From Carcharhinus amblyrhynchos (lineage: Eukaryota): a stretch of DNA of 64,000 nt. Under the pieces are notes generated by a model. It was not told the origin of the DNA. It saw only the letters and a program-made list of their open reading frames with translations, and searched no databases. Position 1 is the first letter of the stretch, and each line of letters begins with the position of its first letter. The stretch lies in NCBI GenBank assembly GCA_965287045.1, contig OZ336886.1, forward strand, positions 38,874,001 through 38,938,000. The letters run 5' to 3'. A program made the translations under genes and the position numbers. Below are positions 1-64,000 of this stretch, piece after piece.

Positions 1-789
1 CTTTTCCAGTGACACTTGGGAGTTCTGCAAACTCTGGCTATCAGGAAGGACCCTCTCTGTTATGGTCCCTTGCCCTGCTGTAGAACATGCAGATAAGTTG
101 AAACCAGACAACCTTCTTAAGCTCCACCCATCTCCATGATAATGTAGCCTTTTGGGGTTTACAGAATGCTTTTGAACTAAGTTAGCTTTAACTTCCAAAG
201 CAAAACATCTTTGTGGATTATAATTCTTGGCAGCCAGTGTGGACATCACACCTGCAGCTCTCTGCCTAAGTAAACCCACCTGCTGTTTTAGCATCTTACT
301 TTTCTAGCTTTTCACCCCTTAAGTCAACATAGTCCAATCTTTTAGACTCCAATCTGCATTATAGTTGCATTTATCCCATTTTCTGCAGTAAAACTTTAAT
401 CTTCCCAGAACTAAACATTAGCTGTAAAATATTAACATGAACCATGATCTAGATATACATTATACTAGCATATCCAGTGCAACAATTTCCCCTCATACAC
501 TGCATAGTCACGTAAGAGTGTCTAAAAAATGACCCTGGTCTTTTTGTTGCCTAAATACTCCACTTTGCAGCACCAATTTATGTGTATGCATTCAACCTTC
601 ACCATTATGCAAATGATATTTTAGCTCTATCACAGCATTATGTCTGGTTTACCTTTACTTAGAATTTAAAATTCTTAATTGCTTACTCTTCTACACACAA
701 ATTTTAAAATTGACTAATCTCCTTAACTGCTCCCTACTTCTGATTTAGGCCCCTGTGTCCCTACACATTCTTTTTCAATCCTGGACTCC

Positions 790-995
790 TTTGATTCCTC
801 TTTCTATCTTCAGTTGCTCAATGTTTGGCTGCGATGCCATTCTTGTGCCCTCCATTCCTTTAAAAGCCCCCTCAGAACCTACCTCTTTGATATGCCCTTA
901 AGTTTTTCCTCACCATAAGGTGTGTGGTTATTTTCAACTCATTGGAATGCTTTATGACATTAAAGGAGTTACAAAAGTGCAAGCTGTTGGTGTTA
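790..995 (+). mobile_element. Degenerate L2-type LINE 3' end fragment
   Basis: ccattcctttaaaagccccctcagaacctacctctttga ... gctttatgacattaaaggagttacaaaagtgcaagctgttggtgtt resembles, from memory, the vertebrate L2 3' tail (ctccttaaaacctacctctttga...taaaggcgctatataaatgcaagttgttgtt). Highly diverged. Confidence 0.4.
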
Positions 996-1171
996 GTATA
1001 CAGCTGCTTAGTTACATTACATTCCTGCTTGACTAAATACAAGATGTGATGTACCTGAAAATGCTGCAACTATAAATCAATTACAACACAAAGATTAGAA
1101 TGCTTTCAATCATTTTTATAAACTTTATGCTCCTGTCTATGGGGTTGTACTTGTGCATTTTGTTTAAACAG

Positions 1172-1419
1172 GATGTGCAGGAACATACATTGAGTCTGTT
1201 TGGTCAAATTGTGTGTTTACTGATACGTGCTTTATGTTCAATGTTTTGCTAGCAGAAAGGGAGGTCAATGGGTTGCAATTTTTTATATACCTGCAGTGAG
1301 TGTGGGGTTCGCTGCTCTCTTTCACTGGTTTTGTACAGCTAACGAATTTCTAAATCTAACCATTGATCACTTGTCTCCTTTTGTTCAGAGACAGCAGTTT
1401 GTTGAAACATAGGAATTAA
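1172..1419 (+). CDS. Candidate last two coding exons of an unidentified gene (exon 1172-1295, 93 bp intron, exon 1389-1454 with TAA at 1417-1419)
   Basis: Acceptor ttttgtttaaacAG at 1171 and donor GTGAGT at 1296. The intron has ctaac branch-like motifs and ends tctcctttttgttcAG at 1388. A second donor GTGAGC lies at 1455. The spliced frame is open: CAGTYIESVWSNCVFTDTCFMFNVLLAEREVNGLQFFIYLQDSSLLKHRN*. I recognise no homologue. Confidence 0.3.
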
Positions 1420-1556
1420 GTGTAGGGAATACAATCTGGAAAAGGAAACACAAAGTGAGCCCATGTGATTAGAAATTCATGTGCACAACTGAGTTTCTGA
1501 TATAATTCCAACAAGCAAGGCTTCCTGCCAGTGTGCAGAATCAGAACATCACTTCA

Positions 1557-2831
1557 ATAAGAACATAAGAACATAAGAAATAGGAGCAGGAGTAGGCCAT
1601 CTAGCCCCTCGAGCCTGCCCTGCCATTCAATAAGATCATGGCTGATCTGAAAGAGGTTCAGTTCCACTTACCCGCCTGCTCCCCATTACCCTAATTCCCT
1701 TATTGATCAGAAATCTATCAACCTGTGACTTAAACACATTCAACGACGTAGCCTCCACCACTTCAATGGGCAGAGAATTCCAAAGATTCATTACCCTCTG
1801 AAAGAAGAAGCTCCTCCTCAACTCTGTTCTAAGCTGACTCCCCCTTATTTTGAGGCTGTGTCCTCTAGTTCTTGTTTCCTTTCTAAGTGGAAAGAATCTC
1901 TCTGCCTCTACCCTATCTAGCCCCTTCATTATCTTATATGTCTCTATAAGATCACCCCTCAGCTTTCTAAACTCCAACAAATACAGGCCCAATCTACTCA
2001 ATCTCTCCTCATAAGCAACCCCCTCATCTCCGGTATCAACCTGGTGAATTTTCTCTGTACTCCCTCCAAGGTCCATATATCCTTTCGCAAATAAGGGGAA
2101 CAAAATTGCACACAGTGCTCTAGTTGCAGCCTTACCAGTATCTTGTACAATTGCAGCAAGACCTCCCTGCTTTTATATTCCATCCCCCTCGCAATAAAAG
2201 CCAACATTCCATTTGCCTTCTTGATCACCTCCAGCACCTGCAAACTGAGTTTTTGTGATTCATGCACAAGGACCCCCAGGTCCCTCTGCACAGTAGCATG
2301 TTGTAATTTTTCACCATTTAAATAATAGTTCATTTTACTATTATTCCTTCCAAAGTGGATAACCTCACACTTGCCAACATTATACTCCATCTGCCAGATC
2401 CTCGCCCACTCACTCAGCCTATCCAAATCTCTCTGCAGACTTTCCGTGTCCTCCATGCAATTTGCTTTCCCACTCATCTTTGTGTCATCAGCAAACTTGG
2501 TTACCCTACACTAGGTCCCCTCCTCCAGATCGTCTATGTATATGGTAAACAGTTGACGCCCCAGCACCGAACCCTGCAGCACACCACTAGTCACCAACTG
2601 CCAACCAGAAAAGCACACATTTATTCCGACTCTCTGCTTCCTGTTAGATAGCCAATCCTCAATCCACACTAACACTTTACCCCCAACTCCATGTACTTTA
2701 ATCTTCTGTAGCAACCTTTTGTGAGGCACCTTATCGAACACCTTCTGGAAATCTAAAAACACCACAGTCACCGATTCCCCTCTGTCAACTGCACTCGTTA
2801 CATCTTCATAAAAATCCAGTAAATTTGTCAA
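1557..2831 (-). mobile_element. 5'-truncated CR1-clade LINE (HER1-like), frameshifted RT C-terminal half plus 3' UTR
   Basis: ORFs 2511-2840, 1998-2477 and 1636-2103 give CR1 RT motifs ([74 protein letters not shown]). The 3' tail is (ttcttatg)n at 1557-1580. Confidence 0.95.
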
Positions 2832-3058
2832 TTTCGCCAAGCACTCTGTAATATGACATCTTCTATTCCTTGTTGTTTAGTGTAGAGAACGGTGGCAGAT
2901 CTGGCGTGATTTGCAACATGAAGAAATTTTTGTTTGTTAAGGAAAGAGGAGCGAACTAAAGCTGATGTTCCTCCAGAAACAGTTGTGCAGTCAATTGTAG
3001 CCAAAGCTCATTTGCCCTTACGTCTACGTGGCAGTGGTGTGATTTCTCCATGAAGCTT

Positions 3059-3351
3059 TTTTTATTGCCACAAGAAGTCACACATTAACACTGCAATGAA
3101 GTTACCATGAAAAATCCCCTAATCTACCACACTCTGGTGCCTGTTTTGGGTGCAGTGAGGGAGAATTTAACATGGCCAATGCATCTAACCAGCGTGTCGT
3201 TTGGATGGTGGGAGGAAACCAGAGCATCCAGAGGAGACCCATGCAGACATGGGGAAAACGTGCAAACTCCACACACAGTGACCCAAGCGGGAATCAAACC
3301 CAGGTCCCTGGCGCTGTGGAGCATTGATGCTAACCACTGTGCCACCATGCC
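3059..3351 (-). mobile_element. tRNA-derived SINE (HE1/V-SINE-like)
   Basis: The minus strand starts ggcatggtggcacagtggttagcatc (A-box), has a B-box-like ggtttgattccc, the central gtttgcacgttttcccc...ggtttcctccca domain and an AATAAA-type tail. Confidence 0.9.
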
Positions 3352-3354
3352 ACA

Positions 3355-3810
3355 TTTGCATTGGAATTGTGTATCATGGAATATCATGCTGTATCATAGG
3401 ATCACTAAGTCTTGACCAAGTTGTTGGTTTAAATTTTAGAGGTATTTTCAGTAATAAAACATAGAATAGGCATGGTATGGAATGGAACCTTTTGGTCAGG
3501 TCAGGAAGCTAATGACTGGCCCATAGGTCAGTCCAAATTTAAGCTTAGTAGTAAGACCTTTGGGTCAGGAGAGAACAAAATGATGAATGATCCATGAGTT
3601 ACAGTGTAATAAACTGATTGTCTGGCTTCGGTGGGCCAAGATGTTCAGGGGACTGGGCAAATCGTCAGGATGGGTAAACAAAGTGTGTGTTGTGCAATGA
3701 ACTGTGGGGATCGTTTTTGTTAAAGGTCAGATCATTCTGTGATTATTTTCTAAACTCATAATTGCAGACATACTGAATAGGGCGTAGAAAGTAAGAAGGT
3801 CAGTGCGGGA
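3355..3810 (+). repeat. Copy 1 (partial) of a ~770 bp tandem unit
   Basis: Colinear with 21573-22031. Shared strings include ttgcattg...atcatgctgtatca, aaccttttggtcagg, gatgaatgatccatgagtta, atgaactgtggggat and aattgcagacatactg. Confidence 0.9.
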
Positions 3811-6800
3811 CGAGAGGAGAGATAGACCTTATACTGCAATCGAGAGGGCGAGAGAGATAAGTGAGACGACAATAAAAAGCGAGAAGCGAGACTTCAATAA
3901 AACACGCGAAAGAGAAGGAGGCAAGACTTGAAAGAAAAGTGTCAGTTAGAGGTGATATTTGAAGAAAAGGCGCTAAAAAGAGATAGTGGGAAACATCAAT
4001 AAAAAACGTGCGCAAGAGAGGGATTCAGGAAAATGTGTGAGACGTGAGGCTTCATAAATAAATGTGAGAAATAGAGGCCATATTTGAATAAAATGGTGTC
4101 AAACAGCGATAGAGGTGAGACTTCAATAAAAAGGCGCGAGAGGGTTGGAGTGGAAACTTCAATGAAGAGGCGCGCGGAAGAGATGGTGGTGAAACTCCAA
4201 TAAAACGCGAGGGAAATGAGAGGAGGGACTTCAGTAAAGAGCTCGGACGTTCACTGAGAAGACTCAGCGGCAGTAAAAACCGCTGATTCCATCGTCCAAA
4301 AAGGGGCGAGAGTTAAAACTTCAATGAAAAGCGAGATATAAAGAGATGAGACTTCAATAAAAAGTAAGTGATAAAGGTAAGACTTCAATAAAAAGTGAGA
4401 GATAGAATTGATATTTAAATATAAAGCACGAAAGGAATAAAGGTGAGACTTGAATAAAAAGTGAGAGAGATAGAGGTGAGACGTCAATGCAAATTGTGAA
4501 AGAGGTGATATTTGAATAAAAGCGCGAAAGAGATAGTCATGAAACTTCATTAAAATTGTGAGAGAAATAGAGAAGATATTTGAAGAAAAGGAGCGAAAAA
4601 AAAAGAGGTGAGATTTGGAAAAAAGTGAGAGATACTTGAATAAAAAGCGCGATAGATGAACATGAGACTTCAAAGAAAAGGGAGATCCAGAGGTAAGAGT
4701 TCACTATAAATGCAAGAAGGAGAGATAGAGATGAGACCTTATTACAAAGTGTGAGAGAGCTAGGCAAAGGAGACTTGAATAAAAAGGGTGAGAGATACAC
4801 AAAGTGAGACTTCAGTAAAAGTGTGTGTGTGTGAGAGAGAGCTGAGACTTCATTAAATACAGAGAGACAGGTGTCATATTTGAATAAAAAGGTGGGAAAG
4901 AGAGATAGAGATGAGACTTCACTAAAAATTGTGAGAAATAGAGATGCGGGTTCAATAAAAACTGAGAGAAAGAGATAGTGGTGAGATTTAATTAAAATTT
5001 CTGAGAGATAGAGGCGATATTTGAACAGAAAGATGCGAGAGAGGTGAGACGTCCATGTGAGAGGTAGAATGTGACTTCAATAAAAAGCTCGTGAGAGAGG
5101 CGAGACGACTAAAAAGTGAGTGAGAGGTGGAGATGAGACATTCGTAGGAGATGTGAAAGAAATAGAGGTCTGACTCCACTAAAAAGGGCGAGAATAGAAA
5201 GTGCGAGAGAGATAGAGGTGCGATTTGAATAAAAAGCGCGCGAAAGAGACAGTGGCGAGACTTCAAAAAAACACAAGAGGGAGTGAGAGGAGGGACTTCA
5301 GTAAAGATCTCCGACATTCCCTCAAAGACTCAGCGGGAGTAAAAACTGTTGATTCCATTGTCCAAATAAAAAAGGCGAGAGACAAACTTCAGTAAAAAGT
5401 GAGTGAGGTAGAGGTGAGAGTTCAACAAAAAGTGTGTGAGAGATAGACAGTGGAGACATGAACAAAAAGGGCGAGAGAGACATAAAGGTGAGACCTTCAG
5501 TAAAGATTTGAGAGAGGGAGAGGTGAGACTTGAACAAAAAGTGAGATGGTAGAGATGAAACTTGAATTAAAAATATGAGAGAGTTGAAACTTCTTCAAAC
5601 ACAGATGTATTGTAGGTCATATCTGAATTTAAAAATTGGGAGATAGAGGTGAGACTCCATTAAAAACCGCACAAAAGAGTTTGAGGTGAGACCTGAATAA
5701 AACCTGAGAGAGATTTAGAGGTGAGGTTTCCTTAAAAATAGAGGTGAGATTTAATTCAAATATGTGAGAGGTAGAGGCCATATTTGAATAAAAAGATACG
5801 AAAGAGAGGTGAGACTTCAATCAAATGTTCGCGAGAGAGGTGAGACTTGTCTAAAAGGTGAGGGAGGGAAATGGAGGTGAGACATCAGTAGAAGGTGTGA
5901 GAAGGATAGAAGTCAGACTTCACTGAAAAGGGCGAGAATAAAAAGTGCGAGAGGACAAAGGTGTGATTTGAATAAAAAGCGCGCGAAAATTGAGGCTTCA
6001 ATAAAAAGCGCGCGAAACAGGGCGGTGAGACTTCAATAAAACACAAGAGGGAGTGGGGGGAGGGATTTCAGTAAAGAGCTCAGACATTCTCTCAAAAGAC
6101 TCAGCGAGACAGTTGATTCCATGGTACAAATAAAAAAGGCAAGAGAGGCATGAAACTTCAATAAAAAGTTAAAAACAAGAATAAGACATCGATAAAAAGT
6201 AAGTGATACATCTGAGACTTCAATATAAAGTGAGATGGAAAGGAGACTATATTAGAAAGAGCTCGATGTGAGACTTCAATAAAAAGCACGAGCGGAATAT
6301 AGGCGAGACTTCAATAAGTGTGAGAGACATGGAAGAAAGAATGTGAGAGATACTTGATTGAGAGCGCGAGAGATGGAGGTGAGAGTTCAGTAAAAAGTGA
6401 GATACAGAGGTAAGGCTTTTCCATAAGTACGAGAGAGGGAGATAGAGGTGAGACTTCATTACAAATATAAGAGAGGTGAGACTTCAAAAAAAGTGGGACT
6501 TCCATGTGAGAGATAGAATGAGACTTCAAAAAACTTTCGCAGAAGAGGTGAGACTTCAATGAAAACGGTGAGGAGATGCAGGTGAGACTTAAATAAAGAG
6601 AGATAGATGTGAGATGTCATTAATATTGTGAGAAATAGACGTGATAGTTGAAGAAAAGGCGCGAAAGCTATGGAGGTGAGACTTCAAAAAGCGCGCGGGA
6701 GTGAGGTGAGACTTAATTTAAAAAGTGTGTGAAAGATTGTTAGAGGAGAGACTTGAATAAAAAGGGTGAGAGACATGGAGACGAGGCTTCATTAAAAATT

Positions 6801-9800
6801 GAGACAGGCGGTATTTAAATGAAAAGGTGCGAAAGAGAGTTAGAGGTGAGACTTCAATAAAACGCTCGCGAAAGAGGTGAGACTTAATTAAAAAGTGAGA
6901 GAAGTGACAGATCGAAAAAGGTGAGAGACGGAGAGTCATTTTAAAACTCCGGCGCCGGGGGGGGGGGGGTGCGGGGGGGACGGATAGAAGTGCCATTTGA
7001 ATAAAAAACGCGCGAAAGAGGTGGCGGTGAGATTTCAATAAAACGCAAGGGGGAGTGAGAGGAGAGATTTTAGTAAAGAGCTCGGACAGTCACTCAAAAG
7101 ACCCAGCCGGACTGAAAACTGATGATTCCATTGTCCTGATAAAAAAAGAACCAGACACATGAAACTTCAGTAAAAAGCGCGCGAGTGAGATAGAGGTAAG
7201 CCTTCAATAACAAGTGTGCGTGAGAGAGATAGAGGAGATTTGAATAAAAAGGGTGAGAGAGGCATAAAGGTGAGACTTCAGTAAACGCGTGAGAGAGAGA
7301 AGTGAGAATTGAACTAAAAGTGAGATAGATTGTAGAGGTGAGACTTGAATTAAAAGTGTGTGAGAGAGAGTTGAGACTTCTTTAACACAGCGAGATAGAG
7401 ACCATATATGAATCAAAAGGTGGGAGAGATAGAAGTGAGACTTCATGAAAAAACGCGCAAAAGTGCTTGAGGTGAAACTTGAAAAAGTGTGAGAGATTTA
7501 GAAGTGAGACTGAATTAAAAATAGATAGAGGTGAGATTTAATTAAAATTTGTGAGAGATAGACGAGGTATTTGAACAGAAAGGTGTGAAAGGGACGTGAG
7601 ACTTCCATGTGAGGTAGAGTGAGACTTCAATTAAAAGCTCTCGAGAGAGGTGAGACTTGACTAAAAAGTGAGAGATAGAGGTGAGACATTAGGAGAAGGC
7701 ATGAGAGGGATAGAGGTCAGACTTCACTTAAAAAGGCGAGAATAAAAAGTGATAGAGAGAGGAATAGAGGTGTGATTTGAATAAAAAGCGCGCGAAAGGT
7801 GAGGCTTCAAGAAAAAAAGCACGCAAAACAGAGTGGTGAGACTCCAATAAAACGCTAGAGGGAGTGAGAGGAGGGACTTCAGTGAAGAACTCGGACATTC
7901 ACTCAAAAGACTCAGCGGGACTGAAAACTGTTGATTCCATTGTCGAAATAAAAAAGGCGAGAGAGATGAAACTTCAATAGAAAGTGAGAAACAGATAAGA
8001 CGTCGCTAAAAAAGTAAGTGAAGGGGGAGACTTCATTACAATGTGTGAGAGAAATAGAGGTGAGACTTGGAAACAGGTGTGAGAGATACTTGAATAAAAA
8101 GTGCGAGAAATAGATTTGAGACTTCAATAATGAGAAATACAGAGGTAAGACTTCACTATAAATGCGAGAGAGGGAGATAAAGGTGAGACTTCATTACAAA
8201 TGTGAGATAGAGGTGAGACTTGAAAAAAGGAACAGAGGTGAGACTTCCATATAAGCGATAGAATGAGACTTCAAAAAATTGCACGACAGAGATGAGACTT
8301 TAATGAAAAGAGAGGGAGATAAATAAAAAAAAGATAGAGGTGAGACTTCATTAAAATTGTGAAAATGACATTTGAAGAAAAGGGGCGAAAGCGATAGAGG
8401 CGAGATTTCATTTAAAAAATGTGTGAGAGAGATAGACAGGAGAGAGTTGAATAAAAAGAGTGAGAGACATAAAAGTGACACCAGTAAAAATTGAGATAGA
8501 GGCGATATTTAAATAAAAAGGTGCGAAAGAGAGTTGGATGTGGGACTTCAATAAAATGTTCGGGAGAGAGGTGAGACTTGGCTAAAAAGTGAGAGAGGTG
8601 ACATATCAATAAAAGGGTGCGAGAAGGAGCCTTATTTAAAGAGTGCGAGAGAAATGGAGATACGATTTGAATTAAAACACGCTCGAAAGATGAGGCTTCA
8701 ACAAAACGCAAGAGAGAGTGAGGAGGGACTTAAGTAAAGAGCTCACTCAAAAGACTCAGCGGGACCAAAAAGTGTTGATTCCATGGTCCAAATAATAAAG
8801 GGCGAGAGATGATGAAACTTCAGTAAAAAGTGAGCGAGGGCTATAGAGGTGAGACTTCAATAAAAAGAGATAGAAGGAGGAGACTTGAATAAAAAGGGTG
8901 AGAGAGAGAGACAAAGGTGAGAATTCAGTAAACGTAAGAGGGGGAGGTGAGACTTGAACAAAAAGTGAGAAGTTAGAGGTGAGACTTGAATTAAAAGTTT
9001 GACAGAGAGTTGAGACTTCTTTAACACAGATAGAGGCGATGTTTGAATAAAAAAAGGTGGAAGAGATGGAGATGGGACTTCATGAAAAAAACGCGCAAAA
9101 GAGCTTGAGGTGAAACTGAAATAACAAGTGAGAGATTTAGGGGTGAGACTGAATTAAAAATAGATAGACGTGAGATTTAATTAAAATTTGTGAGAGATAG
9201 AGACGGTATTTGAATAGAAAGGTGTGAAAGAGGGAGGTGAGACTTCCATGTGAGAGGTAGAGTGAGATTTGAATAAAAAGCTCTCGAGAGAGGTGAGACT
9301 TGACTAAAAAGTGAGAGAGGGTTGGTGAGACATCAGTAGAAGGTGTGAGAGGGATAGAGGTCAGACTTCACCAAAAGGGCGAGAATAAAAAGTGCGAGAG
9401 GGATAGAGGTGCGATTTGAATAAAAAGCGCGCGAAAGGTGAAGCTTCAAGAGAAAGCGCGCCAAAGAGAGGGTGGTGAGACTCCAACAAAACGCAAGAGG
9501 GAGTGAGAGTAGAGACTTAAGTAAAGAGCTCGGACATTCACCCAAAAGACCCAGCCGGACTGAAAACTGTTGGTCCTATAGTCCAAATAAAGACGACAGA
9601 GAGATGAAACTTCAATAAAAAGTGAGAAGCAGAGCGATTAGACGTTAATAAAAAGTGAGTGACGGAGGGGAGACTTCATTAAAAAGTGCGAGAGATGTAG
9701 AGGTAAGACTTCGAAAAAAAAGTGAGCGATACTTGAATAAAAAGCGCGAGAGTTAAGAGGTGAGACTTCAGTCAAAAGTGAGATTCCGAGGTAAGACTTC

Positions 9801-12800
9801 ACTATAAATGCGAGAGCGGAAGATAGAGGTGAGACCTCATTACCAATGTGAGGGAGCTATAGAGGTGAAACATCAAAAAAGAAAGGGAGGTAAAACTTCA
9901 CAAAAAACACGCGAGAAAAGTGAGACGTCAATGAAAAGAGTGAAGGAGATACAGGTGAGATTTCAATTAAAGAGAAATAGAGGTGAGACTTCATTAAAAT
10001 TGTGAGAAATGGGGTGCTATTTGAAGAAAAGGCGCGAAAGAGGTAGAGGTGAGACTTCAAAAAAGCGCGAGCGAGAAACTTGCATAAAAAGGGTGAGAGA
10101 GACATAGAGGTAAGACTTCAATAAGAAGTGAGAGAGATTTAGAGGTTAGACTGAATTAAAAATAGATAGAGATGAGATTTAATTAACATTTGTGAGAGAA
10201 AGGCGAGATTTGAATAGAAAGATGTGGAAGAGAGGTGAGACTTCCACGTGAGGTAGAGTGAGACTTCAATAAAAAAGCTCGCGAGAGAGATGAGACGACT
10301 AAAAAGTGAGTGAGAGATGGAGGTGAGACACCAGTAGAAGGTGTGAGAAGGATGGAGGTCAGATTAACTAAAAAGGGCGAGAATAAAAACTGCGAGAGAA
10401 AGGGGTAGAGGTGCGATTTGAATAAAAAACGCGCGAAAGAGAGTGGTGAGACTTCAATAAAACGCAAGAGGGAGTGAGAGAAAGGACTTTAGTAAGCAAC
10501 TCGGACATTCACTCAAAAGACTCAGCGGGACTGAAAACTACTGATTCCATTGTCCAAATAAAAAAAGCGAGAGAGAGAGAGAAATGAAACTTCAATAAAA
10601 AGTGAGAAACATTGATAAGATGTTGATAAAAAGTAAGTAATGGAGGGAAGGCTTCAAAAGAAAGAGTGAGAGAAATAGAGGTGAGACTTCAATAAAAGTG
10701 TGAGAGATATCGAGATGAGACTCGAAATAAAATGCGACAGATACTTGAATAAAAGCGGGAGAGATGGAAGTGAGACTTCAATAAAAAGTGAGAGATACAA
10801 AGGTAAAACTTCGCTATAAATGCGAGAGAGGGAGGTAGAGGCGAGACTTCATTACAAATGTGAAAGAGGTGAGACTTCGGTGTGAGAGATAGAGTGAGAC
10901 TTCAAAAAATCGCGCGGGAGAAGTGCGAGTTCAATGAAAAGGGTGAGGGAGATACAGGTGAGACTTAAATAGAAAGAGAGATAGATGTGAGACTTCATTA
11001 AATTGTGAGAAACACAGGTGATATTTGAAGAAAAGGCGCGAAAAAGATAGATGTGAGACTTCAAAAGGCGCACGCGGGAGAGGTAAGACTTCGTTTAAAA
11101 AGAGATTGATAGAGGAGAGACGACTAAAAAGGGTGAGCGAGATATAGAGGCGAGACTTCAGTACAAATTGAGATAGAGGCGATATTTAAATAAAATGATT
11201 CGAAAGAGAGCGCGCGGCGGGACTTCAATAAAACGCTCGCGAGAGCGGTGAGAGTTAACTAAGAAGTGAGAGAGGTGACACATCAATAGAAAGGTGCGAG
11301 AGGAGTGCGGGAGGGAGGGATAAAGGTGCGATTTGAATAACAAGTGCGAGAAAGGTAAGGCGCGCGAAAGACACAGTGGTAAGTCTTAAATAAAACGCAA
11401 GAGGAAGTGAGAGCAGGGACTTCAGTGGAGAGTTCCGACATTCATTCAAAAGATCTAGCGGGACTGAAAGCTGCTGATTACATGGTCTAAATAAAAAGGT
11501 GCGAGTGGGAGAGAGAGCTGAAACTTCAGTAAGAAGTGCGCGAGTGAAATAGGGGTGAGACTTCAATAAAGTGTGAGGGGAGTCAGAGGAGACTTGAATA
11601 AAAAGGGTGAGAGAGACATAAAGGTGAGACTTCAGTAAATGTAAGAGAGGGAGTTGAGACTTGAACAAAAAGTGAGATGGATGGTGGAGGTGAGACTTGA
11701 ATTAAAAGTGTTGTGAGAGCTGAGACTTCTTTAATACAGGAGACAGAGACCATATTTGAATACAAAGGCAAGAAAGAGAGATAGAAGTGAGACTTCATGA
11801 AAAAAACGCGCAGAAGACCTTGAAGTGAGACTTGAATAAAAAGTGTGAGAGATTTAGAGGTGAGACTGAATTAAAAATAAAGGTAAGATTTAATTAATAT
11901 TTGTGTGAGGTGAAGGCGACATTTGAATGGAAAGGCGTGGAAGAGAGGGAGACTTCCATGTGAAAGGTAGAGTGAGACTTCAATAAAAAGCTCGTGAGAG
12001 AGTTGCGACTTGACTTAAAAGTGAGAAAAAGATGGAGATGAGACACCAGTAGAAGATGTGAGAGGGATAGAGGTCAGACTTCGCTTAAAAAAGGGCGAGA
12101 ATAAAAAGTGCTAGAGAGAGCAATTTGAATAAAAAGCGCGCGAAAGGTGAGTCTTCAATAAAAAGCGCGCGGAACAGTGGTGAGACTTCAATAAAACGCT
12201 AGAGGGAGTGAGAGGAGGGACTTCAGTAAAGAGCTCGGACATTCACTGAAAAGACTCAGCGGGACTGAAAACTATTGACTCCATAGTCCGGATAAAAAAG
12301 GTGAGAGAAAGATGAAACTTCAATAGAAAGTGAGAAACAGAGCTAAGACGCCAACAAAAGGTAAGTGATAGAGGGGAGGCTTCAATAAAAAGTGCGAGAG
12401 AGATGCGACTATATTAAGAGCTTGATGTGAGACTTCAGTATAAAGTGCGTGAGAAATGCAGTTGAATCGTCAGTTAAAAAAGAGATATAGAGGTGAGACT
12501 TGGAAAAGTGAGATCTTGAATAAAAGAGGTGAGAAATAGAAGTGAGACTTCAATAAAAAGTGAGAGATACAGAGGTAAGATTTCACGATAAGTGCGAGAG
12601 AGAGATAGAGGTGAGAGATCATTACAAATGTGAGGGAAATATAGAGATGAGACTGGAAAAATAAAATAGGAGTGAGACTTCAAAAAATTGCGTGGGAGAG
12701 GTGAGACTTCAATGAAAAGAGTGAGGGAGATACAAGTGAGACTCCAATAAAAAAGAGTTAGATGTGAGACTTCAATAAAATTGTGAGTAATAGAGGTGAT

Positions 12801-15800
12801 ATTTGAAGAAAAGGCGCGAAAGGATAGATGTGAGACTTCAAAGAAGCGCGACTGAGAGATGAGACAGAGACTTGAATAAAAAGGGTAAGAGAGACATAGA
12901 GGTAAGACTTCAGTAAAAAATGAGAGAGATAGAGGGGACACTTCATCAAAATTGAGGTAAAGGCGATATTTGAAATAAAAATGTGCGAAATAGAGTTAGA
13001 GGTCTATCTCACTTCCACTAAAAGTGAGATAGACGTGAGACTTCAATTTAAAAAAATGGCTCGCGAGAGAGGTGACATTTGACTAAAAAGTGAAAGCTAG
13101 AGGTGAGATATCAATAAAAGAGGGAGAGGGATAGAGGTTGATTTGAATAAAAAGCGCGCGAAAGAGAGGGTGGAGAGACTTTAATAAACCACAAGAGGGA
13201 GTGAGAGGAGGGACCTCAGGAAAGAGCTCGGACATTCACTCAAAAGACTCAGCGGGACTGAAACCTGTTGATTACATAGTCCAGAAAAGGGTGAGAGGGA
13301 TGAAACTTCAGGAAAAAGCACGCGACAAAGATAGAGGTGGGACTTCAATAAAGAGTGTGTGCGCGAGAGATAGACGAGATTTGAATCAGAAGGGTGAGAG
13401 AGACATAAAGATGAGACTTCAGTAAATGTGAGAGAGGGAGGTGAGACTTGAACAAAAAGTGAGATGGTAGAGGTGAGACCTGAATTAAAAATGAGAGCTG
13501 AGACTTCTTTAAGACAGAGACATAAAATCCATGTTTGATTAAAAAGATGGGAAAGCGAGGTAGAGGTGAGACTTAATTAAAAGACGCGCAAAAGTGCTTG
13601 AAGTGAGGCTTGAATAAAAAGTGAGAGAGATTTAGAGGTGAGACCGAATTAAAAGTAGATTGGTGAGATTTAAGTAACATTTGTGAGAGAAAGAGGCAAT
13701 ATTCGATTAGAAAGGTGTAAAAGAGAGGTGAGACCTCCATGTGAGAGGTAGAGTGAGACTTGAATAAAAAACTCGCGAAAGAGGTGAGACTTGACTAAAA
13801 AATGAGAGATGGAGGTGAGACATCAATAGAAAGTGAGAGGGGGATAGAGATCAGACTTGACCAAAAGGACGAGAATAAAAGGTGCGAGAGAGAGGCGCGA
13901 TTTGAGTAAAAAGCGCGTGAAAGGTGAGGCTTCAAGAGAAAGCCCGCCAAAGAGAGGGTGGTGTTACTTCAATAAAACGCAAGAGGGAGTGAGAGGGGGG
14001 ACCTCAGTAAAGAGCTCGGACATTCACTCAAAAGATTCAGCGGGACTGAAAACCGTTGATTCTATAGTCCAGATAAAAAAGGCGAGAGAGAGATGAAACT
14101 TCAATAAAAAGCGAGAAACAGATAAAACGTCAATAAAAAGTAAGTGACAGAGGTGAGGCTTCAATAAAGAGAGATGGAGGTGAGACTATCTTAAAAAGAG
14201 CTTATGTGAGACTTCAATAAAAATTGCGAGAGGAATATAGATGCGACGTCAATAAAAAGTGTGGGATACAGAGGTAAGACTTGGAGAAAACAAGTGTGTG
14301 AGAGATACTTGAATAAAAAGCTCCAGATAGAAGTGAGACTTCAATAAGAAGTGAGAGATACAGAGGTATCACTTCACTATAAATGCGAGAGAGGGAAGTA
14401 GAGGTGAGAATTCATTACAAATGCGAGAGAGGGATAGATGTGAGACTTGAAAACTGAAACAAAAGTGAGACTTCAAAAAAACACGCGCGTGAGATGAGAC
14501 TTCAATGAAGAGAGCAGGGGAGATACAGGTGAGACTCCAATAAAAAAGATAGAGGGGAGACTTCATTAAAATTGTGAGAAAGGGGTAATATTTGAAGAAA
14601 AGGCGCGAAAGAGATAGAGGTGAGACATCAAAAAAGCGCGCGCGGGTGTGATGGGATAGAGAGACTTTAATGAAACGATGAGAGAGAGACAGACGGAGGT
14701 AAGACTTCAGTAAAAAAAAATGTGGGATAGAGGCGAGACTTAATCAAACTTGAGATAGGGCGATATTTGAACAAAAATGTGTGAGATTTAGAGGTGAGGC
14801 TTTCATGTGAGGTAGAGTAAGACTTCAATCAAAAGCCCGCGAGAGAGGTGAGACTTGACTAAATAGTGAAAGATTGAGGTGAGGTATCGATAAAAGGTGT
14901 AGGAGGGATAGAAGTGAGACCAATTTAAAATGTGCGAGATAGAGGGACAGGTGCGATTTGAATAAAAGGCGCGCGAAACAGGTTGGTGAGAGAAGGGACT
15001 TCAGGAAAGAACTCGGACATTCACTCAAGATCTAGCGGGGCTGAAAACTGTTGATTCCATAGTCCAAAAAAGGGCGCGCGCGCGCGAGAGAGAGAGATAG
15101 ACTTCAATAAAAAGCGCGCGAAACAGGGTGGTGTGGCTTCAATAAAACGCAAGAGGGAGTGAGAGGAGGAACTTCAGTACAGAGCTCGGACATTCCCTCA
15201 AAAGACCCAACGTAGTTGAAAGTGTTGATTTCTATAAAAAGGCGAGAGATCAGGCTTCAATAAAATGAGAGATAAGACATCAATAATAAGTGAGTGATAA
15301 AGGGGAGACTTCATTAAAACCTGTGAGAGATATAGAGGTGAGACTTGGAAAAAAGTGTGAGAGGAAGGGACCTCAGTAAAGAGCTCGGACATTCACTCAA
15401 AAGACTCAGCGGGGCTGAAAACTTGATTCCATAGTCAAGAGAGATACTTGAGTAAAAAGCTCGAGATAGAAGTGAGACTTCAATAAGAAGTGAGAGATGT
15501 AGAGGTAACACTTCACTATGAATGCGTGAGGGGAGATAGAGGTGAGAACTCATCACAAATGTGAGGGAGGGATAGATGCGGGACTTGAAAACTGAAATAG
15601 AAGTGAGACTTCAAAAAAAACACGCGCGTGAGGTGAGACTTCAATGAAGAGAGCGGGGGAGATAGTGAGACTCCAATAAAAAAGATAGAGGGGAAAATGT
15701 GAGAAAGGAGTAATATTTGAAGAAAAGGCGCGAAAGAGACAGAGGTGAGACATCAAAAAAGCGCGCGCGGGTGAGATGGAGCAGAGAGGTTTTAATTAAA

Positions 15801-18800
15801 GGATGAGAGAGAGACGGAGGTAAGACTTAAGTAAAAAAAAGTGAGATAGAAGCTAGACTTAATCATACTTGAGATAGAGCGCTATTTGAACAAAAATGTG
15901 TGAGATTTAGAGGTGAGGCTTCCATGTGAGGTGGAGTGAGACTTCAATAAAAAGCCCGCGAGAGAGGTGAGACTTGACTAAATAGTGAAAGATTGAGGTG
16001 AGGTAGCAATAAAAGGTGCAGGAGGGATAGAAGTGAGACCAATTCAAAATGTGCGAGAGAGAGGGACAGGTGCGATTTGAATAAAAGGCGCGCGAAACAG
16101 GTTGGAGAGAGGAGGGACTTCAGGAAAGAGCTCGGACATTCACTCAAAAGATCTAGCGGGGCTGAAAACTGTTGAATCCATAGTCCAAAAAAGGGCGCGC
16201 GCGCGAGAGAGAGCTAAACTTCAATAAAAAGCGCGCGAAACAGGGTGGGAGGGAGTGAGAGGAGGAACTTCAGTAAAGAGCTCGGACATTCCCTCAAAAG
16301 ACCCAGCGTAGTTGAAAGTGTTGATTTCTATAGTCCAGATAAAAAGAAGGCGAGAGAGAGATCAGACTTCAATAAAAAGAGAGATAAGACATCAATAATA
16401 AGTGAGTGATGAAGGGGAGACTTCATTAAAACCTGTGAGAGATATAGAGGTGAGACTTGGAAAAAAGTGCGTGAGAGGGAGGGACCTCAGTAAGGAGCTC
16501 GGACATTCACTCAAAAGACTCAGCGGGACTGAAAACTTGATAAACCGAGAGAAAACGTCAAAAAAAAGTAAGTGATAGAGGTGAGGCTTCAATAAAGAGA
16601 GAGATGGAGGTGAGACTATCTTAAAAAGAGCTTAATGTGAGACTTCAATAAAAATTGCGAGAGGAATATAGATGAGACGTCAATAAAAAGTGTGGGATAC
16701 AGAGGTGAGACTTGGAAAAAAAAGTGTGAGAGAGATATTTGAATAAATACCTCGAGATAGAGGTGAGACTTCAATAAGAAGTGAGAGATACAGAGGTATC
16801 ACTTCACTATAAATGCGAGAGAGGGAGACAAAGGTGAGAATTCATTACAAATATGAGGGAGGGATAGATGTGAGACTTGAAAACTGAAATAGAAGTGAGA
16901 CTTCAAAAAAACACGCGCGTGAGATGAGACTTCAATGAAGAGAGCAGGGGAGATACAGGTGAGACTCCAATAAAAAAGATAGAGGGGACACTTCATTAAA
17001 ATTATGAGAAAGGGGTAATATTTGAAGAAAAGGCGCGAAAGAGATAGAGGTGAGACATCAAAAAAGCGCGCGCGGGTGAGATGGGGCAGAGAGACTTTAA
17101 TAGAAGGATGAGAGAGACGGAGGTAAGACTTCAGTAAAAAAAAATGTGGGATAGAGGCGAGACTTAATCAAACTTGAGATAGGGCGATATTTGAACAAAA
17201 ATGTGTGAGATTTAGAGGTGAGGCTTCCATGTGAGGTAGAGTAAGACTTCAATCAAAAGCCCGCGAGAGAGGTGAGACTTGACTAAATAGTGAAAGATTG
17301 AGGTGAGGTATCGATAAAAGGTGTAGGAGGGATAGAAGTGAGACCAATTTAAAATGTGCGAGAGAGAGGGACAGGTGCGATTTGAATAAAAGGCGCGCGA
17401 AACAGGTTGGTGAGAGGAGGGACTTCAGGAAAGAACTCGGACATTCACTCAAAAGATTTAGCGGGGCTGAAAACTGTTGATTCCATAGTCCAAAAAAGGG
17501 CGTGCGCGCGCGAGAGAGAGCTAAACTTCAATAAAAAGCGCGCGAAACAAGGTGGTGTGGCTTCAATAAAACGCAAGAGGGAGTGAGAGGAGGAACTTCA
17601 GTACAGAGCTCGGACTTTCCCTCAAAAGACCCAGCGTAGTTGAAAGTGTTGATTTCTATAAAAAGGCGAGAGTGAGATGAGACTTCAATAAAAAGAGAGA
17701 TAAGACATCAATAATAAGTGAGTGATAAAGGGGAGACTTCATTAAAACCTATGAGAGATATAGAGGTGAGACTTGGAAAAAAGTGTGAAAGGAAGGGACC
17801 TCAGTAAAGAGCTCGGACATTCACTCAAAAGACTCAGCGGGGCTGAAAACTTGATTTCTTAGTCAAGAGAGATACTTGAATAAAAAGCTCGAGATAGAAG
17901 TGAGACTTCAATAAGAAGTGAAAGATACAGAGGTAACACTTCACTATGAATGCGTGAGGGGAGATAGAGGTGAGAACTCATCACAAATGTGAGGGAGGGA
18001 TAGATGTGAGACTTGAAAACTGAAATAGAAGTGAGACTTCAAAAAAAACACGCGCGTGAGGTGAGACTTCATTCAAGAGAGCGTGCGAGATAGTGAGACT
18101 CCAATAAAAAAGATAGAGGGGAAATTGTGAGAAAGGGGTAATATTTGAAGAAAAGGCGCGAAAAGATAGAGGTGAGACATCAAAAAAGCGCGCGCGGGTG
18201 AGATGGGGCAGAGAGATTTTAATTAAAAGATGAGAGAGAGACGGAAGTAAGACTTAAGTAAAAAGAAATGTGAGATAGAAGCTAGACTTAATCATACTTG
18301 AGATAGAGTGATATTTGAACAAAAATGTGTGAGATTTAGAGGTGAGGCTTCCATGTGAGGTAGAGTAAGACTTCAATCAAAAGCCCGCAAGAGAGGCGAG
18401 ACTTGACTAAATAGTGAAAGATTGAGGTGAGGTAGCGATAAAAGGTATAGGAGGGATAGAAGTGAGACCAATTTAAAATGTGCGAGAGAGAGGGACAGGT
18501 GCGATTTGAATAAAAGGCGCGCGAAACAGGTTGGTGAGAGGAGGGACTTCAGGAAAGAACTCGGACTTTCACTCAAGATCTAGCGGGGCTGAAAACTGTT
18601 GATTCCATAGTCCAAAAAAGGGCGCGCGCGCGAGAGAGTGAGATAGACTTCAATAAAAAGCGCGCGAAACAGGGTGGTGTGGCTTCAATAAAACGCAAGA
18701 GGGAGTGAGAGGAGGAACTTCAGTACAGAGCTCGGACATTCCCTCAAAAGACCCAGCGTAGTTGAAAGCGTTGATTTCTGTAGTCCAGGTAAAAAAAAGG

Positions 18801-21388
18801 CGAGAGAGAGAGATCAGACTTCAATAAAAAGAGAGATAAGACATCAATAATAAGTGAGTGATAAAGGGGAGACTTCATTAAAACATGTGAGAGATATAGA
18901 GGTGAGACTTGGAAAAAAGTGTGTGAGAGGGAGGGACCTCAGTAAAGAGCTCGGACATTCACTCAAAAGACTCAGCGGGACTGAAAACTTGATTCCATAG
19001 TCCAGATAAAAAAGGCGAGAGAGAGATGAAACTTCACTAAAAAGTGAGGAACCGAGATAAAACGTCAATAAGTGATAGAGGTGAGGCTTCAATAAAGAGA
19101 GAGATGGAGGTGAGACTATCTTAAAAAGAGCTTATGTGAGACTTCAATAAAAATTGCGAGAGGAATATAGATGAGACGTCAATAAAAAGTGTGGGATACA
19201 GAGGTGAGACTTGGAACAAAAAGTGTGAGAGAGATACTTGAATACAAAGCTCGAGATAGAAGTGAGACTTCAATAAGAAGTGAGAGATACAGAGGTAACA
19301 CCACTATAAATGCGAGAGAGGGAGATAGAGGTGAGAATTCATTACAAATGCGAGGGAGGGATAGATGTGAGACTTGAAAACTGAAATAGAAGCGAGCCTT
19401 CAAAAAAACACGCACGTGAGATGAGACTTCAATGAAGAGAGCAGGGGAGATACAGGTGAGACTCCAATAAAAAAGATGGAGGGGAGACTTCATTAAAATT
19501 GTGAGAAAGGGGTAATATTTGAAGAAAAGGCGCGAAAGAGATAGAGGTGAGACATCAAAAAAGCGCGCGCGGGTGAGATGGGGCAGAGAGACTTTAATAA
19601 AAGGATGAGAGAGAGACGGAGGTGAGATTTCAGTAAAAAAAAGTGAGATAGAGGCGAGACTTAATCAAACTTGAGATAGAGCGATATTTGAACAAAAGTG
19701 TGTGAGATTTAGAGGTGAGGCTTCCATGTGAGGTAGAGTTAGACTTCAATAAAAAGCCCGCGAGAGAGGTGAGACTTGACTAAATAGTGAAAGATTGAGG
19801 TGAGGTATCGATAAAAGGTGTAGGAGGGATAGAAGTGAGACCAATGTAAATTGTGCGAGAGAGAGGGACAGGTGCGATTTGAATAAAAGGCGCGCGAAAC
19901 AGGTTGGCGAGAGGAGGGACTTCAGGAAAGAACTCGGACGTTCACTCAAGAGACCCAGCGGGGCTGAAAACTTGATTCCATAGTCCAAAAATGGGCGCGC
20001 GCGAGAGAGGGGGAGATAAACTTCAAAAAAAGCGCGCGAAACAAGGTGGTGTGGCTTCAATAAAACGCAAGAGGGAGTGAGTGAAGGAACTTCAGTACAG
20101 AGCTCGGACATGCCCTCAAAAGACCCAGCGTAGTTGAAAATGTTGATTTCCATAGCCCAGATAAAAAAGGCGAGAGAGATGAGACTTCAATAAAAAGAGA
20201 GATAAGACGTCAATGATAAGTGAGTGATCAAGGGGTGACTTCATTAAAACGTGAGAGAAATAGAGGTGAGACTTGGAAAAGTGTGAGAGATACTTGAATA
20301 AATAGCGCAAGCAATAGAGATGAGACTTCAAAAAGAAGCAAGCGAGATAGAGATAAGTCTTCATTATAAATGTGAGAGAGGGAGATAAGGGTAAAACTTC
20401 ATTACAAATGCGAGGGAGAGATCGAGGTGAGACTTAGAAAAAAAGTAGAGGCGAGACTTAAAAAATCGCGCAAGAAAGATGAGACTTCAATAAGAAGTAA
20501 TAGAGGTGAAGCTTCTTTAAATTTGTAAGGAATTGAGAAAAAAAGCATGAAAGGAATACAGGTGACACTTCAAAAATGTGACTTGAATAAAAAAAAGAGA
20601 CAGGTGAGACTTGACTTAAAAATTGTGAGATAGAGCTGATATTTGAATAAAAAGATGCCAAAGAGAATTAGAGGTGAGACTTGACTGAAAAGTGACAGAG
20701 AAATAGAGGTGAAACATCAATGAAAGATGCGAGGGATAGAGATGAGACTTCATTAAAAAGGGCGAGAGTAAAAAATGCAAGAGATGGACAGGTGATATTG
20801 GATTAAAAAGGAGCGAAAGAGATAGAGGTGAGACTTAAAAAGAGCACGAGGGAGAGATGTGACTTGAATAACAAGTGCGAGAGAAAGGTGACACTTGAAA
20901 CATAAGAGAGATAGATGCAAGGCTTCATTAAAAATTGTGAGAGGTGATATTTGAATTAAAAGGTACAAAAAAGATATAGAAGTGAGACTCCCATGAAAAG
21001 TGAGAGAGACAGGCGAGTCATTAAAAAATTGTGACAGAGATAGAGGTGATTTGAAGAAGCAAAAGAGGTAGTGGTGACACTTGAAAAAAGCACGTGCGAG
21101 TGAGAGGTGAAACTTAATTAACTGAGTGATAGAGAGTCTTGAATAACGTAAGAGAGATAGGTGAGACTTCAATAAAAATGCGAAAGAGCAAGTGGAGGGA
21201 AAGCTCAGACATTCACTCAAAAGACTAGGCTGGACTGAAAACTGTTGATTCCATCATCCAAGTAAAGGCGAGAGTGAGAGTTGAAACTTCAGTAAAAAGT
21301 GAGGGTTCAAACTTCAACAAAAAGTGAGAAAGGCAGAGGTGAGAATTCAATAAATAGTGATAGAGAGATGAGACACTTATAAAGAGCA
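3811..21388 (+). repeat. Satellite A: purine-rich degenerate ~30-33 bp satellite (consensus ~GAGATAGAGGTGAGACTTCAATAAAAAGTGTGA) with higher-order repeats
   Basis: Very many gaggtgagactt(c/g)aa units. The landmark ctcggacattcactcaaaagactcagcgggactgaaaactgttgattcc recurs ~27 times. Identical 67 aa pseudo-ORFs lie at 14825 and 17249 (offset 2424). Confidence 0.95.
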
Positions 21389-22157
21389 GGTATTCACTCA
21401 ATCTGTCAGCCGTAAAGTGGGTCTAATAGCTTTTGATTGCAAAGTGCAAATTGCTAGTAAAAATTGTGAACAGGAGTGGTTTCCGCCAAAGATCCTCATG
21501 GGACACCTCTCCACACCTTCTGCTTTCTGTCTGGCAGGCATTGGGCAATCCATTCTGTTACTTGTCCCTGAGTTTGCATTGAAGTGATGTATTGTGGGGT
21601 ATCATGCTGTATCATGGATCATCCAGTTGTGACCAAATTGCTGGTTTAAATTCCAGAAGTATTTGCAATAAAACAAAACTTAGGGTTGACATGATAGGTA
21701 ATGTAACCTTTTGGTCAGGCCAAGAAGCTAACGATTGGCTTATAGGTCAGTTCAAATTACGTTAAGTAATATGACCTTTGAGTCAGGAGATAATAAGTTG
21801 ATGAATGATCCATGAGTTATACTGTAGTAAACTGATTTTGTCTGGCACCGTGAAGGCTAAGATGTGCAGGTAACTGGGCAAAGCATGGATGGGTAAGCAA
21901 AGTTTGTGTTGTGGAATGAACTGTGGGGATTATTTTTGTTAAAGGCCAGGTCATTCAGTGATTATTTTCTAAAAACTGTTAATTGCAGACATACTGGAGA
22001 CAACGTAGAAGACAAGAGGATCAGTGTGGGAAGAAAGCAGTGAACCCTGAGCGGAGCGGTGATGGAAACAAGATCACAATAGGGAGAGTGAGAGAGCGAA
22101 GTGAGACTTCAAAAAATCAAGAGAAAGAGAGAAGGTGAGATTATGGTAAAGGGCGCA
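21389..22157 (+). repeat. Copy 2 (complete) of the ~770 bp tandem unit
   Basis: Begins ggtattcactcaatctgtcagc. The next copy begins ggcattcattcaatgtgtcagc at 22158, giving a period of 769. Confidence 0.9.
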
Positions 22158-22558
22158 GGCATTCATTCAATGTGTCAGCATTAAAGTGAGGCTCAAAACT
22201 GTCGATTCCAAAACCAAATCATTAATATAAATCCTGAATAGGAGTGGTTCCCAGCACTGATCCAAGTGGAACATGTTTTCATACCTTCTGCTTTCTGTCT
22301 TGAGATCGGCTAGCAATCTAATCTGTTACTTGTCCACTGAAGTGATGTATCATAGTGTATTGTGGGATCACCCAGTCTTTGCCAAGTTGCTGGTTTTTAT
22401 TTTATGAGTATTTGCAATGAAAGAAAATACACCAGAATCAACATGGTAGTGAATGTAATCTTTTGGTTAAGGCCAAGAAGCTAATGACTGGCCTATGGGA
22501 CAGTTCATGGTAAGCTAAGCAATGTGACTTTAGGGTCAGGGTAGAATAAGTTGATGAA
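22158..22558 (+). repeat. Copy 3 (truncated by an RTE fragment) of the ~770 bp unit
   Basis: Matches ~21389-21805 (aggagtggtt, ccttctgctttctgtct, ggccaagaagctaa, aataagttgatgaa) and then switches to RTE sequence. Confidence 0.85.
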
Positions 22559-23335
22559 CATTCCTCCATACTTGATTATCAAGATCCAGGGTGAGGATTT
22601 GTCAATGTAGACCACATTTCATATCAAGGGAGCCCACTGTCAACAGGGGCAGACATCGATATTGAGCTCAACACTATCTTCCGTGGATCAGCAGTCTTTG
22701 ATCACCTTAGAAAATGTTTGAAGACCAGGACCTCAGACTAGCATCAAACTCATGGTCTACAAGGTGGTATCCCCCTCCTGAACAGCTCAGAGATTCAGAC
22801 CATGTGTAGCAGGCACCTCAAAAACCAGTGATGCCTCCACAAGATCCTACAAATCTATTGACAGGCTAGGTACACTAATTCAGCATTTGCGCTTAGTCAA
22901 TATTCCCAGCATCAAAGCATTGGCCACACTCAGTCAGCTCCACTGGGAAGGCTACATCATCCACATGCTTGACATGAGACACCCAAAGCAAACACTGTAC
23001 TCAAAGCTTCAACACAGCAAGCAAGCCACAGGAGGGCAGAGGAAATTTTTCAAGAACACCCCCAAAACCTCCTCAAATTTACAAAATCCCCACCGATACC
23101 TGAGAACCCTTGGCTCCAAGATGGCCTGAAGGGGAGGAAAAGCAACTGAGAAGGAGCTGAACACCTTCATCTTCATTGCCGTGAGTAAGCAGAAGCCAGG
23201 CGTCAGCAGGGAGAGGAGCACATACCAATCATTCCACTCACCTACTCCTTCAACCCTCATCTGCCTCCCCCTGTGATAGAGATTGTGGGTTATCATTGGA
23301 CTGCTCCATCCACCTGAGAACTTACTTTTGAATGT
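22559..23335 (+). mobile_element. RTE-clade LINE 3' fragment (degenerate)
   Basis: Broken frames give NVDH...KLMVYK...NIPSIKALATLSQLHWEGYIIHMLDMRHPKQTLYSKL...GGQRK and a C-terminal zinc-finger-like remnant (ctgtgatagagattgtggg...cacctgagaac). Confidence 0.85.
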
Positions 23336-23714
23336 GTAATCTGGTGTGGAGCAGTGCAAGAGAGAGGTGACATGCCCGGCTTAGAGTGGTGCAGGAAAAG
23401 GGTGGTGAACCCAGCATGCAGCAGCACAGGATGAGGATGGTGAACCCAATAGGGAGCAATGGGGAAAGGGGAACATTGAACCCCAGTGTAGAGCAGAGAG
23501 GGGTGTAGGGCAGCAAATTTGGTAGGAATCAATACCGGAACCAGAGAGCTGACTCTGTGTAGAACAATGTTTTAGGAGGAAGGTGAAACCAGTGCGAAGC
23601 AGTGTGGGATAAGGATGGCAAATTCAATGTGCAGCAGTGCAGGAGGAGAACGTTGAACCCAATGTGGAGCAGAGTGTGAGGATTGTCTTAAACCAGTGTG
23701 TTACATACTGCAGT

Positions 23715-24075
23715 GGTATTTCATTTCATTATTCAGTGCTACATCTACCAGTTCTAACACCCTAGTACATACCAAAGTAAAATTCTTATTTAATATTTCT
23801 GGTGACATATTTAACAATTTCAGTTCATGTTACTTGAAAATTAGATCTCATTGTTCCTCTTCACCTTTATCTTTTTTTTTACTTCTTTTGTAATCTCTTC
23901 ATAGTCTCTACTATTATGGACTTCTCTGCAGTCTTTGTATCTTCAGTCATCTATGCAGTTGCACTTGTATTCAATTTCTTCTTTATTCTTTAGCTGAATA
24001 TATTTCTACTGCATCTGCTGAACCCCATTTTAAATGCTTCCCATGGCTGTTCTATATTGATGCATGCTAATATTA
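23715..24075 (-). mobile_element. Old CR1 ORF2 internal fragment, copy 1 of 4
   Basis: AT-rich insert homologous to the copies at 24291, 30111 and 48631 (cttatttaatatttc, ttctctgcagtct, gaaccccattttaaatg). Confidence 0.6.
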
Positions 24076-24290
24076 TTGCCCAGAATGGAGCCGTGTGGGA
24101 GGAGCGCAGTGAACCCAGTGTGCAGCAGCAGAGGAGAAGAGTGGTGAAGTCTGTGATGCTTCGCAGGAAGAGTGCAGTGAACTCATTGCTGAGCAGAGCG
24201 ATGACCCAGGGTGCAGCAGGAGGAGAGCTTTGAACTCAATGTGGAGCTGTGCAGAAAGAGAATGATGAACCCTGTGCTGAACAGTGCAAT

Positions 24291-24705
24291 AGTATTTCAT
24301 AACTTATCACATCATTCAATGTGACATCTAACCCCACCATAAATAGCAAAACAAAATACTTATTTAATATTCCTGCCGTCTCTCTGTTGTTAGTTTTAGT
24401 ATTTTCCTGTCTAATCTTTAATGATCATATTCCCATTCCAGCCTTCCTTTTCTTTACTGATATGTCAATAAAATATTTTATTAGTTTGTATTGTGTTCCT
24501 TGAACTGACATTTCCTCTTTAGTTTTGTAATTGTTTTTTTCAGTCCTCTCCTAATCTTTTCAGTCTCTATTATTTTCTTTATTCTTCAGCTGACTATATT
24601 TCTCCCACACAATGTTGTTTAAATTTTAAATGTTAAACTCCATTTTAAATTTTAAACTCCATTTTAAATGTTTCCCATTGCTATACATTGATTTTGCCAA
24701 TATTG
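24291..24705 (-). mobile_element. Old CR1 ORF2 internal fragment, copy 2
   Basis: The minus strand reads ILNKYFVL, matching the CR1 ILNKYFASVFT motif. Confidence 0.6.
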
Positions 24706-25639
24706 TTGCCGATTATGTAGCAACATAGAATAGAACAGTGAATGCACTACGTCGCAGCATAGGAGGAGAGGAATGAACACAGTGTGGGGCAGTGCACGGT
24801 GGGGGTATTGGGAGCGTGAGTGGCAAACCCAGTAAAAAGCAGCACAAGTGGTGTGTGGCATAGCATTGGATGGAAGTGACCATCCAGGGCAGAACAGCGT
24901 GAGAGGAAGATGGCAAAATCATTGTGAAGCAATATGGGAGAAGGACATTGAACCCAATGTGGAGCAGTGTGGCAGAAGTAAGAAGAAACCAGCATGGAGC
25001 AGAGCGAAAGGACAGCGGTCAACCCAGTATGGAACAGTGTGAAAGAGAGCAGTGAACAGTGTGGGAAAAGAGTGGTCCCAGTCTGAAGCAGCACAAGAGG
25101 AGAGAGATGACCACAGTGTGGAGCGGCGGAGGAGGAGAGCAGTGAACACAATGTGATGCAATGCAGGATGTCAATGGTGAGCCCAGCTTGGACTGGTGCA
25201 GTTGAGAGGTATAAACCCAGTGCAACAGCATGGAAAAGAGTGGCAAGCACAGCATGGACAAGTGCAGGAAGAGAGCGATGAAGCTAATTTGGAATAGCAA
25301 AGGCAAACAGCAGCGAACCCAAGGGGTCAGCGCAGGAGGATGGCAAACCCATTTTGGAGCAGAGCTAGGAGGAAAGCAGTGATCCCAGTGTAGAACAGTG
25401 AGGGAGGAGAGTGTAAACCCAGTGTGGAGCAGCGCAGGAGTAGAGTGGCGATGCCAGTGTGGAGCAGTATGGGAGATAAGCGATGAACTTGGAGTGGAGC
25501 AGCGCAGGAGGAGACCAACAAAATCAGTGTGGAGCAGTGCAGGAGGACAGTGAATCCCGTAGAGCGGTTCAGGATGAGAGTCACGAAACCTGGGTGGAGC
25601 AGTGTAGGAGGAGAGCAGCGATCCCATTATAAAAGAGTG

Positions 25640-25998
25640 ATCATGCCAAATCAAATCGAATTTTTCCAACCAAATCCACAGGCTAGTGACACCCTAATGA
25701 GTTTATGAGGACATCACTGATCTAGATGAACTCCAGGGAGAGAGATCCTGTGGAAAGAAGAAAGTAGGAATATGCAGCTGATCCAGGTCACTAGTCCTCT
25801 TGAACCTGCTTGCCATCTGACCAAGACCTTACTCCGTCAAGCCTGTGTGGTGGTTAATGTGCAACAGACCCATCATTAGCAGAATACTTGCACAGGCATC
25901 TTCCACCCATTATTATTACATTCAGGATTTGGAAAGTCACAACTCTCATGGACAACACCAACAGTGACAGGTGGGAATGGCAACCTGCTATCATGGCT
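25640..25998. other. Unclassified non-satellite insert, probably a degenerate interspersed repeat
   Basis: The 33 bp periodicity is lost between tcatgccaaatc and atcatggctgg. I saw no second copy in the window. Confidence 0.4.
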
Positions 25999-27877
25999 GG
26001 TGTAGAATAGAGTTATCAGGGAAGCGAACGCAGAGTGGAGCAGCATTGGAGGAGACCCGTGAACCTTGTGTGGAACAGTGTAGGAGGGCGAACCCATTGT
26101 GGAGCAGTACAGAAGGAGAGCGGTAAACTCAGCGTGGAGCAGCCTGAAAGGAAACGGTGAACCCAGGGTTAAGCAGCGATGAACTCATAATGGAGGGATG
26201 TGGGAGGGGAGCTGTGAACACCTTACCAAGTAACGCAAAACATCAACAATGAACCCCAGTTTGCAGTGGCGCAGTGGGAAAGCGATGAACTCAGTAAGAA
26301 GTTGCATAGGAGAAAAGCGATCAAGCTAGTCGGAAAGGGGGAAGAGGACAGCGAACCCAGTATGGAGCAGTGCAGGACAGCAATGACTTCACTATGGAAC
26401 AATGCATGAGAACAATGATGCACCCAACATGAAGCAGTGCAGGAGGGCAACGATGAACCCAGCATGCAACAGAACAGGAGGACAACAATGAATCCCACCC
26501 ACCATGCAACAGCGGAGGAGGGCAGTGATGAACCCAGCATTCAACACACAGGACAGCAATGCACCCAGCATGCAACAGCACAGGAGGACAGCGATGAACC
26601 CAGCATATTCAGTGCAGAAGGGCAGTGATGAACCCTGCAGGGAGCAGTGCAGGAGGAGAGAGATGAACCCAGCATGGAGCAGTGTAGGAAGACAGCGATA
26701 CAGCCAGCATGGAACAACGCAGGAGGGCAGCGATGAACCCAGCATGGAGCAACGCAGGAGAGGTGAACCCAGTGTGGAGCAGTGCAGGAGAGCAATGAAA
26801 CCACTGAAGAACAATGAAGGCGGAGTGTGGTGAACCCAGTGTAGCAGTGCATAATGAAGCAGCTTAGGAGGAAAGCAATAACCCCAGTGTAGAACAGCGA
26901 GGGGGGAAGAGGTGCGATCCCTGTGCAGAGTAATGTGGAGAAAGAGTGGAGAACCCAGTGTGGAGCAGCATGTATGGAAAACAGCGATCCCAGTGTGGAC
27001 CAATGTGTGCAGAGAGCAACAAAATCTGTGTAGAGCAGCATGGGAAGACATTAGTAACCTTCATGGCGCAGCCCAGGAGGAGCAGCTCTAAACCTGATGG
27101 AGCAGTTCTGGCAGAGAGCAGCAATCCCAATGTTTATCAACGCAGAAGGAGAGCACCGAACCTAGTGTGGAGCCATCAGGAAAGCTAGCATTGAACTCAA
27201 GGTTGAGCAACTCAGTGGTATAGCAGCAGAATAAAGAAATGCAACAGCACAGCAAGGAACCCAGGATGAAACAGCACAGGAGGAGGACAGCACACCTAGT
27301 GTGGAACAGTATCGGAAGAAATGGCAAACCCAGTATAAAACAGTATGGGAGCAGAATGGGGAACCCAGTATGGAGTGGCACAGGAGGAGAGCTGTGACCT
27401 CAATATAATGCAATGCATGTCATGAATCACAAGCCTAGTTAGGAGTGGTGCAGCAGTAGAGTGATGAAACCAGTGTGGAGCAATTTAAGAGGAGTACAGC
27501 AAACTCAAAAAGCAGCAGTGCGGGAGGAGAGAGGTGAACCCAGCAATGGAGGAAGAGAGAAGTGAACACACTGTGGAGCAGCACAGGTAGAGAGCAGTGC
27601 ACATGGATGGTAAACCCAGTGAGGAGTAGCACCGTAGGAGAGCAGCAAACCCAGTGTGGAACAGCACACGATGAGAGCGACAATATCCCAGTGTGGAGCA
27701 GCACAGGAGTTAAGTGCTGAACCCCAGTGTGGGGCAGCATGGGAGAAGTGCAAGGAAACATATGAGGAGCAGTGTAACAAGACCTGTATGCAGCAGTGTG
27801 GGAGGACAGCACTGAACTCTGGAGGAAGAGAGTAGTGAACCCAGTGTGGTGCAACACGAGAGGAGCAAAAATTGGAG

Positions 27878-28130
27878 CAGCAACTACAAGAGAAATTCAG
27901 GGAACAGAACTAAACCTTGTACACGGCCCTCTTTGATCTCATAAAAGCTTTCAACATTGTCAACCCTGAGGGATTATGGAGCACTCTCCTCCATTTCACC
28001 TGCCCCAAAAGTTAGTCACCAGCCTCCAGCGACAATAAGGAATCCAGTGCCCAAGACCACCAGAAGTGATTGAAAATCATCTGAGAAGGAGTTGAACACA
28101 TTGATCTTCACCGTTGAGAGCAAGCGGAAG
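27878..28130 (+). mobile_element. Internally deleted RTE fragment
   Basis: QLQEK.REQ...FDLIKAFNIVNPEGLWS (RT motif) is fused to a C-terminal RTE piece (aaggaatccagtgcccaagacc). Confidence 0.75.
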
Positions 28131-28272
28131 CCAAAATCACTGGAAATTCTCAGCAGGTCTGACAGCATTTATGGAGAGAACAGAGTTAATGTTCTGAGTC
28201 TGGATGCTGAGATTTTGCAGCGTTTTCTGTTTTTGTTTCAGGTTCCAGCATCTGCAGCAATTTGTTTTTATC
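28131..28272. mobile_element. ~140 bp hairpin (inverted-arm) element remnant; further copies at 29003-29148, 30695-30772, 44484-44621, 45525-45670, 49217-49352
   Basis: Consensus arms cagaaaatgctggaaaatctcagc ... gctgagattttccagcattttctg are reverse complements. They are followed by a tttcagattccagcatctgcagcaatttgctttt tail. Confidence 0.8.
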
Positions 28273-29677
28273 TCAGTGTAAAGCAGTGAGGGAGGTGTGC
28301 GGTATCCCAGTGTGGATCGTGTGTGTTGGGCTGGTGATCACAGGGCAGAACAGCCTGAGAGGAAGGTGGTAAACCCAGTGTGAAGCAGCGTGTCAGGAGA
28401 GAGAGAAACTGGTGTGGATTAGTGTGGGAGGAGAGTGATAAGGCCAGTATAGAGCAGTGCAACAGAGGACAGTGAATCCAATTTGGAGCAGCACAAGAAG
28501 TGAGAGATGAATCCAATGTGAAGCAGCAGAGAACAAGGTTGGCCGAGTGTAGAACAACAGACTAGGAGGCAGTGAATCATCTGACGTAGGACAGGAGGAG
28601 GACAATGAATCCGATGTGGAGCAGCGCAGGCGGAAACAGTGAACACCGAATAAAGCAGTGAGAGATCAGAGCAGGGAACCCAGTGTGGAGTGGCACGGGG
28701 GAGAGCTGCAAACTCAATATAACGCAACACAGGACACGAATGACAAGCCCAGTTTCGAGTCGTGCAGTAGATGGGACAATCAGCCCATTGCAAGCAGCAC
28801 AAAAGAAGACCGATGAAACCAGTGTGGAGCAATGCGAGAAGAGTAAGGTGAATCGAATATGGAGCAGCACAAGAGGAGAGGTGTGGACCCAGTATGGAGC
28901 AGTGGAGAAGGAGAGAAGTGAACACTGTGGAGCAGCAATGGAGGAGGGTAGAGAACCCAGTGTGGAACAGTGCGTGAGGTGGCGAACCCAGGGTAAAGCA
29001 GCAACAGGAAATGCTGGAAAATCTCAGCTGGTCTGACAGCATTTATGGAAAGAGAACAGAATTAGCGTTCTGCGTCTGGATGCTGAGATTTTCCAGCAAT
29101 TTCTGTTCTTTTCTTTCAAAATCCAGCAAGTGCAGCAATTTGCTTTTAGCTCAGTTTAAAGCAGTGAGGGAAGTGTGCAGTAACAGGGTGTGGAATAGTG
29201 TGGGTTGGGGAACGTGTTCCCAGGGTAGAGCAGCGTGAGAGGAAGACAGTGAACCCAGTGTGGAGCAATGCAAAAGGAGAGGGGAGGAACCAGTATGGAG
29301 CAGATCAGGGGGTCAGCAGTCAACCTATGTGGAACAGCGCCATAGAGAGCAGTGGACCCAGTGTGAATCAATGTGGCAAGAGAGCGACAAACCCAGTGTA
29401 GAGCAGCACACGGGGTGAGAGGTGAATCCAGTGTGCAGCAGCAGGGGTCAAGATTGTGTTGACCCAGTGTGGAACACATGTTAGAAGGTCGGTGAACCCT
29501 CTGTGGAGCTGGACAGGAGGTGGACAGTATAGGAAGAAATAACAAATCCAAGATAAAGCAGTGTGGGAGCAGAATTGGGAACCCAGTATGAAATGGTGTG
29601 ACGAAGTAGAGCGCCGATCTCAATATGATGCAATGCAAGATGTGAACAAGCCCAGTTTCAAGTGGTGCAATGGAAGA

Positions 29678-29957
29678 GAGGTTTTCCAAGATGGCGCTGG
29701 AGCATGGTGACTTCTTGGAAACTGTGCCCAGCATACCTTCTAAATCTATCCTTTATTCTTGTTGTCTGATTCTAAAAGCATAAAAACACTTTTAAAGTAA
29801 GTTGATCTTTCTCTACACCTTACTTATGACTGTAACATTACATTCTGCACTCTCCTTCCCTTCTCTATAAACGATATGTTTTGTTTGTACAGTGTGCAAG
29901 AAACAATACTTTTCCCTGTAAGCGAAATACCATTTGACAATAATAAATCAAATCAAA
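29678..29957 (+). mobile_element. Short non-autonomous Rex1/Babar-related element (putative 5' head plus 3' tail); second copy at 48200-48467
   Basis: Starts ggttttccAAGATGGCG. Ends gttgatctttctctacacc...tgacaataataaatcaaatcaaa, the reverse complement of the Rex1 3' UTR at 31795-31955. Confidence 0.7.
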
Positions 29958-30110
29958 GATGAAATCGGTGAGGGCAGTTTGGGAGAAGAGTAATGAAACT
30001 GGTTTCTTGAAATTTGAGAGATATATAGTGAGCCCAATATAGAACAGCACAGGAGGCAATGTAGAGCAGTGGAAGTGGAGAGCATTAGACCCAGAGTGGA
30101 ACAGCGCAGC

Positions 30111-30597
30111 AGTATTTCATAACTCACCTCCATGTCATGTTTACATCCTAGTAAACACCAAAACAAAATACTTATTTAATATTTTTGGCATGCTTCTGTT
30201 GTTACTTTTGATATTGTCCTGTCTATTCTTCAATGATTGTATTCCCATTCCAGCCTTCCTTTTCCTTATTAATGTACTGGTAAAATATTATTTCATTTTA
30301 TGACCCTTCAAAATTTGATCTCATGATTTCTCTTAACCTTTGTAATTGTTTTTTTGAATTCTCTCCCACTCTCTTCATATCTTCTTTATTATCATGGGCT
30401 TCTCTGCAGTCTATGTACTTGACATTTTCCTCTTTCCTAATCTCCAAGTGTTCCTCATATAGTTATTCATCAATGGAGATGCACTTGTGTTCAATTTTTT
30501 TCTTTATTCTTTTGCTGAATATATTTCTCCAGCCCTCTGTTGAACCCCATTTTAAATGTTTCCCATTGTTGTTACACATTGATGTTTGTGAATACTG
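30111..30597 (-). mobile_element. Old CR1 ORF2 internal fragment, copy 3
   Basis: The minus strand gives MPKILNKYFVLVFTR. It is a close paralogue of 48631-49113. Confidence 0.65.
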
Positions 30598-31420
30598 TTT
30601 CCCAGTGTGGTGCAGTGCGGGAGAAGGGCAGTGAACCCAATGTTTAGCAGCGTATGGCAGGGGGCTGGCGGGAGTGACAAACCCAGCATATGGCAAAACC
30701 AGAAAATACTGGTAAATCTCAGATTTTACATTTTTGTTTCAGATTCCAGCCTCCGCAGCAATTTGCTTTCATCTGTTTAAAGCAGTGAGGGAGGTGTGCA
30801 AGTAACCCGGTGTGCAATAGTGTGGGTGGAGATGGTATTCCCAGGGTAGAATTATGTGAGAGGAAAGTGCTGAACCCCAGTTTGGAGCAGTGCAAACGGA
30901 TAGCTTTGAACCCAGTGTGGACCGGTTACATCAGGAGAGTGACAAAACCAGTAAGGTGCAAATGGGGAGAACAGCGATCAATCCAGTATGGAATTGTGTG
31001 ATGAAGAGCAATGAACAGTGTGAGAGAAGGGGGGTGGTCAACCAAGTCTGCAGCAGCACAAGACAAGAGATGAAGGCAGCATGGAGCAGCAAAGGAGGAA
31101 AGAGTGAACCCAGGATAAAGCAGCAAGGGAGCAGAACAAGGAACTCAATATAGAGTGGTACAGGAGGAGAGCTGCATACTCAATAGGAAGCACACAGGAC
31201 ATGAATGAGAAGCCCGGTTTGAAGTGGTGTCATTAGTGTGTGATGAACTCAGTGTGAGCGGCATGGGAAAAGAGTGATGAAACCAGTGTGGAGCAAAATG
31301 GAGCAAGTGCAGGAAGAGAATGGCAATTCCAGTGTTTCTCTGGGCAGAAGGAGAGCCTGAACCCAGTGTGGAGCCATGCAGGAGGATAGCGACAAACCCG
31401 GTGTGAAATAGCGCAGGAGG

Positions 31421-31785
31421 CACATTGCCATATGTCTGACAAGTGACATACAAAGCAAACACTGTGCTCAGAGCTTCAATACAGCAAGCAAGCCCCAAGA
31501 AGGCAGAGAAAATGCATCAAAAACATCCTGAAAATCTCCTCAAAACTTACAACATCGCCACTGACACCCGGGAATCCTGTGCCCAAGATCAAAGTAGATG
31601 GAAAAGAGCAGAACACCCTGATCATCTTTGCCAAGAGGAAGGGGAAGCCAAGCATTGTCAGAGAAAGGAGTGTGTAACAATACACCCACTCACCCACTCC
31701 TCCAACCCCTGCATGCACCCCTGTGATAGAGATTTTAGACTGTCATTGGACTGCTCCATCACCTGAGAACTTACTTTGAATGTTA
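31421..31785 (+). mobile_element. RTE 3' fragment
   Basis: ORF 31443-31766 reads YNIATDTRESCAQDQSRWK...PCDRDFRLSLDCS. It is paralogous to ~22950-23335. Confidence 0.75.
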
Positions 31786-31794
31786 TAGCAACTG

Positions 31795-33128
31795 TTTGGT
31801 TTGATTTGATTTATTATTGTCACATGTATTACTATGCAATGAAAAGTATTGTTTCTTGCACACTGTACAAAGCATAGTGTAAATAGAGAAGGAAAGGAGA
31901 GGGTGCAGAATGTAGTGTTACAGTCATAGCTAAGGTGTAGAGAAGGGTCAACTTAATGCAAGGTAGGTCCATTCAAAAGGCTGATGGCAGCAGGGAAGAA
32001 GCTGTTCTTAAGTCGATTAGTATGTGTTCTCAGACTTTTGTATCTTTTTCCTAACAGAAGAAGGTGAAAGAGAAAATGTCTGGGGTGTGTGGGGCCCTTG
32101 ATTATGGTGGCTGCTTTTCCAAGGCAGCAGGAAGTGTAGACAGAGTCAATGGATGGGAAGCTGGTTTGCATAATGGTCTGGGCTTCGTTCACGACCCTTT
32201 GTAGTTTTTTGTGCTGTTGTACAGAGCATGAGCCATACCAAGCTGTGATACAACCAGAAAGGATGCTTTTTATAGTGCATCTGTAAAGTTGTTTAGAGTC
32301 ATCGTGAGCTTGCCAAATTCCTTTAGCCTCTTGAGAAAGTAGAGGTGTGGTTGGCTTTCCTAACAATAGCGTCAGCATGGGGAGACCAGGACAGGTTGTT
32401 GGTGACCTCAATTCCTTGAAACCTGAAGCTCTCGACCATTTCCACTTCCTCCCCATTATTTAACTCTGTTTCAGTGTTTGAGATCCAACCTATTGTGGTG
32501 ATGTCATCAGCAAACTTGAAAATCAAGTTGGAAGGTATTTTGGCCACACAATCATACGTGTATAAGGAGTATAGTAAGGGGATGATGACACAGCATTGCA
32601 GGGCACCAATACTGAGGATGATCGTGGAGGAGGTGTTGTTACCTATCCCGACTGACTGGTCTATGCGTTAGGATGTTCAGGATCCAGTCACAGAGGAAGG
32701 AATCGAGCCCCATGCCACAGAGTTTAGAGATGAGTTTTACAGGAAGAATGATGTTGAAGGCTGAACTATAGTCAATAAATAAGAATCTCACATAGGTATC
32801 TTTGTGTTCTCGGGTTGCTTTTGGGAACAGGGAGATGGTTTTGCTGTGGATCTGTTGCAGTGGTTGGCAAATCAATTCCAGCCTCCCAGGTTGCCTGGAT
32901 ACATTATATCCAGGCAACCTGGGAGGCTGGAATTGATTCGTGCCTTGACTATCCTTTTGAAGAACTCCATAATGATGGATGTCAGAGCCAGCAAATGATG
33001 GTCATTAAAACACACTGCCTAGCTTTTCTTTGATACAGGGATGATGGTGTCTTCGTGAAGCAGATAGGGATCTCAGAGTGGTGTAAAGAGAGGTTAAGAT
33101 GTCTGCAAATATCCCATCAACTGGTCCA
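31795..33128 (-). mobile_element. Rex1/Babar-clade LINE, 5'-truncated and internally deleted (copy 1 of 4)
   Basis: Motifs YRCTIKSILSGCITAWYG, KKLQRVVNEAQ, RTHTNRLKNSFFPAAI, IFKFADD and [14 protein letters not shown]. The 3' tail reads tttgatttgatttattattgtcaca on the plus strand. Confidence 0.9.
32870..32938. repeat. Perfect 32 bp inverted repeat with 5 nt loop
   Basis: aatcaattccagcctcccaggttgcctggata-catta-tatccaggcaacctgggaggctggaattgatt. Confidence 0.95.
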
Positions 33129-34253
33129 TGTTGAGAAGCATGGGAGGAGAATGGCATGCCCAGTGTGGAGCAGTACAGCAGATGGTGGCAAACCCAGTAT
33201 GCAGTCGCGCGGGATTAGGACGGTGATCCAAACGAGGAGCAGTGGGAGAGGAGAGCATTTAACCGAACGTAGAGCAGTGTGGGATGTTTAGTGCCAACTT
33301 TGTACAATGCAACATAAGACCACAGAGTTGAACCTAGTGTACAGCAGTGTTTTAGTAAGGAATGAGTGCTGATCCCAGGGTAGAACAGCATGAGAGAAAG
33401 GCAGCAAATGCAGTGTGAAGCAGTGCAAGAGGGGAGTGCTGAACCCAGTGTGGAGCAGCACAGCAGAAAAGGGAGGAAACCAGCATGAAAAGAATGGGAG
33501 GTCAGTGGTCAACCCAGCATGGAGCACGATTTCCACATGTACAAGAGGAGGGCGATGAATCCAGTGCTGAGCAGCGAGATTGGCAAACCAAGTGTGGAAC
33601 AAGGTGAAAGCAGTGTGGAACAGCATGGATGGAATCAGCAATCTGGTATGAAGCATCGCAGAAGCAGAGCAGTGAACCCAGTATGGAGTGACATAGGAGG
33701 AGAGCTGCAAACTCAATATAATGCGATGTAGATCATAAATGAAGAGCCCAGTTTCGAGTGGTCCAGCAGAAGGGCAATGAACCCAGTGCGAGCAGCACAG
33801 GGGAAGAACAATGAAACCAGTATGGAGCAATGTGAGAAGAGTATGGTGGATCAAATATTGGGCAGTGCAAGAGGAGAGTGATAAATCCAGTCTGGTGCAA
33901 TGGAAGAAGAAAGAGGTAAATACAGTATGGATCATTGTGGGAGAAGACCGAAGAATCTAGTGTGAACCACTATAGGCAGAGTGTGGTGAGCCCAGTCGAG
34001 CAGTGCACATAGATCTCAAACCCAGTATGGAGCATCACCATTGGAGAGCAGAGATCCCAGTTTAGAAGAGCATGGGAAGAGGTGGTGAGGTGATCCCAGT
34101 GTGGAGCAGAGCATGACGAGATTGGTGAAACCCAATGAACAGCGCAGGAGCAGAGCGCGATCCCAGTGTGGAGTCATGTGAATGTATGATGAAGAACCAG
34201 TGTTGAGCAATGCAGCAGTATTGCAGCAAACCCAGGATGGAGCAATGCAGGAG

Positions 34254-34748
34254 GAGCAACTACAAGAGAAATGCAGGGAACAGCATCAACCCTTGAACAG
34301 GTCCTTCTTTGATCTCACAACTGCCTTTACTATTGTCAACTCTGAGAGATTATAGAGCATCTCTTCCATTTTGATTGCCCCAAAAATTTGTCACCATTCT
34401 CCATCTGCTCCACAATGACATGCAAGCCCTCAACCTGACTAATGAATCCACCACTGATCCAGTACACACCAATGCTGTTCTCAATCTGGCTTCCTGTAAT
34501 GATTCATCTCACCCTCAGAAAGCTTTTTTTCAGCCAGAATAGAATTCAGTTGAAATACAAACAAGAATCTGTTTAGCATACAATACATGCAGGCCTGATC
34601 TAAGATCATCCCATCGTCCATAATGGAACTGCATAAAGTAAACGATGATTGCGTTTGTGCACAATTAGAGGCCAAGTTCTAGATATGGTCAACACCTTCA
34701 CCATGAAGTGCGAGAGCATGGACCTTACACTAAATATCCATAAGCGGC
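34254..34748 (+). mobile_element. RTE RT-domain fragment; paralogues at ~35518-35905, 39408-39895, 40792-41235, 43233-43601, 50420-50900, 54603-55250
   Basis: Each starts near caagagaaatgcagggaacagc (QEKCREQ), followed by ttctttgatctcacaa (FFDLT) and ctccacaatgacatgcaag (LHNDMQ). Confidence 0.85.
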
Positions 34749-36236
34749 AAAGAGAGCTGCAAACTCAATAGAATGTGATGCGAAATGAATGAGGAGGCCA
34801 GTTTGAAGCAGTAGGAGTTTGGTGAACTCAGTGTGTGCAGCACGGGAGAAGAGCGATGAAACCATTGTGGAGCAATTTGAGATGACAGTGATGAACCCGA
34901 TATGGAGCAGCGCAGGAGAAATGTGGTAAATCCAGTGTGGACCAGCGTGGACCAGGAGTGGTGAACCTAGCCGAGCCATGTGCATGGATGGTGAGCCTAG
35001 TATAGAGCAGTGTGGGATGAGAACGAAGAAATCTGTGTGGAGCAGCGCAAGAGGAGAGTGATGAAACTTGTGTTGATCAGCAGAGGAGGAGAGCCTGAAC
35101 CCAGTATGGAGCCATGTGGGAGGATAGTGATGAACCAGGTGTGGAGTAGCACGGGAGAAGTAATCTAGTCTGGAGCAGTGGGAGAGAGAGGGGAACACAG
35201 AATGGACCATCATGGGAGAAGACCAGATAGAGTGTGGTGAACCCAGTCGAGCAGTGCACATTGATGGCAAACACAGTATGGAGCAGCGCAGGAGGAGAGC
35301 TGAGATCCCAGTTTAGAAGAGTGTGGGAAGAGGTGGAGGGGCAGTCCCAGTGTGGAGCAGTGCAGGAGGAGAGTGGATAAACCATTGAGCAGCACAGAAA
35401 CAGAGCATCAAACCCAGTGTGGAGCCATGTGGCTACATAACAAACAGAGGATTGAACAATGTTGCAGTATCACAGTAAACATAGGGTGGAGCAGGGTGGG
35501 AAGAGCAACAACACTGAGCAGCAACAATAAGAGAAATGCAGGGAACAGCATCAGCCCTTGTACATGACCTTCTTTGATCACACAAAAGCCTTCTACATTG
35601 TCAATCCTGAGAGATTATGGAGCACTCTCCTACAATTTGGCTGCCCCAAATGTTTCTCATCATTCTCCACCTGCTCCACAATGACATGCAAGCCATTATC
35701 CTGACCAACGGATCCACCACTGATCTGATTCACTCCAACGCTCTTCTCAATCTTATTTCCTTCAATGCTCCATCTCGCCCCCAGAAAGCTGCTGGTGAAA
35801 TAGAGCTCAGTCAAATTACAAACAAAAATCTGTTCAGCATCCAATATATGCAGGCCTGAACCACGGCTCTCCCATCCTCTGACGTGGAACTGCATAAAGC
35901 AAACGGATTGCAGGAGAACGCAGCATGGACCATCGTGCAAGAACAAAGAAGCTAGTGTGGAGCAATGCAGGCAGGGAGCGGTGAACCCAGTTTAGCAGTG
36001 TGCATGGATGGTAAACCCAGGATAGAGATGCCAAGGGGGAGAGAGGAGATCCTAGTTTAGAAGTGCATGCAAAGAGGTGGAGGGCAATCCCAGTGTGGAG
36101 CAGCGCATGAGGAGAGCGGAGATCCCAATGTGGCTCAGCGTAAGAGGAGATCAGTGAAACCCATTGAGCAGTGCAGGAGCAGAACACTGAACTCATTGTG
36201 GAGCCATGTGGATGCATGACAATGAACCCAGTGTTG

Positions 36237-36808
36237 AAAAATTGACAACAAAGCCTTGGAAAATGTGGACCACTTTCTATATCCACTGCCAACAAGCAAA
36301 GGCAATAACAACAAGCTTGAACACTGCCTCCAGTGTGCCACCACAGCCTTCAGTCACCTGAGGAAGTGTTTGAAGATCAGTACCTCAGACTCAGCACAAA
36401 GCTCATGGTTTACTGAGCAGCAGTGATATCCCTCTTCATATGGGACTTGGAGACATGGGCCATATATAGCAGAAACCTGGAGAAGCACCACCAGTGCATC
36501 TGCAAGATCCTGCAGATCCATTGGCAGTATATGCGCACCAATGTAAGTGTCCTTGTTCAGGTCAATCTCCTGAGCATCGAAGCATTGACCATGCACAGTC
36601 AGGTCTGCTGGACTGGCCACATCATCTGTATGTCTGACAGGAGACTTCCAAAGCAAAATCTTCAACACAGCAAGTGAGCCTCAGGAGGGAACTGCATAAG
36701 GGAAATAATGATTGTGTTTGTGCACAATTGAAGGTCAAGCTCCAAACCATGGTTATCACCTTCACCAAGATGTACTAGAGCATGGGCCTTACACTAAATA
36801 TCCGTAAG
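36237..36808 (+). mobile_element. RTE post-RT fragment; paralogues at ~43862-44483 and 51414-52215
   Basis: LETWAIYSRNLEKHHQCICKILQIHW...LLSIEALT...WTGHIICMSDRRLPKQ (ORF 36423-36677). Confidence 0.85.
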
Positions 36809-37154
36809 CAGCAAAGAGAGCTGCAAACTCAATAGAAATTGATGCAAAACATGAATGAGGAGCCCAGTTTGAAGTGGTGTAGTAGGAGCATGACGAACTC
36901 AGTGCGAGCGGCACAGGGGAAGAACAATAAAACCAGTGTGGAGCAATTTGAGAAGACAATGATGAACCCAATATGGAGCAATGCAGAGGGAGAATGGTAA
37001 ACCCAGTGTGGACCAGCATGGGCCGAGCCATGCGCACAGATGACAAACCCAATATAGATCAATGTGGGATGAGATCGACAAAACCAGTCAGGAGCAATAC
37101 TGGTGAAGAGCACTGAATCCTGTGGAGAGCACAGGAAGAGAGTCTGAAGCCAGT

Positions 37155-38325
37155 GAAAAATATTGTTTCTAGAGTGCTATGCAGATAAAGCATACCATGA
37201 ATAGAGATGGAAAGGAGAGAGAAGAGTTATAGGCCAGGGCATAGAGAAAGATCAACTATTGCGAGGTAAGTCCAATCAAAGGTCTAATGAAGATGCTGCT
37301 GAGTCTGTTGGTGCATGTCCCTAGACATTTGTATCTTTTTCACAGTGGAAGAGAGTACATCTGAGATGCGTAGGGGTCCTTGATTTTGCTGGCTGGTTTT
37401 TTGAGTCAGTGGGAAGTGTAGACAGCTAATGGATGTGAGGCTAGTTTGTGTGATAGACTGGGCTTTATTCATGACCCTTTGTATGTTTTTGCAATCTTGC
37501 AAAACAAGAGCCATACCAAGCTGTGACACAACCAGAAAGAATGGTTTCTATGGTGCATCAGTAAAAGTTGGTGAGAATTGTAGTGGACATGCCAAATTTC
37601 CTTTGTCTCCTGAGAACATAGAGTTGTGGTTGGCTTTCTTAACTATAGCATTGGCCTGAAGGGAGCAGAACAGGTTCCTGGTGAACTGGACTTGAAGATC
37701 TCGACCATTTCCACTTCATCCCTGTTGACATACTCTGTCTCATCATTGAACCTCAGCAAATTCAAAAATCGAGTTGGTGAGGATTTTGTCCAAACAGTCA
37801 TAGGTGTTTAAGGAGTCTGGTAAGGGACCGATGACATAGCCATGTGGGGCACCGGTGTTGAGATTGATCCTGGAGAAGGTTTTGTTGCCTATTCTTATTG
37901 ATTGTGGTCTGTGGTTTAGAATGTCTAGGATCCAGTCTCCATGAAGTTTGGAGAAGTGTTTTGCGGCAACAATACTGTTGAATGCTGAACTGTAGTCTAT
38001 AAATAGGAGTCTGACGTAGATGTTTTTGTTGTTTCAGTGTTTCTGGGTTGAGTGTAGGGCTGGGAAATGGTGTCTGTTGTGGCCCTGTTGTGGCGGTAAG
38101 CGAACTGTAGAGGATCCGGGCAATTTGTGAGATGGATTTGATTCGTTTCATCACTAATCTTTCAAAGTACTTCAGAATTATAGATGTTAGAGCCACAGGA
38201 CAATAGTCATTAAGCCTGGCTTTTCTTTGCTACCGGAACCATGGTTGTCTTGAAGCAGATAGGGACCTCAGATTGGTGTACAGAGAGCTTGAAAATGTCT
38301 GCAAATACCCCCCAACTGGTCCATG
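37155..38325 (-). mobile_element. Rex1/Babar fragment, copy 2
   Basis: ALTSIILKYFERLV and VFADIFKLS...VPICFK. The 5' junction (ctggtccatg) is the same as in copy 1. Confidence 0.85.
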
Positions 38326-41300
38326 TAGAGAAGCATGTGAGGAGAGTGGCATGCTGAATATGGAGCAGTGCAGGAGAAGTGTGGCAAAGCCAGTATGTAG
38401 TCACGTGGAGTGAGGATGGTGATACTAATGAGGATCAGTGGGAGAGAACAGCATTTAATTGAGTGTTTAGCGGAGTCGAGGTGGTTTACCGACAAACTTG
38501 TCTAAAACATCACGGGACCAGAGAGCTGATCCCAGTGTACAGCAGTGTTTTGGTAAGAAGGTGAGCAGTGACCCCAGGGTAGAACAGCATGAGAGGATGG
38601 CGGCAAACGCAATGTAGAGCAGTGTAAGAGGGGAGTGTTGAACCCAGTGTGGAACAGCGCAGAAGAAGAGGGAGAAAACCAGCATGGAGAAGAGTGGGAG
38701 GACAGCAGTCAACCCAGTGTGGAGCAGCACAAGATGAGAGCAATGATTCCACTGTTGAGCAGCAAGATTGGCGAACCAAGTTTAGAACAATGTGTTAGGA
38801 GGATGGTGGAGCAGCAAGGGAAGGGGTGGAATCAGCAATCTAGTATGAAGCATCACAGGAGCAGAGTGATGAACCCACTTGGTGTGATGCGGGAAAAGAG
38901 CTGTGAACTCAATATAATGCGATATAGGACATAAACAATGAGTCCAGTTTCAAGTGGTGAATGAAGCAGGAGAGCAATGAACCCAAGGTGAGCAGCATGG
39001 GAGAAGGACAATGAAACCAATGCGAGCAATGCAAGAAACCAACATGAGCAATGCGAGCAGAGTATGGCAAACCGAATGTGGTGCAGTGCACGAGGAGAGT
39101 GATAAGTCCAGTCAGGAGCAGTGGAGGAAGAAAGAGCTGAACACAGTATGGACCATTGTGGGAGGAGAGTGAAGAAACCAGTGTGGACCAGTGCAAGCAG
39201 TGTGCAGTGAACCCAGTCAAGCAGTGCACATTGATGCCAAACCCAATGTGGAGCTGCATCAGAGGAGAGCAGAGATCCCAGTTTAGAAGAGTGTGGGAGG
39301 CTTCCAGTGTGGAGCAGCGCTTGAGGAGAGCAGTGAAACCCAATGGCAGCAAAGGAGCAGAGCACCAAACCCAGGGTGGAGCAGTGTGGGAGGAGCAATT
39401 ACATCGAACAGCAAATATAAGAGAAATGCATGGGACAACATCAACTTGTACAGGACCTTCTTTGATCTCACAAGAGCATTCAACATTGTCAACCCTGAGG
39501 GATTATGGAGAATTCTTTCCCATTTTGGCTGCTCCAAAAGCTTGTCACATTCTCCATCTGCTCCACAATGACATGCAAGCTTTGACCCGAACTCAATGGA
39601 TCCACCTCAGATCCAATTCACACCAATGTTGTTCTCAATCTTGCTTCCTGCAATGCTCCATCTCACCCTCAGAAAGCTTTTGCTGGCGTAGAGCTCAGTT
39701 AAAGTACAAACAAGAATGTGTTCAGTATCCAATACGTGTAGGCCTGATCTAAGGTCATTCCATCCTCTGTCATGGAACAACATAAGGGAAACCATGATTG
39801 TGTTTGTGCACAAGTTGAAGGTCAAGCTCCAAGCCATGGTCAACATCTTCACCAAGACGTATGAGAGCATGGCCTTACACTAACTATCCATAAATGGCAA
39901 AGAGAGTCGCAAACTCTAGAAATCGATGCAAAACATGAATGAGGAGCCCAGTTTGAAGTGGTGCAGCAGCAGTGTGATTAACTCAGTGTGAGCAGCATAG
40001 GAGAAGAGCAATGAAACCAGTGTGGAGCAATTTGAGAGGGCAATGATGAACCCAATATGGAGCAGTGCAGGAGGAGAATGGAAAACCCAGTGCGGCCCGT
40101 GTGCTCCGAGAGTGGTGCAACCAGTGAACAATGTGTTGGGAGGACAGTGGAGCAGCAAGGGGTGGAATCAGCAATCTAGTATGAAGCATCACAGGAGCAG
40201 AGCGATGAACCCACTTGGTGTGATGTGGGAGAAAAGAGCTATGAACTCAATGTAATGCGACATAGGACATACAGAATGAGCCCAGTTTCGAGTGGTGAAG
40301 CAGGACAGGAATGAGCCCAGTGCGAGCAGCATGGGAGAAGAACAATGAAACCAGTGAGGCGCAATGTGAGAACAGTACAGCAAGTCGAATATGGAGCAGC
40401 ACAGGAGGAGAATGATAAGTCCAGTCAGGAGCAGTGGAAGAGGAGAAGGTGAGCACAGTATGGACCATTGTGAGAGGAGAGTGAAGAAACCAGTGTAGAC
40501 CAGTACAGGCAGAGATTGATGAACCCAGTCAAGCAGTGCGCATAGATGCCAAACCCAATATGGAGCAGCGTGCGAGGAGAACAGGGATCCCAGTTTAGAA
40601 GAGTGTGAGAGACTCCCAGTGTGGAGCAACACTTGAGGAGAGACAATGAAACTCATTCAGCAGTGCAGGAGCAGAGCACCGAACCCAGTGTGAAGCCACA
40701 TGGATGCATGAAGATGAACCCAGTATTGAGCAGTGCAGCAGTATAGCAGCAAACTCAGGGTGGAGCAGAGTGGGAGGAGCAACTGCACTGAGCAGCAAAT
40801 ACAAGAGAAATGCAGGGAACGGCATCAACCCTTGTACCTGACCTTCTTTGGTCTCACAAGAACCTTCAACATTGTCAACCATGAGAGATTATGGAGTTCC
40901 TCCTCTGCTTTGGTTGCCCCAAAAGTTTGTCCCATTCTCCACCTCCTCCACAATGACATGCAAGATTTGATCCACCACAGAGCCATTCTCACCAATGCTG
41001 TTCTATATCTTGCTCCCTGCAATGCTCCATCTCACCCTCAGAAAGCTGCCACTGGAATAGAGCTTAATTAAAGTACACTATGTGCAGACCTAATCCAAGG
41101 TCATCCCATCCTCTGTCATGGAACTACATAAAGTAAACAATGCGTTTGTACACAATCGGAGGTCAAGCTCCAAACCATGGTCAACACCTTCACCAAGACA
41201 TATGAGAGCATGGGCTTTATACTAAATATCCATAAGCAGCAAAGACAGTTGCAAATTCAATAGAAATCGATACAAAGCGTGAATGAGGAGCCCAGTTTGA

Positions 41301-41591
41301 AGTGGTGCAGCAGCAGTGTGATGAACGCAGTGCGAGTGGCACAGGAGAAGAACGATGAAACTGGTGTGGAGCAATTTGAGAGGACAATGATGAACCCAAT
41401 ATGGAGCAGCACAAGAGAGAATGGAAAATCCAGTGTGAACCAGCGTGCGCCAAGAGCAGTGAAACCAACTGAGCCATGCACTATACATGTGTATAGATCA
41501 ACATGAGATGAGAGCAACAAAACCAGCTTGGAGGAATGCTGGAGAAGAGCACTGAACCCTGTGGAGCAGCGCAGGAAGAGAGCCTGAAACC

Positions 41592-42110
41592 AGTGAAAAA
41601 TATTGTTTCTTGAGTGTTACGCAGACAAAGCATACCATAAATAGAGATGGAAAGGATGGAGGAGAGTTATAGGTCAGGGCGCAGAGAAAAATCAACTATT
41701 GCGAGGGTAGGTCCATTCAAAACCTGATGGCAGCGGGGAAGATGCTGTTCTTGAGTTGGTTGGTATTTGTCCCTAGACATTTGTATCTTTCTCCCGATGA
41801 AAGAGGGTGGAAGAGAGTACGTCCAGGGTGCGTGGGCCAAGGAGATGGCAACTGCTGTGGCCGTGTTGCGGCCGTAAGCAAACTGTAGCAAATTCAATTT
41901 GGGAGGCAGAATTGATTTGTGTCATTATAACCGTTCAAAGTACTTCCAAATTATGGATGTCAGAGCCACAGTCTGATAGCCATTAAGGCATGCTGCCTGG
42001 CTTTTCTTTGCTACCTGAATCATGGTTGTCTTTTTGAAGCAGATAGGGACCTCAGATTGGTGTGAAGAGAGGTTGAAGATGTCTGCAAATGTCCCTGCCA
42101 CCTGGTCCAT
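41592..42110 (-). mobile_element. Rex1/Babar fragment, copy 3 (larger deletion)
   Basis: DQVAGTFADIFNLSSHQSEVPICFKKTTMIQVAKKSQAACLNGYQTVALTSIIWKYFERL. Confidence 0.85.
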
Positions 42111-45100
42111 GGAGAGAAGCATGGGAGGAGAGTGGCATGCCGAGTGTGGAGCAGTGTGAGACTTGTGGCAAACCCATTATGTAGTAGTGAGGAATGGTGA
42201 TTCTAATGAGGATCAGTGGGAGAGGAGAGTGTTTAACCGAGAGTTGAACAGAGTGGGGTGTTTAATGACAACCTTATGTAATGCAACGTGGGACCAGAGA
42301 GCTGATCTCAGTGTACAACAGTGTTTTAATAAGAAGGTAAGTAGTGATCTCAGGGAAGAACAGCATGAGAAGACAGTGGCAAACGCACTGTGGAGCGCTG
42401 TGAGGAGTGCTGAACCCAATGTGGAACAGCACAGCAGAAGAGGGAAACGTGCATGGAGAAGAGCGGGAGGATAGCAACCAACCCAGTGTGGAGTAGCACA
42501 AGAGGAGAGAAATGAATCCAGTGTGGAGCAGCGAGATTGGCCAACCAAGTGTGGAACAATGTGTTCGGAGGACAGTGAAAGCAGTGTGGAGCAACGCGGG
42601 TGGAATCGGCAATCTAGTATGAAGCATCGCAGGAGCAGAGCAGGGAACCCAGTATGGAGTGAAGTGGGAGAAGAGCTGTGAACTCTTATAATATGATGTA
42701 GGATATCACTGACACGCCCAGTTTTAAGTGGTGAAGCAGGAGAGAATGAACCCAGTGTTAACATCACAGGAGAAGGGCAATGAAAGCAGTGTGGAGCAAT
42801 GCGAGAAGAATTCAGCAAATCGAATATGGAGCAGGACAGGAGGAGAATGATAAATCCAGTCTGGAGCAGTGGAGGAGAGAGGTGAACAGAGTATGGACCA
42901 TCGTGGGAGAAGAGTGAAGAAACTAGTGTGGACTAGTGCAGGCGGAGTGCGGTGAATCCAGTCAAGCAGTATGCACGGATGGCAAACCCAGTATGGAGCA
43001 GCATGTGAGGAGAGCGGAGATTGCTGTTTAGAAGAGTGTGGGAGGAGTTGGGGGCGATCCCAGTGTGGAGCAGCACAGGAGAAGATCGGTGAAACTCAAT
43101 GCACAGTGCAGGAATAGAACACCGAACACCATGTGGAACCTTGTGAATGGATAATGGCGAACCCAGTGTTGAGCAGCACAGCAGTATTGCAGCAAACCCA
43201 GGGTGGAGCAGTGAGGGAGGAGCAACTACACAGAGCAACAAATACAAGAAAAATGGAGGGAACAGCACCGACTCTTGTACATGGTCTTCTTCGATCTCAC
43301 AAGCGCCTTCAACATTGTCAATCCTGAGAGATTATGGAGCATCTCCTCCATTTTGGCTGTCCCAAATGTTTGTCACCATTCTCTACTTGCTCCACAAATC
43401 AATGGTTCCACCACAAATCAGTTCACATAAACGCTGTTCTCAATCTTGCTTCCTGCATTTCTCCACCTCACCCTCAGAAAGCTACTAGTGAAATAGAGCT
43501 CAAAGTACAAACAAGAATCTGTTCAGCATCCAATACGTGCAGGGTTGATCCAAGGTTGTCCCATCTTCTTTTATGTAACTGCATAAAGCAAACAATGATT
43601 GCAAAGAAGCCTGTGTGGATCAGTGCAGGCAGAGAGTGATAAAACCAGCCGATCAGTGCACAAGGATGGCAAACCCAGTATCAAGATACCAAGGAGGAGA
43701 GAAGAGATCCTAGTTTAGAAGTGAATGCGAGGAGGCGGAGGGTCAATCCCAGTGTGAAGCAGCACAGAAGGAGATCAATGAAACCCATTGAGCAGCGCAG
43801 GAGCAGAATGCCAAACCCAATGTGGAGCCATGTGGATGCATGACAATGAACCCAGTGTTGAATAATTGACAACAAAGCCTTGGAAAATGTGGACTACTTT
43901 CCATACCCGTTGTCAATAAGGGCAGACACAAGGACAAGCTTGAACACTAGAACACAGCATGTCAGCACAGCCTTCAGTCACCTGAGGAAGTGTTTGAAGA
44001 TCAGTACCTCAGACCCAGAACAAAATTCATGATTTACTGATACCTCCCCTTCATATGGGACTTGGAGAAGTGGGCATGTATAGCAGCCAAGTCACAAACT
44101 GGAGAAGCATCACGAGTGCTGCCTCCACAAGATCCTGCAGATCCATTGGCAGCATAGGCCCATCTGTAAGTGTTCTTGCTCAGATCAATCTCCTGAGGAT
44201 TGAAGCATTGACCATGCAGATTCAGCTCTGTTGGGCTGGCCACATTATCCATGTATCTGAGAGGAGACACCCAAAGCAAAAGTTGTACTTGGATCTTCGA
44301 TATAGCAAGTGTGCCCCAAGAGGGCAGAGACAATGTTTCAAGGACACCTCTGAAATCTCCTACAAACTTACAACATTACCACTGACACTAAGGAATCCAG
44401 TATCCAAGATCGTCAGAAGTGGATGAAAATCATCTGAAAAAGAGCTGTAGATCTTGTTCTTCATCACTGAGAACAAATGGAAGCAGAAAATACTGTAAAA
44501 TCTCAGCAGGTCTGACAGCATTTGTGGAGAGATAACAGAGTTAATGTTCTGAATTATAGATGCTGAGATTTTACAGAATTTTCTGTTTCAGATTCCAGCA
44601 TCTGCAGCAATTTGCTTTTATTTCAGTGTAAAGCAGTGAGGGAGGTTTGCGGTAACCTGTATGAATCATGCGGGCGGAGATGGTGAACAATGTGAGATGA
44701 AGATGGTAAACCCAGTGCAAAAGGAGAGTTTTGAATGCAGTGTGGAGCAGTGTGTCAGGAGAGGGAGTAGACCTGTGTGGATTAGTATGGGAGGAGAGTG
44801 ATTAAGCCAGTATAGATCAGCACGATAGAAGGCAGTGAACCCAGTGTGGGCCAGCAGAAGAAGTGAGAGGTGAATCCAATGGGGAGCAGCAGAGGACAAG
44901 ATTGTCCTAATGTAGAACAACAGGCTAGGAGGGCGGTGAGTCGTCTGTGAAGCAGGACAGGAGGAGGACAATGAACCCAGTGTGGAGCAGGTAGTGAGGA
45001 GGACAGCGATCCCAGTGTGGAGCAGCCCAGGCAGAAACAGCTGCCACAGGATAAAGCAGTGAGGGAGCAGAGCGGGGAATCCAGTGTAGAGTGGTGTGGG

Positions 45101-45962
45101 GGAGAGCTGCAAACTCCATATAATGCAATACTGGACGTGAATGATGAACTCAGTTTCAAGTGGTTCAGTAGGAGAGCTATAAACACAGTCCAAGCAGCAC
45201 AAGAGAAGAGCGATGAAACTGGTGTGGAGCAATGCTAGAAGAATATGTAGAATCAAATATGGAGCAGCACAGGAGGAGAGATGTGGACGCGGTATGGAGC
45301 AGTGGAGAACACTATGTGGAGCAGCTTGGGAGGAGAGCAACGAAACCTGTGTGGCCCAGTGCAGGCAGAGTAAGGTGAACCTAGTCAAGTTGTGCCATGG
45401 ATGGTGAACCCTGTGGGGTTCACTGGGGGGGAGAATGATGAAATATATGTGGAGCAGCAAGGGAGGGGCGCTGTGAACCCAGTGTGGAACAGTGCTTGGG
45501 GTGGCGAACCCAGTGTAAACCAGCAACAGAAAATGCTGGAAAACCTCAGCTGGTCTGACAGCATTTATGGGAAGAGAACAGAGATAGCATTCTGTGTCTG
45601 GATGCTGTGATTTTCCAGCATTTTCTGTTTTTGTTTCAGAATCCAGCATCTGCAGGAATTTGCTTTTATCCCAGTTTAAAGCAGTGGTGTGGAACAGTCC
45701 GGGTGGGGAGCGGCAATCCCAGGGTAGAACAGCACGAGAGGAAGACGGGGAACCCATTGTGGTGCAGTGCAAAAGGAGAGGGAACCCAGTATGGAGCAGA
45801 TCAGAGGGGACAGCAGTGAATCCAGTGTGGAACAGCAACAGAAAGCAATGAACTCAGTGTGGATCAGCACATAGAGAGCAGCGAACCCAGTGTGGATCAG
45901 TGCATAGAATAAGAAGTCTGACAATACCAGGTTTAAGTCCAACCGATTTATTTGATAGTAAA

Positions 45963-46000
45963 CTCACATGCTTTCGAGGTTTGCCCCTTCGTCAGGTGAA
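45963..46000 (-). ncRNA. Minimal type I hammerhead ribozyme motif (mutated at the cleavage triplet)
   Basis: The minus strand reads ttcac-CTGACGA-a-gggg caaa cctc-GAAA-gca-t-gtgag. Confidence 0.6.
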
Positions 46001-46214
46001 TGGAGAGTACTGGCCTCAGACAGAGCATATGACAGCACAGACAGTTTACAGATTACTGATTAGAATGCGAGTCTTTACAACTGACCTGCTATTCAAGTCT
46101 TAAAGAGACTGACAATGTGAGTGGAAGGAGCATTGAGCACAGGTTAAAGAGATGTGTATTGTCTCCAGACAGTACAGTAAGTGAGGTTTTGCAAACCCAA
46201 GCAAGTCATGGGGG

Positions 46215-47210
46215 TTACAGATACTGTGACATGAACCCAAGATCCCTGTTGAGACCATCCTCATGTGTGCGGAACTTGGCTATCAGTCTCTGCTCAGCGA
46301 CTCTGTGCTGTTGTGTGTTGTGAAGGCCGTCTTGGAGAATGCTTACCCGAAGGTCAGAGGCCGAATGCCCGTGACCACTGAAGTGTTCGCCAACAGTCGA
46401 GCAATGTTCATTCATCCATTGTCGTAGTGTCTGCATGGTCTCCCCAATGTACCATGCTTCGGGACATCCTTTCTTGCAGTGTATTAGGTAGACAACGTTG
46501 GCTGAGCTGCAAGAGTATGTACCGTGTACTTGGTGGATGGTATTCTCATGTGTAATGTCATCCATGTCGATGATCCGGCATGTCTTGCAGATGTTGCTGT
46601 GGCAAGGTTGTGTGGTATTGTGGTCACTGTTCTCCTGAAAGCTGGATAGTTTGTTGTGAACAATGGTCTGTTTGAGGTTGTGCAGTTGTCTGAAGGCAAG
46701 AAGTGGGGATGAGGATGGCCCTGGCGAGATGTTTGTCTTCATCAATGATATGTTGAAGACTCTGGAGAAGATGTCGTAGCTTCTCGGCTCTGGGGAGTAC
46801 TGGACGACGAAGAGTACTCTGTCCACCGTGTCTGGTGTTTGTCTTCTGAGGAGGTCAGTGCTGTTTTTCGCTGTGGCCCATTGGAACTGTCGATCGATGA
46901 GTCGAGCGCCATATCCTGTTCTTATGAGGGTATCTTTCAGCTTCTGGAGGTGTCTGTCACGATCCTCCTCATCTGCGCAAATCCTGTGTATACAGAGGGC
47001 TTGTCCATAGGGGATGGCTTCTTTAACGTGTTTAGGGTGGAAGCTGGAGAAGTGGAGCATTGTGAGTTTGTCTGTGGGCTTGCAGTACAGTGAGGTGCTG
47101 AGGTGATCATCCTTGATGGAGATGTGTGTGTCCAAGAATGCAACCAAATCTGGAGAATAGTCCATGGTGAGTCTGATGGTGGGGTGGAACTTGTTGATAT
47201 CATCATATAG
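46215..47210 (-). pseudogene. Penelope RT C-terminus/thumb plus GIY-YIG endonuclease (truncated, likely locally frameshifted)
   Basis: INKFHPTIRLT, AFLDT, LYCKPTD, HFSSFHPKH, IPYGQALCIHRIC, the linker PCHSNICKTC, the GIY-YIG motif NVVYLIHC...WYIGET, and EQRLIAKFRTHEDGLN. Confidence 0.93.
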
Positions 47211-47484
47211 TTCCACACACATGAGGACGGTCTTAACAAGGATCTTGGGTTCATGTCACACTACCTGTAACCCCCATGACTTGCCTTGGTTTGCAAAACC
47301 TCACTTACTGTACTGTGTGGAGACAATACACATCTCTTTAACCTGTGCTCCATGCTCCTTCCACTCACATTGTCAGCCTCTTTAAGACTTGAATAGCAGA
47401 TCAGTTGTAAAGACTCACATTCTAATCAGTAATCTGTAAACTGTCTGTGCTGATACGTGCCCTGTCTGAGGCCAGTACTCTCCA

Positions 47485-47522
47485 TTCACCTGACGAAGAG
47501 ACAAACCTCGAAAGCTTGTGAG
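47485..47522 (+). ncRNA. Minimal type I hammerhead ribozyme motif
   Basis: ttcac-CTGACGA-a-gag acaaac ctc-GAAA-gct-t-gtgag. Stem I is ttcac/gtgag and stem III is the palindrome aagctt, as described for Penelope hammerheads. Confidence 0.7.
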
Positions 47523-47613
47523 TTTACTATCAAATAAATCGGTTGGACTTAAACCTGGTGTTGTCAGACTTCTTACTGTGTTTACCCCAGTCCAACACCG
47601 GCATCTCCACATC

Positions 47614-47785
47614 ATCAGTGCATAGAGGGCAGTGAACCCAGTGTGGATCAGAGCATAGAGAGCAGTGAACCCAGTGTGGATTAGAGCATAGAGAGCAGTG
47701 AACCCAGTGTGTATCAGCGCATAAAGGGCAGCAAATCCAGTGTGGATCAATGCATAGAGAATAGTGAATCCAGTGTGGATCAGTG
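47614..47785 (+). repeat. Locally homogenised 33 bp tandem array (continues at 45853-45908 on the other side of the Penelope insertion)
   Basis: (cccagtgtggatcagagcatagagagcagtgaa)n, which translates as ALIHTGFTALY repeats. Confidence 0.9.
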
Positions 47786-48630
47786 TGACAGGATTTGGCA
47801 AAACCATTGTGGAACAACACGTGAGAGGTGAATCCAGTGTGGAGCAATATGGGAGGAGAATGTCGTAATCAGTGTGGATCATTGTGAGAGGAGACGGCGA
47901 ACCCAGTGTACAGCAGTGCAAGGAGTGAGAGACGAATCCAGTGTGGAGCAACAGGGAGCAAGATCGTGCCAATCCAGTGTAGAACATGTTAGGAGGTCAG
48001 CAAACACTCTGGAGGAGGACAGGTGGACAGCAAACCCAATGCGGAACAGCATGGAAAGAATTGGCAAATCCAGGATAAAACAGTGCGGGAGCAGAATTTG
48101 GAACCTAGTATGAGTGGTGCGGGGGAGCAAAGCACCAATCTCAATATAATACAGTGCAAGACGTGAATGACAGGCAGTTTCAAGCAGTGCAGTAGGTGAA
48201 AGGTTTTCCAAGGTGGCTTCAGGGCACAGCAACTTCTTGCAAGTTGTGCCTAGCCCCTCTTTTACTCTCATTCTATATTTCTAAAACTTCATTCTAACTC
48301 TTTTAAGCTAAGTTAATCTTTCCCTACACTCTAGCTATGACTGAAAACTGTAGTCTGCACCCTCCCTCCTTTGCTTCTTTGTGTACAGTATGCTTTGTCT
48401 GTATAGCGAGAAAGAAACAATACTTTCACTGTATACTAATACATGTGATAATGATAAATCAAATCAAAGATGAAACCAGGTGAGAGCAGCTTAGGAGAAG
48501 AGTGATGAAACTAGTGCGAAGCAATTTGAGAGATGGATAGTGAACCCAATATAGAGCAGCACTGGAGGCAATGTAGAGCAGTGTGAGTGGAGAGCATTGG
48601 ACCCAGTGTGGGACAATGGGACAATGCAGC

Positions 48631-49113
48631 AGTATTTCATAACTTATCTCCATGTCATGTCTATACCCTAGTAAACACCAAAGCAAAATACTTATCTAAT
48701 ATTTCTGCCATGTCTCTGTTGTTACTTTTGCTATTGTCCTGTCTATTCTTGAACGATCATATTCCTATTCCAGCCTTCTTTCTCCTTATTGATGTGCCGA
48801 TAAAATATTTATTATTTCATTTTATGACCCTTGAAATTTGATCTCATAGTTTCTCCTTGCCTTTGTAATTGTTTTTTTGAATTCTCTCCCAATCTCTTCA
48901 TATCCTCTATTATCATGGGCTTCTCTGCAGTCTATGTACTTGCTTTTTCCTCTTTCCTAATCTCCAATGTTCCTCATATTGTTATTCATCAATGGAGATT
49001 CACTTGTGTTCAATTTCTTTATTCTTTTGCTGAATATATTTCTCCTGCTCTTTGTTGAACCCTATTTTAAATGTGTCCCATTGTTGTTCCACATTGACGT
49101 TTGTGAATATTGT
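48631..49113 (-). mobile_element. Old CR1 ORF2 internal fragment, copy 4
   Basis: NVEQQWDTFKIGFNKEQEKYIQQKNK (CR1 tether-like) and MAEILDKYFALVFT. Confidence 0.7.
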
Positions 49114-52100
49114 TGCCCATTGTGGTGCAGTGCAGGGGGAGGGCAGTGAACCCAATGTGTAGCAGTGTGTGGCATGGTGGGGGGTGGGGGGAGGAGTGAC
49201 AAACCCAGCATATAGCAAAACCAGAAAATGCTGGTAAATCTCAGCATGCCTGACAGCATTTATGGAGAAAGAACAGAGTCAACGTTCTGTGTCTGGATGC
49301 TGAGATTTTCCAGCCCTTTCTGTTTCAGCCTCGACAGCAATTTGCTTTCATCTCAGTTTAGATGTGTATGCCAAACGCAGTGTGTAGTAGCGCGGAATGA
49401 AGACGGTGACCCTAATGAGGATCGGTGGGCGAGGAGAGCGTTTAACCAGGTGTTGAGCGGAGTGGGGGTTTCAGTGGTGACGCGGGATCAGAGAGTTGAT
49501 CCCAGCGTACAACAGTATTTTAGTATGGAGGTGAGTATTGATCCCAGGGCAGAACAGCATGAGAGGATGGTGGCAAACGCAGTGTGGAGCAGTTTGAGAG
49601 GGAGTGCTGAACCCAGTATGGAACAGCGTAGCAGAAGAGAGAGGAAACCAACATGGAGAAGAGCAGTCGACAGTGATCAACCCAGTGTGGAGCAGCACAA
49701 GGGGAGAGCAGTGAATCTTTGTTGAGCAGCAAGATTGACAAACCAAATGTGGAAAAATGTTTTTATCCGGAAGGCGAACTCAGTGTGGAGCAGCATGGGT
49801 GGAATCGGCAATCTAGTATGAAGATTCGCAGGAGCAGAGCAGTGAACCCAGTATTGTGTGATGCAGAAGAAGAGCTGGAAACTCAACATAATGCAACGTA
49901 GGACATAAACGACGAGCACAGTTTTGAGTGGTGAAGCAGGATAACAATGAACCCAGTGCAAGCAGCACGGGAGGAAAACAATGAAACCAGCGTGGAGCAA
50001 TGCGATAAGACTCTGGCAAATTGAATATGGAGCACGCAACAGAATAATAAATCCCAGTCAGGAGCAGTAGAGGAGGAGAGAGGTGAACACAGTATGGACC
50101 ATCATGGGAGAAGAACGAAGAAACCGGTGTGGCCCAGTGCAGTGTGCGGTGAGCCCAGTTGGGCAGTAAGCATGGATGGCAAACACAGTATGGAGCAGAG
50201 GTGAGAGGAAAGTGGAAGATCCCTGTTTAAAGAGTGTGGGAAAAGATGGACGGGTGATCCCAGTTTGGCCTGGGCATGAGGAGATCTGTGAAACCCATTG
50301 AGCAGTGCATGAGCGAAGCGTCAAACCCAGTGTGGAGCCATGTGGATTCATGATGAAGAACCCAGTGTTGAGCATCACAGCTGTATCGCAGCAAACTCAG
50401 GGTAGGGCAGTGCAAGAGGAGCAAGTACAAGAGAAGTACAGGGAACAACACCAACCCTTGCACATGACCTTCTTTGATCTCTCAAGAACCTTCAACTTTA
50501 TCAACCCTGAGAGATTATGAAGCACTCTCCTCCATTTTGGCTGCCCCAAAAATTTATCCCCATTCTCCACCTGCTCCACTATGACGTGCAAGCCGTGATC
50601 CTGATGAATGGATCCACCGCAGATCTGATTCACACCAACGTTGTTCTCAATCTTGCTCCCTGCAGTGCTCCATCTCACCCTCAGGAAGCTGCTGCTGGAG
50701 TAGAGTTCAAAGTACAAACAAGAATCTGTTCAGCATACAATACATGCAGGCCTGATCTAAAATCATCGCATCGTCCATCATGGAACTGCATAAGGTAAAT
50801 GATGATAGCGTTTGTGCACAATTGGAGGCCACGTTCTAGACATGGTCAACACCTTCACCACGAAGTACGAGAGCATGGACCTTATACTAAATATCCATAA
50901 GCGGCAAAGAGAGCCGCAAACTCTGTGATGCAAAATGTGGATGAGGAGCCCAGTGTGAAGCAGTAGGAGTTTGATGAGCTCAGTGTGTGCAGCACAGGAG
51001 AAGAACAATGAAACCAGTGTGGAGCAATTTGAAAGGACAATGATATGGAGCAGTGCAGGAGAAATGTGGTAAACACAGTGTGGACCAGCGTGGGCCATGA
51101 GTGGTGAACCCAGCCGAGCCATGTGCATGGATGGTGAGCCTGGTATAGAGCAGTGTGGGATGAGAGTGATGAAATCTGTGTGGAGCAGTGCAAGAGGAGA
51201 GAGATGAAATCTGTGTGAAGCAGTGCCAGAGAAGAACACTGAACCCCATGGAGCAGCTCAGGAAGAGAACTGTGAACCAGTGTTGATCAGCAGAAGAGGA
51301 GAGCCTGAACCCAGTATGGAGCCATGTGGGAGAATAGTGATGACCCCGATGTGGAGTAGTGTGGGACGAGAGCCGTGATGCCAGGGTAGAACAATGTAGG
51401 AGAAATGCAGCGCAGACAATGGTCCTCTTCCAACCTGCCCTCATCACACAGAAATGCCCCATCACACCGGTTATCAAAATCGACAAAATGTCTTGGAAAT
51501 GTGGACTGCTTTCCATACGCTGGGAGCCCACAAGGGCAGACAACAATGAGGTTCAGTGTGCCAGCACAACCTTCTGTCGCCTGAGGAAGCGCTTGAAGAT
51601 TAGGAACTCAGACACTGCATAAAGCTCATGGTCTAGAGGGCAGTAGTGTTAGCACCCTCTTATATGGCCCAGTGACATGGACTCTGTACAACAGGCACCT
51701 CAAAACCCTGGAGAAGTAGCACCAATGCTGCCTCTAGGAGATACTGCAAATCCATTGGCAGAATAGGCACACAACGTTAGTGTTCTAACTCAAAGCGTCG
51801 AAGCATTGATCATGCTGAGTCAGCTTTGCTGGGCTGGCCATATCGCCACATGTCTAACATGAGACACCCAAAGCAAATGCTGTGTTTGGAGCTTCGATAC
51901 AGCAAGCAAGCCAAAAGAGGACATTGAAAATTCATTAATACCCTGAAAACTTCCTCAAAACTTAAAACATTGTCACCAACACCAGGGAATCCCATGCCCA
52001 AGACCGCCTGAAGTGGATGAAAAGCACCTGAGAAGGAGCTGAACACCTTGATCTTCATCACCAAGAGCAGGTGGAAGCTGAGCAGTGTCAGGGAAAGGAG

Positions 52101-52221
52101 CGGGTAGCAATCCACCCTCTCATCCACTCCTGCAATCTTCATCTGTCCCCCTGTGATAAAGATTGTAGGCTGTCATTAGACTGTTCCATCACCTGAGAAC
52201 TTATTTTGTGTGTTGTAGTGA

Positions 52222-53523
52222 ATGTTTGACTAGATTTATCATTGTCACATGTATTAGGATACAGTGACATTTATTGTTTCTCGCACGCTAAACAAAACAT
52301 ACTGTAGATAGAGAACAAAAAGAGAGTGCATAATGTAGTGTTACAGTCATAGCTAGGGTGTCAAGAAAATTCATCTATTACGACGTAGTTCTATTCAGAG
52401 GTCTGATGAAGAAGCTGTTCTTGAATCAGTCAGTACGTGTCCTCAGACTTTTGTATCTTTTTCCCAACAGAAGAGGGTGGAAGAGAGTATGTCTGGGGTG
52501 CGTGGGGTCCTTGATTATGTTGGCTGCTTTTCCGAGGCAGCAGGAGGTGAAGGCAGAGTCAATGGATGGGAGGCTGGTTTGTGTGATGGACAGGGCTTCG
52601 TTCACGATACCTTGTAGTTTTTTGTGGTCTTGGACAGAGCAGGAGCCATATCAAACTGTGATACAGCCAGAAAGAATGTTTTCTATTGTGCATCTGTGAA
52701 CGTTGGTGAGAGTTGTAGTGGACTTGCCAAGTTTCCTTAGCCTCCTGAGAAAGTAAAGGCATGGTTGGTTTTCTTAACTATAGCATCGGAATGGAGGGAC
52801 CAGAATAGTTTGTTGGTGATCTGGACACCTACAAACTTGAAGCTCTCAAACATTTCCACTTCGTTCCTCTTGATGTACTCTGTCTCATCCTTGTTTGAGA
52901 TCCAACCTGCTGCGGTGGTGTCATCAGCAAACTTGAAAATCAAGCTGGAGGATATTTTGGTCACACAGTCATAGGTGTGTAAGGAGTATAATAAGGTGCC
53001 GATAACACAGCTTTGTGGGGCACCAGTGTTAAGGATGATATTGGAGGAAGTGTTCTGTTTCTCCTTGCTGATTGCGGTCTGTGAGTTAAGAAGTCCAGGA
53101 TCCGGTCACAGAGGGAGGAGCCGAGCCAAGGAGTTTGGAGATGAGCCTGGTAGGAATAATGGTGTTGAAAGTTGAGCTGTAGTCAATAAAAGGAGTCTGA
53201 CATGTGTCTTTGTTGTTAAGTGTACCAGGTTTGAGTTTAGGGCCAGGGAGATAGCGTCTGCTGTAGACCTGCTGTAGCGATAAGCGAACTGTAGAGTATC
53301 CAGGCAATTTGGGAGGCTGGAATTGATTCATGCCATGATTAACCTTTCAAAGCACTTCATATTGATGGATGTCAGAGCCACTGAACCATCATTATTAAGA
53401 AACGCTGCCTGGCTTTTCTTTGGTACAGGGCTAATAGTTGCTTTCTTGAAGGAGATAACAACCTCAGATCGGTGTAAAGAGGGGTTAAAAATGTCTGCAA
53501 ATGCCTCCTCTGGCTGTCCCATG
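52222..53523 (-). mobile_element. Rex1/Babar fragment, copy 4
   Basis: IFKFADDTT, FESFKFVGVQIT, FIDYSSTFNTIIP and VALTSINMKCFERL, with a 3' tail agatttatcattgtcacatg. Confidence 0.9.
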
Positions 53524-54820
53524 TAGAGAAGCATTGGAGGAGAGTAGCATGCCCAATATGGAGTAGGACAGGAGGTGGGTGGCAAACCCAGTATGTAGAG
53601 ATGAGGACAACGATATTGATGAGGAGCAATAGGAAAGGAGAATGTTTTACCGAGTGTTAAGTGAAGTGAGGCGTTTAGTGCCAACCTTATACAGCACAAC
53701 ACAGGACCAGAGAGCTGATCCCAGTGTGGAACAGTGTTTTAATTAAGAGGTGAGTAGTGATCTCAGGTGAAACAGCATGAGAGGACAACAGCAAATGCAA
53801 TGTGGATCAGTGCAAGAGGGGCATGCTGAATCCAGTGTGGACCAGCACAGCAGAAGAGGGACGAAACCAGCATGGGGAAGAGTAGGAGGGCAGCCCTCAA
53901 TCAAGTGTGAGCAGCGAAATTGATGAACCAAGTGTAGAATAATGTGTAATCAGGACGGTGAAAGCAGTGTGAAGCAACGCAGGTGGAATCAGCAATCTAG
54001 TCAGAAGTATTGCAGGAGCTGAGTGGTGAACCTGGTATGGAGTGATTAGGAGGAGACCTGCAAACTCAACATAATGCAACACAGGACATAAACAAAGAGC
54101 CCAGTTTCGAGTGGTAAAGCAGGACAGCAATGAACTCAGTGCAAGCAGCCTGGGAGAAAAACAATGAAACCAGTGTGGAGCAAAGTGAGAAAAGAACGGC
54201 AAATCAAATAGTGCAGGAGGAGCATGATAAATCCAGTCTGGAACAGTGGAGGTGGAGAAAGGTGTACACGGTATGGACCATGATGGGAGAAGAGCAATGA
54301 AACTAGTGTGGACCAGTACAGAGTGCGGTAAACCCAATTGAGCAGTGCACGTGGATGGCAAACCCAGTATATAGCAGAGCAAGAGGAAAGTGGGGATCCC
54401 AGTTTAGAAGAGTGTGGGAGGAGGTGGAGGGGTGATCCATGTGTGGAGCAGCACAAGAGGAGATCGGGGAAACCTATCGAGCAGCGCAGGAGCAGAGCGC
54501 TGATCCCAGTGTGGAGCCATGTGAATGAATGACAACGAATGCAGGATTGAGCAGCACAGCAATATTGCAGCAAACCCAGGAGGAGCAACTAAACCAACCA
54601 GAAACTACAAACAAAATGAAGGGAACAACATCAACTCTTGTACATGACCTCCTTTGATCTCACAAGAGCCTTTAACATTTTCAACCCTGAAAGATTAAGG
54701 AGAACTCTCCTCCTTTTTGGCTACCCCAAAAGTTTGTCACAATTTTCCACCTGCTCCACAATGACATGTAAACCTTAATCCTGACCAATGGATCTACCAC
54801 AGATCCAATTCACACCAACT

Positions 54821-54848
54821 CATAAGAACATAAGAAATAGGAGCAGGA
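54821..54848 (-). mobile_element. 28 bp extreme 5'-truncated CR1 3' tail inserted in an RTE fragment
   Basis: cataagaacataagaaataggagcagga is identical to the CR1 tail at ~1564-1591. It interrupts caccaac-tctcttctcaatc, which is uninterrupted in the paralogues. Confidence 0.85.
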
Positions 54849-55810
54849 TCTCTTCTCAATCGTGCTTCCTGCAATGCTCCATCTCACCCTCAGAAAGCTG
54901 CTGGTGGAATAGAGCTCAATTAAAGTACAAAAAAGAATCTGTTCAGTATCCAATATGTGCAGTCTGATCCAAGGTCATCCCATCCTCTGTAATGGAATTG
55001 AATAAAGGAAATGATGATTGCATCTGTGTACAATTGGAGAACAAGTTCCAAACCATGGTATGTATCTTCTCCAAGACGTATGAGTGCATGGGCCCTACAC
55101 TAAATATCCATAAGGCGATGGCCCTTGTCTAACCTATCCTCATCACACAGAACTGGCCTCACACTAGTCATCAAAATTGAGAACAAGTCCTTGGAAAACT
55201 AGGACGACGTTCCATACCTTGGGAACCCACGGGGGCACACAGCAACAATGAGAGCTGCGAACTCCATATAATGCGACATAGGACATAAACGACTAGCCCA
55301 GTTTTGAGTGGTGAAGCAGGAGAGCGATGAACCCAATGTGAGCAGGACAGGAGAAGAGCAATGAAACCATTGGGGAACAATACAAGAAGAGCCTGGTGAA
55401 TTAAATATGATACAGTGCAGAAGGACACTGGTAAACCTAGCAGTGGAGGAGAAGAGAGGTGAACACAGTATGGACCATTGTGGGAGGAGAGCAAAGAAAC
55501 CAGTGTGGCCCAGTGCAGAGTGCAGTGAACCCAGTCAAGCAGTGCACATGGATGGCTAACCCAGTAGCAAGCAGCACAAAAGGAGATCGGAGATCCCAGT
55601 TTAGAAGAGCATGAGAGGAGGTGGAGCGGCGATCCCAGTTTGGATGCCAAGGTGGAGATCGGGGAAACCCACTGAGCAGCCAGGAGCAGAGCGCTGAACC
55701 CAGTGTGGAGTCATGTGGATGCATGACGGTGAACCCAGTGTTGAACAGCAGCACAGCAGTATAGCAGCAAACCCTGGGTGGATCAGTGCAGGAGGAGCAA
55801 CAACACTAAG

Positions 55811-58335
55811 CAGCAACAATAACAGAAATGCAGGGAACAACATCAACTCTTGTACATAACCTTCTTTGATCTCACGAAAGCTTTCAACATTTTCAAATCT
55901 GAGAGATTATGGAGCATTCTCCTCCATTTCAGCTGCTCCAAATGTTTCTCACCATTCTCCACCTGCTCAACAATGACATGCAAGCCATGATCCTGATCAA
56001 TGGACCCACCACAGATCCAATTCAGTTTGGATCCAATTCTGTGTCATCACACCAACTCTCTTCTCAATTTTTCTTCATGCAATGCTCCATATCACCCTCA
56101 GCATCCTGCCATTGGATTAGAGCTAAATTACAGAACAAACAATCTGTTCAACATCCCATACATGCAGGCCTGATTCAAGGTTGCCCCATCCTCTGTCTTT
56201 GAACTACACAATGAAAACAGTGCTTGTGTCTGCACCAAATTGGAAGCCAATCTCCAAGCCATCGATCTGCACTTTCACTGAGACATACAAGAGCATGGGC
56301 CTTAAACTAAACATCAGACCTGCCCTCGTCACACAGAACCTTCTCCACCGGTCATCAAAATTGACCATAAGTCTTGGAAAACATGGACCAGTTTCCTCAC
56401 CTTAGGAGCCCTCAAGGGCAGACAACAACAAAAAGCTTCAACATTGCCTACAGTGTGCCAGCGCAGCCTCCTGTTGCCTGAAGAAGTGTCTGAAGATCAG
56501 GAGGCCAGACACATCACAAAGCTTATGGTCTACAGGGCAGTCGTGTTACCTCTCACCTAATCAGTTGGAAGACATGGACACTGCACAGCAGACACCTCAA
56601 AACCCTGGAGAAGTACCACCAGCGCTGCCACTGTAAACCCTGCAAATCCACTGGCAGCATTGGTTCATCAACTATATGTTCTAACTGAGGTCAGTCTCCT
56701 GAGCATTGAAGCATTGAGCATACTCAGTCAGCTCTGCTGGGCTGGCCACATTGCCATCTGTCTGACAGGAAACTGCCAAAGCAAACGCTGTACTTGGAGC
56801 TTCAATATGGCAAGCGAGCCCCAGGAGGGCAGAGAAAATGAATCAAGAACACTCTAAAGACTTCCCCTTTACTCAGAGAATGGTTGGGGTGTGGAATGGA
56901 CTGCCTGCTGTGAAAGTGGATTTGGATGCTTTAGGAACTTTCAAGTGGTTGTTGGATAGGCACATGGAACACAACAGAATGATAGGGAGTGGGATAGCTT
57001 GATCTTGTTTTTGGACAAAGCTCGGCACAACACCGAGGGCTGAAGGACCTGTACTGTGTGTACTGTTCTGTGTTTCTATGTTAAAACTTACAGCATCGCC
57101 ACCAAAGCCAAGGAATCCCGTGCCCAAGACCACCTGAAGTGGAGAAAAGTATCTGAGAAGGCCTTGATCATCATTGATGAAAACAAGCAGAAGCCGAGTG
57201 GTGTCAGAAAAGGAATGGTAGCAATCCACCCACTCACCCACTCCTCCAATCCCCAACGTTGTTTCCAATCTTGCTCCCTGCAATGCTCCATCTTATCCTC
57301 AGAAAGCTGCCGGTGGATTAGAGCTCAATTAAAATACAAACAAGAACGTGTTCAGCATGCAGTACGTGCAGGCCTCATCCAAGATCATCTCATCCTCTTG
57401 TCATGGAACTACATAAAGGAAACAATGAATGCGTTTGTGCACAATTGGAGACCAAGCTCCGAACCATGGTCAACACCTTCTCCAAGACATACGAGAGCAT
57501 GGGCCTTACCTTCACCAAAACACAATGGTCCTCTTCCACCCTGCCCTTGTCTCACAGAACTTGCCCCACACTGGTTATCAAAATCGACAACGTCCTTGGA
57601 AAATGTGGACCACTTTCCATTCCTCGGGAGCCCATAAGGGCAAACAACAGTGAGCTTCAACACCATCTTCAGTGTGCCAACACAGCTTTTTTTCATCTAA
57701 GAAAGTGTTTGAAGATCAGGAACACACCCCAGCACAAAGCTCATGGTCTGCTGGGCAGTAGTGTTACCACCCACCATATGGCTCTCAGAGACGTGGACTC
57801 TGCACAGCAGGCACATCAAAAACCATGGAACAGTACCACCACTGTTGCCTCTACAACATCCTGTAAATCCGTTGGCAGCATAGGCACGCAACATCAGTGG
57901 TCTCGCTCTGGTCAATCTCCTGAGCATTCAAATATTGACCATGCTTAGTCAGGTCTGTTGGGTTGGCCACATCGTCTGCATGTTTGACACAAGACACCCA
58001 AAGCAAACGCTGTACTTGGAACTTCGATTCAGCAAGCGAGCCCCAAGTGGGCAGAGAAAATGCTTCAAGAACACCCTGAAAATTTCCTCAAAACATTCAT
58101 CACCAACGACACCAGGAAATCACATGCCCAAAACTGCCTGAAGTGAATGAAAAGCATTTGAGAAGGAATTGAACATCTTGATCTTCATCGCCGAGAGCAA
58201 GCAGAAGACGAGCGGTGTCAGAGAAAGGAGTGCATAGCAATCCATCCACTCCTCCAATCCCCACCTGCCCTCCTGTGATAGAGATTGTAGGTTGTCGTTA
58301 GACTGCTCCATCATTTGAGAACTTCCTTTGAGTGT
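55811..58335 (+). mobile_element. Two tandem degenerate RTE 3' halves (interrupted by a CR1 tail)
   Basis: KCREQ...FFDLTKAF, LHLLNNDMQAMILINGPTTDP, LENVDHFPFLGS and WVGHIVCMFDTRHPKQTLYLELRFSKRAPSGQRKCFKNTLK. Confidence 0.85.
56864..57082 (+). mobile_element. CR1 3' end fragment
   Basis: tttactcagagaatggttggggtgtggaatggactgcct (FTQRMVGVWNGLP) followed by gggctgaaggacctgtactgtg...ttctatgtt. It interrupts the RTE string acttcctc/aaaacttac. Confidence 0.85.
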
Positions 58336-59467
58336 TGTAGTAAGTGTGGAAAAGTGTGGGAGGAGAATGGTATTGCTCAGTGTGGAGTAGCGCAGGATGA
58401 GGACGGTGACCCGAATGAGGAGGTGTGAGAAAGGAGAGCATTTAACTGAATGTTGAGTGGATTGGGGGTGGAATGGGGAAGGGGAGGAGGTGATACTAGT
58501 GGCTAGAGAACCGATATCAGTATACAATGGTGTTTTAGTAGGAACACGAGTGGGGTGAACCGAGGGTCGAACAGCATGAAATGATGGCAGCAAACCCAGT
58601 GTGGAGCAGCATAGCAGAAGAAGGAGGAAGCCAGTATGCAGCAGAGCAGGAGGACAGTGATCAACCTGGTGTGGAGCAGAACAAGAGAGAGAGAGATGAA
58701 TCCAGTGCGAGCAGCAAGATTGGCGAACCAAGTGTGAAACAATGTGTTAGGAGGACGGTGAAAGCAGTATGGAACAGCATGGGTGGAATCGACAATGTAG
58801 TTTGAAGCATTGCAGGAGCAAAGCGGTGAACCCAGTATGGAGTGACATGGGAGGAGAGCTGCAAACTCAAGATAATGCAACGTAGATATGCGACATGGGA
58901 CATAAACGATGATCCCAATTTGGAATGGTGAAATAGGAGAGCAATGAACCCAGTGCGAGCAGCACGGGAGAAGAACAATGAAATCAGTGAGGGGCAATAC
59001 GAGAAGATTACAGAAAATCGAACATGGTGCAGTGCAGGACGAGAGTGATAAATCCAGTTTGGGGCAGTGTAGGAGGGGAGAGGTAAACACAAAATGGACC
59101 ATCCTGGGAGAAGAACGAAGAAACCAGTGTGGCCCAGTGCAGGCAGAGTGCGGTGAACCCAGTCAAACAGTGCATATGGATGGCAAATGCAGTATGGAGC
59201 AGTGCAGGAGGAGAGAAGAGATCCCAGTTTCAAAGAGTGTGGGAGGAGGTGGAGAGGTGATCCCGGTGTGGAGCAGCACATGAGGCGAGTGGTGTAACCC
59301 AATGAGCAGCGCAGGAGCAGAGCGCCGAACCCAGTGTAGAGCCATGTGGATGCATGATAGCGAACATTGTTTTCAGCAGCGCAGCAGTATTGCAGCAAAC
59401 CCAGGGTGGAGCATGCGGGAAGAGCAGCAACACCATGCAGCAAATACAAGAGAAATGCAGGGAATAA

Positions 59468-59755
59468 GGGCAGCATGGTGGCACACTGGTTAGCCTCACA
59501 GTGCCAGGGACCCAGGTTCGATTCCCGGCTTAGGTCACTGTCTGTGTAGAGTTTGCACATTCTCCCTATGTCTGCGTGGGTTTTCTTTGGGTGCTCCGGT
59601 TTCCTCCCACAGCCCAAAGATGTGCAGGCTAGGTGGATTGGGCATGCTAAATTGCCCCTTAGGAACTAGCTAGGGTAAATGTATGGTGTTGTGGGATTGT
59701 GGTTGGTGCAGACTCGATGGGCTGAATGGCCACCTGCGCTGTATGGATTCTATGA
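59468..59755 (+). mobile_element. HE1-type tRNA-derived SINE with CR1-like tail
   Basis: gggcagcatggtggcacactggttagc (A-box), ggttcgattccc (B-box), the central gtttgcacattctccc...ggtttcctccca domain and the tail gatgggctgaatggc...attctatga. Confidence 0.92.
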
Positions 59756-60745
59756 CCTTGATCTGCAAAGCTGAGAGCAAACAGAAGAGAAATGTCAGGA
59801 AAAGGTGTGCCTAGCAGTGGGAGGGGAGAGTGTTTAACTGACTGTTGAGCAGAATAGGATATTTAGTAGCAAACTTGTATAATGCTATACAGACTAGAGA
59901 TATGATCCCAGTGTACAACACTGTTTTAGTAAGAAGTGAGTGGTGATTCCAGGATAGGACAGCATGAGATGATGGCGGCAAATGCAGTATGGAGCAGTGC
60001 GAGAGGGGAGTGCTGAACCCAGTGTGGAGCAACGCAGCAGAACAGGGAGAAAATCAGCATGGAGAAGAGTAGCGGTCAACGCAATGTGGAGCAGCATGAG
60101 GGGAGAGAGACAAATACAGTGTGAAGCAGCAAGATTGGCAAACCAAGTGTAGAACAATCAGTTATCAGGATGGCAAAAGCAGGTTCGGTGGAATCAGCAG
60201 TCCAATATGAAACATTGCAGGAGCGGTGAACCTAGTATGCCAATCTGGAACTTAAATGATGAGCCCAGTTTTGAGTGGTACCCTAGAAGACCAATGGTCC
60301 AGTGTGAGCAGCATGGGAGAAGAACATGGAACCAGTGTACAGCAATGTGAGAAGAGTACAGCAAATTGAATATTGTGCCGCGCAACTAGCGCTTGATAAA
60401 TCCAGTCTGGGGCAGCGAAGAAGGAGAGAGGTGAACACAGTATGGTTCATTGTGGGAGAAGAGTAAAGATTACAGTGTGGACCAGTCCAGGCAGAGGGCA
60501 GTGAACCCTGAGGAGTAGTGCACATGGATGGAGAACCCACTACAGAACAGTGTTGGATGTGAGCAGAGGTCCCGTTCAGAAGGAAGTAGGAGAAGGAGGA
60601 ATGGTGATCCCAATGCGGAGCAGTATGTGAGGTGAGTAACGATCCCAGTGAGGGGGCATGTGGATGCATGACAACAAAACCAGTGTTGAGCAACACAGCA
60701 GCAAGCCCAGGATGCAGCTGTGAGGGAGGAGCAATTAAACCGAGC

Positions 60746-61925
60746 AGCAACTACAAGGGAAATTCAGGGAACAGCACCAACCCTCGTGTATGACATTCTT
60801 GAATCTTGCAAGAGCCGTCAACATTGTCAATCCTGAGGGATTATGGAGCACACTCCATTTCAGCTGCCCCAAATGTTTGTCACATTTCTCCAGCTGCTCC
60901 ACAATGACATGCAAGCCTTGATCCTGACCAATGGATCCACCACAGATCAAATTCGCTTTGGAAATGTGGTCGTGAAATTCTGCATCATCACACCAACGCT
61001 CTTCTCAATTTTGCTTCATGCACACTCTGATCTGACACTCAGCAACCTGCCACTGGATTAGAGCTAAATTACAGAACAAACGACAATCTATTCAGTGATC
61101 CATACATGCAGGCCGGATCCAAAGTCGTCCTGTCCTTCTGTCAGTCAACGACGTATAGCAAATAATGATTGCGACTGCGCAAAATTGGAGGCCAAGTTCC
61201 AAACCATGGTCAACAGTACGAGAGATGTACATAAATATGCTGTCGCCTGAGGAAGTGTTTGAAGATCAGGAACTCAGTCAAATAACAGGGCTCATGGTCT
61301 ACAGTGCTTACTGCAGTGTTACTGCCCATCTCTATGGCTCAGAAATGTTGATTATGTACAGCAGGCACCTCAAAACCCTGGAGAAGTAGCACCAGTGCTG
61401 CCTCTGGATGATCCTGAAAATCCATTGATAGCATAAACACACACCAACGCTCTTCTCAATTTTGCCACTGGACAATGCTCTCATTCAGGCCAATATCCCA
61501 GCACTGAAGCATTGACCATGCTGAGTCAACTCTGCTGGGCACACCATATCGCCAAATGTCTGACACGAGATACCCAAAGCAAATGCTGTGCTTGGAGCTA
61601 CGATATTGCAAGCAAGTCCCATAGGAGCAGGAAAATTGCATCAATAACACCCTAAAAACGTCTTCAAAACTTAGAACAACCCCACTGATAGCAGGGAATC
61701 CCTTGCGCAAGACCATTTAAAATGGATGAAAAGCATTGAAAAGGAGCTGAACACCTTGATCTTCATCGCCAAGAGCAAGCAGAAGTCGAGTGGTGTCAGG
61801 AAAGGAGTGCGTTGTGATCCACTCACTCATCCACTCCTCTTTTCCATATCTGCCCCCCGTGATAGAAATTGTAGGCTATCATTCGACTGTTCCGCCATCT
61901 GTGAAATTATTTTGAGTGTTGTAGT
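60746..61925 (+). mobile_element. Degenerate RTE 3' half
   Basis: FVTFLQLLHNDMQALILTNGSTTD...ITPTLFSI and LMVY...LYGSE...YSRHLKTLEK. Confidence 0.85.
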
Positions 61926-62956
61926 AAGTGTGGAGAAGCACGGGGAGTGTTGCATGCCCAGTGTGAAGAGGGCAGGAGACAGGTGGCAATCCCAGTATGA
62001 AGTAACACGGAATGAGGATGGAGATCCGAATGAGGAGCAGCAGCTGAGGAGAGTGTTTAACTAAGTATTGAGTGGAGTGGGGCATTTATTGGTGAACTTG
62101 TATAATGCAACACAGGACCTCAGAACTGATCCTAGAGTACAACATTGTTTTAGTAAGGACATGAATAGTGATCCCAGGGTAGAACAGCATGAGAGGATGG
62201 GCAGCAAATGCAGTGTGGAGGAGTTTGAGAGGGGAGTGCTGAACCCAGTCTGGAGCAGCATGAGAGGAGTGAGTTGAATCCAGCGTTGAGCAGCGAGGTT
62301 GGCGAACCAAGTGTAGAAAAATGTGTTATCAGGAAAGTGAAAGAAGTAAGGGGCAAGGCATCAGCAATCCGGTATGAAGCGTCGCAGGAGCAGAGCGGTG
62401 GAGCTAGTATGGAGTGACAGGGGAGAAGATCTGCAAACTCTTTATAATGTGATGTAGGATAAATGACCAGCCTATTTTCGAGTGGTGAAACAGGACGGCA
62501 GTAAACCGAGTGCGAGCAGATAGGAGAAGAGCAATGAAACCAGTGCAGAGCAATGTGAGAAGAGTACTGTGAGTTGAATATGGTGCAGCACAGGAGAAGA
62601 GGAATAGTCTGGAGTAATGGAAGAAGACAGAAGCGAACACAGTGATCGTAGAAGAGCGAAGAAACCAGTGTGGCCCAGTGCAGGCAGAGTGCAGTAAACC
62701 TAGTCGAGCAGTGTGCAGGGATATCAAACCCAGTGTGGAGCACCACAGGAGGAGAGTGAAGATCTCAGTTTACAAGAATGTGGGAGGAGGTGGTGGGGCA
62801 ATCCCAGTGTGGAGCAGCGTGTGAGGAGAGCGGTGGAACCCATTGAGTAGCACAGGAGCAGAGGGCTTATCCCAGTGTGGAGCCATTTGGATGCATGACG
62901 ATGAACCCAGTGTTGTGCAGTTCAGCAGGAAACCTGAGGTGGAGGTGCATGGGACG

Positions 62957-64000
62957 AGCAACTACAAGAGAAATGCAGAGAAAGCAGCAGCAATTTTACA
63001 TGATCTTCTTTGATCTCGGAAGAGTCTTCAACGTTGTCTATGCTGAGAGGTTATGGGGAACTATCCTCTGTGTTGGCTGCCCCAGTGGTCACCATTCTCT
63101 ACCTGCTTCACAATGACACGTAGGCCATGAACCTGACCAACGGATCCACCATAAACCCAACTTATACCAATACTGTTCTCAATCTTGGTTCCGACATTGC
63201 ACCATCGCACCCCCTGAAAGCTGCAAGTGAAATAGAGCTAAATGACAGAACAAACAAGAATCTGTTCAGCATCAAAAAGGTGCAGGCCTGATCCAGGGTC
63301 GTTCCATGTTGTTATGGAACTGTATTTGGAAACGGTGATTGTGCTTGTGCACAATTGGAGGCCAAGCTCCGAACCATGGTCAACACTTTCACCAAGATGT
63401 ATGAGAGCGTGGGCCTTTCACTAAATATCCAGAAGACAATGGTCCTCTTTCAACCTCCCTCATCATACAGAACTGATGCCACCAAAACCGGTCATCAAAA
63501 TCAACAACAAGTTCTTGGAAAATGTGGACTACGTTCCATAACGTGACAAGTCACAATGGCAGACAACAACAACAAGCTTCAACACTGTCTTCAGTGTGCC
63601 AACGCAGCCTTCTTTCACCTGAGGATGTGTTTGAAGATCAGGAACTCAGACAAGCACGAAGCTCATGGTCTACAGGGTCCTAGTGCTACAACCCTCTATG
63701 TGGCTCAGAGACGTGGACTCTGTACAGCAGGCACCTCAAACCCTGGAGAAATCCCTCCAGTGCTGCCACTGCAAGATCCTGCAAATCCATTGGCAGCAAA
63801 GGCACACAACGTCAGTGGTATCGCTCAGATCAATCTCCTGAGCATCGAAGCACTGACCAGGCTGAGTGATCTCTGCTGGGCTGGCCACTTCACCACATCA
63901 GACAGGAGTCTCCCAAAGCAATTTCTGTACTCACAGCTTTGATACAGCAAGCCCCAGGAGGGTAGAGAAAATGCATCAAGTACATCCCGAAAACTTCTTC
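62957..64000 (+). mobile_element. Degenerate RTE fragment running off the window end
   Basis: IFFDLGRVFNVV, MVNTFTKMYESVGLSLNIQKT and LLSIEALTRLSDLCWAGHF...LPKQFLYSQL. Confidence 0.85.

Follow-up and report, generated by a model that had tools for sequence, protein, structure and literature searches.

An old, LINE-derived complex satellite with an unusual CpG signature at two paralogous loci of Carcharhinus amblyrhynchos

Within a 64,000-nucleotide stretch of Carcharhinus amblyrhynchos DNA (hereafter the window), a purine-rich tandem array, satellite A, occupies 17.6 kb as assembled. This complex satellite is old, derives from LINE sequence, and has both an unusual CpG signature and a natural replicate on a second chromosome. 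Judged from sequence comparison, the array most likely expanded at its present site out of a few monomers of a putative CR1 LINE 5' leader, amid repeat scraps joined into a patchwork that is present in triplicate. CpG mutation in the array is not in excess, probably because the array has been unmethylated in the germ line. Retention of CpG in satellite A, unlike in the repeats that adjoin it, is what this analysis adds. The data do not require a host function, and no host genes were evident by eye in the 39 stop-to-stop frames of at least 150 aa. The features of the locus, on the chromosome designated C17, are given below in window coordinates.

3060..3352 (start approximate), minus strand: SINE, which we take to be V-SINE/HE1-like; abuts unit 1 and removes its 5' part; matches dispersed copies, e.g. 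at ~59470-59755
3355..3810, plus strand: unit 1, of which the dispersed-repeat X part alone remains; 79.8% identical to unit 2
3811..21390, plus strand: satellite A, degenerate 29-37-bp GA-rich monomers of a local A-type variant; 26 landmarks; 322 core matches (at most 3 mismatches in 14)
5279..13985, plus strand: older higher-order layer, in which landmark-to-landmark segments of ~790 bp (alpha) and ~950 bp (beta) mostly alternate with a period of ~1.8 kb
7896..7950, plus strand: example landmark, a unit-start copy with the common 7-bp deletion, stopping ~17 bp inside the LINE scrap
13981..20290, plus strand: youngest layer, ~2.5 copies of a 2.45-kb higher-order repeat
21391..21593, minus strand: unit 2 start, an antisense fragment of the reverse-transcriptase (RT) region of an old CR1-type LINE, recognised by its match to 8 dispersed LINE copies and by translations
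21594..21990, plus strand: 5' ~390 bp of dispersed repeat X, found at 14 loci with 67-79% identity
22032..22159, plus strand: short linker, one satellite-B-type monomer followed by about three satellite-A-family monomers; spanned by contigs of organisms B, D and E
22160..22558, plus strand: unit 3, with a truncation point identical to that of the paralog on chromosome C9
22559..23364, strand not assigned: LINE-like fragment, presumably RTE-like; interrupts unit 3 and is common to C9
23340..64000, plus strand: satellite-B domain, 35-bp monomers mixed with LINE scraps; CpG-depleted

The block at 3355-3810 recurs at 21573-22031, as a first-pass annotation of this DNA had reported (3355-3822 against 21573-22043, 475 columns, E 1e-114), and the ~770-bp unit that it proposed does exist in three diverged copies, the third of them truncated (~22155-22558; 71% to 21386-21805) and set 769 bp from the second (21391 to 22160). 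The unit itself is a composite of repeat scraps, made up of a LINE RT scrap in antisense orientation, a portion of repeat X, a single B-type monomer and some three monomers of the A family. At the start of unit 2 the LINE scrap carries a ~29-bp deletion relative to free LINE copies, and the comparable region of the window's CR1 copy matches Pfam RVT_1 (E 9e-11); repeat X is old and measures ~630 bp elsewhere. The 5' part missing from unit 1 is retained in the C9 paralog. Pairwise, the unit copies are 73-81% alike, that is, 19-27% diverged. In a tree of the units, the unit 3 copies cluster together (bootstrap 84), and unit 1 of C17 groups with unit 2 of C17 rather than the unit 1 copies pairing across chromosomes (support for the wider group 71); the order of the duplications is left unsettled. 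The unit 2 copies of C17 and C9 share derived letters (84.7% over 236 bp).

Satellite A (~3811-21390; 70% purine) lies directly after unit copy 1 and, as expected of a complex satellite, repeats head-to-tail over many kb. Its repeating unit is 29-37 bp rather than the ~125 bp originally supposed, and no 125-, 185- or 770-bp periodicity was found. The array grew by several steps of 1.8- and 2.45-kb higher-order duplication. Best partners in the older layer are 83-89% alike in the segment matrix, with self-BLAST offsets of 1734 and 1846, and the youngest layer reaches 91.5% by BLAST with gaps included, or 96-97% on aligned columns (3-4% diverged). Across all segments best-partner likeness spans 83-97% and many pairs are unalignable, which is not the profile of a young, homogeneous array. 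The diverged parts are unlikely to be artefacts of assembly, since contigs of other organisms are collinear over them, a judgement that does not extend to the copy number of the 2.45-kb layer.

Two local marks distinguish this array. Landmarks recur at 26 positions between 4212 and 21175, and the proposal that they derive from the start of a unit was borne out in an alignment of 31 landmarks with 3 unit starts: all 26, together with four more, carry one common deletion relative to the unit starts, and the same deletion is present in a 130-bp landmark fragment on C35. Landmark and unit start both match LINE RT copies, the unit starts running on into LINE sequence; a tree of the landmarks separates few of them. 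Beyond C17 and C9, lower-bound searches found no landmark-bearing arrays. The other mark is the base after AATAAA, which is A in 252/322 monomers on C17 and 103/113 on C9, and mostly G in 8/8 profiled arrays that lack the unit; the A-type variant is local to the two paralogs. Little weight is given to a profile score of A- versus G-type, which is biased toward A for degenerate monomers and from which the A-type call for the linker monomers is taken.

Unit copy 2 is trailed, as first described, by a short linker only (22032-22159), which measures 128 bp here and 121 bp on C9, with 89 of 120 aligned columns matching between the two. Both ends of satellite A align with both ends of this linker, in which there is no landmark relic. 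Scored against the array, the linker reaches 50 (dinucleotide-shuffle mean 28.8) and the unit start 32, neither value being attained in 100 shuffles. The similarity claimed in the first-pass annotation is greater than chance. The shuffle test is not specific to satellite A, however, since an unrelated array on contig C305 gives the linker a still higher score (60; 0/200 shuffles).

The idea of a satellite 'caught at birth' had to be abandoned, given the divergence of the unit copies and a layout common to the paralog and to organisms up to 8% diverged. On C9 the same layout encloses a 5.5-kb array. The stretch 21160-23364 is collinear with it at 72.5%; the arrays themselves (5.5 vs 17.6 kb) are not collinear internally, their segments matching at background level only. 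Comparison of the flanks and ends of the pair, which bears on whether a Helitron or DNA transposon carried the composite, turned up neither homologous flanks nor common ends: the flanks share common repeats only, the right ends differ and the left end on C17 is cut by the SINE. Orthologous stretches differ at 21/1028 letters in organism B, 41/1458 in D and 59/740 in E; organism D is collinear over array positions 4217-5420 (31 differences in 1206), and in runs assigned to other organisms (2-8% diverged) linker and array ends are retained. Both the inter-chromosomal duplication and the separation from organisms as much as 8% diverged came after this layout was established. In organism E a 'skip' of 1067 bp was rejected as a deletion, its short side being 84 letters of homologous repeat and the skipped part being covered by another E contig.

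The monomer family is not confined to this setting. It occurs at 18 other loci that lack the 770-bp unit, often directly before CR1 LINE sequence. The first-pass annotation had named such a distribution as grounds for rejecting its reading, and for the monomer those grounds apply, whereas for the local variant and the landmark they do not. On C14, C24 and C8 the monomers lead through a short tether into a UTR and then ORF1, and on C20 a single monomer precedes ORF1. The monomer used by itself retrieved 15 loci, and the CR1 protein matches up to 450 bp downstream of them are sense in 7 cases and antisense in none, those upstream sense in 2 and antisense in 3; two more loci are ORF1-like downstream by eye only, and 6/15 are without CR1 downstream. 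The reverse search finds monomers at 3/25 CR1 copies located via ORF1 and at 1/19 located via the UTR, that one being the query itself. Tandem monomers of variable number (1 to ~75, each 26-37 bp) thus stand directly 5' of UTR and ORF1 in a minority of CR1 copies. Two further probes were discarded: the tether motif failed to isolate the CR1 subfamily (3/4 matches unrelated), and the C24 junction mostly returned C24's own array. Among the other arrays, flanks share common SINE and LINE sequence only. At the present locus an antisense RT scrap follows the monomers and no sense LINE body does. A literature search in a collection with few subscription journals returned nothing on this satellite or on a CR1 5' minisatellite of sharks.

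How, then, might the array have arisen? The monomer family would have reached the locus by retrotransposition, and tandem duplication, to judge from shared changes, would have produced units 1-3 with a short linker at each junction. Slippage or unequal exchange may then have lengthened the first linker, which on a single occasion would have taken in ~55 bp from the beginning of the following unit, giving the landmark with its 7-bp deletion. The whole composite would have been copied between C17 and C9 after this capture, and the two arrays would have grown separately by unequal crossing-over, their CpGs presumably retained through germline hypomethylation. Growth in place is favoured by the agreement of array and linker at their ends, by a monomer variant restricted to the two paralogs, and by the landmarks, 30/30 of which are one-deletion derivatives of the unit start. 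The part of the first-pass annotation that finds support is growth in place from a linker-like seed, and the part that does not is runaway amplification of linker plus unit start; its unexpanded ancestral state surviving next door is plausible as a retained early state, the direction of change resting on parsimony. Against our account stand the lack of monomers in most CR1 copies located via ORF1 or the UTR, the 6/15 monomer loci without CR1 downstream, the antisense orientation of the LINE scrap here, the failure of the unit 1 copies to pair across chromosomes, the somewhat faster mutation of isolated CpGs than of non-CpG sites in satellite A, and the reliance on parsimony to choose expansion over collapse at the second junction.

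That runaway amplification, in which a 125-bp linker and unit start gave birth to the motif on the spot, draws on the same match of linker and unit start above shuffles, the same agreement of ends, and the restriction of landmark-bearing arrays and monomer variant to C17 and C9. It is nevertheless refuted as to age and monomer origin, and as a whole is scarcely credible: there is no 125- or 185-bp period, the family exists at 18 unit-less loci, the units are 19-27% diverged and even the youngest layer is 3-4% diverged, and the layout is shared with the paralog and with organisms up to 8% diverged. Equally hard to credit is the insertion or copying in of a ready-made array, for example by a transposon, with its likeness to the linker reflecting family ancestry only. 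In its favour, members of the family are dispersed in company with CR1, the C305 array is as good a match for the linker as satellite A is, and C35 holds a 130-bp landmark fragment; yet the landmark is built from this unit's own start, lower-bound searches returned no further landmark-bearing array, and the flanks of other arrays have just common SINE and LINE sequence in common. Rather less remote, though still improbable, is a collapse, in which long arrays once filled both junctions and the short linker is a deletion remnant between monomers instead of an ancestral state. An end-to-end match of array and linker fits collapse and expansion equally, and no outgroup with two short junctions was seen. 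But the linker is near equal in length on C17 and C9, alignable between them and bridged in organisms B, D and E, and because it is common to all of these any collapse must predate them; it lacks a landmark relic, and a 770-bp tandem duplication would be the simpler event.

The CpG signature sets satellite A apart from its surroundings. CpG observed/expected (o/e) values are 0.90 (satellite A, C17) and 1.07, against 0.21-0.31 in neighbouring C17 DNA, and every 1-kb bin from 4001 to 21000 lies between 0.76 and 1.09. Transitions were counted in a majority-polarised test, which counts losses rather than gains and superseded an unpolarised pairwise version. In satellite A they affect 35/662 CpG and 216/4011 non-CpG sites, a ratio of 0.98 (0.82, 1.07 and 1.09 in three repeat families on C17, the C9 copies being too diverged for the count), and in satellite B 164/1106 and 402/11537, a ratio of 4.3 (3.8- and 6.0-fold by family). 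As controls, CR1 shows an excess of just 1.75-fold and the unit has too few CpGs. An o/e of 0.9-1.1 with no excess of CpG mutation suggests that satellite A has long been hypomethylated in the germ line, a state read here from its mutational record. The signal might instead reflect biased gene conversion, slippage of (CG)n or selection on protein-binding motifs, an explanation that we consider unlikely but the most serious of those weighed here. Runs of (CG)2 or more contain 218/534 of the CpGs and mutate least (0.032), and GCGCGAAA, presumably an E2F-like motif, occurs 30 times against 4 expected, in repeat copies that are not independent. Against it, the test counts losses and not gains, isolated CpGs mutate at 0.079 against 0.054 at non-CpG sites, an excess of at most ~1.5-fold, and satellite B shows its marked excess despite being tandem and homogenised too.

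Satellite B extends well beyond the window, to about C17:39,077,600 (~200 kb in total), and a DNA search placed its arrays on at least 9 other contigs; a search with an exact 23-letter satellite-B pattern gave no matches. It is conceivable, if doubtful, that CR1 5'-leader (promoter-type) monomers, multiplied by the hundreds, make up a giant germline-unmethylated island determined by its sequence and long kept at both paralogous loci. Such an island would head a domain of 50-200 kb, oriented on a single strand and composed of repeat and LINE scraps, and would act as its promoter or chromatin boundary, for instance if the domain were a source of small RNAs or resembled a centromere. Because the two satellites adjoin yet differ so sharply in CpG mutation, one can test at this locus whether sequence (motifs of the LINE leader) or position determines germline hypomethylation; without that test, the locus is an ordinary, old and probably neutral repeat. 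It also preserves the full path from LINE 5' repeat to multi-kb higher-order satellite, comprising seed, captured junction marker and two separately grown arrays, and younger expansions of the monomer family elsewhere in the genome allow comparison.

Chicken CR1-derived satellites (the HinfI repeat and those of Cen2, 3, 4, 7 and 11; PMC9659126, PMC6947457) are likewise tandem repeats made from CR1 parts, partial ORF2 included; their units contain the CR1 3' UTR and ORF2, whereas the bulk monomer of satellite A matches a CR1 5'-end repeat, only the ~55-bp antisense RT relic recurs and the array is diverged. The 5'-UTR monomer promoters of mouse L1Md (PMC6454616) share the variable number of tandem monomers at a LINE 5' end, but here the clade is CR1, the monomers are 26-37 bp, their promoter role is putative and no sense LINE body stands behind the array. 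Tandem repeats carried inside transposable elements have been described as 'seeds' that are dispersed and give rise to satellite arrays, one example being PisTR-A, derived from the Ogre 3' UTR (PMC12692304, PMC9659126), and here too a short mobile-element repeat spread before long arrays formed at some loci; the seeds treated in those sources are mostly Helitrons, MITEs or LTR 3' UTRs, as opposed to a LINE 5' end with two paralogous, separately grown arrays. Mobile elements of cartilaginous fish are reported as heavily methylated in somatic tissue (PMC5437953). In apes, peri/centromeric satellites have been measured as hypomethylated in the germ line, older sequence being methylated and CpG-poor (bioRxiv 10.64898/2026.06.15.732472); satellite A similarly appears as a CpG reservoir within a CpG-poor genome, with the differences that its evidence is a mutational record, that the array is old and that at the adjoining satellite B the protection ends sharply.

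We consider it likely that satellite A, the GA-rich array between the first two of three diverged copies of a ~770-bp unit (units 1-3) on contig C17, is an old array that grew in place from CR1-leader monomers, retained its CpG sites and is probably unmethylated in the germline; no published description of it was found in the literature searched. In this assembly of 2.92 Gb, in which the window is C17:38,874,001-38,938,000 and all genome-wide search counts are lower bounds, the block at 3355-3810 does recur at ~21573, as the first-pass annotation had noticed (79.8% identity between 3355-3822 and 21573-22043), and is joined by a truncated third copy ending at 22558, with a period of 769 bp from unit 2 to unit 3 and a linker of 128 bp. 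Satellite A itself extends over ~3811-21390, carries 26 landmarks (a recurrent ~55-bp motif) and has a period of 29-37 bp; no periodicity of 125, 185 or 770 bp was found in it, which counts against the earlier idea that ~125 bp of linker plus the unit start had been amplified as a repeat. Similarity of linker and unit start to satellite A does exceed that of shuffled sequence (0/100 shuffles reach either score), yet an unrelated array on contig C305 gives the linker an even better score.

The 770-bp unit is a patchwork of older repeats, since it opens with ~200 bp of antisense LINE scrap from a CR1-type reverse-transcriptase region (matching 8/8 dispersed LINE loci examined), continues for ~390 bp as the 5' part of repeat X, an old dispersed element of ~630 bp, and includes a linker with one monomer of satellite-B type and about three of the genome-wide A family to which satellite A belongs. 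Some 29 bp of free LINE copies are missing from the unit copies, and the region comparable to the LINE scrap in the CR1 copy at 2380-2830 matches Pfam RVT_1. Repeat X occurs at 14 loci (L007-L020) with 67-79% identity, and 65-80% between copies; no monomer cluster was seen at these 14.

An origin in place, as first proposed, is supported by three observations. Satellite A is a distinct local monomer variant: AATAAA is followed by A in 252/322 monomers on C17 and 103/113 at a paralogous locus on contig C9, and mostly by G in all eight unit-less arrays profiled. Each end of the array aligns with the corresponding end of the linker. Finally, the landmark is indeed a derivative of the unit start and arose once, because a single 7-bp deletion relative to three aligned unit starts is common to 30/30 array landmarks and one 130-bp fragment on contig C35, and the unit starts retain LINE-like letters at that site and run on into LINE sequence. 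The C35 fragment (L055, C35:3,741,960-3,742,090; 82-85%) is isolated: neither an array nor the unit surrounds it. The short linker is a plausible survival of the unexpanded ancestral state, a linker that never expanded being preferred to one that collapsed on grounds of parsimony.

The paralogous locus keeps the order of parts found on C17:

C9, ~52,223,400 down to ~52,172,500, minus strand: unit 1, satellite A (5.5 kb, 4 landmarks), unit 2, 121-bp linker, unit 3, satellite-B domain

Its unit 3 is cut at the same place as that of C17, and every pair of unit copies shows 73-81% identity. Triplication of the unit most likely preceded the C9/C17 duplication, as the sequences suggest, because units 2 share derived letters across the two chromosomes (84.7% over 236 bp) and units 3 cluster in the unit tree (bootstrap 84); units 1 are not paired, and the tree leaves part of the event order loose. 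Most growth of the two arrays was separate, since similarity between C9 and C17 segments does not rise above background (0.06-0.18 of the maximal score). A ~50-bp CR1 3'-end piece is inserted in the C9 array (L021 ~7119-7169, reversed strand; 98% to another copy).

The description of satellite A as "caught at birth" did not survive tests for a newborn satellite: it is a mature array, grown in steps. Its older layer is a ~1.8-kb two-segment repeat with best partners at 83-89%, and its younger layer one of 2.45 kb at 96-97%. In a comparison that took in 5 of 22 listed runs from other organisms, the linker is spanned by contigs from organisms B, D and E (21/1028, 41/1458 and 59/740 differences, respectively), the unit-1/array junction is present in B, D, E and G, and in organism D the stretch 4217-5420 is collinear, showing 31 differences in 1206; divergence among unit copies is several times that of the organisms compared.

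The monomer family was found at 15 loci by monomer alone, one recent duplicate being entered once, and at three more through CR1 ORF1. It is thus widespread without the 770-bp unit (18 loci), but the eight unit-less arrays profiled are not of the A type. The unit was not detected in the stretches tested, the three ORF1-found loci being checked against the genome-wide unit match list only. On C14, C24 and C8 a short tether, UTR and ORF1 come after the monomers, and on C20 ORF1 comes directly after them. Within 450 bp downstream of the 15 monomer-found loci, CR1 matches were sense at seven and antisense at none, two more were ORF1-like by eye and none was seen at the remaining six; upstream, two were sense and three antisense. 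Against this association, the majority of ORF1-family CR1 copies have no monomers (22/25 loci in one search, 18/19 in another). The best reading is that some CR1 elements, a minority, carry the monomer as a 5'-leader repeat, which was presumably spread by retrotransposition. This seed resembles L1Md-type 5' monomers (PMC6454616), and satellite A works like known TE-seeded satellites (PMC9659126, PMC6947457, PMC12692304). A much better case of a satellite caught at birth is the young, homogeneous 26-bp array of ~75 copies at the 5' end of a CR1 copy (L189, C24:38,220,331-38,222,369), which has longer family-type monomers at both edges. At C305:5708-7660 (L053) a 34-bp family monomer is repeated 58 times with 95% identity and adjoins, back to back, a 19-bp satellite of the opposite strand. 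Loci at C1:2.71 Mb and C1:3.45 Mb share 99.6% identity across the 1.4 kb that was compared and reflect either very recent duplication or duplicated sequence in the assembly.

A further signal, absent from the first-pass annotation, lies in CpG content. CpG observed/expected is 0.90 in satellite A on C17 and 1.07 on C9; elsewhere on C17 (flanks, units and satellite B) it is 0.21-0.31, the units of C9 have 0.53-0.55, and six unit-less arrays range from 0.11 to 0.64. With the majority letter among aligned copies taken as the starting state, CpG transitions relative to the non-CpG rate were 0.82, 1.07 and 1.09 in three satellite-A families, 6.0 and 3.8 in two satellite-B families and 1.75 in CR1 copies (pooled, 0.98 for satellite A and 4.3 for satellite B), with p-values that overstate certainty because the aligned copies are related. 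Deamination of methylcytosine leads to CpG loss, and satellite A has no excess of CpG transitions, so the direct reading of these sequences would be long-term germline hypomethylation; rival means by which its CpGs may have been kept are gene conversion, slippage or selection. Ape satellites are hypomethylated in sperm and older sequence is methylated and CpG-poor, according to a preprint (bioRxiv 10.64898/2026.06.15.732472), and heavy methylation of mobile elements is reported for somatic tissue of the elephant shark (PMC5437953). It seems rather unlikely that satellite A, if it is such a CR1-leader-derived, germline-unmethylated island, also acts as a promoter or chromatin boundary for the adjoining repeat domain.

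That domain, of 35-bp satellite-B monomers, occupies C17 ~38,897,000-39,077,600 (window 23340 onward), ~180 kb on a single strand throughout, and is layered: macro-repeats of 2.2, 4.5 and 6.7 kb at 85-98% form its core, and diverged edges at ~70-80% enclose them; its C9 counterpart spans ~44 kb. Satellite B is also a dispersed minisatellite family (C6:50.445-50.450, C4:89.27, C1:28.41, C12:38.62 and 45.10, and C3:134.65 Mb); inspection by eye showed no flank shared among its loci, and its monomer may loosely resemble monomer A. Window 45910-47575 holds what we take, by its motifs, to be a Penelope-like element, with a 346-aa frame at 46215-47255 on the minus strand and 367-bp copies in inverted orientation at 94%; the C9 satellite-B domain contains similar copies.
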